Origin: a virus
Taxonomy: Duplodnaviria > Caudoviricetes
Virus record (IMG/VR): IMGVR_UViG_3300025087_000034
DNA length: 64,000 nt
Strand: one strand, 5' to 3'
Shown one piece after another: positions 1 through 64,000 of the stretch (its first letter is position 1; every line of letters starts with the position of its first letter). Both the position numbers and the translations under genes were made by a program. The notes below the pieces were generated by a model. It was not told where the DNA came from. It ran no database searches and worked only from the letters and a program-made list of their open reading frames with translations.

Positions 1-1
1 T

Positions 2-790
2 CCTAGTGCTACATTTGTAGCTGGAGAGCCCTCTCCCCCAGACTTGGTTTATGTTACAAAGGCTATTTGGTTATTGAATAACTATGCTCCTGGTGGTTCA
101 ACTACGGGAGCTATTTATAAGATAAACGCCTCTAATGGTTCTAATATTGTTCAATATACGGGTGCCCAGTATGATAATGTTAAGGGGGCCTCCTTTTACG
201 CTCAGTATAGTGTGGCTGGTTCTTATCCGAATAAGTACAATACAAGTGTAGCTAGTGGGAATCGTTATTTAATCTTGGTTAAAGATACAAATTTGCTTTT
301 TTATGACGTAGTAAATTTACAAGTTGCCAAGAGTCTTACTATGGAAGGTATAAATAAGGTAGCCGGGGGGTCGTGGGATGTTTTTGATTTGGCTGTTTCT
401 GGTTATGAACCAGATATAACTCTTTATAGGCTACAATTAGGAACGACTTATGGCAATCCCTTGGCTGATGAGGCTTGGACTACCAGTTATAGTAATGAAA
501 AGACGTTGTTACGTCGTGTTGTTAGTTCTATATCTGTTACCGTTACCCCTCCGATATTGCCCGCAGACGGGTCCTCACAGGCCCAGGTTGAAGCATCTGT
601 GCTTGATCAGTATGGCGTTGCTGTTGCAAGTAAGTCCGTTGTGTGGGCAGAGGACGGGACTACAGGAGAAATCACGGGGTCCAATCCTTCGACAACAAAT
701 GTGTTTGGAAAAGCCTATACTGTATATAGGGCTGGCACGACTGAGGCTGACGTGAAGATAACCGCTACTGTAGCTAATGGATTAGTATAG
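2..790 (+). CDS. 5'-truncated putative virion protein with C-terminal Big-1 (invasin-type Ig-like) domain
   Basis: The frame is open from base 2 (PSATFVAGEP...), so the TTG at 44 is internal. The C-terminus PILPADGSSQAQVEASVLDQYG...TTNVFGKAYTVYRAG...VKITATV matches the Big-1 pattern. Confidence 0.7.
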   Translation, partial: PSATFVAGEPSPPDLVYVTKAIWLLNNYAPGGSTTGAIYKINASNGSNIVQYTGAQYDNVKGASFYAQYSVAGSYPNKYNTSVASGNRYLILVKDTNLLFYDVVNLQVAKSLTMEGINKVAGGSWDVFDLAVSGYEPDITLYRLQLGTTYGNPLADEAWTTSYSNEKTLLRRVVSSISVTVTPPILPADGSSQAQVEASVLDQYGVAVASKSVVWAEDGTTGEITGSNPSTTNVFGKAYTVYRAGTTEADVKITATVANGLV

Positions 791-791
791 T

Positions 792-2090
792 GTGCCTAAT
801 TTTTCTGACATAACTATAAGGCAATACTCTCCGGGGTCCGTTGGTGGGTACGTGGCAGATAGAGATTTTAATTGGAGTAGCGAGGGAGACTGTAGGGATT
901 CCTTATTGGGGGTTTCCACAGAGATAGGGGTGCAATTTTATTACGCTTATCAACATCCCCGCCCAATGTTTGTTAGTTTGCCCTATTCTGTGTCTGAAGA
1001 CTGGTCTGATAGTCCGTCGAATGCCCCATTTTTATCTGATTTAGAAAGGTACTCGTATGGCAGGTTTGGGCCTAATAGGTATGGGAAGTTAGATAATTAT
1101 CGGGGGGCGAGTGTAAGACAAAATTACTTTGGTATGGCGTCAGAATCGTTAATTACTGAATTAATAACTAGTAAAGATACTGTAATATATGATATTGATA
1201 CGGGTTTAACGAATGAAACCTTAGTTTATGAAACCGAGGTTCCGTTTAATTACACAACCTTAAACCAACGTAACTTATTATTAAATGCTTCCCCAGCACC
1301 GTTTTCTTATAAGAATCCTGTTGATACGGATGTTTATATACGAATGGGTAATTATGTTTATACTCTTAGTTCAGGAACTATCACGCTTTCTTTGGACGGG
1401 GAAAGTAAAACAGGATTAGAAATAACCCCTTATTTTGGTGGGTTAGGCGGTTATGACGTTACTTGGAGTAATGACCAGGAGTTTGGGTATAATTCAAGAG
1501 TAGCGGTTCATTGGACGGTTTATGACTCTTACGTTCCACCAAATAAAATAGATTTCGATTATTGGTTTATGACCGTACAGGACTATTTAGGTCCTAGGTT
1601 TTTTTCTTTTTCTCCGCAGGATGGGGATATTGGTGTAGGTGTTGATACCTGCATTTCCTTTGTTGTTAGAGATTATGAATTAGGTATAAATATAAGTAGT
1701 CTTGAACTATATGTAAATAATGTTTTTATACCTATTAGTAGTATGAGTATAAGTGAAACAAGTTCTGGTGATGGTTATAGTATTTCTTTTTGCCCGCCGG
1801 AAGAATTTTTATATGGTGACACTATACCAGTATCAATATATGTAGAGGATAATTCAGAAGAAAAGAACTACTCTTTTTATGTGTATTCTTTTACTACAGA
1901 GGAAAGCTTGGCTCCTAATGTAATATCGCAGGATCCAAGGCCTTGTATTGGGTATGTTCCTGTTGACTATGATGTTGAGGTTGACGTAGTTGACGGAGGT
2001 GGCGGTATAGACGGTGAATCAATTGTACTAATAATAGATAGCAAGCCTGCTGTATTTAGAAAAGAGCCTATAATATATAGAGAGGATTAG
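792..2090 (+). CDS. Putative virion protein with Ig-like repeats
   Basis: 432 aa with GTG start. The C-terminal half has the pattern PQDGDIGVGVDTCISFVVRDYELGINISSLELYVNN...YSISFCP..EFLYGDTIPVSIYVED, which recurs in 7847..10360. Confidence 0.55.
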   Translation: MPNFSDITIRQYSPGSVGGYVADRDFNWSSEGDCRDSLLGVSTEIGVQFYYAYQHPRPMFVSLPYSVSEDWSDSPSNAPFLSDLERYSYGRFGPNRYGKLDNYRGASVRQNYFGMASESLITELITSKDTVIYDIDTGLTNETLVYETEVPFNYTTLNQRNLLLNASPAPFSYKNPVDTDVYIRMGNYVYTLSSGTITLSLDGESKTGLEITPYFGGLGGYDVTWSNDQEFGYNSRVAVHWTVYDSYVPPNKIDFDYWFMTVQDYLGPRFFSFSPQDGDIGVGVDTCISFVVRDYELGINISSLELYVNNVFIPISSMSISETSSGDGYSISFCPPEEFLYGDTIPVSIYVEDNSEEKNYSFYVYSFTTEESLAPNVISQDPRPCIGYVPVDYDVEVDVVDGGGGIDGESIVLIIDSKPAVFRKEPIIYRED

Positions 2091-2094
2091 TTGA

Positions 2095-5000
2095 ATGCCT
2101 AATACAGTACCTGGAAAACTTACTAAGCAAGGACCCATAGCAACACTAGAGGGTACAGTGGGTTTTACCGATGGTGACAAATTTATGTTTAACGGCAGCC
2201 AGTTTGTGCATTTTGTTTCTCAGGCTCCTACTGCTATAGAGGCTTCTGCTAATAAAGTACAAATACTTTATGATGGTCAGGTATATTCTAAGTTGTCATA
2301 TTCTAATTTTAAAAACAGCTCAAATGTTTTTAGGTTTTTAGATGGTGAGCCTATGTATACAGGAGTTTATATTGGTACTCCTGGTGCTTATGACCATGTT
2401 ATTATAGGGTATTCTTCTCCTATCACAACCAATCAAATTAGGTTTTGGTCTGCGAACTATATACCGAAGGATTTTATACGTGTAGATTATAGCCATGACG
2501 GGGATTATTTTTTTAATGTTCCAACAAGTGTGGGTGATGTTTCCTTTGAATTTGATGACTCTATAAGACTTTATTCTACAGAGGCTTCTCCTAGGGGCCA
2601 GTATGTTTATACTGTAGAGTTGAACGCAGATTACACAGCTAGTTATTGGCGTATTAGGTCTTTTATATTCGCTACCAATACAGCTAGGGTAGCAGACGTA
2701 AATGGTAAGACGGTTACACTGACCACGGTGTCAGGGCTCCCTGCTAGTTCTGATTTATATGAAGACGGTGGTTTATATTATTATGTTGGTAGTATAGGGA
2801 CTTCTTTGCAGACTAAAACTTTCCGGTCTTCTTCTTTACCGCCGATTAGTGGAGATGATAGGTTTATTACTTATAGTGCTACAAATATTACGTTGGATCC
2901 CAATTGTACTACTTTAACATTGAATAATGTTAGACTGGACAATTGTGTGGGAACTATTCGCAGAGGTTCTACCATTAAGGGCACGTGTTCTTTGATGTCT
3001 TTTCCTACTGAATATTACATAGCTGAATTAGCAGAGGATGTGGTTGTTTCTTCTAATCCAGATTATGTGGATCTTGTTTTTGATATCACCTATTCTTCTG
3101 TCCCTGGTTATGTTGTTGGGTGTCCAAATGTTCGCCTTAAATCTATAATAGGTAATTCTGGCAATATAGGATTTACGTTCTCTTACAGTGCTGAGTTGGG
3201 GTTGGTTTTATCTTATAAACCTATGTCTTCTGTCTTGTATGGTTCTTTAGGTGCTTCTTCTTTAGTGGGAATGAACATAGGGAGTTTTGGTGCTTCTGAT
3301 GATCTTGAAGCAGGAAGTTCCTTTGTTTATAGTTATGATTGTGAACTGACCCAGGTTCAGATAGTAAGTGGAGACAATAGCCAGCTTAGGTACTGGGAGT
3401 CTGATGGAAGTAAGTCAGTTACAAATTTATTGGAAGTAGATAATGTTTATGATCTTTCCTACGATGTTTCTGATGAGGTTTATTATGCTATAAGATTTAA
3501 TGCCTTAGGTGGGTTTGGTAGTCCTAGTTTGACCGATGATTTTTCTGGAAATTTTGGTAGCTCTTTTGATGCTTCTAAATGGGGGGAGCTTGGGACCGGT
3601 TTCTATAGGGACCCTGTAGCGGGGTGTGCCGTTTTTAATACTTCTTCTGGGGTTGTTAGTGCGGGGGGTCTTATAAGCACGGCTTATATAACGGGTAATT
3701 TTGATGCTTCTTTATATAACGAAGTAGCGACCTTGTCGGGTTCCGGTTTTTATGGTTTTTCGTTAATAGATAAAGATAGTAATAATATGTATGGCGGTGT
3801 ATTTTTAGCTAGTAATTGGGGGGCAGGGTTCAGTGGGTCTGTTGTCGGTGTGGGTGTTAGTGCGTTAGTAAACGTTGTTAGTTCCTATGTTAATTTTAGT
3901 AGTCTTAGCATTGATCCCTATGTGTTAGTAGAAGGAGACCATAAACATACTTTAGAGTATAGCTCTTCCTTGTGGTATTATACTAGGGAAAGCTTAACTC
4001 CGTCAGGTGTTTTATGGGATGTTTCTGATGTTAATGTTGGCTCTGGTCCAGGTGTGTTGTTGGACGGCATGAGCGTGTCCTTGGAAACGTCAGCTATGCC
4101 TCCGGATGGTAGCCACATTAGTTTTATTACGCATAAGAGCACGGCCTCTGGGTTGAGTAGTTCTACGGTTATGTTGTCTAGTAGCTATGACAGTCTATTG
4201 GGGCAGATTATTTTTAGTTTTGATGATGGGTTCGTAAGCTCTGTTCTGGTTTCAGAGATATACGGGAAGAATTTTAAAATAGGTATTTTTGGAAGTAATA
4301 GCAACTTTACTACTGTTAGTTCTACTCTATTTGAGTCTTCTGGGAGTGTTATATGGACCATACCTTGTTTTGAGGTTGTTGCTATTAATGCTGAGGGTAG
4401 TGTTACAGATGTTCCTGATGTTACTTCTGGGCGAGGTTTAGCAATATCTGCCTTGGATCTTGTGCAAGACCCTGTGGCCTCTTTTGGTGACTATTATAAT
4501 AAGGTGTCCATAGCAACAAACGGCTTAAGAAAAGACTCTGGTGGGGCATTGTTTCTAAGGATTAATTCAGATATTTATAGGTATGAGAAATCAGATCTCC
4601 CAATAATATTACCAGAGGAAGGGTCTACAGCTTCTGTTGTTGTCTCTGGTACTTTGCCATCTATCGAACTACGACATTTTAGTTATGACGACTATGTTAA
4701 TGGTGGTCTTAGTTATGGGTATGAGGATAGTCGTGGTGTTTTTATCACGACTGTTTCTTCCTCGTCTTTATTGGAAACTGGGTATGAGGCGGAGTTAGAT
4801 TTATTGGCCTGCTCTGTTCCTTTAGCTAGGGATCCTGTAGACTATTCTGTCTTATATACACTGGTAGGGAATAGTGTATATGTATTTAATTCAGATGATA
4901 CGTCTGTTGCTTTTTGTAATGTGATATCTAGTGAACCTGTGTTGCCGGCCAATTCAAACTATAGCTCGCTTATTACAGCGCAGGTTACAAACTTGTATGG

Positions 5001-5172
5001 AGATCCTTTGGCTAATAAAACAGTTAATTTTTCTATAACTTCTGGGGCTGGCTCATTAAATACGGCCTCTTCTTGTACAACGAGTAGTGGTGTTGCTACC
5101 ACCGTGTTTGTAGCTGGGCCCGTTGAGGGTACCTCTGTTGTTACGGCTACAGCAACAAATACTGCTTGTTAA
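2095..5172 (+). CDS. Putative virion/tail protein, 1025 aa, C-terminal Big-1 domain; paralog of 5184..7838
   Basis: Big-1 at the C-terminus (ITAQVTNLYGDPLANKTVNFSITSGAGSL...TTSSGVATT). Shares FNGSQ, YSxDGDxFF, WxxDGSK and AFCNVxSSE blocks with the next ORF. Confidence 0.65.
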   Translation: MPNTVPGKLTKQGPIATLEGTVGFTDGDKFMFNGSQFVHFVSQAPTAIEASANKVQILYDGQVYSKLSYSNFKNSSNVFRFLDGEPMYTGVYIGTPGAYDHVIIGYSSPITTNQIRFWSANYIPKDFIRVDYSHDGDYFFNVPTSVGDVSFEFDDSIRLYSTEASPRGQYVYTVELNADYTASYWRIRSFIFATNTARVADVNGKTVTLTTVSGLPASSDLYEDGGLYYYVGSIGTSLQTKTFRSSSLPPISGDDRFITYSATNITLDPNCTTLTLNNVRLDNCVGTIRRGSTIKGTCSLMSFPTEYYIAELAEDVVVSSNPDYVDLVFDITYSSVPGYVVGCPNVRLKSIIGNSGNIGFTFSYSAELGLVLSYKPMSSVLYGSLGASSLVGMNIGSFGASDDLEAGSSFVYSYDCELTQVQIVSGDNSQLRYWESDGSKSVTNLLEVDNVYDLSYDVSDEVYYAIRFNALGGFGSPSLTDDFSGNFGSSFDASKWGELGTGFYRDPVAGCAVFNTSSGVVSAGGLISTAYITGNFDASLYNEVATLSGSGFYGFSLIDKDSNNMYGGVFLASNWGAGFSGSVVGVGVSALVNVVSSYVNFSSLSIDPYVLVEGDHKHTLEYSSSLWYYTRESLTPSGVLWDVSDVNVGSGPGVLLDGMSVSLETSAMPPDGSHISFITHKSTASGLSSSTVMLSSSYDSLLGQIIFSFDDGFVSSVLVSEIYGKNFKIGIFGSNSNFTTVSSTLFESSGSVIWTIPCFEVVAINAEGSVTDVPDVTSGRGLAISALDLVQDPVASFGDYYNKVSIATNGLRKDSGGALFLRINSDIYRYEKSDLPIILPEEGSTASVVVSGTLPSIELRHFSYDDYVNGGLSYGYEDSRGVFITTVSSSSLLETGYEAELDLLACSVPLARDPVDYSVLYTLVGNSVYVFNSDDTSVAFCNVISSEPVLPANSNYSSLITAQVTNLYGDPLANKTVNFSITSGAGSLNTASSCTTSSGVATTVFVAGPVEGTSVVTATATNTAC

Positions 5173-5183
5173 GGGTGTAATAT

Positions 5184-7838
5184 ATGGTTACAGTTCAGCC
5201 TGGTAAAGTACCTACGTATACTTCTAGCCCCAATGTACAATTAGAGGACTATGAAGACTCTGATCGTACTAGGTTTGTTTTTAATGGGAGTCAGTATGTT
5301 AAAGCTTCCTTAGTTTCTTCTAAGCCGTCTTTTGCTTATGTTGGGTATAACAATTCTTCTTCATATGTAATGTTTTATACAGAATATAAGGATTCTTCTG
5401 GTAAGTATGCTCTTGTTAATGGCGAATACTATATACCCGAAGCTACGGGGCTACCTTCGTCTAGCTACTCTAATGTTATTTTAGTAGGATTTCCCACACA
5501 AATAAGTACGTCTGAAATAACTCTGTGGGGTATTTCTATGTTGGGTTTTTATGAGAATTTAACAGTTTCATATAGTTATGATGGGGACTTCTTTTTCGAT
5601 ATCGCTGGGTCCTCTGTTGTTTTTGGGTACGATGCTGATAAACAGCGCAGAGTGGATGAGTCTCCCCCCACAGGACTTTACTATTTTACAATTACGTTGG
5701 GGGCTACCTATACTGCTAGGTATTTTAGAGTACAGGCGTATAAAAAGACGCTGCTAACTCAGACAGTTCCGATTGGTGGGGCTGCTTCTCTTTTGGTAAA
5801 TTCTACGGCAGGGTTTCCTACGACATGCCTTTCTGGAGGGGCAGTGTTTGTTGAAAGTGTTTCTGGAGATAATTACTATATTACATATACTGGTAAAACT
5901 GCTACAAGTTTTACTGGTGTTTCTTATGTAACCTCGCCATTATATGAGAGTACTGCTTCTGTGCACGGTGTTATATTTAAGGGAGACTTTGCCCATTTTT
6001 TAACAGAGACTGTGGTTGTTGGTTCTGCTGAACCGACATTAGAGTTTTGGGATACAGATGGTAGTAAAGCCACCACTAAAGTCCTAGATAAGATTGACTA
6101 TTATGATATAGCCCATGATAGGGGGTATGATACGTATGTTTCCATAAGGTATAATGAGTCTTTGGATGGGTCTGGTGGGGTAGGTTTTTCACCTAGCGAT
6201 GATTTTGATTATGCAACAGCGGCGTTAAATACTACTAGGTGGGCGGTTGGTACTGGTGAGCCAAATTTTCAGGTCAATACTTCTTCTGGTACTTTGGACT
6301 ATCTTGTTCCTAATGATGAAGGTCGTATTATAACTAATTATTATTTATCCGGAGATTTTACAAGCTCCATAGACATAGGGTTTAATAACATAACCTCTAG
6401 CTTGGCTAGGTTAGAATTAAGAGCTGTGGATGATGATACAAATAATGTATTTGTACAAATGGGTGTCAGGGGATCTTGGTTATACGGGGGAGCAAAGGAT
6501 GGTGTATGGGAAGCTTTGCAGGTTAGAAAAACGATTGATACCACAGGTGGAGATGCGAAAATTAGAAATCTCAGAATAACTACTAGTGGTATGTCTTTTT
6601 CTGAGAAGTTTACTTTTGTTTATGACGCTGTTAATGAGGAGTGGGGTGTAAGTTCTGATGTTAGGGGTGACTTGTTATCATTATTACCGGGCAGTGATTA
6701 TTTAGACGGCCCCTTGGCTATGAGTATAGCCCATTCCGACGATCCTGCAAATGGTGCACAGCTGGTTTTAGATGTAAATTTGCAACAAAATGCCCTTCCG
6801 TATTCTTCATGGCCTTGGGATTGGAGAATAAGTATAGACAGGGCCTCTAGTAGTATTATATGCAAGTATGATAGTGGCTCTGGTTTTGTTAATTGGGTTA
6901 CTTATACCGATAGTGATCTACTAGATTTAAATCTTGAGTTGTACGCAGACGGTGCTTCACAGCCAATAGATGCTGTTTTTGATAACTTAGTTGTAACAGG
7001 GACAGACTTGTTTAGTGGTATTCCAGTTTTTTCTATAGAGACCGTGAATTCAAACGGGGTGACGACGCAGGTAGCTGGCCTATCTGATATGGATGGTTAT
7101 GTAGTTAAGAGGTTCGATGTTATAAATGATGTTCTTGAATATAATTCCTATATAGGAAATAGAGTACAGATAGCCACAGATAGTTTAACGGCTGTTCAGG
7201 GAGGGAGTTTATATATAAAGATCGGTAAGAACATATATAAGTATTCAAAGTCTTTGTTACCTTTAGACCTTGAAGACGGGTCTTTAGCTACTAAATACAT
7301 GGAAAACGTGGTTCCCGAGACTTCTGCCGTAGCCTTTTCTTACTCTTCTTATACAAATGGTGCTTTAGCCTATGTAGAGTATGATAGTGAAAGAGAGGGC
7401 ACGTATATAAAAACAGTCGGTACAACTACATGCAGTGGAACTTCCTATGAAGCATTATTAGATGTGGCTTCTTCGGATTTTCCTTGGGCGTGGGACCAAA
7501 ATAACTATACAACACTCTATTATGTTGATGCTTCTGACAATATTAAGTTTTATGACATGGATGCTAGGGATGTAGCTTTTTGTAACGTCGTTTCTTCAGA
7601 AAAAATAATGTCTGCAGGTACGGGCTCGTTATCTTCTATAAATGCTACTGTCTTGAACGTGTATGGGGAACCTTTACAGTCTAAAACAGTTACGTTTAGT
7701 GTGTCAGCTGGTGATGGAGCTGTTCCTTCTAGTACGTTCTGTACTAATGCTTCTGGTATTGCTAGTACTATCTACACTGTAGGTAACACTGTTGGTATAG
7801 TTACAATAACAGCAACAGCCTCTGATGTATCTTGTTAG
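5184..7838 (+). CDS. Putative virion/tail protein, 884 aa, C-terminal Big-1 domain; paralog of 2095..5172
   Basis: C-terminus INATVLNVYGEPLQSKTVTFSVSAGDG...TNASGIASTIYTVG is Big-1-like. Motifs are colinear with the preceding ORF. Confidence 0.65.
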   Translation: MVTVQPGKVPTYTSSPNVQLEDYEDSDRTRFVFNGSQYVKASLVSSKPSFAYVGYNNSSSYVMFYTEYKDSSGKYALVNGEYYIPEATGLPSSSYSNVILVGFPTQISTSEITLWGISMLGFYENLTVSYSYDGDFFFDIAGSSVVFGYDADKQRRVDESPPTGLYYFTITLGATYTARYFRVQAYKKTLLTQTVPIGGAASLLVNSTAGFPTTCLSGGAVFVESVSGDNYYITYTGKTATSFTGVSYVTSPLYESTASVHGVIFKGDFAHFLTETVVVGSAEPTLEFWDTDGSKATTKVLDKIDYYDIAHDRGYDTYVSIRYNESLDGSGGVGFSPSDDFDYATAALNTTRWAVGTGEPNFQVNTSSGTLDYLVPNDEGRIITNYYLSGDFTSSIDIGFNNITSSLARLELRAVDDDTNNVFVQMGVRGSWLYGGAKDGVWEALQVRKTIDTTGGDAKIRNLRITTSGMSFSEKFTFVYDAVNEEWGVSSDVRGDLLSLLPGSDYLDGPLAMSIAHSDDPANGAQLVLDVNLQQNALPYSSWPWDWRISIDRASSSIICKYDSGSGFVNWVTYTDSDLLDLNLELYADGASQPIDAVFDNLVVTGTDLFSGIPVFSIETVNSNGVTTQVAGLSDMDGYVVKRFDVINDVLEYNSYIGNRVQIATDSLTAVQGGSLYIKIGKNIYKYSKSLLPLDLEDGSLATKYMENVVPETSAVAFSYSSYTNGALAYVEYDSEREGTYIKTVGTTTCSGTSYEALLDVASSDFPWAWDQNNYTTLYYVDASDNIKFYDMDARDVAFCNVVSSEKIMSAGTGSLSSINATVLNVYGEPLQSKTVTFSVSAGDGAVPSSTFCTNASGIASTIYTVGNTVGIVTITATASDVSC

Positions 7839-7846
7839 GAGTTTAA

Positions 7847-10360
7847 ATGCGCTGGAAAGAGGGTGGAATAAACTATGCCTCTGGTAGTTTTAGTATTCCC
7901 GGGAGTAGCGTTCGGGTGTGTGCCTATGATAATGGCACACAGGTGTGTGATAAAGGACACAAAATAACAACACCAGGACAGTGTTATTCTCAAAGCATAG
8001 GAACTATAATAAGTACAGACCCTACGTTTCAGCCTACTTACCCTATATGTTTGGTAGATTATATGGGTCTTATTAATAGTTCGGGTTTTATATTTAATAG
8101 ACAGTATGGTATTTCTAGCACTTTTAATATAAGTACTTTAGATGTTGTTTTGTCTGCCTATAGCTTGGTGTTGTCTTCATTATATACAGAGAAAGAAGAG
8201 TATTTAGTTGTAAAAAGTATATATAAGTTGTTTGATTCTTTAGGTATTAGGGTTTGGTCAGATAGTATAACAGACAGTTATTCAGCCTATTTATCTGATT
8301 ATTATATGGTTGGTACTTTTAAGCTTTTATTGTTGAATAGTGGCTACATTCTCAGAGCTATAAATGCCTTTTCTGAGTTGTACCAGTATGATGTGTATGG
8401 TAGTGTTTCCTTACTTATGCCCTATTATTTTTTCCCTAAGATTACTAGGCAGGTAAATTTAGTAGTAATAGATGATATTACTGGTAGTTTTTCTGAGGTT
8501 GAGTCTTTATTTAAGTTGAGTGTAGAAAATTCTTCCGGCGGGGAAAATGAAAATCCTACAGATATATGTGTAGGAGACTTAACAAAACCATCTCTAGAAA
8601 ACATTCTACCTATACCAGGTTCTGTACTAAGACCAAATACTTCCTCTATATCATTTACTATAATAGATGCTATAGGGGGTGTTGATAGGTCTTCATTATA
8701 CATAACTATAAGTGGAAGTATAACAGCCCAAGCAGGTGGTAGTTCTATTATTGAGGCGGGTGTTATTCAAACTCCCCTGTATGCTTTTTTGGACGGGGAT
8801 GAGAATAGTTATGAATTTACCTATAACCCACCCTTTTTGTGGGCTGATAATGAAACAGTTTCTATAGCAGCTCATGGTTCTGATAAACTGCCTTTAGACG
8901 CAGAAGATGAAGAATTTATATGTGGTGGTCTTTCTACGAATAGCTTTGATGAGGCTTGGTCTTTTAATGTTGCTGGTATAAAGGAACTTACTTGTTCTAT
9001 AGTTGGGTTGGCGGATTCAGAACCTCCGTACATTGATTCTATATATCCTGTTCCTTTTTATGCTTATGCAAGATATGACGATGATATAACTTTTAACATA
9101 AAAGATGACCATGCCGGAGTTGATTTAAGTACTCTTTATGTCTATATAAATAATATTCCTGTTATTAGTGCTGGTGTGATTAATTCTGGTAATGTTTTTT
9201 TGGCCGGCGAAAAAAATTCATATCAATTTACATGGTCTAATACAGTAGGATTTATATATGGTGATAGAGTAGAAGTACATATAGTAGTTTCAGACTTATA
9301 TGCTGTTTTACCAAATATGTTAGACACAACTTATTATTTTGATGTAGTTGATGATTCTTCTCTGCAGTTCTTAAATTTTTTGCCGGCGGTAGGAATAACA
9401 CCTGACCTAGAAAATGTAAATATTGAAATAGATATTATAGATTCTCTTTACAATATTGATCAAAACAACTTATATATAAGTATGAACCAAGAAGTTGTAG
9501 ATAGTACCAAGACAAATATACAAGGTAATAGAAATTTAACTACTACATATTCTGGTTTAACAGCAATATCAGGTACTTGGATACATGATGCAGAAGTACT
9601 AGGCAGTATAATTACAAATACAACAGTTTCTGGTTCTTATATTATAGGAGGTAGTATAGAATATGGAAGTTCCATTTCTGGTTTTATGGGCTCTTTTCCT
9701 GCTCCTTTCGACTTAACTCCTTCCGGTATGATTATTTCCGCTGATTTATATGAAGGAATTGTAGTTTCGGGGACACTGGAAACTGTTCTTGTTAGTGGCA
9801 CTAACTGGGATGGCAAATATGAGAATTCAACTATTACTGATGTTAGTTTATCTGGGTTTTATTGTAGCAGCGTTTCTTCTTATAATACGATAATAAGTGG
9901 TACTATTGGCTACCATTTAGAGTATCACCCAGTAAATGACTTTGCTTATGATAGACCAATAGATATACTTATACATGCAGAAAATTTAAATTCCATTTCA
10001 CCGGTTGTTCGTGAAAGGATTTATAGGTTGTTTTATGGTTATAATGTAAAGACATTTAATACTAAGTTCAATAATAATGATAGAATAGTTGTTTATCTAG
10101 AAGCTTTAAATACATCAAATTTTTCGGCGGCGCTAAAAAATTCATATTACTTCAACACGAAAGAAAAAAGTATTTCTAATATATATGCTTCTATAAATAT
10201 AGTAGAACCATGGTTAAATATAACAGCCGATATACAACCACAAGCACCCGTACACAGGTACGGAGAAACAATAACTGTAGTACTATACGCACAAGACGTA
10301 CAAGGTAATGTATTGGGGCCGTATACCTTTTCATATACGATAGAAGATGCCCCAGAATAA
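7847..10360 (+). CDS. Putative virion protein with three Ig-like repeats
   Basis: 837 aa. Repeated units ISFTIIDAIGGVDRSSLYITI, ITFNIKDDHAGVDLSTLYVYIN and IEIDIIDSLYNIDQNNLYISMN. Confidence 0.55.
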   Translation: MRWKEGGINYASGSFSIPGSSVRVCAYDNGTQVCDKGHKITTPGQCYSQSIGTIISTDPTFQPTYPICLVDYMGLINSSGFIFNRQYGISSTFNISTLDVVLSAYSLVLSSLYTEKEEYLVVKSIYKLFDSLGIRVWSDSITDSYSAYLSDYYMVGTFKLLLLNSGYILRAINAFSELYQYDVYGSVSLLMPYYFFPKITRQVNLVVIDDITGSFSEVESLFKLSVENSSGGENENPTDICVGDLTKPSLENILPIPGSVLRPNTSSISFTIIDAIGGVDRSSLYITISGSITAQAGGSSIIEAGVIQTPLYAFLDGDENSYEFTYNPPFLWADNETVSIAAHGSDKLPLDAEDEEFICGGLSTNSFDEAWSFNVAGIKELTCSIVGLADSEPPYIDSIYPVPFYAYARYDDDITFNIKDDHAGVDLSTLYVYINNIPVISAGVINSGNVFLAGEKNSYQFTWSNTVGFIYGDRVEVHIVVSDLYAVLPNMLDTTYYFDVVDDSSLQFLNFLPAVGITPDLENVNIEIDIIDSLYNIDQNNLYISMNQEVVDSTKTNIQGNRNLTTTYSGLTAISGTWIHDAEVLGSIITNTTVSGSYIIGGSIEYGSSISGFMGSFPAPFDLTPSGMIISADLYEGIVVSGTLETVLVSGTNWDGKYENSTITDVSLSGFYCSSVSSYNTIISGTIGYHLEYHPVNDFAYDRPIDILIHAENLNSISPVVRERIYRLFYGYNVKTFNTKFNNNDRIVVYLEALNTSNFSAALKNSYYFNTKEKSISNIYASINIVEPWLNITADIQPQAPVHRYGETITVVLYAQDVQGNVLGPYTFSYTIEDAPE

Positions 10361-10378
10361 TAAGAGGAGGATGAATAT

Positions 10379-11950
10379 ATGACGGCAACGAGTAGATGGG
10401 TGAGGTTTCCGATTGCGGGAGCTACCTATGTATCATCGGCCAACATAGGACAAAGGGGTCTAGTAGTGGGTACGGGATCTACTTCCGATACCTTTACTAT
10501 TGGGGCATCTAATAACCAAATAAGGGTTAATTTGGATGGCATTGGTGCTCAAGAGATTACTCTTACCTCTGGTACTGATTTAGATCCTAGGTTTGTTGCA
10601 AAAGATATACAGAGGAAGCTTCAGGTATTAAGTTCTCTAGGTAATGCATATAAATATGCAGACGCTGAATTTTCTAACCTACTTTCTGGGGACGGCGAGA
10701 GTCATTATGTAATTAGGTCTGGTACGAGCGGGGCTAGTAGCTCTGTAGCTATTACCGATGGTACAAATAATGCCAGGTCAACCCTTGGTTTGAATACTAC
10801 TACCACAAAAGCCGGTGATGTCTATCATACAGACTACAATAGGGCCGCGACCAATAGCAATACCTATGCTGGTACGGCTACTTCTAGTGGTACATATGGT
10901 GGGTTGCTTGACGAAGAATACCATGTAGCTTGTACTAATGCAGCTTTAATGGCAATAACTCCCGGGGGCGGAAATGTTTATGCTGGCACTGCCTATGTAA
11001 CAGGTGACTGGAACCATAGTCTGGGTTCTACTTATACCGTTACGATTGATGCTTCTGGTGGAAAAGAGGTTATGAATGCTGGAACGGGAAGTGTTCCTAC
11101 GTTTACGGCTACGGATGCTGGTGCTGCCGGCGATAATGTTGCAGTGGCTCAGGAACTTCTTTTCTCAGACGAGTGGTATTATTTAGGGACTTATGGTGCT
11201 AGGATTAAGTTTACGGACGCCCAATTTGGAAATGGTGATACTTTCACTATAACTTGTACTCCTGCGGCTGGGGGTAATGGTGCTGTAGGGGCTGCTACGG
11301 TGAGGTTCTATTCTGACCGTGGTGATAATTCTAGTGGGAACTTAACAACTAGTACTGATTATGTAAGTATAGGTACTAAGGGTATTACCATGAAATGGAC
11401 TTCAAGTGCACTAGCTGTTCAGGACGAATGGAGAATTATGTGTCGTGCTCCACATCCCGAAGCTTATGGTGTTACTAGTATGTCCTATGGAAATGTTACG
11501 GTTACAACCAACTCTCCTGTGAAAGTACACCAGTTTGAAATTATTTCTGGTGCTCGTATTCTTTCTAATGTTAAGTTTTCTCTATATAGCCATGGAACAT
11601 TTAGTCATCATGATGCTGGGAACGCGGATACGCTTTTTCATTATGGTACCGTTGGCCCTGCTAATAGGGGTGATGGTTCTGGCCCTGTGGCTGATGCAGG
11701 TGTAGAGTGGGCTGCCAATATTTTAGCTACAGATATCTCTGTGGATAAGACGGGTGGTTCCACTGGTTCTCCAACTAACCTGTGGGCATCTAAAGAAGAC
11801 CTTGCTGTTGTTTCTGACGCAGATTCAGCAGAAACTATTGGAAATATTGGTCTTGCTTCCGATGCTATATTTACTGGAATAAAATTAGGAAGCGCAGAAA
11901 CGGGTAGTAATTCTGCCATATGTATGAGGGCCTACTTCGATTACTCATAG
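10379..11950 (+). CDS. Gly/Thr/Ala-rich putative structural protein, probably abundant
   Basis: 523 aa with a strong Shine-Dalgarno (AAGAGGAGG) upstream. The N-terminal module resembles insertion domains of tail-sheath/fibre proteins and is echoed in 19765..24795. Confidence 0.5.
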   Translation: MTATSRWVRFPIAGATYVSSANIGQRGLVVGTGSTSDTFTIGASNNQIRVNLDGIGAQEITLTSGTDLDPRFVAKDIQRKLQVLSSLGNAYKYADAEFSNLLSGDGESHYVIRSGTSGASSSVAITDGTNNARSTLGLNTTTTKAGDVYHTDYNRAATNSNTYAGTATSSGTYGGLLDEEYHVACTNAALMAITPGGGNVYAGTAYVTGDWNHSLGSTYTVTIDASGGKEVMNAGTGSVPTFTATDAGAAGDNVAVAQELLFSDEWYYLGTYGARIKFTDAQFGNGDTFTITCTPAAGGNGAVGAATVRFYSDRGDNSSGNLTTSTDYVSIGTKGITMKWTSSALAVQDEWRIMCRAPHPEAYGVTSMSYGNVTVTTNSPVKVHQFEIISGARILSNVKFSLYSHGTFSHHDAGNADTLFHYGTVGPANRGDGSGPVADAGVEWAANILATDISVDKTGGSTGSPTNLWASKEDLAVVSDADSAETIGNIGLASDAIFTGIKLGSAETGSNSAICMRAYFDYS

Positions 11951-11958
11951 TATATTCT

Positions 11959-11988
11959 TTGACTTTATTAGTAATGGGGCATTAAAAT
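11959..11988 (+). promoter_or_regulatory. Candidate sigma70-type promoter for the endonuclease gene
   Basis: TTGACT-N18-TAAAAT in an AT-rich intergenic gap. Confidence 0.35.
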
Positions 11989-12094
11989 AATTATATTATG
12001 TTTCTTTTTTGATTTACAAATCATATGCTTCTTATTATATATAGGGTAAGAGTCGCTTGGGCTCATGACATTTATAGATAATAGGAGGCACAAG

Positions 12095-13231
12095 ATGTCA
12101 AATCTATGTGAGTGTGGCTGTGGAACAGAGGTACCAGGTGGAAGGTTTGTACATGGGCACAACCGTAGGGGTAAGGCTAGTTTTACTTCTAACGGGCGCT
12201 GGTCTATGAAATATGATTGTTGTAGAGAGTGTGGTACCACAGAGTTAAAACATACTAGAGACGGGTATTGTCGCAATTGTTATAGAAGAAAGGCTCGTTC
12301 TGGAGAGATAGTTATAAAGAGGGACTTAACAGGGGGTAAGTGGTCTAAAAAATATGATTGCTGTACTGAGTGTGGTACTACGGAGGTTAGATACAAGTCT
12401 AAGGGACGTTGTGAGCATTGTGTTGCTAAAAAACAGGTGAGGGATAGGGGGAAACGGAATCGTAATTTTGGAGGGTGGTCTTGGTATTATGATAGGTGTG
12501 TTAAATGTGGTACTAGTGAGATTCCACATGGCTCGAGGGGTTTGTGTATGCAATGTTATTCAGAATTGGGGCGTGAGGATAAAAAGGGGGACTTGGCCCG
12601 TTGTCCAGTTTGTGGGGTTGCCACTGTTAGGTTGGAGCAGCATTTGGCCATGAAGTCAAAGAGAAGTCTCGAACATAGGGGCCTATATAATAAACTTTAT
12701 GATAGTGCTGTTGAGGCTTTTAGTAGTAGTCAAACGTCGAGGGAGGTTGCACTTTCCTTTGGTGTTAGTAAGAGAAGAATATTGGATATATGGCACGAAA
12801 ATTTTACAAAAGAAGAGGTTGTTGCTAGGGGAGAGAAAATACGCATAAGTAAGATTTCGGGAGAAAACCATTATCTTTTTGGTACTCTTATTAGCTTTCC
12901 TTATTCTAGTATTATAAGGTTTGAGGATATTAAGGGGAAAGTTGTTTTTTTGCGGTCTTCTTGGGAAGAAAAATATGCTCGGTATTTAGATTCCCAGAGG
13001 GTTGAGTGGGAGTATGAAACATACAAATTTAAATATTATGACTCTGAGGGTTCCCCTCATTACTATTTTCCTGATTTTTATTTGCCAGGTACAGGGGAGT
13101 TTGTTGAGGTTAAGGGTTATATGACAGATAAAGATCAGTACAAGATGGACGAGTGCAAACGTATACACGGTATTAATATAAGGCTTATGCAAAAAGAAGA
13201 TTTTAGAGTTATAGGCATAGTGGTATATTAG
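12095..13231 (+). CDS. Putative homing-type endonuclease: multiple Cys/His zinc modules plus C-terminal PD-(D/E)XK (TnsA-N-like) nuclease
   Basis: ATG at 12095 follows AGGAGG. Contains CECGCG...RFVHGH, three WSxxYDxCxxCGTxE...GxCxxC repeats, CPVCG..LEQH, an HTH-like segment, and LRSSWEEKYARYLD...EWEYE...YFPDFYLP...FVEVKG. Confidence 0.75.
   Translation: MSNLCECGCGTEVPGGRFVHGHNRRGKASFTSNGRWSMKYDCCRECGTTELKHTRDGYCRNCYRRKARSGEIVIKRDLTGGKWSKKYDCCTECGTTEVRYKSKGRCEHCVAKKQVRDRGKRNRNFGGWSWYYDRCVKCGTSEIPHGSRGLCMQCYSELGREDKKGDLARCPVCGVATVRLEQHLAMKSKRSLEHRGLYNKLYDSAVEAFSSSQTSREVALSFGVSKRRILDIWHENFTKEEVVARGEKIRISKISGENHYLFGTLISFPYSSIIRFEDIKGKVVFLRSSWEEKYARYLDSQRVEWEYETYKFKYYDSEGSPHYYFPDFYLPGTGEFVEVKGYMTDKDQYKMDECKRIHGINIRLMQKEDFRVIGIVVY
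12197..12550 (+). repeat. Three in-frame Cys-rich repeats with 141- and 135-nt spacing
   Basis: TGGTCT at 12200, 12341 and 12476 begins WSMKYDCCRECGTTE, WSKKYDCCTECGTTE and WSWYYDRCVKCGTSE. Confidence 0.85.
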
Positions 13232-13434
13232 TTTATGTTTTTGTATGTGTGATTTAATGCTTAAACCTAAATTATTAACCCAGAGTTGCATTTTAATTTT
13301 CGGTCTTGTTTTTTTCTTTGGGGACTATATAGGACATTACCTCTATTGTAGTATTATTTTAAGGGTTTTTTCTTTCGCCGAAAAATTTTGTGGGCGATAA
13401 AAAATCAAAATTAACTTAGGATAGGAAAAAACAA

Positions 13435-13794
13435 ATGGATGTAGCTATCATTGGACAAGTTATCGCGGCTGTAATTGTAGCTTTGCTGGGATGGAAAGGT
13501 GGGGAAGTCGCAATTTTTCGCTATCGACATCGTAATGATGTAGAGGGCCCTGCGTCTGTTTTAGTGAGCTTGTGTGAAGAGAGGCATCGGGCAGTTGACC
13601 AACACATGTTAGAGCTTGTGAAGGCTACTGAGAATCTCTCCAATGAAATACGGAAGGTAGTTGAACTTCAACAGAATTTTTTATCTTTGGAGGGCCCACT
13701 AAATAGAATAAAAGAGGAGATTTTAGAGGAGGTAGAAGAAGAAGTGGGAAAGGCTATTTCAGTGCATGAGCAAATTCACCACAAAAGTATTTAA
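13435..13794 (+). CDS. Small membrane-anchored coiled-coil protein (holin/XhlA-like candidate)
   Basis: One N-terminal hydrophobic helix (IIGQVIAAVIVALLGW) followed by a heptad-like helical tail. Confidence 0.4.
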   Translation: MDVAIIGQVIAAVIVALLGWKGGEVAIFRYRHRNDVEGPASVLVSLCEERHRAVDQHMLELVKATENLSNEIRKVVELQQNFLSLEGPLNRIKEEILEEVEEEVGKAISVHEQIHHKSI

Positions 13795-13813
13795 TATATT
13801 TCTTTGATTAAAG

Positions 13814-14197
13814 GTGAGAGAATTTAAAATGAGAAACGCTACCCCCATAGGATTTTCTATAGACGATAATATTATGAATTTACCTATCGGTTGGTTTTTA
13901 GTCTATAATGATGGAACAGTTATAACTGAAAACCAAGCTGATTGGAATAAGGTAAGTAAGTTTAATATAAAAACTTTGGGTTTAAAGTGGGGAGAAAAGT
14001 TTTGGACTATAAGTGGAAAGAGTTCTTATGTACAATTTAAAAGGGGGGCGGCTAGTTTTTCTCTCTCCGGAGATTTTTCTTCTGATATAGAATGTCTAGA
14101 ACACTGTATAGGTTATTACGAAGGAAAAAGCAAAATAATTTATAGGGTTAATCACTATACTGGACAGATGAGGTTGGATGTCAAGGATGTAGATTAG
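13814..14197 (+). CDS. Hypothetical protein
   Basis: 127 aa ORF abutting the next ATG. The start may be the ATG at 13829. Confidence 0.6.
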   Translation: MREFKMRNATPIGFSIDDNIMNLPIGWFLVYNDGTVITENQADWNKVSKFNIKTLGLKWGEKFWTISGKSSYVQFKRGAASFSLSGDFSSDIECLEHCIGYYEGKSKIIYRVNHYTGQMRLDVKDVD

Positions 14198-17100
14198 ATG
14201 GCTAACTTGACTAGGGTAGCCAGCAATGTTTGTATTTATTGGTTGACCCATGAAAATAGCCCTTCTGTAGTTTTAGAGGGTAGCCCTGGTCGTTGTCATG
14301 CCTATACCTATTTTTCCCCTGCCAGAATTTCTTGCTATAATAAGGGTAAATGTAATGGGTCGGGCACTTGTAGAAATTGTTCTGCATATGACGTCGGCGG
14401 GCTAAAAATATCTCATAAAGATACCCAACAAGTTTATACGGATCATTTTTTACAAGTTTGGAATGATGAACAAAATAAATATTTACCAGTAAGAAGTCTT
14501 ACGGCAGATGAAGCAAGTGATATTTCTCATTTTATTAATACCCTTACCCACGGGGAACAGGTTTCTTCTTCCAATTATAGTGGTTTACAAGTTCCTATAA
14601 ACTTATCTATATATAATTTAAGGGCGTCTTTTAAGAAGTGTTGTAATTGGACAACTCAACCGGTTGTTTTTGAGAAAAGTAGGGGCGGCATTCTATATGC
14701 GGTTATCTATAGTAGTTCGTTTAAAATAACAGTACCTTATTTAGCTACAAATACTAAGGGGGAGTATACTAATATAGGTAGTATAGCCTCTTTTTGTAAG
14801 TTAAGTGCTGTAACTCTTCCTTGGCTAACTCCTTTTACTGAACAAAATCCATACGCTTATGGTTGTAACGGCTGTAAGCCGGAGTGTCCTTATTATACGG
14901 GGCCTCTATGGACGTATTGTAGAGATGGTAGAATGGAGTTAGGGGATAGGATTTCTGCTTCACAAGTATTAGAGCTTAGATACTATAGTGACGATTGGGC
15001 TTCTATGGAGGCTCCTAAGATTGAGTGGAATAAGAGATTTAAGAGTCCTGATATATGGGCCTGGACAGGTGGTTTTCAGGGCATAGAGGCTGGAGCGGAC
15101 ATAGATTTAGACGCTAAACCTATGGTTAAGAGGGTTCATATAGATAATTTTAGTACAAAAGAGCCCCTTATAGTTATAGACCCACCCGTAGAAACTAGTA
15201 ATGGTTTAGTCGTTAACAATTTTGTTGACGATGAAATAGTTCCCACAGTTTCTTATCCTACCCTTATACAAGAGTTGTCCGATGTAGCTAGGACTATAAA
15301 AATAGCCTGGCCAAAGGCCCCAGCTACAAGCCCCTATGTTTATAGGACATTTAGACAAGGTCAAAATATTATTCGTATATTTGTGGAGACCCCCCACTAT
15401 TCTAATGTAGTTGCTATCAATATAACAAAATACCCCCAAGGAAGCTTTTCAGATAAAGATTTTTTGGACTATATGCAGGGAAATTTTCCTGATGATGTTA
15501 TACCTTACTATTCTACCACAACTGCTAATGATCTTATATATTTTGATGTTCCTTTAGTTTACAAGGGGGGGTCTCAATTTATAGAGGCAGTTCCTGGTTT
15601 AAATGTTATAAAGGTTTTTGTTCCAGACTTAAGGGGGGAGACTGGCAAATACCTAACTGTTAGTGCTTATATAAAACATAAATTTTATCATGCTATGTTA
15701 GCTCAAACCAGAGGGGATGATTTATCTGGCCACCAAGAAATGCATCCATGGGTGGATAGGTTTGAGCATGTTGAGTTAGAGGCTAAGATTATGAAGTTGG
15801 TTAACTATCCTCGTGTGCATAAGGTATTGTGGGATACACATGCAGGAGGAAAGCTAACTACATATCAAATAGAAGAGGTTATAGAAGATGAGCTACAGGT
15901 AGATTGGGACCCTATTTACTGTAATTTGGTTGCAATAAATTTCTTAGACGGTAGGTGTAATTGTGTTACACCCTGGTTGTTGTCTGGTACTTCTACTTAT
16001 GGTGTACCATTAAGGGTCTATGTAGACAGGACGGAAAATGCTAAGGCTACAGAAGGCATTGTGCAATTAGAGGTCTATTATAAGTCATCTAATGGTCAAT
16101 ATCTACAAGGAAATGTAGTTATTGCTGGCCCTGTTAGTGGTACTAGTCTTAGTTCCAGTTTGGACCCTTTGACAGATAAGATATATGCTACGTACTCTGT
16201 TACGGAGTATAAGCAGGGCCCGGTTCTTTCACAAGATGTATCCAAGCTTAAATACCCAGATTTACTAGCTAATTATATAGATGAAATGCCTATAGAGGTT
16301 TCATATAACGAGGAGGGAGATACCTTTTCTGTTTCTGGTACATTTGTGAAGCTTTCTGGTCCAAACTCTTTAGATAAAGTTTATAATTTAGAAGACCATA
16401 AGAATCGTGTATATAGGGAGTTAGTGGGGCAGGAGGGTATTTCTCTTTATAGTTTTAGGAACGGTGGTTTAGAGGATGGGAGTATAAAAGCCTCTAGCCA
16501 AATTTTTGAGTCAGAGGGGGCTTATTTAGAAAACTCTTACGCAGGTAATGTGTTTTCTAGTGACGGTACTCCGTTTTCTTTGTCTAGACTATGCGAAAAA
16601 TTGTCCGAAGTTAGGCTGCACGAAGGCAGCTATACGTTTACGGTTATGTTTAAGGACGAGGATGGAAGATTAATCGGTATTAAGCGCATAAGCTTGCTTG
16701 TGCAGTCTGCTTTTGCAGAGACTAGGGACGTGGAAATAAAATATAAGTGGAGCATGGCTACTAGGGAATGGCCTATAGTAGACTCGATGCTTTTATTGGC
16801 AAAATATAATGAGCCTATAATAGCGTCGTCTCCAGAGGGCAGTATTAATTATAGCCCTATGTGTGGGGACCATTCTGAAACCATGGGCAGTAGGCATTTT
16901 TTTGGTGATCCTGGCCCAATGTGGTACCCATATTCTAGGTGTTTAGACCCAAAGTATGATAACACCAGCTATACTGATGAGGTTAAATGTAAAAATTATG
17001 TAGAGGGGTTTAGTTCGCAAACCTCTGGTAAAAGGTGGTCTTACTGGGAGAGAATGAGGGGCCCTGATAAGTTCTATACTTGGAATGCTGGTGGTATATA

Positions 17101-19765
17101 TATACTTGGGTGTTTTTATAGAAGTATTAGTTATACATATGAAACTGTTGGCGAGCAAGAGTTCGTAGGGTATACAAGGATAAGATCACTACATATGAAC
17201 GGTCCCTATGCTAAGGATAGGGAGGCTTTGCATATAAATAGGCACTATATAAAAAGAAATTTAAAGGTTAGGGATGAGGTAATACAGCGGGCAGACGACC
17301 CTAATACTATTTCTTGGACAGATGAATATTCACAGTTGTTGTTTACTGACGGGGGTGTGGAGAGGGTAGGGGAGGACAGGGAAACAGCTATATGGTCGCA
17401 TATAAACGATAATGCATCTGAGGTTAGTACTACCACAGAAGATATTCAGCATCCGTTTACGCATTATTTGTTAAAAACAGTTGGTAACTATAGTTATGAT
17501 GAGGTATTTAATACGGGACTTAGGGTAAGTTTAGATGGGCTTTTTTCTGATAGGGACCTTACCTCAACTCAGCAAAGAAACCCTGTTACTGGTACTCTTA
17601 TTTATAAGCCGGGCGAGCCTATGTACACTGCTGGTTTAGAGCAGTATGACGATATTTTACCTGTATTTTCTGAGCCAAGCACTGCTTGGTCTTGGATGGA
17701 GGTGTCTAAAGACCCGGTTAGGGGCTCTCCAAGAGTGACTGGTATACGTATTTATGCTCCTAGTAGTACTGAGTGGAAACAGGATAAGACTTCTGCTACA
17801 CATTCTGACGAGGGCATACATACTTTGTATTATAGCCCCCCGGCGTTTAATGATTCTGGTGTTTTGGTTTCTTTACCTTATGTTTCTTGGGATGATGGGC
17901 CAGAAAGGCCTTTAAATTGGTACGCAGGTAGGTGGCGGGACTCTGGTACTGTGTACGAATATTCTTCGCATACAAATGTTGAAAATTTTAAGTTGTTTGG
18001 CGTTGGGTCTACCTCTACTGGTAGTAGCTTTTTAATTGATTCATCAGGCATACATCAGTGCGTGCTTGGTAACGATAACGCTGGTGTTGTGTATGGGTAT
18101 ACTTATAGGGGCGTGGGTGTAAATAGTTTGGTTTCTATATTTCAGCTTCCTAGTGTAGTAACGGATTTTATAGAGGAGGACTTGTCATCTGGGAAGAAGG
18201 TTGAATTGTTGAATTCTAAGTTTAGTAATTACACAACTAATACTATAACGATACCTTTAAAGGGTTATTTTTATGTAGATAGCGTGGATATAACCTATAA
18301 TTTTGGTCCTTATACAGACGAGCTTGGGCAGCCCATACGGTATGATATTCCTGGCATTAGTGTTATGGCTGCTATTTTGGTAACAGAAAATGGGGAGACT
18401 TCTTCTAATAGGTATGTAGAGGTCGCTAATAGGGGATACCAGAGAATAACTACCGGCGAGGTTTCTGAGGGTGAAGACGATGAAGGCACGGTTTTTACTT
18501 ATCAGGGTCTTAGTAGTAAAAAGATAGTATACCAGGTAGGTATGTTTTGCGACCATGTAGTTGTGAGTTATTCTTCTTTGGAGACTGTGGCAAGGGCTAG
18601 TATTTCTTCTTTTCGTATATGGTATAGAAAGCCTATTGAAGTTTCAGAGTCTGTATATAGCTATGAACGAAAGTTTAATTATAGTTCTGGTAACTATGGT
18701 ACACATGACTATAGAAATATGCTTTATTACTATAATCGTACTTATAGAGACTATGGTGATGATTTAGCTTATACTGTTTCTAGTAATACCTCAAGGCCGT
18801 CTGTAAAACTTACAAATAGAAATATAAAAGACGTTATATTAGAGTATGAGTTTGTTGACCCTACGTATACAAGATTTGCGTATAAGAGTGAAATAAGGCC
18901 TGAAAATAACCCGCTGGCAGCTGTAGACGTTGATGGTCTTCGTACTATTCCAGGGTCCATTAGTGTGTGTACTAAGGGTAGGACCCTTATAGCCGGTATC
19001 CATAAGAACGATTGTCCACAATATAGGGCAGATGGAAGCTTGAATACTCGTAATGTGGCGTTTAATGAAACTTCTACTTGTTCTTCTGAGGTTGGAAATA
19101 AAACATTAAACGAGGGCGTACAAGAATGCCTGTATAATGAAGCTAGAAATTTGGCTGGTAGGGGCGACATTGTAACTGTATACGATTGGTTTTGGCATCC
19201 TGATGAAGTAGAGTTCTGGGAAAATACAGTGGGTATATCTCTCGGTACATTTAATACTCAGTTAACCATGACTAGTAAGGTTGCTGAATTTAACAAGGTG
19301 TGGGAACATGAGTCGTTTGGCTGCGCTAGTGATTTGTCCGTACCATATTACGATGGGTATGTACACCCAATTGGAAAGTGGCAAGCTATGGGGCATATTT
19401 TAGAGGTTACTAGTCCATTGTTTAACGAGTCGTGCTGGGATGTCGTTGTAACAAAAGAGGGTAAGCATTTAGGGGAGAGTACTTATGGTACAAAGGAGTA
19501 TGGGTCATTGGTTGGTAAAGCTAGGTGGCCATATGAGGCGGCTAAGGATAGCGGGTATTATTTAGCGGCCGGGCTAATTATGGATAGGAGAACATACGAG
19601 GGTGGTAGTATAGGAGGGGCCGGTATATGGGGTATTGTAATAGACCACGCTAAAGCAGCGGGTAACTTGCCACAACAGAGGTCTCTGATGGCTGAATTGA
19701 ATGAGGAGGTTTATAGTGGCAGGGAAATGTCTGTTAGGGCAGATGCTCCAAGAACAGGGTTCTAG
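14198..19765 (+). CDS. Very large putative virion protein (1855 aa) with Cys-rich N-terminus
   Basis: Uninterrupted ORF with many Cys clusters (CYNKGKCNGSGTCRNC, CNGCKPECPYY) inside the structural gene block. Confidence 0.55.
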   Translation: MANLTRVASNVCIYWLTHENSPSVVLEGSPGRCHAYTYFSPARISCYNKGKCNGSGTCRNCSAYDVGGLKISHKDTQQVYTDHFLQVWNDEQNKYLPVRSLTADEASDISHFINTLTHGEQVSSSNYSGLQVPINLSIYNLRASFKKCCNWTTQPVVFEKSRGGILYAVIYSSSFKITVPYLATNTKGEYTNIGSIASFCKLSAVTLPWLTPFTEQNPYAYGCNGCKPECPYYTGPLWTYCRDGRMELGDRISASQVLELRYYSDDWASMEAPKIEWNKRFKSPDIWAWTGGFQGIEAGADIDLDAKPMVKRVHIDNFSTKEPLIVIDPPVETSNGLVVNNFVDDEIVPTVSYPTLIQELSDVARTIKIAWPKAPATSPYVYRTFRQGQNIIRIFVETPHYSNVVAINITKYPQGSFSDKDFLDYMQGNFPDDVIPYYSTTTANDLIYFDVPLVYKGGSQFIEAVPGLNVIKVFVPDLRGETGKYLTVSAYIKHKFYHAMLAQTRGDDLSGHQEMHPWVDRFEHVELEAKIMKLVNYPRVHKVLWDTHAGGKLTTYQIEEVIEDELQVDWDPIYCNLVAINFLDGRCNCVTPWLLSGTSTYGVPLRVYVDRTENAKATEGIVQLEVYYKSSNGQYLQGNVVIAGPVSGTSLSSSLDPLTDKIYATYSVTEYKQGPVLSQDVSKLKYPDLLANYIDEMPIEVSYNEEGDTFSVSGTFVKLSGPNSLDKVYNLEDHKNRVYRELVGQEGISLYSFRNGGLEDGSIKASSQIFESEGAYLENSYAGNVFSSDGTPFSLSRLCEKLSEVRLHEGSYTFTVMFKDEDGRLIGIKRISLLVQSAFAETRDVEIKYKWSMATREWPIVDSMLLLAKYNEPIIASSPEGSINYSPMCGDHSETMGSRHFFGDPGPMWYPYSRCLDPKYDNTSYTDEVKCKNYVEGFSSQTSGKRWSYWERMRGPDKFYTWNAGGIYILGCFYRSISYTYETVGEQEFVGYTRIRSLHMNGPYAKDREALHINRHYIKRNLKVRDEVIQRADDPNTISWTDEYSQLLFTDGGVERVGEDRETAIWSHINDNASEVSTTTEDIQHPFTHYLLKTVGNYSYDEVFNTGLRVSLDGLFSDRDLTSTQQRNPVTGTLIYKPGEPMYTAGLEQYDDILPVFSEPSTAWSWMEVSKDPVRGSPRVTGIRIYAPSSTEWKQDKTSATHSDEGIHTLYYSPPAFNDSGVLVSLPYVSWDDGPERPLNWYAGRWRDSGTVYEYSSHTNVENFKLFGVGSTSTGSSFLIDSSGIHQCVLGNDNAGVVYGYTYRGVGVNSLVSIFQLPSVVTDFIEEDLSSGKKVELLNSKFSNYTTNTITIPLKGYFYVDSVDITYNFGPYTDELGQPIRYDIPGISVMAAILVTENGETSSNRYVEVANRGYQRITTGEVSEGEDDEGTVFTYQGLSSKKIVYQVGMFCDHVVVSYSSLETVARASISSFRIWYRKPIEVSESVYSYERKFNYSSGNYGTHDYRNMLYYYNRTYRDYGDDLAYTVSSNTSRPSVKLTNRNIKDVILEYEFVDPTYTRFAYKSEIRPENNPLAAVDVDGLRTIPGSISVCTKGRTLIAGIHKNDCPQYRADGSLNTRNVAFNETSTCSSEVGNKTLNEGVQECLYNEARNLAGRGDIVTVYDWFWHPDEVEFWENTVGISLGTFNTQLTMTSKVAEFNKVWEHESFGCASDLSVPYYDGYVHPIGKWQAMGHILEVTSPLFNESCWDVVVTKEGKHLGESTYGTKEYGSLVGKARWPYEAAKDSGYYLAAGLIMDRRTYEGGSIGGAGIWGIVIDHAKAAGNLPQQRSLMAELNEEVYSGREMSVRADAPRTGF

Positions 19766-22700
19766 TGCGAGTACTTCCAAATATAGTTAATATACTTAAA
19801 AATGCGAGTATTAGAAACTGTGTGTCGTGTATGCACGATAACAAGAAAGGCTACTCTGTTGTTTGGAATACCAACAATGATTTAAATGGTTATTCATCTG
19901 TGGGGGGTGTCGTTTCACATACTGTTTGGGACGGTGTTTATTTTGGCGTTTCTGTTTCTGGTTCTTGTTATATAGAAAGCCCAGATACTCTTGATATAAA
20001 TGGTTCATACTATACACAGTTTAAAGCAGACTATAGGGTTGATTCTGGTAACAAAATAGTATCATCGTTATCTGGTAAGGTGCAGTTTAAGACTAATAGG
20101 GAACAGTATTGGTCAGAAGAAAAGTCTCTATATTTTGATGCTTATACAGATAATGCCTATCACGAGCATGTTGTTGATATGTCTATGCATGCTAAGTGGA
20201 ATGGCACTATAACCGCTTTAAGGTTCTACCCGTTTATCGATGGTGTAAGTGGTTTAAAATTTCATTTACGTGAGTTAGGGGTAGATTCTAGTAATAGGTA
20301 TTATTGTGATACAGGTAGTAGCGATGATGTTTGTGATAAGTATTTTGAGTACTCACACCCCTGTCCTTGGACAGGCAGTCCCGGGTACGCCTTAGCCAGT
20401 ACTGTAACGGGCACACTAACTATATACGAAGGTGTGAATGATACCTTATTGGTTGACATAGATGACTATGGATATCACTCTGTTAAAATAGGATCTGGGG
20501 TTAATAGGGAACTTAGTAGTATAGCTTGCGATATAGAGGAGAAGTTGAACTTAATTGGTGTTGGTGGGTACGCATATGCTAGGTGTTATGTAGATGAAAG
20601 CAGGTTAATAGTAGAGTCTGATTGGCGGAATAGTTCTTCTAGGGTAGTAATAGGTGTTCCAGAAGAGGGCTCTGCTTGTGTCGTCCTAGGTTTTTTTGGT
20701 GCCACAGGCGCTCCTTTATATACTAGTTTTTATGGTACAGATAAGGCTAGTGGGTACGAGGCTCCTTCTGTCCTAGTCTCTCCGTCCTCTTTGTCTTATT
20801 TAAAAAGCGCGGATAGGTCTAGTGCCGAAAGTTCTTTTAGTATTACTGGAAATGACTATTCTGTTTATGGGGGGAATAAGGATTATAAAAATTTTTCGCG
20901 CGACACAAAAATAATCTTTAGAAATCAAACTATAATAGACTACTGTAATCCTATAATAAGAACAGGAAAATTAAAGTTTTTAGGGTACAGTGGGGATAGG
21001 TATAACAATACAGAATTAAGAATATATAGAGAAAAAGTTGACGGTTCAATTTCTTTAGTAGGAAGTGTTTCTGTTCCTAGCTCTGCTGATGAGCTTGATA
21101 GGGTTTTTGAACTTGATATAGACCTTGACGTAAAGAAGGGTGACTTGGTTTCTTTATATAGTGCGGGTTTGCATTTAGGGGCAGAGACAGAAAAAGGGGA
21201 CTTTTCGTACTATCTTTATGATTATGACCTAGGAAGCCTTAACGAACACGTGGAGTATTTATCTGGAGCAGGGGAGGCGGGGCTACCCTTATATGTCAGG
21301 GGGTCTAGAGTAGCCTCTGAGGCTGTTATAGACATCATTTTTGATGAGGTTTTACCTGTGGAGTCTCTGGTTGTGTCTGCGGAGCACGAAGGCGTGTCTG
21401 AAGATATAAACCTGTGCACCTTGAGGGCAGGTGGTAACAATGGGGGGCCTTATTTAACTGGCTATACTGGTTTAGACATAGAGGGCAACCAGGCCCCCAC
21501 TTTAGTTAATATTGATTCTATAATAGACGGGGTTAAGCAGGACGTTAATACTGTTTCCACTTATTGTTACCCAGGCTGGCTAGATTTAGGACTTCCTGCC
21601 CAGGAAGATTATTATTATACTCCTTTTAGTGTGGCCATAGATTTCATTAAGGGTATAGATGTATTTTTTGATGTTTATAAGATAAAGCTTTATTTTGTAG
21701 ATAAGAAAAACATAAAGAGCTTTAGAATAGAGGTACCCTTTAGTTTTGATGCTAATGATGAAAACAAAATATGGGGGATAGGGTTTCCTACTTATAATGA
21801 AGTCTATACAGAGCTTGGGTTGATGGATAGTGAATATATCTATCTCTATAATAATCCAGCTATATTAGTTGCAAATGATTATCAGGTAGCTTACTCGCAT
21901 CTTGATTATAGGTATTTAGAGTTAGTTTTGGAGCCATATAAAACGAAGGCGATTCGCTATAATGCTTCTTTAGAGGGGTATTTTGTAGAGGACCCCCTAC
22001 AGTTAGACTACTCTGGTTTTCCTATAGCGCCAAGCCCAAAAATTCAAGAAATAGAAGTATATGCCAAGTCTATACCTGAGAATAGCATATCATCATATTT
22101 TAGTGTAGAGACCTCTAAAGATGGCACCATATATTTGGGGCATAATGACATAGACACAGTGTCTTCAACACGGGCTTCTTATACTGTGGGTAGGCCAACA
22201 AGATATTTAAGATTAAATATAAAGGCGAAAACACCCCTTAAGGTTTTTGATATTTATGGTATCTTAAGTGAGGGTCTTGTTGAACTTAATTCTAACAATT
22301 CACATTGTTTGAGTTTAAACCCGCCCCTAGATTTACCTGGGTCTTCTGTAGAAAAGGTAACTGTAACCAATGACAGTAGTAGTGTGTCCGATTTTTATGT
22401 AGATATATTGGAAGATAGGTCTTCAAGAGAGCTTTGTGTATTATGGAATAAGCTAGATTCAGATACTAGTGTCCAATATAGCGAGATTGGGCCGGGGGGT
22501 ATTGTTCATCGTAGACAGCCTTTTTATCTTAGAGCATATAACTATGCTTATAGGTGTCCAGGATATTTTTTGGATAAGTATTTTTTACGTGATACTAACT
22601 CTTATCTTAGCCAGGATGGAGGGCTTTCTTGGTCTAATATTGGTACTATTGTAACTGATGGCCAGAACTCTACTTATATAACAAATGAATACGAGTTGTA

Positions 22701-24795
22701 TCATCAGTATAACACCATGTATGTGGCGATTCCTCTAGGGGATAGGTATAATGTAAGCGGTGTTTCTTTTGAGGCCCCTGTTGATGCACCTGTTTTTGAC
22801 GGTTCTGTTTTATACTCTGATTTAGATACTACTAATCCAGGCTCTATACCATTTGAGGTCGGTGTACCACATGCTTGGTCTGTTTCTTATTCTGTTTCTG
22901 CTAGGTGGGTTTTAGTTCAGGTTGTTGGTACATATATAGGAAATCCAAACGCTAAATATTTATCTAACGTTGGTGTTTCTCTTAATTTGTCTAGTATAAC
23001 AAATAGGGGAAAGCTTCCTTGGGTTTCCGCCGGCGGGTATCTTACAAATGGGGTGTCAGGGTATGTAGGGGACGAAGGTGAGGTTGCCGAGGGGTGGATA
23101 AGCGATGGAGAGGCAGAATACTTTTGTGTGGACCTGCAATGGTTTCATAATGTTTCTAATGTTATTGTCGGTCCGTTTGGTGCCCTAATTAGTAGCGTTG
23201 ATGATATCGATTCTGTGGTCGCGGGTGAGTGGCCTAGTATTGTAGACGAGAACGGTACCGGTATAAACGTTGCATACTCCTCGTCCCCTGTTAATGAGCC
23301 TAGCAAGGTTACCTGGGGTTCTTTTGGCGGGGCTCCTCCTATGGATACTAAGTGGGTGTTGGTTAAGACTGCTACCAGAGTGGAGGAGATTATTGTCCAT
23401 GTAAATAGCAACGACCAGGGTACAAAGAAGCCTTTTCTTAATAGCTCTTGGTGTAGTTGTACTACGTTGGTTCCTTACACAGATGTTGTGAATACTCGTT
23501 CCAATGGTGTATCTGTGGGGGTTGTGTGTCCAGGGGGCCATGGACTTATGGAAACCTTTAGTTTGAAACAAAGTTTTGGCATAGACGCGGAATTATCCCC
23601 TAGGGATTCCCTAGTCTTTTGGTTCTATGTTTCAGATGTTTCTGAACTGGATTTTTCTGTTGGGTACTTTAGGGTTGGTAGGTCTGTTACACAGGATAAT
23701 AGCCCTATAGATATAAACTTAACTTCCGACACTAATTCTTATTATGAGTGGCCTTTGTCTTTATTGGGGAGTTCTTTGTTAGACGGGTGGAATGTTGTTA
23801 ACTTACCATTTTCTGATAACTACAGGGTTGGGGACCTATACTTTACTAGGGATGACAGGGCCAGGTCTGGGTATACAAATAAAAGGGACAGAATAATCTA
23901 TATAGACTTAGTTTTTTCTGGTGTTTCTGACAACGATGAATTTACAATTCTGTTTGATGACTTTAGAATTGCTAGGAGGTATTATTCTAGCGGGGAATTT
24001 GGGTATGGGGTGTATATTCCGTATCAAGAGCACATAAAGTTTCCGTTGGGAGATTTTGACCCAACAAAAGGTACCATAGAGTTTTATTTGAAGTCAGATT
24101 GGAATCGTACTGTTTTGTGTAACTCGTGTGATTCTCCTGTTGACCATTCTCTGCTTAGAGTTTTTAGTTCTGAAGATTCTTCACTGTTTTTTCTATATGC
24201 TTCACAGGACGGGCTTTGTTTTTATGTGACAGACGGATCCAGGGAGTTTGTGTTGTCTGACAATTCTTTGAATGGGTTTCTTTCCGATACTCCTGTTCAT
24301 ATTGCTATAGTGTGGGACTTTGGTAGTAGGTACGGTAATATAGCTTCTGGTATTTATGTTAATAATATTCTTAACACTTATTTAAATTATTCTTATTTAT
24401 ATACTGTGGGTGAGTTGCCTATATTTTCGCAGAGGTCGTCTTATAGTTTGATTCTTGGTGGTCGTGGCACAGAAATGTTGGTTTCTTCTATGGGGTCTTC
24501 TGCAGACTCTGTTTTTGAGAACATAAAGGTTTATAACTACCCTATTTTTGACCATTCTTATTCTATGTCTAACCAGGGGGTTCTTATACCTAAAAGATCA
24601 CATGAGTTAGTGGAAGTTTCTCTAGACGGGGTAAATTTTATGGATTATTCAGATAGAGGGAATGGAATTCCTTTGGTTGTAGAAAACGTCAGTGTGGGTT
24701 CTTCTTTTGATGTTTTTGTTAGGGCTAAGGATATAAGTTTGACTAGAGAAAAACAATTTAATAGAAAAAGTACCCTTTCAATTTCGAGGTCTTAG
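19765..24795 (+). CDS. Large putative virion protein (1676 aa): N-terminal carbohydrate-binding jelly-roll, C-terminal LamG/ConA-like domain
   Basis: GTG start overlaps the upstream TAG (TAGTG). N-terminal KWNGTITALRFYP. C-terminal FDPTKGTIEFYLKSDW...PVHIAIVWD...IYVNN...FENIKVYNYP. Confidence 0.6.
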   Translation: MRVLPNIVNILKNASIRNCVSCMHDNKKGYSVVWNTNNDLNGYSSVGGVVSHTVWDGVYFGVSVSGSCYIESPDTLDINGSYYTQFKADYRVDSGNKIVSSLSGKVQFKTNREQYWSEEKSLYFDAYTDNAYHEHVVDMSMHAKWNGTITALRFYPFIDGVSGLKFHLRELGVDSSNRYYCDTGSSDDVCDKYFEYSHPCPWTGSPGYALASTVTGTLTIYEGVNDTLLVDIDDYGYHSVKIGSGVNRELSSIACDIEEKLNLIGVGGYAYARCYVDESRLIVESDWRNSSSRVVIGVPEEGSACVVLGFFGATGAPLYTSFYGTDKASGYEAPSVLVSPSSLSYLKSADRSSAESSFSITGNDYSVYGGNKDYKNFSRDTKIIFRNQTIIDYCNPIIRTGKLKFLGYSGDRYNNTELRIYREKVDGSISLVGSVSVPSSADELDRVFELDIDLDVKKGDLVSLYSAGLHLGAETEKGDFSYYLYDYDLGSLNEHVEYLSGAGEAGLPLYVRGSRVASEAVIDIIFDEVLPVESLVVSAEHEGVSEDINLCTLRAGGNNGGPYLTGYTGLDIEGNQAPTLVNIDSIIDGVKQDVNTVSTYCYPGWLDLGLPAQEDYYYTPFSVAIDFIKGIDVFFDVYKIKLYFVDKKNIKSFRIEVPFSFDANDENKIWGIGFPTYNEVYTELGLMDSEYIYLYNNPAILVANDYQVAYSHLDYRYLELVLEPYKTKAIRYNASLEGYFVEDPLQLDYSGFPIAPSPKIQEIEVYAKSIPENSISSYFSVETSKDGTIYLGHNDIDTVSSTRASYTVGRPTRYLRLNIKAKTPLKVFDIYGILSEGLVELNSNNSHCLSLNPPLDLPGSSVEKVTVTNDSSSVSDFYVDILEDRSSRELCVLWNKLDSDTSVQYSEIGPGGIVHRRQPFYLRAYNYAYRCPGYFLDKYFLRDTNSYLSQDGGLSWSNIGTIVTDGQNSTYITNEYELYHQYNTMYVAIPLGDRYNVSGVSFEAPVDAPVFDGSVLYSDLDTTNPGSIPFEVGVPHAWSVSYSVSARWVLVQVVGTYIGNPNAKYLSNVGVSLNLSSITNRGKLPWVSAGGYLTNGVSGYVGDEGEVAEGWISDGEAEYFCVDLQWFHNVSNVIVGPFGALISSVDDIDSVVAGEWPSIVDENGTGINVAYSSSPVNEPSKVTWGSFGGAPPMDTKWVLVKTATRVEEIIVHVNSNDQGTKKPFLNSSWCSCTTLVPYTDVVNTRSNGVSVGVVCPGGHGLMETFSLKQSFGIDAELSPRDSLVFWFYVSDVSELDFSVGYFRVGRSVTQDNSPIDINLTSDTNSYYEWPLSLLGSSLLDGWNVVNLPFSDNYRVGDLYFTRDDRARSGYTNKRDRIIYIDLVFSGVSDNDEFTILFDDFRIARRYYSSGEFGYGVYIPYQEHIKFPLGDFDPTKGTIEFYLKSDWNRTVLCNSCDSPVDHSLLRVFSSEDSSLFFLYASQDGLCFYVTDGSREFVLSDNSLNGFLSDTPVHIAIVWDFGSRYGNIASGIYVNNILNTYLNYSYLYTVGELPIFSQRSSYSLILGGRGTEMLVSSMGSSADSVFENIKVYNYPIFDHSYSMSNQGVLIPKRSHELVEVSLDGVNFMDYSDRGNGIPLVVENVSVGSSFDVFVRAKDISLTREKQFNRKSTLSISRS

Positions 24796-27700
24796 TGGTA
24801 AGCCAAACAGGTTATAACATAGTAAAGGAAGGAGACTTATATAATTCAGAGATTGCTACGTATTTTGTCTCTGTTTCTGGCTTAAGGTTTCTCTATGTTA
24901 ACCCATCAGAGGCGGTTTCGTTTGTAGTACCACAGGGCCGCGTATCCTCTTTAGACATAGTTTTTGGGGAATACTTTGATATAGACAATATAAAATGTTA
25001 CCTTTCTCCAATAAACTTGGGGGATATTAGTATAAGCTATGGCATCGAGTCTCCTTTAGAAAGCAGTGCTACAATATCTTCGTCCGGTACTTTTATTTAT
25101 GCAGATATAAAAAACGCCGTTGGTTTTTGTAGGATAACGTGCTCGGGTTCTGTTGACACCTCTGTTAGTAGCTTATTTGTTGAGGGTGTTCGTAACGAGT
25201 CTATGTATTTTGGTGTTCAGAATGCCCCTATCAGTATAACTAGTATAGGAAATTCCCCTATTGGGTATTATGGTTCTGCTTCTGAGATTTCTATATATAA
25301 TAAAGATAAGGCGTCCTCAAAGGCCCTGGTAGCCGTTGCTCCTACAGGGACCTATATAGATGAGTATTTGTATTTGGGGACTACCTCTTCTGGTCAGTTC
25401 TATGGTATAAACCAGCTGGGTATAACACAGCCTTCTTTTGATAAAATATTGACTACTCAGGATAGTTTCGTCTATTCCGACGAGTCAGGCCTTGTGAATT
25501 TGTGGGACATTGTTTCCACCTCCAGCTCGTATTTTACTGTAAATTCCGACAGCCTGTCTTTTGTGGCTTCTTTTATTAATGCCGATATACATGTGGCCAG
25601 GCCAGCTCATGGGTATAATGAGTCTAGTGTCTTAGGTTTAGTATGTAAGGATACTTTTACTACAGATCAAAGTTTTGTTGCCTCATTAAAGATAAAATTT
25701 ACTGATTCTTCTTTCGATTCTTATGATAAGTCTTGGGTTTATAAACCTAATAAATTTTTATTTGGTTTTACTAATAGCTTTCCTATTCAGGAGCCCTTGC
25801 TATCCTACTCGTCTTTAGACCAGGGGTCGTATTCTAGACAGGGAGGAAGTTTAGCCGCTGTTTGGGTTGGTGCTGACAATAAAGAGCAGGGTACCCTATA
25901 TGTTGGCGCGGCTGCTAATGATGGGGATTTTTCTAGTAATAATATACTTAGTTCTTTTGATGAAGTAAGAACTGTTCATAATGGTCACAGTATACTCTCT
26001 GCCTATAGTTTGGAAAGTATTTCTGAGTTTGTTCTTTATGAAGAAAATTATACAGACGGAACTTTGCAGGCTCCGTGGAGGACATTGAAGGTTTCGTATG
26101 ATCACCTTAGTGGCAAGGCAGTGTTCTTGTTCGACGGGGTTATTGTTGGGGAATATGTTTTTAGTTCCGGGTCTTTTTTTGAGGGTAGTAGGTTTTTCTT
26201 GTCTTTCGTGGGGTTTGGGGGTGCAGAAGTAGCGGTGAAGGATTTTTTTGTAAGCGTGGATGAGTACTTAACCTTGTATTCAAACCAGTCCTCTGCTACT
26301 GCCTATGGTTCTAAAGATAGCACACAACTACCGTACAAACTTGTGGATGGTTTTTATGACAATAGTAACTATAGCTCTGCTTGGGTTTCCTCTACGGTGC
26401 CCTCTCCTGCCAATTCTTTTTCTGTGTATTTTGGTGGTGTGTATAATGTAGAGGCTGTACGAATAAAGAGGGCCTCTGAAGGTAGCACCATTACTATTTC
26501 AGGCCTTTCTTCTTATACTCCTACGTCATCTGTAAAAACTTTGCAACTTAATTTTGACACAGGGGACCAGCGATACGTTTCTTTTAATAAGGAACCTTTT
26601 CTTATTGACGGGTGGGATATTGGTTATATGTATACAGTGTTCGGGGAAAGGTCTCCTGTTTTGGGGGCCTCATCTGTTACTGCTAATTTTTATCAGGTTA
26701 ATAGCCTAAGTGGTAATACTGGGTGTTTAGTTATAGACGAAGTAGAGTTTTTTACTGTTTCCGGTATTAGGTCGCTTCCATCTAGTAGTTATATAGATGA
26801 TAGTTATGGTTTTTTTTCCGGCCAAAAAAGAAATCTGTCTAAAACTTCTACCTCTCCAACTATGGTTATGGTAAGTAAAGATTTATACGATGTGTCTACT
26901 AATGAAATGTGCCATTTATTATTGGAGAATCGAGATTACGGGGGATCTTCTTTGGTATTTAACAATGACGACCCTTGGAAATATATAAATAGGACCTATG
27001 CAGAGTCTGTATTTAAGCGTGATGGAAGGGGCAGTGAGTGGGTGTTTTGTAGTGTAGAGGGCAATACAGCTTATATATGGAGACAGTTTGAGGAAGTTGT
27101 AGATTTAGGGGCCTTTTTTGTTAATTTTGTAAACTCTTCTAGTGATTATGGGTTGGGGTTTTCTGGAAGGCCCGATAGTTGGAAACTACAGTTTTTAAGA
27201 ATAGGAGGTGACCCGCTAACAGATAGTGACTGGATTAACATACCACCAGTTTCGACTTCGTATCACAGTGTCTCTGATTACAAAACCTATAGGGATAGGT
27301 TAGTTTCTAATAATGACGGAGAATACTATACTCTGTATTTGAACGCATTTGATGGTCTTGGCACAAGTGTGTCCCTTCCTTCGGATTTATTGTGTCGTCT
27401 TAATAGGGATAATAAGCAGACGTATTTATATAGTACAAGCGCAGAATTTTCTGCTTACGTCGAGTTTGATAGTGAGATAAGAACACAAGGTATTAGATTG
27501 TATATATCATATGGTTACACAACGACCAGCAGGGCAGTAGTTGCTTCGGGTTATTCTATGACAGGGTTTGTGGTTTATAGTAGCATGGCTGTTGGTTCGT
27601 ATACGTCCCCTATTTTTGATTTGGGTGGTAAACAAAATACGGAGAGGGTATTTGTTGATACTGTGCACAACGAAGGTAGCTCCTATATAATGTATAGGGC

Positions 27701-29927
27701 GGGGCCTGTTCCTCCAGAGTATAGTTATGATCCCAACTATGAGGAGTGGGAGGACCTGGGCTCTTCGTATGCCGGACTTTCTGAGTACTCTTCGGATCCT
27801 CTACGAGACGGCTTTGCTATGGTTTCTTATGGTAATTATATTTGTTTTATTGGTTGTACTAGCCCAGACGGTGAGGTGTATAGATATAATACCATTACTA
27901 AAAAGTGGGGAGTCGGTTTTTATATGCCAGAGGATGGTGGCGGCGTTGTATTGTCCCCTGATTTTAGAACAAGGAACAGTGTTGTTAACACAGGTTCCGT
28001 TATTCTTATGGCGGAAGGAACCGATGGTGGAGAGGGACTATATACTTCAGGTATTTATAAGTATAATCTAGTAGCTAATGAGTATGGGTATGATGGTTGG
28101 GAAGCTTTTCCTTCTCAACGTCAGGCCTCTGCATATTATGCGGGAATGGCCTATGACGGGGCTAACAAGTTGTATTTTGTTGGTAGGGATGGTACTATTA
28201 CTGTTTTTGATAGTCTTACTGGTGTAATAAATACAGAAGGAAGAGCAGAGGCGCCTCTTCATGGCCTTTCTTCTAGGGACTATTTTATACCAACTATTGT
28301 GGAAAATAGGCTGTTTGTTATAGGAGGCCATGCAGTAGGGTCTAGTGACTACTCTGATTCAGTAGCGACTGTAGATATTTATGATATCACAAATAACACT
28401 TGGTCTGAGGGTACGTCTGCTCCCTATAAACTCCCAACTTCTTGGTGTATTTTTTATAGTCCATATATATATGTTTTTCCATACGCACCTATGGGTTCTC
28501 ACTATAGCCCGTTCCTTAAATATGATATCTACGCGGACGAATGGACGGAGGTTGTTTCGTTGGGGTATAATCGTGCCACCCAGTTTCTTTATAATAATGA
28601 CGTGGTTGTTGGAAATAATCATTCACACGCATACTGTCTTTGTGGGGACTATATATATGGCTACAACTCTTTGTACGGGGATTTTAGAAGAGTAAAGGTT
28701 GGAAAGGAGGGGTGGGTTTCAGGGAAATTGCCGGATAAGGACTCTCATGAGTGGGGTGTTTTGGGTGGTATTCCTTGGGTAGAGTGTGCTATCAGTGGCG
28801 AAGTTATGCCTCAGGATAGGTATGCTCAATATAAAGCAGTGTTATCTTGTGAAGAGGGGTTACCAGGACCCTCCCTTAGATCTTCGTGTATTGTTAAGCC
28901 TCTTTCTATTGACGTTTCTATTAGTGGTACCACGAGTGTATTTGTAAAAACCGGAGTGTCCACTGAGTATGATGCAGAGGTTTGGTATGCTGGTAAGAGG
29001 TATAGGGACGTTGGTAGCACTACTGTATATTCCTCAATAATTTATGGTATTACTTCTGATAGTTTATCTATCAGTTCTTCTGTTCCTTGCGTAGATATAC
29101 ATACAGATACTATTTCTGGGGTTTTTTGTTATTTTGATCCTTGTGTTGTAAAAGAGGGGGACGATTATACTATGTGGGCTTCTCATGGTTTAGTAAACGG
29201 GGTAGCCACTATTTCCTATTCTAATATACATGTAATGTCTTCTGTGGTTGGGTACGAATGGTCTTCTCCTGTACATAGTATAGGAAGAGGTACTTTATCT
29301 CCGTATGATAGTAGCGGTGTTTATGGCCCCCACGTTGTGCACAATGATATATATGAGGTGTGGTATACGGCCCTTGATTCTTTGGGTGTAGAAAGGGTGC
29401 TAAGAGCCACTAGTATCGACGGTGTAAACTGGTATAATTTTTCACTGGTTCAGGATATTGGTACGGTAGGGCTTCAATATGAAGCAGACTCTAATGGCGC
29501 AGGCTCTCCTTCCGTTATTCTTTTGGAAAGCATATATCATATGTGGTATCATGGTAAGGATGTTTACGGGGTATACAGAATTATACATTGTGTTTCTTCA
29601 GATGGGGTGCTTTGGGGTGACCATGAGGTGGTTATGGTTCCAACAAGTATGGGTACATTGTATACGTACTGTATGAGTCCAAGGGTTGTATACGATAGGG
29701 GTGTGTATAAGATGTGGGTTATAGCTGGAAATGAGGGCAACAAAAGCGTGTATTATGGTGAGTCGGATGAGGGTTCTAGTTGGGGCAGTTTTATTTGTAG
29801 CATTCATAAGGGGGAGAACTATGACTACGACAACTTAGGGGTTGGTACCCCGTCTGTGACATTAAATAGACTATATGAGACACCAAATAGGGTTCTTTTT
29901 GGTAAGTTGAAGTTGTACAATGACTAA
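24795..29927 (+). CDS. Large putative virion protein (1710 aa) with kelch repeats and a C-terminal five-bladed (GH32/43/130-like) beta-propeller
   Basis: TAGTG overlap. Kelch-like YRYNTITKKW, VDIYDITNNTWS and KYDIYADEW. Blade repeats DPCVVKEGDDYTMW, GPHVVHNDIYEVWY, SPSVILLESIYHMWY and SPRVVYDRGVYKMW. Confidence 0.65.
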   Translation: MVSQTGYNIVKEGDLYNSEIATYFVSVSGLRFLYVNPSEAVSFVVPQGRVSSLDIVFGEYFDIDNIKCYLSPINLGDISISYGIESPLESSATISSSGTFIYADIKNAVGFCRITCSGSVDTSVSSLFVEGVRNESMYFGVQNAPISITSIGNSPIGYYGSASEISIYNKDKASSKALVAVAPTGTYIDEYLYLGTTSSGQFYGINQLGITQPSFDKILTTQDSFVYSDESGLVNLWDIVSTSSSYFTVNSDSLSFVASFINADIHVARPAHGYNESSVLGLVCKDTFTTDQSFVASLKIKFTDSSFDSYDKSWVYKPNKFLFGFTNSFPIQEPLLSYSSLDQGSYSRQGGSLAAVWVGADNKEQGTLYVGAAANDGDFSSNNILSSFDEVRTVHNGHSILSAYSLESISEFVLYEENYTDGTLQAPWRTLKVSYDHLSGKAVFLFDGVIVGEYVFSSGSFFEGSRFFLSFVGFGGAEVAVKDFFVSVDEYLTLYSNQSSATAYGSKDSTQLPYKLVDGFYDNSNYSSAWVSSTVPSPANSFSVYFGGVYNVEAVRIKRASEGSTITISGLSSYTPTSSVKTLQLNFDTGDQRYVSFNKEPFLIDGWDIGYMYTVFGERSPVLGASSVTANFYQVNSLSGNTGCLVIDEVEFFTVSGIRSLPSSSYIDDSYGFFSGQKRNLSKTSTSPTMVMVSKDLYDVSTNEMCHLLLENRDYGGSSLVFNNDDPWKYINRTYAESVFKRDGRGSEWVFCSVEGNTAYIWRQFEEVVDLGAFFVNFVNSSSDYGLGFSGRPDSWKLQFLRIGGDPLTDSDWINIPPVSTSYHSVSDYKTYRDRLVSNNDGEYYTLYLNAFDGLGTSVSLPSDLLCRLNRDNKQTYLYSTSAEFSAYVEFDSEIRTQGIRLYISYGYTTTSRAVVASGYSMTGFVVYSSMAVGSYTSPIFDLGGKQNTERVFVDTVHNEGSSYIMYRAGPVPPEYSYDPNYEEWEDLGSSYAGLSEYSSDPLRDGFAMVSYGNYICFIGCTSPDGEVYRYNTITKKWGVGFYMPEDGGGVVLSPDFRTRNSVVNTGSVILMAEGTDGGEGLYTSGIYKYNLVANEYGYDGWEAFPSQRQASAYYAGMAYDGANKLYFVGRDGTITVFDSLTGVINTEGRAEAPLHGLSSRDYFIPTIVENRLFVIGGHAVGSSDYSDSVATVDIYDITNNTWSEGTSAPYKLPTSWCIFYSPYIYVFPYAPMGSHYSPFLKYDIYADEWTEVVSLGYNRATQFLYNNDVVVGNNHSHAYCLCGDYIYGYNSLYGDFRRVKVGKEGWVSGKLPDKDSHEWGVLGGIPWVECAISGEVMPQDRYAQYKAVLSCEEGLPGPSLRSSCIVKPLSIDVSISGTTSVFVKTGVSTEYDAEVWYAGKRYRDVGSTTVYSSIIYGITSDSLSISSSVPCVDIHTDTISGVFCYFDPCVVKEGDDYTMWASHGLVNGVATISYSNIHVMSSVVGYEWSSPVHSIGRGTLSPYDSSGVYGPHVVHNDIYEVWYTALDSLGVERVLRATSIDGVNWYNFSLVQDIGTVGLQYEADSNGAGSPSVILLESIYHMWYHGKDVYGVYRIIHCVSSDGVLWGDHEVVMVPTSMGTLYTYCMSPRVVYDRGVYKMWVIAGNEGNKSVYYGESDEGSSWGSFICSIHKGENYDYDNLGVGTPSVTLNRLYETPNRVLFGKLKLYND

Positions 29928-32139
29928 TCGGCTATATGATACCTCATACGTAGATGGCAGGGGTAACCAGGTGGTGTGGTCTAACGATACTAAGTTAGTG
30001 TCCTACTATAGCTGTGAGGGAGAGTCGTGGGATATTTATGGGGGTACCTCTTCAAGTTGGTACTTAGAAAATTATAGGCCTACCGATTTTTTCTATTCTA
30101 CAGATTTGGCAGATGATAAGTGGTCATATTTTTCTTATAGAGGTACTATTTCTGGGTCTGTTTCTAGTGGTTTGACTTTGGGTACTTATGGAAAAGAGGT
30201 TAGAGGAGGTGTGACTTCCTACGGAAAGTGGACTCTTTCAGGAATATTTGATATAAGACTTTACATTGATGAAAATTCTTATTATAATGAATATAGGAGT
30301 AATGTAGCTGTTGGTCTATCTGTTTCTAAGGATAGTTCTTATAAATATAGGGTGTCTAAGTATTTTGATGGGTCTTCTATAGGAGCTATGTCTCATTATG
30401 TAGAGGGTAAAGAACTAAAATATTACTCTTGGTTCAACAACGGTTCTTTTGTTTCTACTGAGGCTGATTCAAGTGTATCTTGTTTGAGGATCGTTCGTGA
30501 TGCCTCGGGGGTGTCCTCCTATGTAGATTACGGGGGCGGTTTCGTACAGGTCGGTAGCACGGTATCTGGGTTATGCTGGGAGAAGCCTTTGTATGTGGAG
30601 TTGGAGTTGGAGGCTGAGCAGGCTAATACAGTAGTGTGTAGGGTTGAGGGGGTGTCTATAAGCGGGTCCGTTATCCCCTCAACTATGTTTTCCTCAAAAA
30701 TACGTGGGGTTACACAGTCTTTTCCTGGTGAGACTATTTTTGTTGTTGATTCTTTGGGCTTATCTGTGGTGGACTTGTCAGACTCCTCCCTTTGGATGAG
30801 GTTTGATTTGGATAGCGGCGCTATGTTTAGAGACGTTGATTGTAAAATTTCGGCGGGGGAAGGAAAAATTTATTATACTTCCACACAAGGACTTAATTGC
30901 ATAGATTTTTCAAATGATACTTTTTATAGGTATATAAAAGGAAAGAAACAAACTAGTAGTTATTGTATAGTAGAAAGAAATTTTGATACAATTTTGTACG
31001 ATTCTATTAGTATGGATTTGCTTCCAGACAATCAGGTTAACGACGTATTTTTTAGGAAGTTTAATGGTACAGACTATTTAGCGGTCACTACTGTTAGTGG
31101 TTTGGATATACTAGTAGATGATTTTTCAGTATATAGTAGTTTAAATAGAAATGAAAATATATCAAATGTTTTTATTTCCCCCGCTGGGAAATTATTGTGG
31201 TCTTCTTATAGCCAGGACTCCAATACAGGAAAACTCTATGCTTTAGATGACATATCTGCTATACTTACTGGTGGTGGGGTGTTCAATTATTCAGTTTTTT
31301 ATGATTCTGATACTACCCCTATTTCCCTATCTTCTGAGAAAATAAATTCTATATTCTGTTCTATTGAGGGGGAGATAGTTTTAGCAAATGAGTTTGGAAT
31401 AGATTATATAAATAATAGTGGGTCAGTTTCTTTTGGCCCAATTAACTCTATTAATCCCTTAAGCAGCCCTTCTTTTGAATCGTTTTTAGGGGTTGATTGG
31501 CACTTGCTTTACTCTTCTGTTTTACCAAAGCCCCTGGTTTCCGTTTCTAGGTCTTCTTCTTGGAAAACTAATGGTAGTTATAGCTTAAAGCTTTCTTCTA
31601 TTAGTGGCGGTTACTATGTTTCTAATTATAGTGGTGGTGTTTATCAACAGGTAGATTTTTCATTAATAGATAAATTATATTTCGATATTAAGGTTGTGAA
31701 TACTACTGGTATTACCTCTAATATAGGGGTGTTTGAGGTTCTTTGTGGTGGGTCTGTTTTATTGTCTGTTAATAGTATAGAAGGCTCCTTTATAAAGTAT
31801 AATTATTCGATAGATTGTTCTTCTATTAATTCTGTAGGTCAGCTGGTATTTAGACTTAGATATCTTACTTCTATTGCAGGTGTTGGGGAACTTTCTTATT
31901 ATGTTGATAACGTAAGGGTATTTATAAAGGAACCAGACTATAATATAATACCAACTAGAACACATGAGGTTTTATCTGCAACTTTATTTGAAGCTTTAGG
32001 CCAGAAAAAGATATATTTTTCTTGTAAAGATGGTTACGGAGCAATAGATGTAGATACAAATACGCTAGACTACTACACATATATTAATGATTTTGTACAG
32101 GGTGGTATTATAAATAAAGCTGAGTATGCTATAGGATAA
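29920..32139 (+). CDS. Putative virion protein (739 aa) with a beta-propeller-like module shared with 33280..39453
   Basis: FPGETIFVVDSLGLSVVDLSDSSLWMRF matches FPTQVYVVVDTEGLSVINAADNTLWMRF in the downstream giant ORF. Confidence 0.55.
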   Translation: MTNRLYDTSYVDGRGNQVVWSNDTKLVSYYSCEGESWDIYGGTSSSWYLENYRPTDFFYSTDLADDKWSYFSYRGTISGSVSSGLTLGTYGKEVRGGVTSYGKWTLSGIFDIRLYIDENSYYNEYRSNVAVGLSVSKDSSYKYRVSKYFDGSSIGAMSHYVEGKELKYYSWFNNGSFVSTEADSSVSCLRIVRDASGVSSYVDYGGGFVQVGSTVSGLCWEKPLYVELELEAEQANTVVCRVEGVSISGSVIPSTMFSSKIRGVTQSFPGETIFVVDSLGLSVVDLSDSSLWMRFDLDSGAMFRDVDCKISAGEGKIYYTSTQGLNCIDFSNDTFYRYIKGKKQTSSYCIVERNFDTILYDSISMDLLPDNQVNDVFFRKFNGTDYLAVTTVSGLDILVDDFSVYSSLNRNENISNVFISPAGKLLWSSYSQDSNTGKLYALDDISAILTGGGVFNYSVFYDSDTTPISLSSEKINSIFCSIEGEIVLANEFGIDYINNSGSVSFGPINSINPLSSPSFESFLGVDWHLLYSSVLPKPLVSVSRSSSWKTNGSYSLKLSSISGGYYVSNYSGGVYQQVDFSLIDKLYFDIKVVNTTGITSNIGVFEVLCGGSVLLSVNSIEGSFIKYNYSIDCSSINSVGQLVFRLRYLTSIAGVGELSYYVDNVRVFIKEPDYNIIPTRTHEVLSATLFEALGQKKIYFSCKDGYGAIDVDTNTLDYYTYINDFVQGGIINKAEYAIG

Positions 32140-32141
32140 CA

Positions 32142-33272
32142 ATGTCTTATACACTTACAGGAAACATAACAGGGATTTTAGGTATTACTAATATTGTTTC
32201 TAGTGATTTAACTTATATGTCCGATGGCGATAAGTATGTTAACGGGCCCACGATTTCTGTAGGAGAGACAGCGGAATTTATTATAGATTTGTATAATAGG
32301 TATTATACGTTGGGGGTGTATTATTATTATAGTGGTGGGGGTGTGGTTTCTATGTATGTTGAGGAGTCTTTTGGTTATTGGGTACAAGTTTTTCCGTCTG
32401 TTATTCTTGGTGGTTTATTTATTGGTCTTACGGGTGTTTATCCTAAAAGAGTAAAGGTTGTGCACTTGGCTTCTTTGAGTCTTGTTACTGCACATGAGTT
32501 ACAAATATATAATAAAGATACTCTACTGGTTTTTGATTTTGATAAGGTAGCTTTAGATTCAAGTGGTGTTTTAGATACTATGGTTTCTGTATATAATAGT
32601 AGCACTGGTGTTAAAGATATAAATGTATTTGTTTCTGAGGGGAGCGGGGTAGAAAGTGTAGCCCTTTCTTATTCTGGGTCCGGCCCCTATTATTTTAGAT
32701 ATGAAAAGGGTTTAATACTACCCGGGGCTTTTTCTTGGGATAGTGGGAGACATATTAATACTGTGGTTAGTGGCACAAACCTTACTATTTCAGGGGTCTC
32801 TGTTAGTGGTACCTACTATAGCCCTGTTGTTGATTTGTATGGCTATAGTGGATACAGGGTTTTTTGGGATGAATTTTTACCAGACGGTGATTTTATAGGT
32901 TTTATAGATAACAGTGGAAGCGAGAGGTGTATTGGGGTTAGGTCTTCATATATTGCTCCAGTAGAGGGTTGGTCTAGTGGGTCGTTGGCTTCTGAGTCAG
33001 ACCCGTTTTGGAGCATTGCGGATGGGTCTCTAAATTTTTTGGCGGCGCCGAAAGAGATCATAATAGCAGATGATATAAATAGGTATTCCCAATTTTGTAT
33101 AACAATTACAGGATCAATAACGAACAAACCATATATAAAAAAGGCAGGTTTTGAAACACCCATAACGATATCTGGTGTTCAACCAAGCACTTATGCAAAT
33201 ATATATATTCGTAATAATGAAGATACCTCTGGAAAAACAGCTGGTATCATAACATGGTATACAGAACAATAG
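32142..33272 (+). CDS. Putative virion protein (376 aa)
   Basis: Beta-rich composition. The SGTYYSPVVDL motif resembles VGSYTSPIFDL in 24795..29927. Confidence 0.5.
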   Translation: MSYTLTGNITGILGITNIVSSDLTYMSDGDKYVNGPTISVGETAEFIIDLYNRYYTLGVYYYYSGGGVVSMYVEESFGYWVQVFPSVILGGLFIGLTGVYPKRVKVVHLASLSLVTAHELQIYNKDTLLVFDFDKVALDSSGVLDTMVSVYNSSTGVKDINVFVSEGSGVESVALSYSGSGPYYFRYEKGLILPGAFSWDSGRHINTVVSGTNLTISGVSVSGTYYSPVVDLYGYSGYRVFWDEFLPDGDFIGFIDNSGSERCIGVRSSYIAPVEGWSSGSLASESDPFWSIADGSLNFLAAPKEIIIADDINRYSQFCITITGSITNKPYIKKAGFETPITISGVQPSTYANIYIRNNEDTSGKTAGIITWYTEQ

Positions 33273-33279
33273 GTACTCA

Positions 33280-36200
33280 ATGTCAAGTTTAGACACTATT
33301 TTAAATATAGATTCTACCTATACAGATATTAACGGTAATTACATCCTTAATTCCGATGTAGTCACTTCTGTCTCAAACTATAATTCTACTGTTACTGGTA
33401 CAGAAAATGCATGGGACCATAAATGGAATGTAGCTAGTCCTTTTATAAATAGTAGTTTTTCTTTACCAACCAGTGGTACTTGGACTTATGGCACGGATGA
33501 TTCTGCTACTCCGTATAAACACAATTTTTTTAGGATGCCATGGATAGGCGAGACAGATTTGTTATCAGGTAAGTCTGTCACAAGTAGTGGGTATTCAGGG
33601 AGTTTTGATGCTCCTAACTTAGTAGTTTTTAATAGTGCTAATGGTTGGTGGACTGCAAATAAGACTGAGTATGTTAATGCGGTTATAGTAGACATGGGGG
33701 TTGTAAGTAGTATATCTCATATTTGTGTTATACCTGGGTTTGGTACAGATTATACAAATTGGGTTAAGAACTATAGGGTGGGAGTATCTAATACTATTAA
33801 TTATTGGGATTTTGAAATAGTAGCCAGCGGTATTACTACTAGTGGGGTTTTAGAGCCAATACAGGTGTTTCTGGGTGAAGATAGCACTCGGTATGTTAAG
33901 TTTTACGCAGATACAAATTGGGGGGGTGCTTCCTATATTTCTGTTGGAAAGTTACATGCTTATGACAATCCTACCTGGGGGGTGTTTGGGTATAAAGAGA
34001 AGGACCAAGTTGATGGTAGTTATGCTTTAATGTACCAATCTGTAGATTTAACAGAAATTGACACTGTTTATATTGATTTATTGTCTTTGATGTCAAGTGC
34101 AATACAAGATGGTACAATTTCTTTTTATGTAGATTCCAATCAAGTGGGCAGTACCCTTAGTTACTCTTCTACATTAGCTTGGGTGGATTCGGAAGATGGA
34201 AATAGGTGGAAGTATAGAGAATATCCAGTCGATGTTTCTGCTTATAGTGGGATTAGACAGTTTAAGGTTCAATTTAACACAACCAGGTCTGATAACACTA
34301 GGGCTTATTTTTATTTTTCCGCTTCAAATTTAGCTACTATGCCACGATGGTTTTATGAGGGGGTATCTGGTGTCAGGGGTTTGACCGCAGAGTTTCCTAC
34401 TCAGGTGTATGTTGTTGTTGATACCGAGGGTTTGTCCGTAATAAATGCGGCCGACAACACATTATGGATGAGGTTTTTGATTGGGTATGGCTATGCATTG
34501 GGGGAGGCTCCTGTTTCTGTGTGTGCTAGTAACGGTAAAGTTTGGGCTGCTACTAGTAAGGGGTTATATAGAATAGATTTCATTGATAACAGAGTTTATC
34601 GGTATAATAGTGCTGGTGTTTATTATAGGCCATCAATAGCTGCCAGAAATGAATATTCAAAGTGGTTTTTGTTAAATACAGATGTAGCTACTCCCTCGGA
34701 CTTTATAAGGTGTGTTGCTTGTGGCACCTATTTAGGCGACGAGTTTATTATAGCAGGTACTTCTGATGGTTTGTATTTTTTGAAGGACCCTTTTATAGGG
34801 GTGTCAGGGGCGTATAATTCTGTATATAAATGGAATATAAATAGTGTCTCAATAAATAATGGCAAGGTTGCTGTCTCTGTTGATGGTGGAACAAGTTCTA
34901 GGATTATTTACTATGATAGTATAGCCGCCTTATTGTCAGAAAATTTTGTTGTTGGTAATGAGGTTTTTTCTAACGATAGTCTGCCTATAAATTTTAGTCT
35001 TTCCGGGTCTTTACCTGAACAATTGTCTTCTATACGGTGTGGTGAGTTAGAGTTTTTACCTAATGGCGCCCATTTTACCGTTTCAGGTACCAAGGTTTTA
35101 CCTGGTTCTGTCAGTTTGGTTTCAAACAGGTATCCTTCTAGACCCTTTGATTTGTACGCTGACGTAAGGATAGATGACTGGGTAAGTCGTTGTGGAGGGG
35201 GTTTACATTTAGGGGCAGGTACTGGGTGGCCCTATTCGTTAGATTCTTATTATAGTGGGCATAGAAATAGCTATTCAGTTTCAGCGTCCAACTTAACATT
35301 CATGCCTGTTATACAAAATGACCCCTTGGTAGATAATATATATGACAGGTGGTCAAAAAATATTTCTACTAATACTACCTCTATGTTGTTGTCTGTTAGC
35401 GGTACTAGGTTTTATGGTTACACTTCAAGTAGCAGTACGGGTTCTCAATATGGCCCCCTTGTTGGTAGTTATCTTTCCCTAGCTAGTCCTTCGTCGTTTA
35501 CTGCTAGGGTAAAGGTTTGTATCAATAGTATGCCAACAGGAATTACTGCTGGTAGGTTTAAATCTGTATTGTTTGGTGTCAGTAATGGTAGCGGTGGTTC
35601 TACAAGTACGGTTTCTACTGCCATGGCTTTTACTTATCACACTTCTGATATAAATCCTGCTGCTTATAATACTATAGCTCAATCGGCTATAAATACGTGG
35701 ACTCCGAATACCATCAATACTGTGGCGGCTTTTTCTGGGGATGGTACTGGTGCTGCAGTTTTTCATCAATGGGAATTTACTTATAACAGTTCTACTGGTT
35801 TATTTTCTTGTAGTGTTGATGGTACACATATAAGAACATTTACAAATTCTGTTGGTTCTAATGTTTATATTGTGTTTGGATTTAAAGAGAGTGATAATTC
35901 TGTCCAAAATGTATCTTCTTATTTTAAAGATTTTGAGATAGATTTTGGTTATCCATCAGACAACATTAGTAGAAAATATATACTAGCCACTCATAATTCT
36001 GCCGGCGGGATTAAACCCACGGTTAGTGGTGGTACGCATCTAGATGGTGTACAATTTGATACCATAGACGGTACCGCTCTAGCGGAATGGCGAACTTGGC
36101 GACTTTCTTATGACGGTAGTAATGTTTCTAGTTATGTAGATGGAGCTTTGGTGGGGGGCCCTACGGGAGTTTCTTTTGGTAGTTTTGTAAACTTTTTCGT

Positions 36201-39200
36201 TGGTTATGACATGCCGGTTACTGTTAGTGGCATATCTTCCGTCTGTTTTGACATAAAAAACTTTAAGGTGGAGTTTGACCCAGATTATACAGTTATATCT
36301 GGTGGTATAAATGAAGTAAGATTAAATAATGGTGTGTACGTAGAGGTTGAGCAGGACGCTTCTTTTGTTTCTACGACCAGTGGTGTTAATATTTGTGTAT
36401 ATACAGGTTCTCTTGCTGGACAGCCTGATTATATTTATGATTATGGCATAGATGAGTCTGGCATGGATAATAACGTACTATATGGTAGTGCTAAAATAGT
36501 ATCCAATGTAGAACCAGATTCCGGGGTAATAGGTTATACAGGGCTTATGTATGTTGGTACTTCTAATTACTTTAATGATTCATTCGGTAATTCTTGGAAT
36601 AGGTGGATAGACAGGCCTGCTAGTGCGAATAGTTCTGCTAAGGGGTGTCTTTGTGTGTCTTATTTAGGTGACGTTGGGTATTTTTACTATAATTATACAC
36701 CAGATACTTTTTCTTTATTTTCTCGGTCCTTGTCCTCGTCTTATGGACAGTGGAGTTTAATAGGGTGTAATACTCAAGCTCCTGGTTATACAGGAGTTGG
36801 CTCTAGTAGGGCATATTGTGTTGATATAGATGATGGAAATCAGTATCTCATTGGTCCTACTTTTATGTCTTATTTCAATAAAGAAACAGGAGTGTGGAGT
36901 TCGAGTAATATCGGGACCGGTCCTGTGTATGTAGGCGGTGGAGAGGTCTTTGATGACGGTGAGGTGTCGCCTGCTGTTTCTAGAAAGGAGCTCTTCCTAG
37001 TGCAAGACGGGGAGGTAGGGAGGTTTAAGTCCGAGTGGTTAAATTGGGAGGGGGCTAGTTTATGTGGCACTTATAGTCCTGTAGGAGCTGTAGATACCTG
37101 TGTTGTTTATTCTGAATATGATAATGCTATTTATGTTTGGTCTTATGGTACGACTTCTAATTTTTATAGAATAATGCTTGATCAAAGAAGTTGGGAAGGG
37201 CCTTTGTCAGATCCTCCTGTACCATATAATGTTGATACTGGTATATATAGTTTTTATAGGCCTTATGATGAGTGTTTGTATTTTATGATAAGTAAGTATA
37301 ATAGGTTTTTGTGCTATGATATAAAGAAAGGGGCGTGGATTAATACCAGTTCTGGTTGGTTTTTTGCCTCCGTATCCAATAATATGAGTGCTTCTTATTC
37401 TCCAATAACAGATACTGTGTATTTGAATTATGGAATAGGGACTTTAAGTACGGCAAAATATAGGTTCAAAAATAATGAGTTTAAAGATTATGTTTCTTGG
37501 GAGCCTGCTTTATTAATTAACCCTGAGGGCCAATCAGGGAAAAGTTTCAGTAGGGTTTCTCTTGGTTCTGGTAAGTATGCTAAGTCTGATAGTTTTTCTG
37601 ATTCTTTAGTAGACGGGGTCTGGTTTGATTTTGAGAGCCATGCCGTGAGTAAGACTTCTGTGGACGAGGGGGGAGGGGTTTTAAGTTTTATAATTAACAA
37701 TATTACAGAAACGGGAGGGTCCCAAGCTTTGCGGACTAATGCGTGCCCGGTTCCCTCGGCGAGTTTTTCTGCTACTATGAAAGTGAAAATTTTGGGTCTT
37801 CCTTCTCCAAACCACGCTAGTTCTTTTAATAGTTTTGTTTTTGGTGTTACGGATTACCTGGGTAGTAGGGGTAATGATTCTTGGACTGGTGTTTCTAGAA
37901 TGGGTAATACCTTGTTAGGTAAAAACGGGCTGTGGCTTATTGGTTATAATACGCAGACACTGTCTTCTAGGTATTCTTTATGGAAGAAAGAGGGACAAAG
38001 TGAGACTAGGTATGGTAGTACAAACTATATAGGTTTTAATGCCACTGATGGTACAGAAAATGCTTCTTATAGGCTTTGGCGTATAGATTATAATTATCTA
38101 ACATCAACTTTATCTGCCTATATAGATGGTGTTTTTGTAGGGTCTGTGCTGCTCACGAGTCAACTAAAGCATGGTATGTATTTATGCTTTGGTGGTTATT
38201 GTAACCAGATTTCTAGTTCTGGACAGTTGGATGTGGACGTTATAGATCTAGTAGTAAATGATTACACAAATATTTCTACGGTAGCAGGTTATATGACATT
38301 GGGCTGTTCTTCCCTTTGCTCTGAAAATTATTATGAGCGCTATGACTGTACTATGCGGTCAGAAGTACAGTTTTGTTTTGAAAATGACTTTGTTTTAGAT
38401 ACCTATTCAACGGATTCCAATAATTATGTGTGTACAATAGCAAATATCGAGAATGGTGAAAAGAAATATGAGTTGAACGCTCTCTATGATGGTTCTAAGA
38501 AAATAGGGATATATTCTTTTGGTAGCCAGTCAGAGCTGGGGTCTTATTCCTCTGTTGTGTTGCATGATTGGGCTTCTAGGTCTTTGTATAAGCTTAGTGT
38601 GGATAGTGATAAAAATCTTAGTGTTTTTGTAGATGGAACCCTAAAAGAAGAGTTGTATACTTTAGGTATAAATATTCCAGATACCTTATTAAAGCGGGTT
38701 TCATTTGGTAAGAATAATTTTAACAATCCCGCTATACGAAATATAATGGATACTAACACGGACCATATTACAACCTCTGGAACATGGTCTTTACAGCAAA
38801 ACTCCGCTTCTTATAGGGGGGCTTATTTTGGGGCTCAGCGTTATAAGTATAATGGGTCATCTTCGGACGTTATCATATTTAGATTTAATTGTGGCAGTGC
38901 TATCTATGGTAGCTTGTATATGTTTTACAATGTTGACCCGGTGTATTCTACAACAACCCCTATTATTATTTATCATAATGGTGTGGAGACTTTGCCCGTA
39001 TCAGATTCTTTTTCTACAAACCCTCTTGTGTCTGTTTTAGATAACATAGGGGAGGGAGGGGCCTCTGATTTAGATGCAACTACAGTTGTTGTGTCTCAGG
39101 TACGGGATTGTAGTGGGTATTCTGTAGATGTTGTTAGGGCATCCGGGTGGGTTTATTTGGGCAGTTATTTGGGTATAAATAGGGTTATTGTTACCGGTTA

Positions 39201-39453
39201 TACTGGTAAGAGTGTTGTAGCAGATACGTTTAAAGTCGAATATGGGGATGAGCCTTCTTACAGTACCTTTTCTTCTAAGGTTTACAAATTTGGGTATGCT
39301 GTGGGTCAAGATTCCGTTAAATATTTAAGTAGTGCTTCTCCTGGTTTTAGTGTTGTTAATTTAGATACTAGTGAGTTGGTTGATTATTATGATAGTAATT
39401 CTTCACCGAATATAGTCGGTAGTGACATATCCGATATTAATATAGTAATATAG
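33280..39453 (+). CDS. Giant putative receptor-binding/tail protein (2057 aa): F5/8-type-C (discoidin)-like, lectin-like, kelch-like and golvesin-like domains
   Basis: Discoidin-like GKSVTSSG...VIVDMG...VKNYRVGVS...TRYVKFYADTNWG at ~33560-33960. Golvesin-like ITTSGTWS...YSTTTPIIIYH...SGWVYLGSY...VVADTFK at ~38760-39240. Confidence 0.6.
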   Translation: MSSLDTILNIDSTYTDINGNYILNSDVVTSVSNYNSTVTGTENAWDHKWNVASPFINSSFSLPTSGTWTYGTDDSATPYKHNFFRMPWIGETDLLSGKSVTSSGYSGSFDAPNLVVFNSANGWWTANKTEYVNAVIVDMGVVSSISHICVIPGFGTDYTNWVKNYRVGVSNTINYWDFEIVASGITTSGVLEPIQVFLGEDSTRYVKFYADTNWGGASYISVGKLHAYDNPTWGVFGYKEKDQVDGSYALMYQSVDLTEIDTVYIDLLSLMSSAIQDGTISFYVDSNQVGSTLSYSSTLAWVDSEDGNRWKYREYPVDVSAYSGIRQFKVQFNTTRSDNTRAYFYFSASNLATMPRWFYEGVSGVRGLTAEFPTQVYVVVDTEGLSVINAADNTLWMRFLIGYGYALGEAPVSVCASNGKVWAATSKGLYRIDFIDNRVYRYNSAGVYYRPSIAARNEYSKWFLLNTDVATPSDFIRCVACGTYLGDEFIIAGTSDGLYFLKDPFIGVSGAYNSVYKWNINSVSINNGKVAVSVDGGTSSRIIYYDSIAALLSENFVVGNEVFSNDSLPINFSLSGSLPEQLSSIRCGELEFLPNGAHFTVSGTKVLPGSVSLVSNRYPSRPFDLYADVRIDDWVSRCGGGLHLGAGTGWPYSLDSYYSGHRNSYSVSASNLTFMPVIQNDPLVDNIYDRWSKNISTNTTSMLLSVSGTRFYGYTSSSSTGSQYGPLVGSYLSLASPSSFTARVKVCINSMPTGITAGRFKSVLFGVSNGSGGSTSTVSTAMAFTYHTSDINPAAYNTIAQSAINTWTPNTINTVAAFSGDGTGAAVFHQWEFTYNSSTGLFSCSVDGTHIRTFTNSVGSNVYIVFGFKESDNSVQNVSSYFKDFEIDFGYPSDNISRKYILATHNSAGGIKPTVSGGTHLDGVQFDTIDGTALAEWRTWRLSYDGSNVSSYVDGALVGGPTGVSFGSFVNFFVGYDMPVTVSGISSVCFDIKNFKVEFDPDYTVISGGINEVRLNNGVYVEVEQDASFVSTTSGVNICVYTGSLAGQPDYIYDYGIDESGMDNNVLYGSAKIVSNVEPDSGVIGYTGLMYVGTSNYFNDSFGNSWNRWIDRPASANSSAKGCLCVSYLGDVGYFYYNYTPDTFSLFSRSLSSSYGQWSLIGCNTQAPGYTGVGSSRAYCVDIDDGNQYLIGPTFMSYFNKETGVWSSSNIGTGPVYVGGGEVFDDGEVSPAVSRKELFLVQDGEVGRFKSEWLNWEGASLCGTYSPVGAVDTCVVYSEYDNAIYVWSYGTTSNFYRIMLDQRSWEGPLSDPPVPYNVDTGIYSFYRPYDECLYFMISKYNRFLCYDIKKGAWINTSSGWFFASVSNNMSASYSPITDTVYLNYGIGTLSTAKYRFKNNEFKDYVSWEPALLINPEGQSGKSFSRVSLGSGKYAKSDSFSDSLVDGVWFDFESHAVSKTSVDEGGGVLSFIINNITETGGSQALRTNACPVPSASFSATMKVKILGLPSPNHASSFNSFVFGVTDYLGSRGNDSWTGVSRMGNTLLGKNGLWLIGYNTQTLSSRYSLWKKEGQSETRYGSTNYIGFNATDGTENASYRLWRIDYNYLTSTLSAYIDGVFVGSVLLTSQLKHGMYLCFGGYCNQISSSGQLDVDVIDLVVNDYTNISTVAGYMTLGCSSLCSENYYERYDCTMRSEVQFCFENDFVLDTYSTDSNNYVCTIANIENGEKKYELNALYDGSKKIGIYSFGSQSELGSYSSVVLHDWASRSLYKLSVDSDKNLSVFVDGTLKEELYTLGINIPDTLLKRVSFGKNNFNNPAIRNIMDTNTDHITTSGTWSLQQNSASYRGAYFGAQRYKYNGSSSDVIIFRFNCGSAIYGSLYMFYNVDPVYSTTTPIIIYHNGVETLPVSDSFSTNPLVSVLDNIGEGGASDLDATTVVVSQVRDCSGYSVDVVRASGWVYLGSYLGINRVIVTGYTGKSVVADTFKVEYGDEPSYSTFSSKVYKFGYAVGQDSVKYLSSASPGFSVVNLDTSELVDYYDSNSSPNIVGSDISDINIVI

Positions 39454-39462
39454 GGGTGGTTA

Positions 39463-40263
39463 ATGGTATACTATTCTGCAGGAACGGCAACAACTGAGCA
39501 GGATTTAATAGTGGCAATAGACACATTCTTGACTAGTACCATAGGTTCTTGGTCTAGAATAGGGACTATAACTGACACTTCCTCAGATAAAGATTATGTT
39601 TATAAAGTGGCTGGTCCCGGTACACCAGGGCAGTATAGGGATATTTATGTTCGTTGGAGGGGGTATAGTAATACTTTATATGTATACGGATATAGTGCTT
39701 GGTATAGTGCTGCTTCATATAGCGACCAATTGTATAGTACTACATATGCTGCTACTGGTGCTTCTGCTATAAAGTACTGGTTTTTTGGGGATAGTACATA
39801 TCTGTGGGTTGTTATAAAAAATGGAGATGACAATTATTATTATTCGTGTTTTGGTGGTTTTATAGACAGTTATTATTCTTATACTTACGATCCTTTACCC
39901 TTGGCCGTTGTTGGGCAGACATCATACGCTACCGGTCTTCAGGAGGCAGGTAGAACACAGATGTATTCTGCTACAGTTAGTGGGTCAAATGTCAACTATT
40001 TGGTTGACCATGCCCAAACAGATTTTTTAGCCTATGGTGACCCTAATGTTAGGGATAATAGTCAAGCACACTATCCTCTTATTCTGTATAGCACTACAGC
40101 AGGATCTAAGGAGATTAGGGGGGAATTTCCAGGAGCAGTAAAGTTTTCTGGCGATACTTTGGTTTCAGAAGATTGGGTGGTGGTGTCGGGAACAGACTAT
40201 AAGTTTTTTATACGTAGGTATAGTACGGACGACTGTGAGGGTTATGGCCCGGTCCATGTTTAA
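39463..40263 (+). CDS. Putative virion protein, tandem paralog of 40279..41118
   Basis: Aligns over its length with the next ORF (GTxxTEQDxI...WxRI...SDxDY...DIYxRxRGYS...KYWxxGD). Confidence 0.55.
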   Translation: MVYYSAGTATTEQDLIVAIDTFLTSTIGSWSRIGTITDTSSDKDYVYKVAGPGTPGQYRDIYVRWRGYSNTLYVYGYSAWYSAASYSDQLYSTTYAATGASAIKYWFFGDSTYLWVVIKNGDDNYYYSCFGGFIDSYYSYTYDPLPLAVVGQTSYATGLQEAGRTQMYSATVSGSNVNYLVDHAQTDFLAYGDPNVRDNSQAHYPLILYSTTAGSKEIRGEFPGAVKFSGDTLVSEDWVVVSGTDYKFFIRRYSTDDCEGYGPVHV

Positions 40264-40278
40264 AGTGGAGGTAGAGTT

Positions 40279-41118
40279 ATGAAAATATATGATTATACAT
40301 CAGGAACTTGTATTACTGAGCAGGATTTTATAACTGTTCTGGACGATTTTCTTCTTAATACAATTACTGGGTGGACTAGGATAGAAAAAGTCTCTGATTT
40401 ATCTTCTGATAGGGATTATGCGTGGAAGTCTCCAGGAGAAACTCCTGCTGACAATGGGGATATATATATAAGATTTAGGGGATATAGTGATAATGTTTAT
40501 CTTTATGGTTATGGCGTCTATGTTAGTAGTGCAAGTTATGCAGATCAGATGTACGATGTTTCTTATACGTATATGCCTACGAACGGTCTTCCTTTTAAGT
40601 ACTGGCTATATGGGGATAGAAACTTTGTGTGTGTTATTATCCTGAATAATAGTACAGGAAATACACATACCGTTTATGCCGGTTTGATAAGAAGTTATTA
40701 TGTGCCCGTTACAGACCCTTTACCATTGTTAATAAGAGGAAACACTAGTGCGGATTACCCCTGGACAGATGCAACAAATTCTAGGGCATATATGTTTAAT
40801 TGCGTTTCCAGCGGGGTAGCTGTTAATGTTTCTTACAATTGGAGTACCCTTTTGGGTAATGACGTAGGGGTTAGAAGTAGCGCTGCTATTTTATTCCCTG
40901 TAATGTTGATGAATAGAAATGCGGGTGCATATGAGGTTAGAGGAGAGCCTTATGGGGTATACCAAGTAAATGGCTTTAGGGTGGGGCCTATGTCTGCCTT
41001 AATAACTGCTTCCGGTATTTTTGTTGTGTTTAGGCAGGGGGGCTCTTCTTATACAGATAGAACATATGCGTTTGGTCCTGTAGCTCCTGTTTCAGAGGAA
41101 ACCACCTTTACAGTATAA
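40279..41118 (+). CDS. Putative virion protein, tandem paralog of 39463..40263
   Basis: Shares the motifs above, including DPLPL and EIRGE/EVRGE. Confidence 0.55.
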   Translation: MKIYDYTSGTCITEQDFITVLDDFLLNTITGWTRIEKVSDLSSDRDYAWKSPGETPADNGDIYIRFRGYSDNVYLYGYGVYVSSASYADQMYDVSYTYMPTNGLPFKYWLYGDRNFVCVIILNNSTGNTHTVYAGLIRSYYVPVTDPLPLLIRGNTSADYPWTDATNSRAYMFNCVSSGVAVNVSYNWSTLLGNDVGVRSSAAILFPVMLMNRNAGAYEVRGEPYGVYQVNGFRVGPMSALITASGIFVVFRQGGSSYTDRTYAFGPVAPVSEETTFTV

Positions 41119-41123
41119 TCTAT

Positions 41124-43949
41124 ATGTCTCTAATTAAGAACATAGGCCTATTTGGGGCTAGAATGTCCAAGCCGGGTGTTCTTGGTGGTGTTATGGACGT
41201 TGTTTTGGGTACCAGGCTTTCCAGAAGAGGCAGTGTTGGGGCTGTTTTAGAGGGCCCTGTTCAGGGACATCTTAAATATAGGGGCTTGGTGGACTCTAGT
41301 GCTTTTCCTAAAAATGTTTATGCTAGACTTAAACATGATGATGCCGGAGGGTTTCTCCCTCTATATTCTGGTACGTTGGATTTGTCTGCCTTTATCAATG
41401 CTTTATTGAGAACCAGCACAGATTTATTCACAGATATTTTTGCCGAGGTTTTGTATTCGGATTTAAGGGCATTTATTTATCCTAAGGTTACCTTAGTAAC
41501 CAGTGATTTACGAAGTATAATTGTGTCGTCCTATCAAACAAGTATTAATTTATACGTTGGTATATCTGGTACTGCTCGTGTTCACACAGAGGCTCTCTCT
41601 TATACCTCTGTTTTATTGGCTACCCCATTTGGTTTTTCCATATTAAAACGTTGTTTAACTAAGTTGCCAGATTTAACGGGTAGTATTAGGGGGTGGGCTG
41701 TTTCAGATCTATCCGTGTATTCGGGTATTGGTTTTAGAGGCGAGGCTATTACATATGCCAATATACGAGGGATAGGGAAGGGTATATCTGATCTCAATGC
41801 TTATTTGGGGCCGACACGAATTAGGGATATGCTGGGTGAGCTTGTAACTATACAACCTTCTGATATTGGGGCTCTTGTTGTGGGGTATTCACCTGCTGAT
41901 CTTAATTCTTATATTTTATCTATTGAACCTAAGGAGCTAAGGGCCGTTGGGGGAGGGCATTTACCGGAAGATATTTATGCAAATTTGTTGGTTATACCAC
42001 CGAAAGATTTACCTGTTTTTATACGTTCTGGTCTTAGTGGAATGTTAGATCTTTTGTCTAGTCTTACTTCTACGGGGTATTGGGTGGATATGGGGGGTAG
42101 AATAGATGCTATGTATAGGAATTTTTCTAGCATTTTTGCAGGTATTATTGTCAGTATACCAAAAGATATTTATGCTCGTTTGTATGGTTGGGCTACTAGT
42201 GATTTAACTGTTTTTATATTAGGTGAATATACTGATAGTATGTATGCTTATATAAAGGGTATAAGTGTTGGTAATTTAAAGGATCTTGTTTCGTTTATAC
42301 GTGCTACTACTCATGTTACTATTGATGTTCTTGTCTTTGTAAAGGGTATAATAAGTGCCCATACAACAGATAAGCCATATAATTATTATTTATTTACTCA
42401 CCCCCATAGAAAGTTCTTGGTTGGATCTAGAGGTGGTTTGTCCATTATGACAATGGATCCGATTAGGGGCTATTTTCCTGATTTAAGTGCTTCTGTAGTT
42501 GCTTTTCAATTATACACGTCAACCTTTAGGGCTTTTATACGACCAGCTCTTAGACTTTCGTATGATTTGTCCACAAGTAGTTTTTCTGTTACTAAACCCC
42601 TAGTTATAAATAAGTTGGACCTAATTTTTAGGAATTTTAGTGGTTTATTTGCTGAGTTAAATGCTTTTTCTGCTTATAAAGTATTGTCTTGTTTTATACA
42701 GGGGTTTGTTTCTACTGGTACAAGTACTTCTGTTGGTGCTCATTGGATAACTTCTGCTTCTATTAGTAGGGCTTTTTTGGCTACCAATTATGGTCTTTTT
42801 ATTCCAGGGCCAGTTATAGGGGTTGTTCGTCCTATTACGTTTGTTAACAATAGCTCAACTCCAGATTTATGGGCATATGTTAGGTCATGGGCTGTTTCCG
42901 ATCTTTATTCCTCTATAAGTGTTTGGCCCTACGCAAATTTATTGGCCTCAGTGGTGTCTTTGGATTTGACACATGTGGCTATTTTAGCGGTTTTATTACA
43001 GTCGTTCACACTTTCTGATATAACGGCGGATATTTCTTCAAGTGGGGGTTTTTATGATTTGTTTTCTTCAGTTATTTCTGTAGGTAGTGTGTCTACTATT
43101 GGTGCTAGTATAAATGCTTATAGGGAAGTAAAGGGGCTTCGTTTAATACCTGTTTATACCATACCATTTTTGGAGCTAAGGGCGTTTATTAATCCTGGGG
43201 GAAGTTGTGCCCCCTTGTCTTCTTATAAAGACTTGTTATCTTTTATAAGGTGTTCTGTTAGTGGGGCTGGTAGTGGTGATTTATATGCTACTATAGATTC
43301 CTTATCTTGTATATCTGATATTTTTTCATTTATTGTAGGAAAAAAACTTACCAGAATACGTGTTATAGATTTATATTTTAATACAAGAGAAAGGTTATTT
43401 TGTAATTTATATGGACGTATTATAGGTACTCGTGCATATAATAATGATATGCAAGCCAGTATTTTGGGTTTATTCCTCAGCAGCGATTTAACTGCTACTA
43501 TACGTCCATATATACATAGGTTTAGAAATTTATCAGATAGTAGTATTATTGATATATATAAAAATGAGGGTACAACGGCTTCTTTGTATAAGAAGTTGCG
43601 GCTGTATTTCTCTTCTGGTGTTTCAGAGTATATATATGACCCAGCTAGTGGTGGGGTATATTCTATAGATAATAAGCGCTGGGTTCTTAATTTAGAAGAA
43701 GTTACCAGTACTGGTTCTTTTTTTGATAGGGGTATTAATGATAGAATTAAACGTATTAATTCCATCGTTAATTTCAATTCTACGGATGAAGCTGTGCGTT
43801 CGGCAATAGCCATGCTAGTTGATTTAAGCACTTACGACATGCAAGCAGTCGTGTCTGCTGTAGGAGGGGTCTATCATCTACAGGCTTTTGTTATAGGTAT
43901 GTCACAAGATAGGGTTATAGATTTATCTGGTAGTATTGTTTGTGTATAA
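41124..43949 (+). CDS. Short-period repeat protein (D-L-x-A-x-I units), putative fibre/solenoid
   Basis: 941 aa with many DLxAxI-type units (DLSAFI, DLRAFI, DLNAYL, DLNSYI, DIYANL, DIYARL, DLWAYV, DLYATI, DLTATI). Confidence 0.5.
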   Translation: MSLIKNIGLFGARMSKPGVLGGVMDVVLGTRLSRRGSVGAVLEGPVQGHLKYRGLVDSSAFPKNVYARLKHDDAGGFLPLYSGTLDLSAFINALLRTSTDLFTDIFAEVLYSDLRAFIYPKVTLVTSDLRSIIVSSYQTSINLYVGISGTARVHTEALSYTSVLLATPFGFSILKRCLTKLPDLTGSIRGWAVSDLSVYSGIGFRGEAITYANIRGIGKGISDLNAYLGPTRIRDMLGELVTIQPSDIGALVVGYSPADLNSYILSIEPKELRAVGGGHLPEDIYANLLVIPPKDLPVFIRSGLSGMLDLLSSLTSTGYWVDMGGRIDAMYRNFSSIFAGIIVSIPKDIYARLYGWATSDLTVFILGEYTDSMYAYIKGISVGNLKDLVSFIRATTHVTIDVLVFVKGIISAHTTDKPYNYYLFTHPHRKFLVGSRGGLSIMTMDPIRGYFPDLSASVVAFQLYTSTFRAFIRPALRLSYDLSTSSFSVTKPLVINKLDLIFRNFSGLFAELNAFSAYKVLSCFIQGFVSTGTSTSVGAHWITSASISRAFLATNYGLFIPGPVIGVVRPITFVNNSSTPDLWAYVRSWAVSDLYSSISVWPYANLLASVVSLDLTHVAILAVLLQSFTLSDITADISSSGGFYDLFSSVISVGSVSTIGASINAYREVKGLRLIPVYTIPFLELRAFINPGGSCAPLSSYKDLLSFIRCSVSGAGSGDLYATIDSLSCISDIFSFIVGKKLTRIRVIDLYFNTRERLFCNLYGRIIGTRAYNNDMQASILGLFLSSDLTATIRPYIHRFRNLSDSSIIDIYKNEGTTASLYKKLRLYFSSGVSEYIYDPASGGVYSIDNKRWVLNLEEVTSTGSFFDRGINDRIKRINSIVNFNSTDEAVRSAIAMLVDLSTYDMQAVVSAVGGVYHLQAFVIGMSQDRVIDLSGSIVCV

Positions 43950-43955
43950 TTTTTC

Positions 43956-43984
43956 TTGTCAATTTTTTGTTTTTTTAGTATAAT
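43956..43984 (+). promoter_or_regulatory. sigma70-type promoter driving the replication module
   Basis: TTGTCA (43956-43961), 17-nt spacer, TATAAT (43979-43984). AAGGAG RBS lies before the ATG at 44014. Confidence 0.75.
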
Positions 43985-44013
43985 TAATACGTGATGGTAA
44001 AAAGGAGATTTTA

Positions 44014-45153
44014 ATGCGTTTTACAGTACAACTTGTAGACTTACTTCCTGCTGTTATTGTTTTGTCCGATTTTGTGCCAATAAAGGATAGTAGTGGGGCG
44101 TTTACTTCTATTAGAGTTATTGCTAATGATAACTTTGTTAGCTTGGCTTTTAGTAGTCAAATCTGCTTCGTAAATATAAAGGTACCTGCAACAGTATTAG
44201 AGGTAGGGGATTTATCTCTTCAATTTGATCCATTAAATAAAGCTGTTAGAAGTTTTTCTCCTCTTTCTCAGGAAGGGATAGGGACTGAAAGCTTGTCCTT
44301 CGAGTTAAATGAGAGGGGGATTTTATTAAAGGCTTGCTCCTTGTATAAAGAAAAAAAGTCGTACAGTCGTAGACTTATTCCAGTCTCTCCTTCGTTTGTT
44401 CCAATGCTAAAGTCAGTAGAGGGCATGCCCTCTGTAGATATCAATGCGGACTTGTTTTCTTCTGTATTGAAGGGTATAATAGTGTCTGCGTCTGTACAGG
44501 ATGGAGGATCAGATTCAGGTGTCAGGTTTTTGGTAGAAGGAAGTAACTTTGTTTGTGCTTCCACGAATAGGGTTACTTTGACAGAGGCTGGAGGGGAAAA
44601 CGATTCTTCTATAGATGGTTCCCTTTCTTGTGTTTTAGATAGCCCTATGGTTGCCAAGATTGTAAAAACTATAGTAAAAATGAGGGACAGTGAGTACGAT
44701 TCCGTAACTTTGTTTTTTAGTGACAACGCACTTGTGGTATCTTTTGCTGGGGTCTTTTTAAAGGCAGCTATATCAACCCTAGTCTTTCCTGATTATGAGC
44801 CCTTATTCCAAGGATTTAAAAACCACTTTGACATAGAAGCGAAGATTCTTTCAGAGAATATTCGTAACTTAGCTTTTAGTGCTTCAAAGAGTGACGATTA
44901 TAGAGTATCTCTGTTTCTAAAAAGTGGGCAGTTATCTGTGTTTTCTAATGAAAGTGAGAATAGTGGTATAAATATAGAGGGGTTCTTAGGGGAGTTAGCT
45001 ATAGATTTTAATTGTTTCCTTCTTGAGCCTATAGTTAGCAATGCTGGCTATGGTGTGGTTAGGATATGGTTTAAGGACAATATTTCCCCTGTTTATCTAG
45101 AGTTTATAAAAAATGATATTAAAATAAGGTCTTTAGTAGCTTCATTAGGTTAA
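44014..45153 (+). CDS. dnaN: DNA polymerase III beta sliding clamp
   Basis: 379 aa (three-domain clamp length). Motifs STNRVTL, FPDYEPLF and IDFNCFLLE...PVYL correspond to the ATDxxRL, FPDY and FNxxYL motifs of beta clamps. Confidence 0.8.
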   Translation: MRFTVQLVDLLPAVIVLSDFVPIKDSSGAFTSIRVIANDNFVSLAFSSQICFVNIKVPATVLEVGDLSLQFDPLNKAVRSFSPLSQEGIGTESLSFELNERGILLKACSLYKEKKSYSRRLIPVSPSFVPMLKSVEGMPSVDINADLFSSVLKGIIVSASVQDGGSDSGVRFLVEGSNFVCASTNRVTLTEAGGENDSSIDGSLSCVLDSPMVAKIVKTIVKMRDSEYDSVTLFFSDNALVVSFAGVFLKAAISTLVFPDYEPLFQGFKNHFDIEAKILSENIRNLAFSASKSDDYRVSLFLKSGQLSVFSNESENSGINIEGFLGELAIDFNCFLLEPIVSNAGYGVVRIWFKDNISPVYLEFIKNDIKIRSLVASLG

Positions 45154-45155
45154 AA

Positions 45156-45731
45156 ATGTCTAAACAGTCAACAATTTTTTCGGGCGCCGAAAAAAATATT
45201 ACTGAACAAGATTGTATTGACATATTAAAAGAAAAAAACTATATAATAATAAAGCTAGACGATTTAGACACAACACAGGTTAAAACAGCTAAGGAGCTAG
45301 TTTCTTTTTTCTATGCTACTTTATCTTTTTATAATAGGTCAAGATTATTACATTATGGGAAGACAACAAAAAAAGATTTAAAGTTAGCTTCATCTTTTAT
45401 AAAGATAAGACAAGAAGAAGCCGGTCTTAGTAAGGGTAGGGCTGTACAAGAATGTGCCATGATAGTAAGGTGTGTAATAGCAAATGAACCAAAGTTTTCT
45501 CTTTCTGAGCCGTTACATAATATGGAATGTTTTGGACAGGAAAATATGCGGTGGGTTACTGATAAAGCAATAAGCATAATAAACGGGGAGAATAAGAAGA
45601 TAGAAGAGGAAAAATATAATAAGTATATAGAAGATCTTTATGGTGCGCAAGAAAAAATAGCCATTGAAAATATAGATAATAAACATGTAGAAAATCTTAA
45701 GGATATTTTAGGAGATTTAGAAAATGGGTAG
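45156..45731 (+). CDS. Hypothetical protein
   Basis: 191 aa helical ORF, coupled to recA. Confidence 0.6.
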   Translation: MSKQSTIFSGAEKNITEQDCIDILKEKNYIIIKLDDLDTTQVKTAKELVSFFYATLSFYNRSRLLHYGKTTKKDLKLASSFIKIRQEEAGLSKGRAVQECAMIVRCVIANEPKFSLSEPLHNMECFGQENMRWVTDKAISIINGENKKIEEEKYNKYIEDLYGAQEKIAIENIDNKHVENLKDILGDLENG

Positions 45732-46770
45732 AAAGAAAGAAGCAACAGAAACTGTAGATATAGTTGAAGAAACCAAGAAGAATAAAAACAGTGCATTAGA
45801 TTTAGCGTTTAATCAGATAAATAAAAAGCACGGTAGTGTTCTAAAATGGCTTAGTGATGTTCCCTCCGGTTACGAATTTATTTCTACTGGGTCTATTTCT
45901 ATGGATCATGCTTTGGGAGGAGGTTTTCCTAGGGGTCGTATGATAGAAATATTTGGGGAGGAGTCTACAGGAAAGAGTACTGTGGCACTAGGTGCCTCAG
46001 CTTGTGCAAATAGAATGGGCTTGAAGGTTCTTTACATAGATTGTGAAAGGGCCATAGATAGAAAATTGGTAGCCGGTTATGGAGTTGATCCTTCTATGTT
46101 TTTACTAGACAATGTTTCTTTGTCTATGGAAGAACATTTTGATGTTGTATATGGATTATTGGGCACCGGTGAGATAGGGATGGTGGTTGTAGATAGTGTC
46201 CCTAGTCTTATACCAAAAGCTGAGCTTGCGGGTGACGCTGGGGATTCACATGTAGGGTTGCAGGCTCGGTTTTTGAGCCAGGAGTGTCGCAGAATTGTTA
46301 ATATGATAGGGGAGTCTAATACTCTGTTTATTTTCATAAATCAGCTGCGCGAAAAAGTAATGGCTTATGGTGATCCTAGAGTTACTCCTGGGGGTAAGGC
46401 TATAAAATTTTATAGCACTCATAGGGTTAGTGTTGATGGGAGTGGCAAAACCAAGAGTGCCAGAATATTAGATGACAAGGGTGTTCTTATAGGTCATAAA
46501 ATGTCCTATCAGGTTGTAAAAAACAAAATTAGTGCTCCCTTTAGGTCTGGTTCTGTTGACTTAATTTATGGTAAAGGGTTTGATAAGACTTCCGAGTTGG
46601 TTGATTTGTCAACGGATTTAGGTATAATACAGCTTGGTGGGGCTTGGTATACTATACCGGAGGTTGGAGAGAAAATACAGGGTCGTGACAGTGTAAAAGC
46701 CTATTTTGATAGTAATCCGGACTTTATGGCCCGAGTTGAGAAACAGATCCGCGAAATGCTTGCCTTATGA
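45724..46770 (+). CDS. recA: RecA recombinase
   Basis: ISTGSISMDHALGGGFPRGRMIEIFGEESTGKST, VVVDSVPSL, FINQLREK, TPGGKAIKFYS, VVKNKISAPF. Confidence 0.97.
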   Translation: MGRKKEATETVDIVEETKKNKNSALDLAFNQINKKHGSVLKWLSDVPSGYEFISTGSISMDHALGGGFPRGRMIEIFGEESTGKSTVALGASACANRMGLKVLYIDCERAIDRKLVAGYGVDPSMFLLDNVSLSMEEHFDVVYGLLGTGEIGMVVVDSVPSLIPKAELAGDAGDSHVGLQARFLSQECRRIVNMIGESNTLFIFINQLREKVMAYGDPRVTPGGKAIKFYSTHRVSVDGSGKTKSARILDDKGVLIGHKMSYQVVKNKISAPFRSGSVDLIYGKGFDKTSELVDLSTDLGIIQLGGAWYTIPEVGEKIQGRDSVKAYFDSNPDFMARVEKQIREMLAL

Positions 46771-47111
46771 GTTTAGTAGCAGATAAAGTGCATGAGCTTC
46801 TTATTGGTGCTTTCCCTTTTGCTCGTATTGTTAAAGAATATTCAATTGAATATAAGGGAAAAAGAATGTTTGTAGATTTTTTCTTACCTTCATATTCTAT
46901 AGCCGTGGAGGTACATGGTCAACAGCATGACAAGTTTGTTCAACATTTTCATGTTGACGAGGCGGGGTGGAGAAACCATCGCTATAGAGACAGAGCTAAA
47001 GAAGAGTGGGCCTCTTTAAATAATATAACTTTGGTTATTATACATGAGAATGAGGTACCAAAAACTAAGGAAGGTCTTATAGGACTAATTGAGGAGGTTT
47101 GTTATGGTTGA
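46767..47111 (+). CDS. Small PD-(D/E)XK (DUF559/Vsr-like) endonuclease
   Basis: FVDFFLPSYSIAVEVHGQQH...DRAKEEWA. Confidence 0.7.
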   Translation: MSLVADKVHELLIGAFPFARIVKEYSIEYKGKRMFVDFFLPSYSIAVEVHGQQHDKFVQHFHVDEAGWRNHRYRDRAKEEWASLNNITLVIIHENEVPKTKEGLIGLIEEVCYG

Positions 47112-47577
47112 TGACTTATGGAGTGAGCTTGGTATTTTTTCTGAAAAATTTATGTTTAATAGGGTTACTCCTAATAGCACATTACTAGAGGAGGTTCTTT
47201 CTTTGGATGCTGCTCGATTGGATACTGTAGAGGCTACTACATTAAGAAAATATATTGTTGTATTAGCCCAGTATTTTATTACATTGCAGTTCGAAGAAAA
47301 CTCTGTTGTGGCTGTTGGAAATGCGTGGAGAAATTCCTTGGAGTCTCGCATTTTTAGTGTTCTTAGACAGGATCCTTTGGGTAAAATAAAAACTGTTGCC
47401 GAGAAACGAGGTTTTATTATAGAGACAGACGAGGAGGCTGGACAGTTAGAGCAACAGGGTAGGGTAGCTGACGCAAAGAGGGACCTTATAAAAGGGATGT
47501 CAAAGCCGGTAGAGCAGTATATACAGGTTCTAAAGAAAGAAATAGAGGCTAGGGAAAATGAGAAAACTAGAGGATAG
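47104..47577 (+). CDS. Coiled-coil protein, possibly a UvsY-like recombination mediator
   Basis: ATG at 47104 after GAGGAGG. Helical composition, located between recA and dnaB. Confidence 0.4.
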   Translation: MVDDLWSELGIFSEKFMFNRVTPNSTLLEEVLSLDAARLDTVEATTLRKYIVVLAQYFITLQFEENSVVAVGNAWRNSLESRIFSVLRQDPLGKIKTVAEKRGFIIETDEEAGQLEQQGRVADAKRDLIKGMSKPVEQYIQVLKKEIEARENEKTRG

Positions 47578-48988
47578 TATTTCAGTAAATGTGCCTTCAG
47601 CCGATTGGTATTCAAAGCCAGCGGCTGAGAGAGCTTTGCTATCTTTATGCTTACAAAATTATTCAACTTTTATTGATGTTTCCTCAAAACTTTTTCATGA
47701 GGATTTTCTGGACCCAGGAAACCGTGCTTTATTTATAACTATGTTATCTGTGCATTCTTTGGGTACAGAAGAGTTCGATTTGCCTACTGTTATTTCTTTT
47801 GCTGAGAATATGGGCGTTTTAGAAGATATAGGGGGCTATAAATATATAGACGCTCTTTTTAGGTCAGAGATTAGTCAGTCAAATTTAGAGGTGTATGTAA
47901 AACAAGTTCTAGATGCCTCTTTGTTATTTAAGCTGGAGAGGGTCTTAAGATTGAATGTTGAGTCTGTAAAAACTAGTGTTTCTGAAAATAAGACGGCTTC
48001 TGAGGTTATGTCGTCTGTGGAAAACCAGATTTTGAATCTTTCTTTGGATACATTAAAGGTTGATGATGGACAAGATTTGGTAGCTGGTCTGGAGGAAAGG
48101 TTAAAAGAATTTGAATCAAACCCAGCCGCTGTTAGAGGTATAAGGTGTGGTTTCGAAGTACTGGACCGCACTATAAACGGGTTTAAGCCAGGGACTTTAT
48201 CAATTTTGGCCGCGCGGCCAAAAACAGGAAAAAGTACATTGTTATTAAATTGGGGTATACATATTTGTTTACATGAAAAACTTCCTGTATTATATTTAGA
48301 TACAGAAATGAGTAAAGAAGAACAACAGACAAGAGCTTTATCAATCATATCAGGTGTTCCTGAACGTGTAATACTTAATGGGCTTTACATTAATGACGAG
48401 AATGTTATGAAGTCTGTATACTATGGTGTAGAAATAATGAATAAAATGAAATTTATCCATAAATACACACCAGGGTATAGAATAGAAGAACTTAAGGGCT
48501 TAATACGGAAGTATAAAGCTAAAAATAATATAGGTGTATTTATATATGATTACATCAAAATGACAGATATGGAAGATAAGTTTAACGAAACCCAAACTCT
48601 TGGATATATAACAAGTGGTTTGAAGGACACGGCGGGTATATTGGGTATAGCTGGAATATCTGCGGTGCAATTAAACCGTGGGGCTGAGGGGAAATCATTG
48701 GTTGGTTCCGGGGACATTGCCGATTCGGATAAAATTTTGAGATATTGTTCTACATTGATGGCTATGAGTAGAAAAACAAGGGCAGAAATAGATAAAGAGG
48801 GGGGTAGAAGTGGGACACATCGTTTACAAATTCTTGACAGCAGAGGCAGCAGAAGCTTATATAGTGGTATAGACTTGGAAGTTAATTTTCCCACATTGAC
48901 AATAAAAGAAGCCAGAGCACAGTCTTCAGCTGCATTTTTGGAACAAAAACAACTTGAGGAAGAAGTTACAAAATTAGGAGGAAGATAG
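47558..48988 (+). CDS. dnaB: Replicative DNA helicase, DnaB family
   Basis: N-terminal AERALLS, Walker A LAARPKTGKS, YLDTEM, YDYI, SAVQLNR, IADSD. Confidence 0.95.
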   Translation: MRKLEDSISVNVPSADWYSKPAAERALLSLCLQNYSTFIDVSSKLFHEDFLDPGNRALFITMLSVHSLGTEEFDLPTVISFAENMGVLEDIGGYKYIDALFRSEISQSNLEVYVKQVLDASLLFKLERVLRLNVESVKTSVSENKTASEVMSSVENQILNLSLDTLKVDDGQDLVAGLEERLKEFESNPAAVRGIRCGFEVLDRTINGFKPGTLSILAARPKTGKSTLLLNWGIHICLHEKLPVLYLDTEMSKEEQQTRALSIISGVPERVILNGLYINDENVMKSVYYGVEIMNKMKFIHKYTPGYRIEELKGLIRKYKAKNNIGVFIYDYIKMTDMEDKFNETQTLGYITSGLKDTAGILGIAGISAVQLNRGAEGKSLVGSGDIADSDKILRYCSTLMAMSRKTRAEIDKEGGRSGTHRLQILDSRGSRSLYSGIDLEVNFPTLTIKEARAQSSAAFLEQKQLEEEVTKLGGR

Positions 48989-49399
48989 ATGTCAACATTA
49001 GTTACTGTTCTTATTGCTCTAGGGATTGTTTTAGTGGTTGGTTTTCTTGTTTTTGTGATTTATAAGTGGGGAGCTAAAAATCCCGTTGTAGCCGGTGGTG
49101 TTTTAGGACTATTATCAGCGGTATCCTTCTATTTGAGGGGCATGTTTAAGGACGACCCAGATAAGTTGGATGCTCATGATTTTATGGTGTTATTCGATTT
49201 ACTTTCTAAGGTGGGGTTAGAGGCACTTAAGCTTAAGAAGGAGGGAAAGCCCTTTGTTGAAGCTAAGGAACTTATTACAGAAAAAGTAAAGGAGGTTGTT
49301 GAGACCGTTCCTGCGTTTAGAAACAAAGTACCAGATGAAACAGTAGACAGTATTGCCAAAGTAATTTTTGATGTTCTTGGTTATGTGCCAGGAGTTTAA
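48989..49399 (+). CDS. Predicted two-TM membrane protein
   Basis: Hydrophobic segments LVTVLIALGIVLVVGFLVFVIY and VVAGGVLGLLSAVSFYL. Confidence 0.55.
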   Translation: MSTLVTVLIALGIVLVVGFLVFVIYKWGAKNPVVAGGVLGLLSAVSFYLRGMFKDDPDKLDAHDFMVLFDLLSKVGLEALKLKKEGKPFVEAKELITEKVKEVVETVPAFRNKVPDETVDSIAKVIFDVLGYVPGV

Positions 49400-49411
49400 T
49401 CTCTTATTTTC

Positions 49412-49425
49412 GCGGCGAAAGCCGC
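49412..49425 (+). other. GC hairpin with GAAA tetraloop just upstream of the primase RBS
   Basis: GCGGC-GAAA-GCCGC, preceded by TTTTC and not followed by a U-tract. Confidence 0.55.
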
Positions 49426-49437
49426 ACAAGAGGTAAA

Positions 49438-50466
49438 ATGGATACTTTAACATTAGAAAAGATAAAGGCTAGTGTGGACCCAGATACTTTATTATTGAGT
49501 CTTGGGTTTGTGGCCCATTATTCCAATGAGACGGAAATACGGTGTGCTTGTATTTTGCATGGAGGAGATAATAAAACAGCTTTTTGTTTCAAAAAAGAGT
49601 CGAAGAGATTTTGTTGTTACACACACGGGTGTGAGCTGGATTCTACGGGAAGACTGGACAATGATGTTGTCGCGCTGGTAATGAAGACAAATAAATGCTC
49701 TTTTGTAGAGGCAATAAAGTATCTTAGTATGTTGACGGGTATTTCTATTGATAATTCTTCTCACCAAGATGAGGACATACTTAAACATAAAAAGAAGCTA
49801 GAAAAAGACAGCTTCATACGGTTCATGGAAGATGACACTACCGTGCAGGAAATACCAGAAAGTATTATGGAAAAGTACGAAAAAAATGGTGCAGAATATT
49901 TTTATGGGCTGGGAATATCTGAGGATATTATAAGTAAGTATCGTTTAGGGTCTGGGTATGATAGTAAAGGGGTACATAGAGGAATGATCCCTATATTGGA
50001 CGAACACGGAAGGCTAGTGGGTGTTAGTGGAAGGCGAACAGACAATGAAAAAGCCTCTAAATACTTATTAATGGAGAAATTTCAAAAAAGAAAAATACTT
50101 TATAATTTAAATAATGCATTAGAGTTTACAAATAAATACAAACAATCTATAATAATAGTAGAAGGATTCAAGGTTTGTTGGCATGTTTCTTCATCTGGGT
50201 TTCCAAATGTTGTTGCTATAATGGGTAAGTCAATAAGGCCAGAACAAGTTAACTTGTTAGTTAAATATGGAATATTTAATGTTATATTATTATTGGATGG
50301 GGATGATGAAGGAAAAAAAGGGATGGAGGTCTCAAGAAAACTGTTGGACAGAGGGAAGATAAATGTACTACCAATTTATTTACCTGATAAAAAATCACCG
50401 GATGATTTTTCTTGTGAAGAAATTAGTAGTTTGATCTCAATGTTTTTGGATTCTATAGGAGGCTAG
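49438..50466 (+). CDS. dnaG: DNA primase (CHC2 zinc finger + TOPRIM)
   Basis: CACILHGGDN...FCCYTHGC, IPILDEHGRLVGVSGR, LYNL, IIVEG, LLLDGDDEG. Confidence 0.9.
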   Translation: MDTLTLEKIKASVDPDTLLLSLGFVAHYSNETEIRCACILHGGDNKTAFCFKKESKRFCCYTHGCELDSTGRLDNDVVALVMKTNKCSFVEAIKYLSMLTGISIDNSSHQDEDILKHKKKLEKDSFIRFMEDDTTVQEIPESIMEKYEKNGAEYFYGLGISEDIISKYRLGSGYDSKGVHRGMIPILDEHGRLVGVSGRRTDNEKASKYLLMEKFQKRKILYNLNNALEFTNKYKQSIIIVEGFKVCWHVSSSGFPNVVAIMGKSIRPEQVNLLVKYGIFNVILLLDGDDEGKKGMEVSRKLLDRGKINVLPIYLPDKKSPDDFSCEEISSLISMFLDSIGG

Positions 50467-50468
50467 TT

Positions 50469-50804
50469 ATGGAAGGTTTAAATTACGTTCGTATGAGGGG
50501 TTTTTTGAGGAGACCAAAGGCGGGTTTTACGCCCACCGGGTATTCAAAGTTTAGTGCTTCTTTAGCGGTCCCTGTTACGTATAAGAAAGGCGGAGAAGAG
50601 GTTAGTTCTCTTATATACCATAATGTAAGCGCGTGGGGGGATACGGCCGAGGCTCTGGCGGAGCTGGCGGAGGAAACCCCTCTCGAGATAGAGGGACACA
50701 TTAATAGCCGTTCGTATGATTCTCCTTGTAAATCGTGTGGTGCTGTTGAAAAGAAATACTGGGTTGAGATTCAGGTTGGTAATTTCACTATTGTCTTTGA
50801 CTAG
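50469..50804 (+). CDS. ssb: Single-stranded DNA-binding protein (OB fold) with a CxxC insertion and no acidic tail
   Basis: NYVRMRG...HNVSAWGDTAE...IEGHINSRSY...YWVEI. Confidence 0.8.
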   Translation: MEGLNYVRMRGFLRRPKAGFTPTGYSKFSASLAVPVTYKKGGEEVSSLIYHNVSAWGDTAEALAELAEETPLEIEGHINSRSYDSPCKSCGAVEKKYWVEIQVGNFTIVFD

Positions 50805-50814
50805 GAGACTCGAG

Positions 50815-51150
50815 ATGAATGATATTTTGTTTGGTGTCGCTGGGCCTGTTTTTATGAAGGCAGCAAGGTATAAGAGGGAGCACGTTAGTGGCCCCCACGC
50901 GTTAGAGGTTTGCTTGGATAAGATGTCGAACACAGTAATAGATAAAACTATAGAAAACGATGTTCGTATTGACTTTTCTTTGCTGGTTCGTTTACTTTTT
51001 GATCAAGTTAAGTATCCAGATCTAAAAGAAGGGGAATACTTTGTAATTAGTGGACTATTGTTGGAGGATAATTTCGGGTCAGTAACTATAGTTGGTAATG
51101 TAGTAAAGCTTTTGGAGGAGGGTTTTTATGTTAACAAAACAGACGATTGA
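50815..51150 (+). CDS. Hypothetical protein, possible OB fold
   Basis: ATG at 50815 after AGGAG. C-terminal LKEGEYFVISGLL...VTIVGNVVKLL resembles OB strands. Confidence 0.4.
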   Translation: MNDILFGVAGPVFMKAARYKREHVSGPHALEVCLDKMSNTVIDKTIENDVRIDFSLLVRLLFDQVKYPDLKEGEYFVISGLLLEDNFGSVTIVGNVVKLLEEGFYVNKTDD

Positions 51151-51316
51151 TTTTGATGTTTCAGTAAGTCATCTTACTGCTTTTTATGATTCTGACGTTA
51201 CGTGTCCTTTTTGTGACAGCACCTATATTTCTTTGTTCGATAATGGGGGGACAGTTGAGTACATTTGCCCCGAGTGTGGAAATGTTTGGGTTGTTCTTGG
51301 TGCTGGTGAGGAATAA
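51128..51316 (+). CDS. Small zinc-ribbon protein
   Basis: CPFCDS...YICPECGNVW. Confidence 0.65.
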   Translation: MLTKQTIDFDVSVSHLTAFYDSDVTCPFCDSTYISLFDNGGTVEYICPECGNVWVVLGAGEE

Positions 51317-51322
51317 TAGCTC

Positions 51323-52159
51323 GTGGTTGTTAAATCAGGAATATATTGCATTTGTAATTTAATTAATGGGAAAATATACATTGGGTCAACTATAGATTTT
51401 GAGGCGAGATGGCACGAGCACAAAAGGCAACTAAATAAAGGTAGTCATCACTCTTTACATCTACAGAACGCTTGGAACAAATATGGTGAGGGTAACTTCT
51501 ATTTTGGTGTTTTGGAGGACGTAATAGATAAGTGTGAACTTATTACCGTGGAACAGCGTTGGATAGATGAGCTACATCCTGAATATAATATTTGTCCTAC
51601 AGCGGGTAATACTCGTGGGCGGGAAGTTTTAGAGAAAACTAGGCAGAAGATATCTAAGTCTAATAAGGGAAAGCTTTTAGGGGAGAAAAACCCAATGTAT
51701 GGTAGGACAGGTGAGAAACACCCAATGTACGGTTGCACAGGTGAGAAAAACCCAATGTACGGTCGTACAGGTGAAAGTAGCCCAAATTTTGGTAAACCAC
51801 GTCCAGAAGAAACCAAACGGAGGATATCTAAGTCTAATAAGGGAAAGCTTTTAGGGGAGAATCACCCGCTGTTTGGCCGTACAGGAAAGGATAGCCCTAA
51901 TTATGGTAAACATCGTACAGAAGAATACAAGCGTAAGCGGTCTGAGTCCCTAATGGGTAAGAATAACCCTATGTGGGGACGCACAGGGGTGAAGAGCCCA
52001 TGCTATAAACGGGCTAAATGTTGGTCTTACAATGGAAAATCCCAACCGTTGTCCGACTGGTCCAGAGAATATAATATAGACCAAACAACACTAGCTTCTC
52101 GTGTAAAAAAGTTGGGTTGGTCCCTTGAGAGGGCCCTCCTAACACCGGTGAAAAAATGA
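51323..52159 (+). CDS. Free-standing GIY-YIG homing endonuclease with NUMOD3-type repeats
   Basis: [18 protein letters not shown]...RWHEHKRQL...EQRWID...EYNI. Has [10 protein letters not shown] repeats and a C-terminal HTH-like domain. Confidence 0.9.
51649..51861 (+). repeat. Exact 39-bp direct repeat plus 30-bp tandem units within the GIY-YIG gene
   Basis: GATATCTAAGTCTAATAAGGGAAAGCTTTTAGGGGAGAA at 51649-51687 and 51823-51861. 30-nt units start at 51680, 51710, 51740 and 51770. Confidence 0.9.
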
Positions 52160-52992
52160 CTTTTTATGATGTGTTAGGCGCGTCTAAAGAGGCCTCAGAA
52201 GATGAGATAAAAAAAGCCTATAGAAAGAAAGCTAAGGAAACCCATCCAGATATAAATAAGGATGACCCAGAAGCTGAAGAGAAGTTTAAGAAGGTTTCTG
52301 AGGCTTATGGGGTTTTAGGAGACTCTGAAAAACGACAACAGTATGATTTTTCATTAGAAAACCCTGGTTTTAATGGGGGACCTGGATTTAATTCCTGGAC
52401 TAGTACTAATTTTGATGATATTTTTGGTGCACATTTTGGATTTGGTGCTAGTGGTCCCAGACAAAGACCAAAACCAAATCCTAAGGTAGTAGCTCGTGGG
52501 AAGGATGTAAGAATTAAGTATGACACTACTCTTTACTCAGCAATATTTGGTGGAGAGTTTTCTGGTAGGTTAAAATTTGACTCTGGATGTCCAAATTGTG
52601 CGGGGTATGGCTATCTTAAGTATGATACCCCGTGCAGTACTTGTGGGGGCTCAGGCCAGCAGTTTATATCCCATGGTATGCTTCGTATGAGTCAGCCTTG
52701 CTCTTCTTGTAGAGGCCTTGGGTTGGCTCCTAGTGAACAGTGTCCTGAGTGTTCTGGTTCTGGTAAGTGTAGTAATGAGTTTGAATACTTTGTTACTATT
52801 CCAAGAGGGTTTGTATATTCCAATAATGAAAATGGTGGTGTTATTATAGTAGAAGGTAAGGGGGCACCAGGAATTAACGGCGGGGAAAAAGGAAATTTAA
52901 TAATAATAACAAATATTTTAACCCCAAAAATAAATTTAGAACAGATAACAGAAGAAGAAAAGGAAATACTCAAAAAGTATATAGATAATTAA
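52156..52992 (+). CDS. dnaJ: DnaJ (Hsp40) co-chaperone with shortened C-terminal domain
   Basis: J-domain with HPD, G/F-rich linker and four CxxCxGxG motifs. Confidence 0.93.
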
Positions 52993-52996
52993 AAAA

Positions 52997-53473
52997 ATGT
53001 CAAGAATATTAGGATTAGATGTATCTTCATCCAGTACCGGTTGGGCACTTACAATAAATAATAGATTTTATTTAAAAGAAGAATGTTATTATGGTATAAT
53101 AAGTCCAGAAAAGAATTTAACTCTTGCCGAAAAACTAGAATTTTTTAGGGTTAAATTAATAGAAATTTTAGATAAAACTAAACCAGATATAGTAATAATA
53201 GAAGACGTGTTTTTACAGCGTAATGTTAGTACTCTTAAACTATTATCTAGATTTTCTGGTGTGGCTATAGAAGCAGTAAAATCTAATTCAAAAATAGAAC
53301 CACAACTTCAAACAGTAAAAAAAATACGTTCCAAAGTAGGAACACAAGACAAAAAATCAACATATACATTTGTTGTAGAAAGGTTCAAGCTTCCGTGGAA
53401 AAAAGAAGACTTTAATAAGCGTAATGATATAACTGACGCACTGGCTCTGTGCTTGTTTGTAACTACAAAATAG
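52997..53473 (+). CDS. ruvC: RuvC-type Holliday junction resolvase
   Basis: ILGLDVSSSSTGWA, VIIEDVF, NDITDALAL. Confidence 0.85.
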   Translation: MSRILGLDVSSSSTGWALTINNRFYLKEECYYGIISPEKNLTLAEKLEFFRVKLIEILDKTKPDIVIIEDVFLQRNVSTLKLLSRFSGVAIEAVKSNSKIEPQLQTVKKIRSKVGTQDKKSTYTFVVERFKLPWKKEDFNKRNDITDALALCLFVTTK

Positions 53474-53484
53474 GAGTTTAAAAA

Positions 53485-54663
53485 ATGCAAAATCGATCTG
53501 TGTCTGCTACCGCCATGAAATTGTTTCTCCAATGTTTACAAAAGTTTTATTTTAAGTATTATTCAGATAAAGCTCCCCTAGTCTCTAGGGATTCTATGGC
53601 TTTTGGGTCAGCAGTTCACGAAGCCCTGGAACAGATGTATAAAAGACTAGGAAACCAAGGAAGGCTTCCTAATCAGGATGACTACGATTACGTAATAGAT
53701 GTTTTTATGAAATCGGCAGTTCAAAATCACCTTTCGGACCAATCTCTCTATGATGAAGGTCGGTTGATGTTGAAGAGCCGGTTGGACAAGTTTGATCCTA
53801 GCGAAAAAGTAATTGGTTTGGAGGTAATCTTTGGTAGACCTTATGAGAATCCTGAGGTACCTGTCTCTACCAAAAAAGGTACCCCACTTTTGGGAGCCAT
53901 AGATAAACTTATAGAATTAGATAAAGATACTATAGTAATATTGGATTATAAAACTAGTCGTATGGCATTTACCCAAGAGGAAGCCGATCATGACGAGCAG
54001 CTTTCCCTGTATGATTTGGTGGTTAGTATCCTGTACCCCCAATACAAAAATAGGATACTTGTTCTAGATTATTTACGATTAGAGCCTGTTATTACACATA
54101 GAACCTCGGTACAGAGAGTTTCGTTTGAAAGTCAGTTAGATTGCATCTATGAGGAAATTAAACAGCTATCATTTGAGAAGGTTAAGCCTTCTATTAATGA
54201 GTTCTGTGGGTGGTGTGAGTATAAGAATTATTGTGCTGCTTTCCAGAAGGTAGTATCTGACCCCGACTTATTAATAAAGCCTTATGGTGTGTGCTCTGAT
54301 CAGGAGCTTATAGAAGAATGGGAAAACTTCGGCAAGATAAAACGAATCATAGACTCTCACGATAGGGATTTAAAAATGCATATTTCAAAGACTGCCATGG
54401 ATAGAGATTCTTCCGGTATTTCTGGTGACGAAAAAGAACTGTACAGAGTCCAAAACAGTCGTGTGTCATACAATACGCAGGCTGTAGCTAAAGTTATCCC
54501 GCTAGAAGACTGTTTGCAGTTCTTTTCCGTAAATACTAAGGGTTTAGAGCGGTTTTTAGTGGATCACCCAGAGTATTCAGAGGAAGTCTTAAATAGTGCC
54601 GAAGTTTCTTTTAACAATTCCTTTTTTAAGTTGAGGGGAAAAAGGACTTCTTCGAGAAAGTAA
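53485..54663 (+). CDS. RecB/AddB/Cas4-like PD-(D/E)XK exonuclease with probable Fe-S cluster
   Basis: N-terminal Cys (FLQC), GAIDKL...ILDYKTS, QLSLY and CGWCEYKNYC. Confidence 0.85.
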   Translation: MQNRSVSATAMKLFLQCLQKFYFKYYSDKAPLVSRDSMAFGSAVHEALEQMYKRLGNQGRLPNQDDYDYVIDVFMKSAVQNHLSDQSLYDEGRLMLKSRLDKFDPSEKVIGLEVIFGRPYENPEVPVSTKKGTPLLGAIDKLIELDKDTIVILDYKTSRMAFTQEEADHDEQLSLYDLVVSILYPQYKNRILVLDYLRLEPVITHRTSVQRVSFESQLDCIYEEIKQLSFEKVKPSINEFCGWCEYKNYCAAFQKVVSDPDLLIKPYGVCSDQELIEEWENFGKIKRIIDSHDRDLKMHISKTAMDRDSSGISGDEKELYRVQNSRVSYNTQAVAKVIPLEDCLQFFSVNTKGLERFLVDHPEYSEEVLNSAEVSFNNSFFKLRGKRTSSRK

Positions 54664-54665
54664 AA

Positions 54666-54860
54666 ATGGTTGAAAAGAAAGAAAAAAAATATCAAATATA
54701 TAAAGAAGGTGTGTTTGTCGGACTTCAACTTCTAGATGGGACAAAGGTTTTTGGTATAATTGATACTTTTGACAATTACTTCTTATATATAGACGATGGA
54801 ATAACTATCATTGATGTACCACGGGACATAGTGAGAAGAATTTTTGCGGTTGTAAAGTAA
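54666..54860 (+). CDS. Hfq/Sm-like small protein
   Basis: VGLQLLDGTKVFGIIDTFDNYFLYI matches the Sm1 pattern (cf. Hfq [25 protein letters not shown]). An Sm2-like IDVPRDIVRRI follows. Confidence 0.65.
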   Translation: MVEKKEKKYQIYKEGVFVGLQLLDGTKVFGIIDTFDNYFLYIDDGITIIDVPRDIVRRIFAVVK

Positions 54861-55606
54861 TGATTACAAAATCTGGTATATACTGTATTTGTAATTTAGT
54901 TAATGGAAAAATATACATAGGACAGACGGCTGATTTTAAGCTAAGGTGGAGAAGCCATATTAAAAGGTTTAATAGAGGTTCTAGGAGTGCAAACCCACAC
55001 CTTCTTAGCGCGTGGAGAAAGTATGGCCCAGAAGCTTTTGTTTTTGAGGTTATAGAATATGTTCCTAAAGATAAAGAACTCCTTAAAGAACGGGAACAGT
55101 ATTGGATGGACTATTTGAATGTGACCGACTCGGAGGTGGGATATAATATATCTCCCACGTCCGGGTCATCTTTGGGAGTTAAGTATACAGAGGAACAAAA
55201 GCAGAAAATGTCTGGTGAAAACAGCGTTGGGTATCAACATGCTAAGTGCTGGGAATACAATGGAAAATCCCTGCCTTTGTCTGTTTGGGCGAAAGAGTAC
55301 AATATGAGCCAAACAACCCTTGCCTCCCGAGTAAAAGAGATGGGCTGGCCGCTTGAAAGGGCCTTAGCCACGACGGTAAAAAGTGACATGTTTGGTGAAA
55401 ATAACAATATGTTTGGTCACAAAGGTGAAAAAAGTCCTGGTTATAAACATGCTAAGCGCTATGACTATGATGGAAAATTACAGACTCTGTCCGATTGGGC
55501 TAAAGAGTATGGTATAAATCAAACTACATTGAGTTCTAGGATAAAGAAATTAGGGATGTCTATTGAAAGAGCCCTAACAACCCCTGTAAAGTCTAGAAAG
55601 AAATAA
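54860..55606 (+). CDS. Free-standing GIY-YIG homing endonuclease with two C-terminal HTH-like repeats
   Basis: [18 protein letters not shown]...EREQYWMD...GYNI, then two copies of YxGKxxxLSxWAKEYxxxQTTLxSRxKxxGxxxERAL. Confidence 0.9.
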   Translation: MITKSGIYCICNLVNGKIYIGQTADFKLRWRSHIKRFNRGSRSANPHLLSAWRKYGPEAFVFEVIEYVPKDKELLKEREQYWMDYLNVTDSEVGYNISPTSGSSLGVKYTEEQKQKMSGENSVGYQHAKCWEYNGKSLPLSVWAKEYNMSQTTLASRVKEMGWPLERALATTVKSDMFGENNNMFGHKGEKSPGYKHAKRYDYDGKLQTLSDWAKEYGINQTTLSSRIKKLGMSIERALTTPVKSRKK

Positions 55607-55656
55607 TCTTTTGGTTGTTGTTTTTTGTATACAATATTTTCATAAAAAGGAGATTT

Positions 55657-56946
55657 ATGGTGGAACAAAAGAAAGATAAAATAAAGATGCTAGTATACGC
55701 TGACTCTGTGACCGCATCTACAGGTTTTGGGGTCGTTATGAAAAATATATTGTTGCCTTTGCATAACACAGGCAAGTATGAAATAACCATGCTTGGCATA
55801 AATTACTGGGGAACCCCACACCAGGCCCCGTTTGAAATCTGGCCTGTGGGTGTGGAGTCCATGTTTAGTGGGGACAAGGATCCGTATGGACGGTTGTTTG
55901 TCCAAAGAAAAATAGCAGAATCTGAATTTGATATTTTATTTATGTTGCAAGATTCATTTATCCTTGAGTTTGTAAAGGATTTTCTTCCAAAGTTAAGGCA
56001 GAAGGGAAAAAAGTTTACTTCCGTTATATATTTTCCTATAGATGGAATCCCTAAGAAAAGTTGGATTGAAGCTATGAATGTAGCTGACATTCCCGTCACG
56101 TATACTGAATTTGCGAAAAATGAGTGTATAAAGATTATTCCGTCTATGGAGAAAAGACTTAGAATAATTCCTCATGGTGCTAATATGGCAGATTTTTATC
56201 CATTATCTTATAGGGAAAACTATGAGTTTAAGAAGGCTTATTATAGACATTTGGCTGACCGATTTATAGTTTTAAACGTAAACCGCAATCAGCAGAGAAA
56301 AGACATATTTCGCACAATGCTTGCGTTTAGAGAATTTCATAGGAAGTATCCTGATACACTTTTGAATCTGCACCTTGCGGTAAAGGATCAGGGTGGTGAT
56401 ATTCTGGCAGTAGCGGATTCTCTGGGTTTAGTGCCAAATGTCGATTTTATTTTTCCGTATAATTTTTCTCCTTCTACTGGTTTTCCTGTAGACGTGCTAA
56501 ATAGGATTTATAATTCTGCTGACGTAGTGATTAGCACATCTAAAGGAGAGGGCTGGGGGTTGGCTCAGGTAGAAGCGATGGCCTGCAAAACTTTAGTAAT
56601 TTCCCCAAATAATACGGCTTGTACGGAAATAGTAGGTGAAGACAGGGGATTATTAGTAAAAAGTGGTCATGATATTGACCATCTTGAAATTATGATGTAT
56701 GACAACGAAGTTCTTCGTCCTGTGGTTAATGTCCAAGACTTAGTAGATAAGTTAGAATTAGCTTATAATGATGAAGTATTAAGAATGAAGCTAGCAGAGA
56801 ATGGATATAACTGGGTTAGAAACACACTTGTGTGGGAAAATAATATAGTTCCCTTGTGGGAGGTCATATTTGAAGAGGCTATGGAGATGAAGAATAAGGG
56901 GCATGTTGTTGAAAGTGATGGTTTCGGTGAGGTAGAGGAGGTTTAG
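55657..56946 (+). CDS. Glycosyltransferase, GT4 (GT-B) family
   Basis: ATG at 55657 after AGGAG. TGFG N-terminus, LNVNRNQQRK and ISTSKGEGWGLAQVEAMAC. Confidence 0.9.
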   Translation: MVEQKKDKIKMLVYADSVTASTGFGVVMKNILLPLHNTGKYEITMLGINYWGTPHQAPFEIWPVGVESMFSGDKDPYGRLFVQRKIAESEFDILFMLQDSFILEFVKDFLPKLRQKGKKFTSVIYFPIDGIPKKSWIEAMNVADIPVTYTEFAKNECIKIIPSMEKRLRIIPHGANMADFYPLSYRENYEFKKAYYRHLADRFIVLNVNRNQQRKDIFRTMLAFREFHRKYPDTLLNLHLAVKDQGGDILAVADSLGLVPNVDFIFPYNFSPSTGFPVDVLNRIYNSADVVISTSKGEGWGLAQVEAMACKTLVISPNNTACTEIVGEDRGLLVKSGHDIDHLEIMMYDNEVLRPVVNVQDLVDKLELAYNDEVLRMKLAENGYNWVRNTLVWENNIVPLWEVIFEEAMEMKNKGHVVESDGFGEVEEV

Positions 56947-56948
56947 TT

Positions 56949-58070
56949 ATGCGAGGTATAAAGGTCATAGGCCCATATAATGATGCTTCTGGTTATGCCC
57001 AGGCATTTAGAGACAACGTTTTGTCTTTATATAAACTAGGTTTTGATATTACTATACAACCTAGGAATTTTGAACCAAACCCCCCACCGGTTTCAAATAA
57101 AGAACACGCAGCTATATTGGATAAACTTGTTGGAAGAAATATTAAGTATGATATAACCTTCCAACAGCTCACCCCAGACTTGTGGCGTGACCATGTGGAG
57201 CCTGACAAGTATAATATAGGTTTTATGGCTTGGGAGACTTCTTTGCTCCCGCCAAAATTTGTTCATTCTTGTTCTTCTGTACAAGAAATTTGGGTTCCCA
57301 GTGATTATAATGTAAGTGTACTAAGGTCTTGTGGGGTTGAAGTTCCAATAACAAAAATACCACATAGTATAGACCCAAATTTGTTTAGTTCAATAGACTG
57401 TGGAGAGTATAGCCTAAAAGGTTTGTCAAATAACACATATAAGTTTTATAGTATTTTTCAATGGATCGAACGAAAAAATCCTATGGGTCTTGTACGTTCA
57501 TATTTTAATGCTTTTGATGACAGCGATGATGTTGTTCTTATATTAAAGACGTATCGTACTGGTATGGGACGTGATAAAGATTTTATTAGAGAAAAGATAG
57601 TGGAAATCAAAAGGGATATGAACATAGGGGCATATCCTAGGGTAGTGCTTATTGGGGACATGCTTAGTAAAAATCAGGTGTTAGGATTACATAAGTATTG
57701 TGATAGTTATGTATGTTTGCACCGGGGTGAGGGGTTCGGCCTTCCTCTGTTCGAGGCCGGGCTAGTCGGTAACCCTGTAATCGGTACTGGTTATGGTGGG
57801 AACACAGAGTTCATGAAAGAAGACAACAGCTATTTAGTAGAGTATCAAATGACGTATGTTTCTGGTATGAGTTCATTTAATCCTTGGTACTTAGGAAGCG
57901 GACAATGGGCAGAACCTAATTTGATTGACGCAAGTGAGAAAATGAATTATGTATTTAATAATAGAATAGAAGCTAGAGAGACAGGAAGGAGACTTCAAGA
58001 TTATATAGCTAGTAATTTTTCTACAGAAGCAGTTTCTAAGTTAATGTTTGATAGGTTATCAAAACTATAA
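56949..58070 (+). CDS. Glycosyltransferase, GT4 (GT-B) family
   Basis: SGYAQA, WVPSDYN, WIERKNP and HRGEGFGLPLFEAGLVGNPVIGT. Confidence 0.9.
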   Translation: MRGIKVIGPYNDASGYAQAFRDNVLSLYKLGFDITIQPRNFEPNPPPVSNKEHAAILDKLVGRNIKYDITFQQLTPDLWRDHVEPDKYNIGFMAWETSLLPPKFVHSCSSVQEIWVPSDYNVSVLRSCGVEVPITKIPHSIDPNLFSSIDCGEYSLKGLSNNTYKFYSIFQWIERKNPMGLVRSYFNAFDDSDDVVLILKTYRTGMGRDKDFIREKIVEIKRDMNIGAYPRVVLIGDMLSKNQVLGLHKYCDSYVCLHRGEGFGLPLFEAGLVGNPVIGTGYGGNTEFMKEDNSYLVEYQMTYVSGMSSFNPWYLGSGQWAEPNLIDASEKMNYVFNNRIEARETGRRLQDYIASNFSTEAVSKLMFDRLSKL

Positions 58071-58086
58071 CTTTTTGGGGGTTTTT

Positions 58087-58920
58087 ATGTTGCTGCGCGA
58101 AAAAATTATCTCATTGATTTACAGGGAAATTCTTGGTAGGGATGTAGACGATATTGGTTTGGGTATATATATGAGGTCTAGCGTTCCTATAGAGGTTGTA
58201 TATAGTGAGGTTTATAATTCCGATGAAGCAATGGAGTATAGGGATAGGATGGAGGAAGAGAGGTTTTTAAAGCAGGCGAATATTAAGTTGCCATTAACCT
58301 TAGCAATGTTTGTTAAGGACGTAGAAGACAGTGTAGAAATGGCTATAAGAAGTGTTTTACCTATAGTTAGTGAGGTTGTTATTACAGATACTGGTTCCTC
58401 TGATAGAACTATAGAGGTGTGTAAGGACCTGGGGGCTCGTGTCTATAGTGTGGGGTTTTCTGACTTTGGTAGCATAAGAACGGTGTCTGGTCATTTAAGT
58501 AGGCAGCCCTGGGTTCTTGGTTTGGACGCCGACGAGGTTGTTCTTTCTGAAGACCTTCCAAAATTTAAGGATTTAATAGAGAATAGTAATGTAGATGCCT
58601 GGGGTTTGCCAAGAAAACGATGGGCCGATTTGGAAATGCTAGTACAGGTAGAGCCGGAGGCATACCCGGATTTTCAATATAGGCTATTTCGTAATGATTT
58701 AAATATTATTTATGTTAGACGAATACACGAAATAATTAAAGGAACTGATAAAAAAGTGGAGGCGCTTGACGGTCCTTGTATACAGCACTTTCAAGATGTT
58801 TTTAAGTTCGGAGAAAAATTAAAATCAAGAAATTTACTTTATAAGAATTTGTATGATAAAGATATTTGTGATGGTGTGGGGCACGAGGGTTTAGCCGTAC
58901 AACCCATTGACGAGGTGTGA
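58087..58920 (+). CDS. Glycosyltransferase, GT2 family (SunS/flagellin-GT-like), with N-terminal DUF4214-like helical domain
   Basis: AMFVKD...VVITDTGSSDRT...DFGSIR...WVLGLDADE. N-terminal LIYREILGRDVDDIGL...VYNSDE. Confidence 0.85.
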   Translation: MLLREKIISLIYREILGRDVDDIGLGIYMRSSVPIEVVYSEVYNSDEAMEYRDRMEEERFLKQANIKLPLTLAMFVKDVEDSVEMAIRSVLPIVSEVVITDTGSSDRTIEVCKDLGARVYSVGFSDFGSIRTVSGHLSRQPWVLGLDADEVVLSEDLPKFKDLIENSNVDAWGLPRKRWADLEMLVQVEPEAYPDFQYRLFRNDLNIIYVRRIHEIIKGTDKKVEALDGPCIQHFQDVFKFGEKLKSRNLLYKNLYDKDICDGVGHEGLAVQPIDEV

Positions 58921-59729
58921 TTTTGTATATTAGTGTTCCAATAATTCTACGTAACATCGTAAGGCTTAATTACCCTGTGGAAATGGTAGTTGGTAGTGTT
59001 GCGGGCTTGGCTAATGAGGTTGTTTTGTGCGTCGACCCTTCCTCGGAGGACTCGACTGTTAAGTTGTGTGAGGAGATGTCTTTAAGGTCGAAGCTCGGTG
59101 GAATAAAGACAGATATACGTGTAGTATATAGTAAATGGGATTTAAAAAACATAACTGATACAGGATATGAATTTGCTAAACAAACAAATATAGCAATAGA
59201 TTACTGTATTGGGGACTGGGTGCTTCTTTTACAGGCCGATGAAGCAATTCACGAACAAGATTTTGATAAGATACTTGACGCAATTGATTATGCAAACGAT
59301 AATAATATAGATGGGTATGAAATGACACGTCTGTATTTTTATGGTAGTATGGATGTCATACGAGACGATTGGACAGTTCCTATTATAAGATTATTTAAGA
59401 AGGGGTCTAGAAAATCGTGTGGGGACGCTATGAATACCTTAGGTAAGGGAAGGGTTGAAAGACTTAATGTTCCAATATATCATTATTCACGTATAGGGGA
59501 TCCTGAAATTATATCTAAACGTATATTATCTTTGGATAAATTTTTTCACCGCGCGGAAAAATTAAAGGACGAAAAAGAACTTAAACCATACTCATTTGAC
59601 ACATATAACTTTGATTGTCAACATAAAGACAATATAGACATAGGAAGAAAAAAAGTAGAACAATCATTTAGTACATTTACAGGCACACACCCAAAAATAT
59701 TCGTTGGGTATACTGGGGAGGGTTTTTAG
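58917..59729 (+). CDS. Glycosyltransferase, GT2 family
   Basis: NEVVLCVD..SEDST...AKQTNIAIDYCIGDWVLLLQADEAIHE...IYHY. Confidence 0.85.
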   Translation: MILYISVPIILRNIVRLNYPVEMVVGSVAGLANEVVLCVDPSSEDSTVKLCEEMSLRSKLGGIKTDIRVVYSKWDLKNITDTGYEFAKQTNIAIDYCIGDWVLLLQADEAIHEQDFDKILDAIDYANDNNIDGYEMTRLYFYGSMDVIRDDWTVPIIRLFKKGSRKSCGDAMNTLGKGRVERLNVPIYHYSRIGDPEIISKRILSLDKFFHRAEKLKDEKELKPYSFDTYNFDCQHKDNIDIGRKKVEQSFSTFTGTHPKIFVGYTGEGF

Positions 59730-59732
59730 TTC

Positions 59733-60371
59733 ATGATATTAGAAATGTCTTCCTGGGCCAAACTAAATATAAAAGAACCTGCCCCTTTATATGAAGTTCC
59801 AGGAATTAATTCTATAGAACCTATTGATGTATATAATTTTCGTTATTCTCGTCCGTATACTGAATTAAGTAAACCAGAACTAGAGGACCCACACAGGCAG
59901 TATTTGGATGTTTTGTGTAATTTGGACAGGGGAAGCTCTCTTTTAATTTTTGGCTCTGGTCACAGTTTTAATATGAACATCTTTTATGATTATGGGAGGT
60001 TTTCTAGGCTTGTAGCTGTAGATTTTTCCGCGGCGGCAAAAATAGGTCTTTACAAAGAAATAGAATTTTACGATAATAATATACTAGAAGGTGACTTACC
60101 TGTTGTTTGTGACTATGTTTTTTCAGCTCATACTATAGAGCATTTTTATAAGAAAGAATTATTTGATATTGTTTTACCTAGATTGTTTAAGGCTGCTAGA
60201 AGGGGTGTAGTGATATTAGTACCGTACGGTACTAATTGGGCCGGGGAACCTTACCATAAGTGTCAGTTTTATGAAAATGATGAATTTGCATCGTTGTTTG
60301 ATAAATACAGGATTGTAAGAAAGGGTTCAGAAATTATATTTTTTAAAGGGGAAACTGACCATGGATTTTAG
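59733..60371 (+). CDS. Class I SAM-dependent methyltransferase-like protein
   Basis: LLIFGSGHS, LVAVDFS, DYVFSAHTIEH, VILVP. Confidence 0.7.
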   Translation: MILEMSSWAKLNIKEPAPLYEVPGINSIEPIDVYNFRYSRPYTELSKPELEDPHRQYLDVLCNLDRGSSLLIFGSGHSFNMNIFYDYGRFSRLVAVDFSAAAKIGLYKEIEFYDNNILEGDLPVVCDYVFSAHTIEHFYKKELFDIVLPRLFKAARRGVVILVPYGTNWAGEPYHKCQFYENDEFASLFDKYRIVRKGSEIIFFKGETDHGF

Positions 60372-60915
60372 TGGACTAAACACTGTTAAACAGGTATGTG
60401 AAAAAATAGGGCAGGTTATGCGTCCTTGTCCCGTATGTGTAGAAACAGGTACAATGTATGCTATTTCAGAAGAAAATCTAGTACACACAACTACCAACAA
60501 TATATTAAAGCATATATGCAGGCCTAATGGCGGTAAATTATTTTCTTTAGATATAGATAAAGAACATCAATACATTGCTAGGTCTGTGTGCTGCGGAGAT
60601 GATTGTGTATATGTTCTTGGTGATAGTATTGTTTCTTTGGGTCTCTTAAATTTTGAATTATCTTCTAAGGATTGTCCTATTGATGTTTTATGGTTAGATT
60701 CTAAGGAATTTGATATTGCACACACTGTTAATGAGTATAATGCTATCAAAGGGTGTTTAAATAAGAAGGGACATTTTGTTATGGTTGATGATATACACAA
60801 TGCTAATTCTGTTAAATATAAAGAAATAGTTCCTATTTTAAAGGGGGCCGGTTATTTTTGGGTAGAAGTCCTAACACCCACAGGGCTTTTTGTTTCGTGG
60901 GTTGGCTATGCCTAG
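60361..60915 (+). CDS. Class I SAM-dependent methyltransferase (Methyltransf_24-like)
   Basis: CVETGT, LFSLDID, GDSI, IDVLWLDS, VMVDD. Confidence 0.75.
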   Translation: MDFSGLNTVKQVCEKIGQVMRPCPVCVETGTMYAISEENLVHTTTNNILKHICRPNGGKLFSLDIDKEHQYIARSVCCGDDCVYVLGDSIVSLGLLNFELSSKDCPIDVLWLDSKEFDIAHTVNEYNAIKGCLNKKGHFVMVDDIHNANSVKYKEIVPILKGAGYFWVEVLTPTGLFVSWVGYA

Positions 60916-61052
60916 GTTGGTCGTTTTAAGTAATCCTAGGTCTGGTACATCTTTATTAACACATTTATAGTCATCTTACAGGGCCGTAAAACCCATCCCT
61001 TTAGGGGTGGGATATAAGGCCTTCTTGATTTTTAGAAAGATTAAAATAATAG

Positions 61053-61081
61053 TTGACCTTTTTAGCCTCGCAACCTATTAT
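61053..61081 (+). promoter_or_regulatory. sigma70-type promoter of tnpB inside the element's left end
   Basis: TTGACC-N17-TATTAT, followed by a GGGAGG RBS before the ATG at 61110. Confidence 0.6.
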
Positions 61082-61109
61082 TATAATAAGTCCCAGGGAG
61101 GGACTTTCA

Positions 61110-62186
61110 ATGGTTAAAACTTTTTCCTTCCGTATAAAAGATTCCACCTCTGCTAAGCACCTTTATGCTATGGCTAGAGCTGTAAACTTTGTATGGAACT
61201 ATTGCAATGAGGTTCAAAAGAAGGCTGCTAATAGTCATAGGCCCTGGGTTAATTGGGTAATGTTAAATAACCTAACTTCCGGGTGTTCCAAGGAACTTCG
61301 TTTGCATAGCCAAACTATTCAAGCTATTGACGAATGTTATGCTACTTCACTAAAGGAAGCCAAATCTCCTACTGGTAAAAAGAAACGTTTCCTACGATTC
61401 CGTGGTAGAAGAAGCCAGGGCTGGATTCCTTTCAAAGCTTCTGGAATAAAACTTCGTAAGGATTCCGTTGTTTACCAAGGACGAATATTCCGCTTCTGGA
61501 AGACTCGAAGTATTCCTGAACAAATTAAGGGTGGAAACTTCTCTTGTGACGTTAGGGGTCGTTGGTACCTTAACCTTGTCTGTGAATACGAGGAAGCCCT
61601 TGTTTCCAACGAAGGTAGTGTTGGCATTGATTTAGGACTTAAGTCTTTGGCTACCTTGTCTAACGGTAAAAAGTACGATGCTCAAAAGTTCTTCCGCAAG
61701 TATGAGAGAAAGCTTGCTCACCACCAACGGTGTAATAATGCACGTCAAGTAAGAACGATTCATGCTAAGATAGCTAACTCTCGTAAAGATTTCAACCATA
61801 AAGTTTCCCATGAGTTGACCAGAGACTTTAATAAGGTATTCATCGGTGACGTAGACAGCCTTGGTCTATTAAAGACCAGGCTAGCCAAGTCAGTTTCCGA
61901 CGCTTCTTGGGGTCAGCTCCGTACCTTCATTGAATACAAAGCGATTGCGCGTGGTGGTACGTACTACGTTGTTGACGAGAACAACACTACTCGAACCTGT
62001 TCAGCCTGTGGGTGCCTTACTGGGCCCTCCGGTCTAGCAGGGCTTCGAGTTAGAGAATGGCAGTGTAAAGAGTGTGGCACGGTGCACGATAGGGATACCA
62101 ACTCAGCTATCAATATTGAACAACGAGGCCTCTCAACTCTGCATTCTCCACTCAGGACATTGAGTGCTAAAGAGGAAATTCCTTAG
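61110..62186 (+). CDS. tnpB: RNA-guided endonuclease TnpB
   Basis: GRWYL, RuvC-I VGIDLG, RuvC-II region FIGDV, VDENNTT, zinc finger CSAC...CKEC, RuvC-III HDRDTNSAINI. The likely start is the ATG at 61110 rather than the TTG at 61053. Confidence 0.95.
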   Translation: MVKTFSFRIKDSTSAKHLYAMARAVNFVWNYCNEVQKKAANSHRPWVNWVMLNNLTSGCSKELRLHSQTIQAIDECYATSLKEAKSPTGKKKRFLRFRGRRSQGWIPFKASGIKLRKDSVVYQGRIFRFWKTRSIPEQIKGGNFSCDVRGRWYLNLVCEYEEALVSNEGSVGIDLGLKSLATLSNGKKYDAQKFFRKYERKLAHHQRCNNARQVRTIHAKIANSRKDFNHKVSHELTRDFNKVFIGDVDSLGLLKTRLAKSVSDASWGQLRTFIEYKAIARGGTYYVVDENNTTRTCSACGCLTGPSGLAGLRVREWQCKECGTVHDRDTNSAINIEQRGLSTLHSPLRTLSAKEEIP

Positions 62187-62240
62187 GAATCCCCTGACTT
62201 TAGTCGGGGGAGGATGTCAATGCTTCGTTCTTTTGATTTG
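62040..62240 (+). ncRNA. Predicted TnpB omega/reRNA (scaffold overlapping tnpB 3' end and right end, plus guide from the flank)
   Basis: Inferred from the known architecture of TnpB reRNAs. The 5' boundary is a guess. The guide would begin at 62221 (TGCTTCGTTCTTTTGATTTG). Confidence 0.45.
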
Positions 62241-62402
62241 GGTTTTTTAGGAATAGTTCCCTATAATAATTTAGATCCACAGGATATGTATTCTTATCGT
62301 CTAGAGTTTTCTTCTATAAACTTACAGAGTATTACTGCAGAAGATAAGTTGTTTTTTATAATAAGGGACCCGCGGTCGGTTATTACCTCTGTGCATCCTT
62401 CA

Positions 62403-62412
62403 GGGGGGGGGG
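62403..62412 (+). repeat. G10 homopolymer at the frameshift in the sulfotransferase
   Basis: TCA-GGGGGGGGGG-CCTTAT. G9 or G12 would join the 62214 and 62473 ORF frames. Confidence 0.85.
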
Positions 62413-62823
62413 CCTTATGGATTTGATTATTCTGGGTGGATTAAGAATTTTCTTTTAGTAGAGCACTTATTTTTGTGTCCATTTTTATGCACAATATGGT
62501 TTGACGATCTTATATTACGCCCTAGTTTGGTTGAGGGTGTTATTTCAAGGTTTTTAAGGGCATCCCCTGTTAAATCATTTGAGTCTCATGGGGATACTTT
62601 TGAAGCAAAGTACGTTGGAGAAGACGGGATGGGGTTTGAAGCAGGGGGCTTTAGGTCTTTTGATGCAGAAAAGGTTTGTTCTTGGGAAAAAATAGAGCAT
62701 AGGGAGCGTTTAAAGAAGCAAATAATAACAAGTCCTTCTATGTTGAGCGATTTAGTGTACTTAGGGTTTGAGAATGACTCTTCTTGGGTTGCTGCCCTTT
62801 AATTCTAGCTTAGGAGACTACGT

Positions 62824-63864
62824 ATGAGAATTAAATTTTGTAATCCTATAACTCCGGATTTAAAATTAGTTAATTCCTACCTAAAAGAAAGCTTTACTTC
62901 TGGGTATTTATCTAATTTTGGTCCTGCCTATACTGAATTGTGTAGGAAGTTTAAAGAAAATGTATTTAATCTAGGCCCAGATAGGGAAATATTATTGACA
63001 TCTTCCGGTCACACTGCTCTTATGGCTGCTTATGCCGCTTTAGGGGTAAAAAGGCTATTGGTGCCGTCTTTTACATTTGAGGCTACTAGAGCGGCTGCTA
63101 CTTTGCAGGGTATAGGTACCATAATAAAGGATGTTGATCCTATGTCGGGATGTTTTACCGTTGATATTATAAAATCTGTGGACCCCTCCACATATGATGC
63201 TATAGTGGTTGTTTGTGCTTTATCAACAATACCAGATTTGGATAGTATACAACGATATTGTAGGTCGATGGGAAAACGTATGATTATTGATGCCGCCCCA
63301 GCTTTTGGTACTAAGAATATTTATTATTATGGGGATGCTTTTTGCTTGTCTTTTCATGCTACGAAAACATTGCCGGCCGGGGAGGGTGGAGCGGTTATAC
63401 TTAAATCAGATTACTACGATAAGGCTAGAAGTTTTATAAATTTTGGTTTCGATGACAAAAAAAATGTTTCTATGGTGGGCATGAATGCAAAGATTAGTGA
63501 GTATTCGTGTGCTGTTTTGCTGGCTCTTATTGAAAAAGTCAGGTTTGTTGTGGACAAGAGGCTAGAGAATTTACAGGTTTATCGTTCTTTTATTGACCAT
63601 TTAATACCTCCTACTTGGGTTTATAACACTGTGTACCAAAGTCTACCAATTTTTTTAGATAGCTCAGAAAAAGTTGGTCCTATAAGGAAAAGGTTGTCGG
63701 AGGTTGGAGTAGACACCCTACAATATTACTCCCCACTAGACCCTGGTTCTCCTGTTTCTGCTTCCCTTTATAGCAGAAATATAAATATTCCTATACACCA
63801 AGGTGTAAGTATAGAGGATATAGGTTTTATTTGTTCTGTAATTTTAGATGGGGGTTTAGAATGA
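62824..63864 (+). CDS. DegT/DnrJ/EryC1/StrS-family PLP-dependent sugar aminotransferase
   Basis: TSSGHTAL, PSFTFEAT, IIDAAPAFG, LSFHATKTLPAGEGGAV, GMNAKISE. Confidence 0.92.
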   Translation: MRIKFCNPITPDLKLVNSYLKESFTSGYLSNFGPAYTELCRKFKENVFNLGPDREILLTSSGHTALMAAYAALGVKRLLVPSFTFEATRAAATLQGIGTIIKDVDPMSGCFTVDIIKSVDPSTYDAIVVVCALSTIPDLDSIQRYCRSMGKRMIIDAAPAFGTKNIYYYGDAFCLSFHATKTLPAGEGGAVILKSDYYDKARSFINFGFDDKKNVSMVGMNAKISEYSCAVLLALIEKVRFVVDKRLENLQVYRSFIDHLIPPTWVYNTVYQSLPIFLDSSEKVGPIRKRLSEVGVDTLQYYSPLDPGSPVSASLYSRNINIPIHQGVSIEDIGFICSVILDGGLE

Positions 63865-64000
63865 AGGACCTGCTAATTTTTGTTCCGTTAGATACTTTTG
63901 CGAAGGCACAATATGAGTTTCTTCCATTAGGTCCATTATATTTGTCTTCGTATTTAAGTAGGGCAGGATTTGAAGTAGATGTTGTTCATGGCTTAGTTTC
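63861..64000 (+). CDS. 3'-truncated B12-binding (radical SAM-type) protein N-terminus
   Basis: ATGA overlap with the upstream stop. MKDLLIFVP...FLPLGPLYLSSYLSRAGFEVDVVHG matches the PLGxxYLxxYLxxxGxEV start of cobalamin-binding radical SAM proteins. Confidence 0.7.
   Translation, partial: MKDLLIFVPLDTFAKAQYEFLPLGPLYLSSYLSRAGFEVDVVHGLV

Follow-up and report, generated by a model that had tools for sequence, protein, structure and literature searches.

What makes the coding strand of a phage turn from T-rich to A-rich again and again, each time at a copy of the same short word? The question arises in a 64-kb window (the whole stretch of DNA analysed here) from the 258-kb genome of an uncultured jumbo phage, in which all genes run in one direction and none lies on the minus strand. 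The word consists of a T-run, a core of 6-12 nt made of G/C only and an A-run, in its fuller form (AA)TTTTT / 6-12 nt CG-rich core / AAAAA. Searching the window with a regular expression alone yields nine strict T-S-A copies, against one A-S-T, one T-S-T and no A-S-A arrangement; with seven looser copies the count is 16 (Table 1). The word is short, conserved and over-represented, with orientation-specific parts; its density is 0.14 per kb in the window, while 1 Mb of sequence from distant relatives has about 0.026 per kb.

Table 1. Copies of the word with their tracts, and recounted 60-nt segments. A and G, A-ending and G-ending codons or synonymous A, observed versus expected.
Feature	Position	Core	Strand	Remarks
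Loose copy, weak A-rich tract	1792..1935	1792-1800	+	synonymous A 13 vs 8 expected; next gene start 299 nt on
Loose copy, A-rich/G-poor tract	8535..8680	8535-8543	+	A-ending 22 vs 11, G-ending 0 vs 5; inside ORF 7847-10360
Strict copy, tract	9195..9345	9202-9209	+	A 18 vs 7, G 0 vs 5
Loose copy without A-run, strong ~160-nt tract	9376..9550	9382-9389	+	
Strict copy, tract	10120..10300	10125-10133	+	next gene start at 250 nt
Loose copy without T-run, tract	14395..14540	14395-14402	+	A 15 vs 8, G 2 vs 8
Loose copy, ~120-nt tract	20892..21040	20897-20902	+	A 19 vs 10; inside 1676-aa ORF
Strict copy, weak tract	26810..26960	26818-26823	+	A 10 vs 7
Loose copy, tract	30848..30990	30851-30859	+	A 15 vs 8, G 2 vs 6
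Strict copy, long tract	33035..33330	33041-33050	+	extends to next gene start, 33280; largest flip of the window, +0.49
Strict copy, tract	45175..45330	45181-45189	+	25 nt inside ORF 45156-45731
Strict copy, perfect 20-nt palindrome, tract	48204..48350	48208-48219	+	A 21 vs 12 (z 3.3), G 2 vs 8
TTTT + GCGGC-GAAA-GCCGC hairpin, intergenic, before primase gene	49407..49429		+	matches the regular expression
Loose copy, strongest tract of the window	52878..53020	52878-52885	+	top-ranked A-minus-G window; tract enters RuvC-like gene starting at 52997
Strict copy, tract	59541..59690	59549-59556	+	A 22 vs 10 (z 5.2), G 0 vs 7; next gene start 181 nt on
Strict copy, weak tract	60023..60170	60028-60037	+	A 13 vs 9
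A/T count	32941-33000			A9/T21
A/T count	33061-33120			A26/T19
A/T count	33121-33180			A24/T14
A/T count	20761-20820			A9/T23
A/T count	20941-21000			A23/T17
A/T count	21001-21060			A27/T19
A/T count	10201-10260			A25/T10

A first-pass annotation of this DNA had reported, from seven hand counts of A and T and with the copy at 20897 as one of its two worked examples, that the skew flips from T-rich to A-rich at the motif sites. Recounting gives identical values for all seven, and the flip is indeed tied to the motif; the skew rises downstream in 15 of the 16 copies. Measured as downstream minus upstream AT skew over 200 nt, leaving out the motif +-15 nt, the mean flip is +0.23 over the 16 copies (z 6.0 versus random positions); among the strict copies only, it is +0.18, with eight of nine positive (p about 1.5e-4). 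In a reverse search across the whole window, 12 of the 21 strongest A-rich/G-poor 100-nt windows begin at most 65 nt 3' of a motif copy. The controls are flat. Pairs of T4+ and A4+ runs with a non-GC spacer (n=27) show no flip, and an autocorrelation artefact of demanding both runs was dropped for this reason; no flip is seen at other G/C runs (n=155), nor at CpG-rich G/C runs lacking T/A flanks (n=28), on which ground the GC core alone was dismissed as the cause. Chance T-S-A words show no flip either, whether in other IMG/VR loci or in about 1 Mb of distant-relative phage contigs (26 words, with G at about 0.24 and an AT-skew shift of just +0.09), and short-core copies, three in all, show no G depletion.

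The same annotation had proposed synonymous sites as the place to look, and it is there that the flip is most pronounced. Third-position AT skew moves from -0.39 upstream to +0.08 downstream (z 6.0), compared with flip z values of 1.4 and 2.4 at the first and second positions. When amino-acid content is kept constant, the 100 nt downstream of the motif contain 229 A-ending codons versus 132 expected (z 11) and 36 G-ending codons versus 88 expected; the A-ending excess reaches z 8.5 in the strict and z 8.7 in the loose copies alone, and is visible singly at 15 of the 16 sites. Amino-acid composition therefore cannot explain the flip, and the signal lies at the nucleic-acid level. In the tract, A in four-fold boxes rises from 0.22 to 0.46, while T falls from 0.50 to 0.39, G from 0.16 to 0.08 and C from 0.12 to 0.07, with T/(T+C) unchanged at 0.78; the ATA share of Ile codons grows from 0.54 to 0.83 and A/(A+G) from 0.48 to 0.80. 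The flip is a gain of A, not a loss of T, and the A is taken from T, G and C alike.

The main tract is about 120-135 nt long and lies 3' of the word on the gene-sense strand. Over +16..+115, A rises from 0.28 to 0.41, G falls from 0.24 to 0.15 and GC from 0.39 to 0.29 (|z| 7-10). At single sites the tract fills two to four 40-nt bins in a row, in which A minus G is 20-40%, and the profiles have the shape of ~120-nt blocks, not of smooth exponentials. A graded tail follows out to about 600-800 nt, in which the skew relaxes by about 600-850 nt, the A excess reaches 1.0 only beyond about 850 nt and silent-site G, as observed/expected, climbs with distance through 0.20, 0.35, 0.59, 0.63, 0.72, 0.75, 0.81 and 0.87. 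Two further proposals of the first-pass annotation do not hold. It had placed each site at the centre of a dyad-symmetric compositional domain, yet nearly the whole anomaly lies on the 3' side of the word; silent sites at -75..-16 show a faint mirror (T x1.12, C x0.66, z about 2.4), and -135..-16 as a whole carries no significant shift. It had also suggested directional poly(dT)/poly(dA) flanks, but the As of the tract are dispersed singly (340 single As versus 274 expected), and runs of at least three are slightly fewer than expected. Nor does the tract show a 10-11 nt periodicity; phased A-tracts or curvature were dropped on the absence of both an A-run excess and helical phasing.

These properties bear on the idea that a symmetric T-rich/A-rich domain positions a translocase, a helicase loader or a DNA-wrapping protein, with unwinding on its AT-rich side. 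GC adjoining the word does drop to 0.26-0.29, the tract is further depleted in CG (0.41 versus 0.62 genome-wide) and GC dinucleotides (0.58 versus 0.90), which sets the core apart as a GC island, and the window genes include DnaB, DnaG, RecA-like and clamp-like proteins. Such a domain is nevertheless quite improbable, for the symmetry, the A-tracts and the helical phasing are all missing, no property of the duplex accounts for A being favoured over T at four-fold sites, 16 sites in 64 kb are far too many for replication origins, and the skew change, from T-rich to A-rich on a G/T-rich strand, is opposite in sign to that of an origin. A replication origin with a DNA unwinding element was rejected for its part on the copy number, the local sign and a cumulative GC skew that climbs monotonically across the window, even though an AT-rich side (GC 0.29) does exist. 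The two arms are not specifically complementary to each other (cognate duplex -28.9 versus swapped -26.9 +-6.2 kcal/mol), and a long imperfect hairpin or cruciform was set aside because they do not pair beyond base content. The word itself folds into a hairpin of 0 to -5 kcal/mol at 11 of 16 copies; an intrinsic (Rho-independent) terminator was excluded, as the hairpins are weak and, on either strand, the run behind the core is one of A rather than T.

Comparison with orthologues places the origin of word and tract inside existing genes. In ORF 7847-10360, the word is missing from the 13 orthologues (41-48% identity) at each of the four sites, that at 8535 included; at 9202 they have I[ST]ITGDKN, and at 9382 the window reads NFLPAVG versus their NFYPEVG. 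In the 40 residues that follow the word, the window protein alone is A-shifted at two of the four sites (z 5.3 and 5.7), and a third site has a small shift (z 1.5); the segment upstream of the word is A-shifted at none of them. The 40 residues after the word score 0.68 versus 0.09 +-0.10 in the orthologues at 9382, and 0.51 versus 0.13 +-0.07 at 10125, where no difference is seen in the segment upstream. Residues nearly invariant among the 13 orthologues are overwritten in the window tract, for example ASITGIAPWEDL to ASINIVEPWLNI. At 33041, the nearest orthologue (56% identity) has NFSPAAKE, a motif-compatible peptide, with an intermediate A-shift, and four more distant orthologues have neither a motif-compatible peptide nor the A-shift. 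In the DnaB gene, the palindrome at 48204-48223 lies over the approach to Walker A and its tract is built from silent changes; the site is colinear with 14 homologues, and an orthologue on the 1.9-kb fragment L001 lacks the word. Protein segments are colinear with their orthologues, without insertion, at all six sites examined, and these alignments show that word and tract arose together in place inside conserved segments.

The 33 codons downstream of the word do encode more I, K, N, T, E and Q and fewer G, A, V, S and R, as would be expected if the tract were an A-rich mobile segment that had been inserted along with the word, or a side effect of amino-acid composition or chance. We consider this highly improbable in view of the colinearity at DnaB, at the four sites of ORF 7847-10360 and at 33041, of the size of the effect at silent sites with amino acids fixed, and of five kinds of flat control; moreover, the tracts share no sequence word and resemble each other no further than base content (pairwise score 17.8 versus 17.3 when shuffled). 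The colinearity at six sites and this shuffled-level similarity also led us to reject an in-frame mobile palindromic element of the Rickettsia RPE type. Close relatives of the phage exist (DnaB 54-74% identity, contigs up to 86 kb). A DnaB search of viral, metagenome and genome contigs gave just relatives at <=41% identity in addition to L001, an exact 43-mer search of viral contigs gave no match, and GenBank phages include no close relative. Viral contigs scanned for TTTTCGGCGG..AAAA yielded single chance matches, none with a tract, and the word is absent from the first 50 kb of Flavobacterium phage immuto.

As to the function of the combined word and tract, the reading that we tentatively prefer, and regard as plausible while short of probable, is a transcription-polar unit in which a duplex docking word precedes an A-rich, structure-poor initial transcript. 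The word and the following 120-135 nt would form one polar unit, read along the direction in which the window genes are transcribed. The word would most likely serve as a duplex-DNA docking site for a phage-specific transcription factor or polymerase, and the tract would be either the first RNA made from the word onward or the DNA that has to open there, held A-rich, G-poor and low in GC by selection so that the transcript forms hardly any structure and the duplex is readily melted. We infer that the polarity is set by transcription and that the tract is maintained by selection rather than mutation. At the perfect palindrome 48204-48223 the tract lies on the 3' side only; its polarity must thus be external to the word and set by a directional process. 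A is moreover preferred over T on the sense strand, a preference that AT-richness, or any other property of the duplex alone, would not bring about. As the window holds no minus-strand genes, transcription polarity is inseparable here from the polarity of replication or of the genome axis.

A transcription-polar unit is favoured by the fairly fixed size of the domain at each site, by placement relative to gene starts and by low predicted RNA folding. The 100-nt tract is predicted at -11.6 kcal/mol versus -18.2 upstream and -17.3 at random places; its z against shuffles is -0.5, equal to controls, so that composition fully explains the low structure, with no sign of structure selection beyond base content. 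The next gene start follows within 24-330 nt after seven of the 16 copies versus about 3.6 expected (p about 0.05), and at 10125, 33041, 52878 and 59549 the A-rich stretch runs roughly up to it. In the 200 nt before gene starts, third-position AT skew is +0.01 to +0.17 where a motif lies at most 450 nt upstream, versus -0.17 to -0.13 where none does. Against the unit count the weakness of this enrichment and the nine copies that lie deep inside long ORFs, more than 500 nt from any gene start (four copies share one gene). No -10-like box or start signal stands at a fixed distance after the word, and sigma-70-like matches in the tracts are sporadic. Past the A-run no position-specific signal was found except a T at +14 (10 of 16 copies).

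The graded tail and the faint 5' mirror fit a stochastic DNA process at least equally well. The tract may instead be the mutational footprint of a polar process such as repair or gap filling anchored at the word, to which we give a lower, though appreciable, probability. The word, protein-bound or structured, would stall a rightward replisome, or would be nicked; the minus strand beyond it would become single-stranded and be refilled by an error-prone polymerase, and cytosine deamination together with 'A-rule' insertion would enrich A on the plus strand, fading with distance. The silent-site gradient out to about 850 nt agrees with this, as do the gain of A from all three bases with G most depleted, which deamination and non-instructed A insertion would give, the overwriting of near-invariant residues, and a 75-nt mirror of raised T and lowered C, expected if a minority of events ran leftwards. 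The monotonic GC skew fits one dominant fork direction. Yet the per-site profiles are block-like, and the T-run is sharply bounded with AAA before it, which argues that the word is not the saturated end of a gradient. A mutation rate able to govern local base composition should also wear away the word and conserved proteins, among them DnaB, whose segment is colinear and conserved and shifts at silent sites only. Put more generally, it is possible, if rather less than likely, that the tract is the scar of an undescribed polar DNA transaction starting at each copy of the word, with leading-strand re-priming past the protein-bound word, or nick-directed resection and refilling, as candidates; A would be inserted non-instructively on the nascent strand over about 100-800 nt.

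Sense-strand specificity of the A-pull and the low degree of structure predicted would also suit an RNA-level landing pad, an A-rich single-stranded segment beside the GC-rich word wherever transcription starts, bound by ribosomal protein S1, RNase E or a small Hfq/Sm-like protein of the phage. The distal face of Hfq prefers A-R-N triplets, and A at codon position 3 with a purine-rich position 1 yields such triplets automatically. Pfam matches ORF 54666-54860 weakly to Hfq (E 2.7e-4, 20.9 bits), below the 27-bit cutoff. We consider a landing pad unlikely, given this subthreshold assignment, the lack of a word common to the tracts, word hairpins that are weak or absent at most copies, and tracts without a tie to regulated genes.

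How do the word and its tract compare with known systems? In T4, oriF and oriG combine a middle promoter with an AT-rich unwinding element, and T5 promoters of the N25 type have an A/T-rich initial transcribed region. As in these, where the downstream stretch influences the subsequent behaviour of polymerase or transcript, a short conserved duplex word is followed along transcription by an AT-rich, easily opened stretch. Their downstream regions, however, span 20-50 nt of non-coding sequence, whereas here 120-135 nt plus a tail are laid over coding sequence via silent sites, often deep in long genes, and a -10-like box is missing. The 5' regions and coding starts of bacterial mRNAs are A-rich, G-poor and weakly folded over about 30-40 nt around start codons; the bias, its sense-strand specificity, the use of silent sites and the lower predicted folding recur here, but in a tract that follows a DNA word, exceeds 120 nt and lies mostly off start codons. 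Gene starts without the motif show a weak version only of the A-rich bias. In vertebrate mitochondrial DNA, gradients of strand composition are set by the time spent single-stranded, and there too a graded, polar silent-site bias decays from a fixed point, though over kilobases rather than about 100-800 nt, and as a G/C or C-to-T gradient rather than an all-to-A pull; we know of no process that starts at the word. Compared with the silent-site skew saw-tooth at ACGGCCGT and HIP1 palindromes, the pull here is a one-sided one towards A and not a G/C saw-tooth, with a flip at 15 of 16 copies that relaxes within about 600-850 nt.

A literature search found no description of such a pattern of word and tract, and to our knowledge no phage has been described in which a short dispersed word goes with some 120 nt of directional rewriting at silent sites. 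The rewriting is strong enough to overwrite conserved residues. If the pattern is a promoter with a launch tract, it would allow transcription units of uncultured jumbo phages to be mapped from sequence only and would reveal to what extent selection on the transcript can remodel coding sequence; should it be a mutational scar, it would mark the start and extent of a site-specific DNA process that can be studied from the letters alone. Either way, the tracts must be masked when codon usage or selection is analysed in such genomes.

Several translational classes were considered as well. A programmed -1 frameshift was rejected because, judged by eye, an in-frame A AAT TTT heptamer is present in just four of 15 coding copies, a stop ends the -1 frame within 0-23 codons and no structure is predicted downstream. 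An internal translation start was dropped on similar inspection, the ATG after core 8535 being out of frame with a stop within nine codons, and Bacteroidota-style genes without Shine-Dalgarno sites were discarded since 20 of 44 starts have an SD-like site. The one intergenic copy, at 49407..49429, stands apart from the others: its hairpin reaches -9.5 kcal/mol, it is followed by no tract (A 10 versus 10 expected), and it is probably a different element.

On the + strand of the window, which is G- and T-rich (A 28%, C 15%, G 24%, T 33%; T 46% and A 24% at third codon positions) and carries all of the genes at a coding fraction of 98%, the AT skew changes from T-rich to A-rich at copies of a short word composed of a T-run, a core of 6-12 G/C-only bases and an A-run (T-S-A). 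The hand counts with which the first-pass annotation described this flip are exact in all seven cases, and the flip itself holds: with the motif and 15 nt on either side left out, AT skew shifts by a mean of +0.23 over 200 nt and is positive at 15/16 sites (z about 6). These sites, all from one window, comprise nine regular-expression copies and seven looser ones, mostly named in that annotation and thus partly picked by a reader aware of the flip; the regular-expression set alone yields the same result (+0.18, positive at 8/9, p about 1.5e-4).

A demand for a T-run and an A-run could in itself pick pre-existing flips, and this selection artefact is excluded by spacer-pair controls, in which T4+/A4+ pairs with a non-GC spacer (n=27) shift by -0.03 to -0.04 and A..T pairs (n=36) by -0.02. 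No flip was found at G/C runs in general (n=155) or at CpG-rich runs not flanked by T/A (n=28). T-S-A words that arise by chance in contigs of distantly related phages (about 1 Mb) leave downstream G at about 0.24 and shift AT skew by just +0.09, and no consistent flip was found at chance words of other IMG/VR loci. Of the 21 windows with the highest A-minus-G value among all those of 100 nt, 12 start no more than 65 nt after a motif copy, including all eight that the T-rich virion half contributes.

G/C-only runs of at least 6 bases are scarce (175 in the window), and a subset of them has a T-run 5' and an A-run 3'; regular expressions return nine T-S-A words, one A-S-T, one T-S-T and no A-S-A. 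Aligned on the core, 11-15 of the 16 copies have T at -1 to -5 and A at +1 to +5, with A frequent at -6 to -9, so that the word reads roughly AAATTTTT / core / AAAAA. Its hairpin potential is weak or nil at most copies. The 15 coding copies (1792-60037) share a single reading frame, xxT TTT Tsg, G/C-only codons (two in 13/15) and xxA AAA, which is read as F-[SL]-[AG]-[AG]-x-K, with AAA an in-frame Lys in 11/15. Arg-Arg is absent from these words and Pro-Pro occurs only at 1792; since Arg and Pro are avoided, the fixed frame is most simply the least harmful one. Frameshifting at the word is argued against by alternative frames that close after 0-23 codons.

The anomaly lies almost wholly 3' of the word. 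Against a local null (+-3 kb), A rises at +16..+115 from 0.28 to 0.41 (z 9.6) and G declines from 0.24 to 0.15 (z -7.0), with GC going from 0.39 to 0.29 and T slightly down; upstream, the departures are confined to a rise of T from 0.33 to 0.37 (z about 3) and a fall of C from 0.15 to 0.12 (z about -2.5). The dyad-symmetric domain proposed in the first-pass annotation is therefore not borne out, and its symmetric DNA-loader model appears improbable; nor do poly(dT)/poly(dA) flanks describe the tract, in which A is gained as single bases and runs are not in excess. Tracts share no common sequence, the arms on either side of the word are not complementary, and a 10-11 nt phasing of A in tracts was not found.

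The flip is concentrated at synonymous sites. Over +-100 nt its z for codon positions 1, 2 and 3 is 1.4, 2.4 and 6.0, respectively. With each codon's amino acid held and region-specific codon usage applied, A-ending codons in the 100 nt past the word number 229 where 132 are expected (z 11), G-ending ones 36 where 88 are (z -7) and T-ending ones 196 where 228 are (z -3.5), and upstream bins show no significant codon-ending shift. In four-fold boxes A goes from 0.22 to 0.46, taken from T, G and C alike; in two-fold pairs A/(A+G) goes from 0.48 to 0.80 and T/(T+C) stays steady at 0.78; the ATA share of Ile codons rises from 0.54 to 0.83. What the flip amounts to is thus a pull towards A on the sense strand, and neither a loss of T nor a simple G-to-A shift. 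When codons are assigned to their nearest site only, observed/expected A is 1.7-1.8 to +135, then 1.4, 1.2-1.3, 1.1-1.2 and, past about 850 nt, 1.0, and G recovers through 0.20, 0.35, 0.59, 0.63, 0.72, 0.75, 0.81 and 0.87; upstream, a signal is confined to -75..-16, with T x1.12 and C x0.66. At individual sites the tract is block-like and 80-160 nt long, and longer at 33041, 52878 and 48208.

Predicted RNA folding per 100 nt is -11.6 kcal/mol in the tract versus about -18, a drop no greater than composition predicts. That the tract serves as a landing pad at the RNA level is doubtful, its weak lead being a sub-threshold Hfq-like ORF, possibly a phage Sm/Hfq-like protein judging from its Pfam match (see table).

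The comparison with orthologues was made on proteins, except for one 1.9-kb DNA fragment (L001, 57% identity) that carries a DnaB orthologue. The DnaB copy of the word covers ILAARPK, and 14 homologues are colinear with the window and conserved over the 45 codons that follow; L001 reads GTA GTT GCT GCA AGA CCT AAA there, without the word, and its third-position A over these codons is 0.40 versus 0.56 in the window, where the silent shift is significant at this site alone (A 21 vs 12, G 2 vs 8). For ORF 7847-10360, 13 orthologues (41-48% identity) are colinear and, as far as amino acids serve as an indirect proxy for motif presence, none has the word at any of the four sites (they have, for instance, NFYPEVG vs NFLPAVG in the window, and F[TQ]NEL vs FSAALK). 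On a score that gives each amino acid the A-minus-G content of its codon positions 1 and 2, the 40 residues that follow 9382 reach 0.68 versus 0.09 +-0.10 in orthologues (z 5.7) and those after 10125 reach 0.51 versus 0.13 +-0.07 (z 5.3); 8535 shows a slight shift (z 1.5) and 9202 none, and the 40 residues before the word do not differ from orthologues at any of the four sites. At 33041 the orthologue nearest to the window (56% identity) has NFSPAAKE, another peptide with the same logic of T-run, G/C codons and A-run, and scores an intermediate 0.31, between 0.46 in the window and a mean of about -0.01 in four more distant orthologues, whose proteins likewise indicate no word. Taken together, these comparisons indicate that word and tract were gained jointly and in place, and that close relatives can retain them; an origin of the tract by insertion, through amino-acid composition or by chance is most improbable.

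A palindromic word cannot pick a side alone, so a directional process must. Genes and cumulative GC skew all run one way across the window, which makes the directions of transcription and replication inseparable here. We tentatively rank a transcription-polar unit first, at somewhat short of even probability, on the grounds of a strand-specific bias, a block-like domain, a modest excess of gene starts downstream of copies (7/16 within 330 nt vs 3.6 expected) and, at four sites, an A-rich stretch that extends to the next gene start. The word would then be a docking site on duplex DNA, and the tract either the first part of a transcript or a region to be opened. The main rival, that the tract is a scar left by mutation in the course of polar gap filling or repair, is less likely than the transcription-polar unit while still to be reckoned with; it would account for a tail that fades by degrees, for an all-to-A spectrum in which G is depleted most, for the faint mirror image and for conserved residues having been overwritten.

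Positions and details of features in the window
Feature	Position	Details
Large ORF	2095-5172	Big_1/invasin-type Ig-like domain at end; E 7e-8, slightly below Pfam cutoff
Large ORF	5184-7838	Big_1/invasin-type Ig-like domain at end; E 3e-7, slightly below Pfam cutoff
13-nt extension AAAAAATTCATAT	9210-9222	Motif copy of ORF 7847-10360
13-nt extension AAAAAATTCATAT	10135-10147	Motif copy of ORF 7847-10360
Short-core word TTTCGCCGAAAAA	13376-13388	Directly before gene 13435
GCGGC-GAAA-GCCGC hairpin, GNRA loop	49407-49437	Intergenic; -9.5 kcal/mol
A-rich/G-poor window	50058-50160	Primase gene; one of the three strongest 100-nt windows overall; no motif copy upstream
Sigma-70-like match	50125-50153	11/12; inside the 50058-50160 window
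GIY-YIG endonuclease gene	51323-52159	Within replication block
A-rich/G-poor window	53267-53370	RuvC-like gene; one of the three strongest 100-nt windows overall; no motif copy upstream
64-aa ORF	54666-54860	Weak Pfam Hfq match; E 2.7e-4, 20.9 bits, under 27-bit cutoff
GIY-YIG endonuclease gene	54860-55606	Within replication block
Replication block		Clamp-like, RecA-like, DnaB, DnaG-type primase, PD-(D/E)XK nuclease, RuvC-like
Further genes of the replication block		GIY-YIG endonucleases, glycosyltransferase cluster, TnpB

The copy at 49411 fits the regular expression yet has no A-rich tract, and differs in behaviour throughout. Because the tract is missing despite the motif match, the hairpin formed there is probably a distinct 5' stem-loop; it lies 9 nt ahead of the primase gene start, and the Shine-Dalgarno site of that gene follows directly. 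Across the short-core word AT skew changes from -0.32 to +0.12 with G undepleted, and this word may be a weak family member. The two motif copies that have the 13-nt extension in common also share the peptide KNSY[QY]F; as orthologues too read KNSY/NYxF at the first of these sites, the extension may be an internal protein repeat. The window holds both giant virion-type ORFs and a replication block, and the two GIY-YIG genes within the latter, one with three NUMOD3 motifs and the other with an HTH_psq tail, are likely homing endonucleases.
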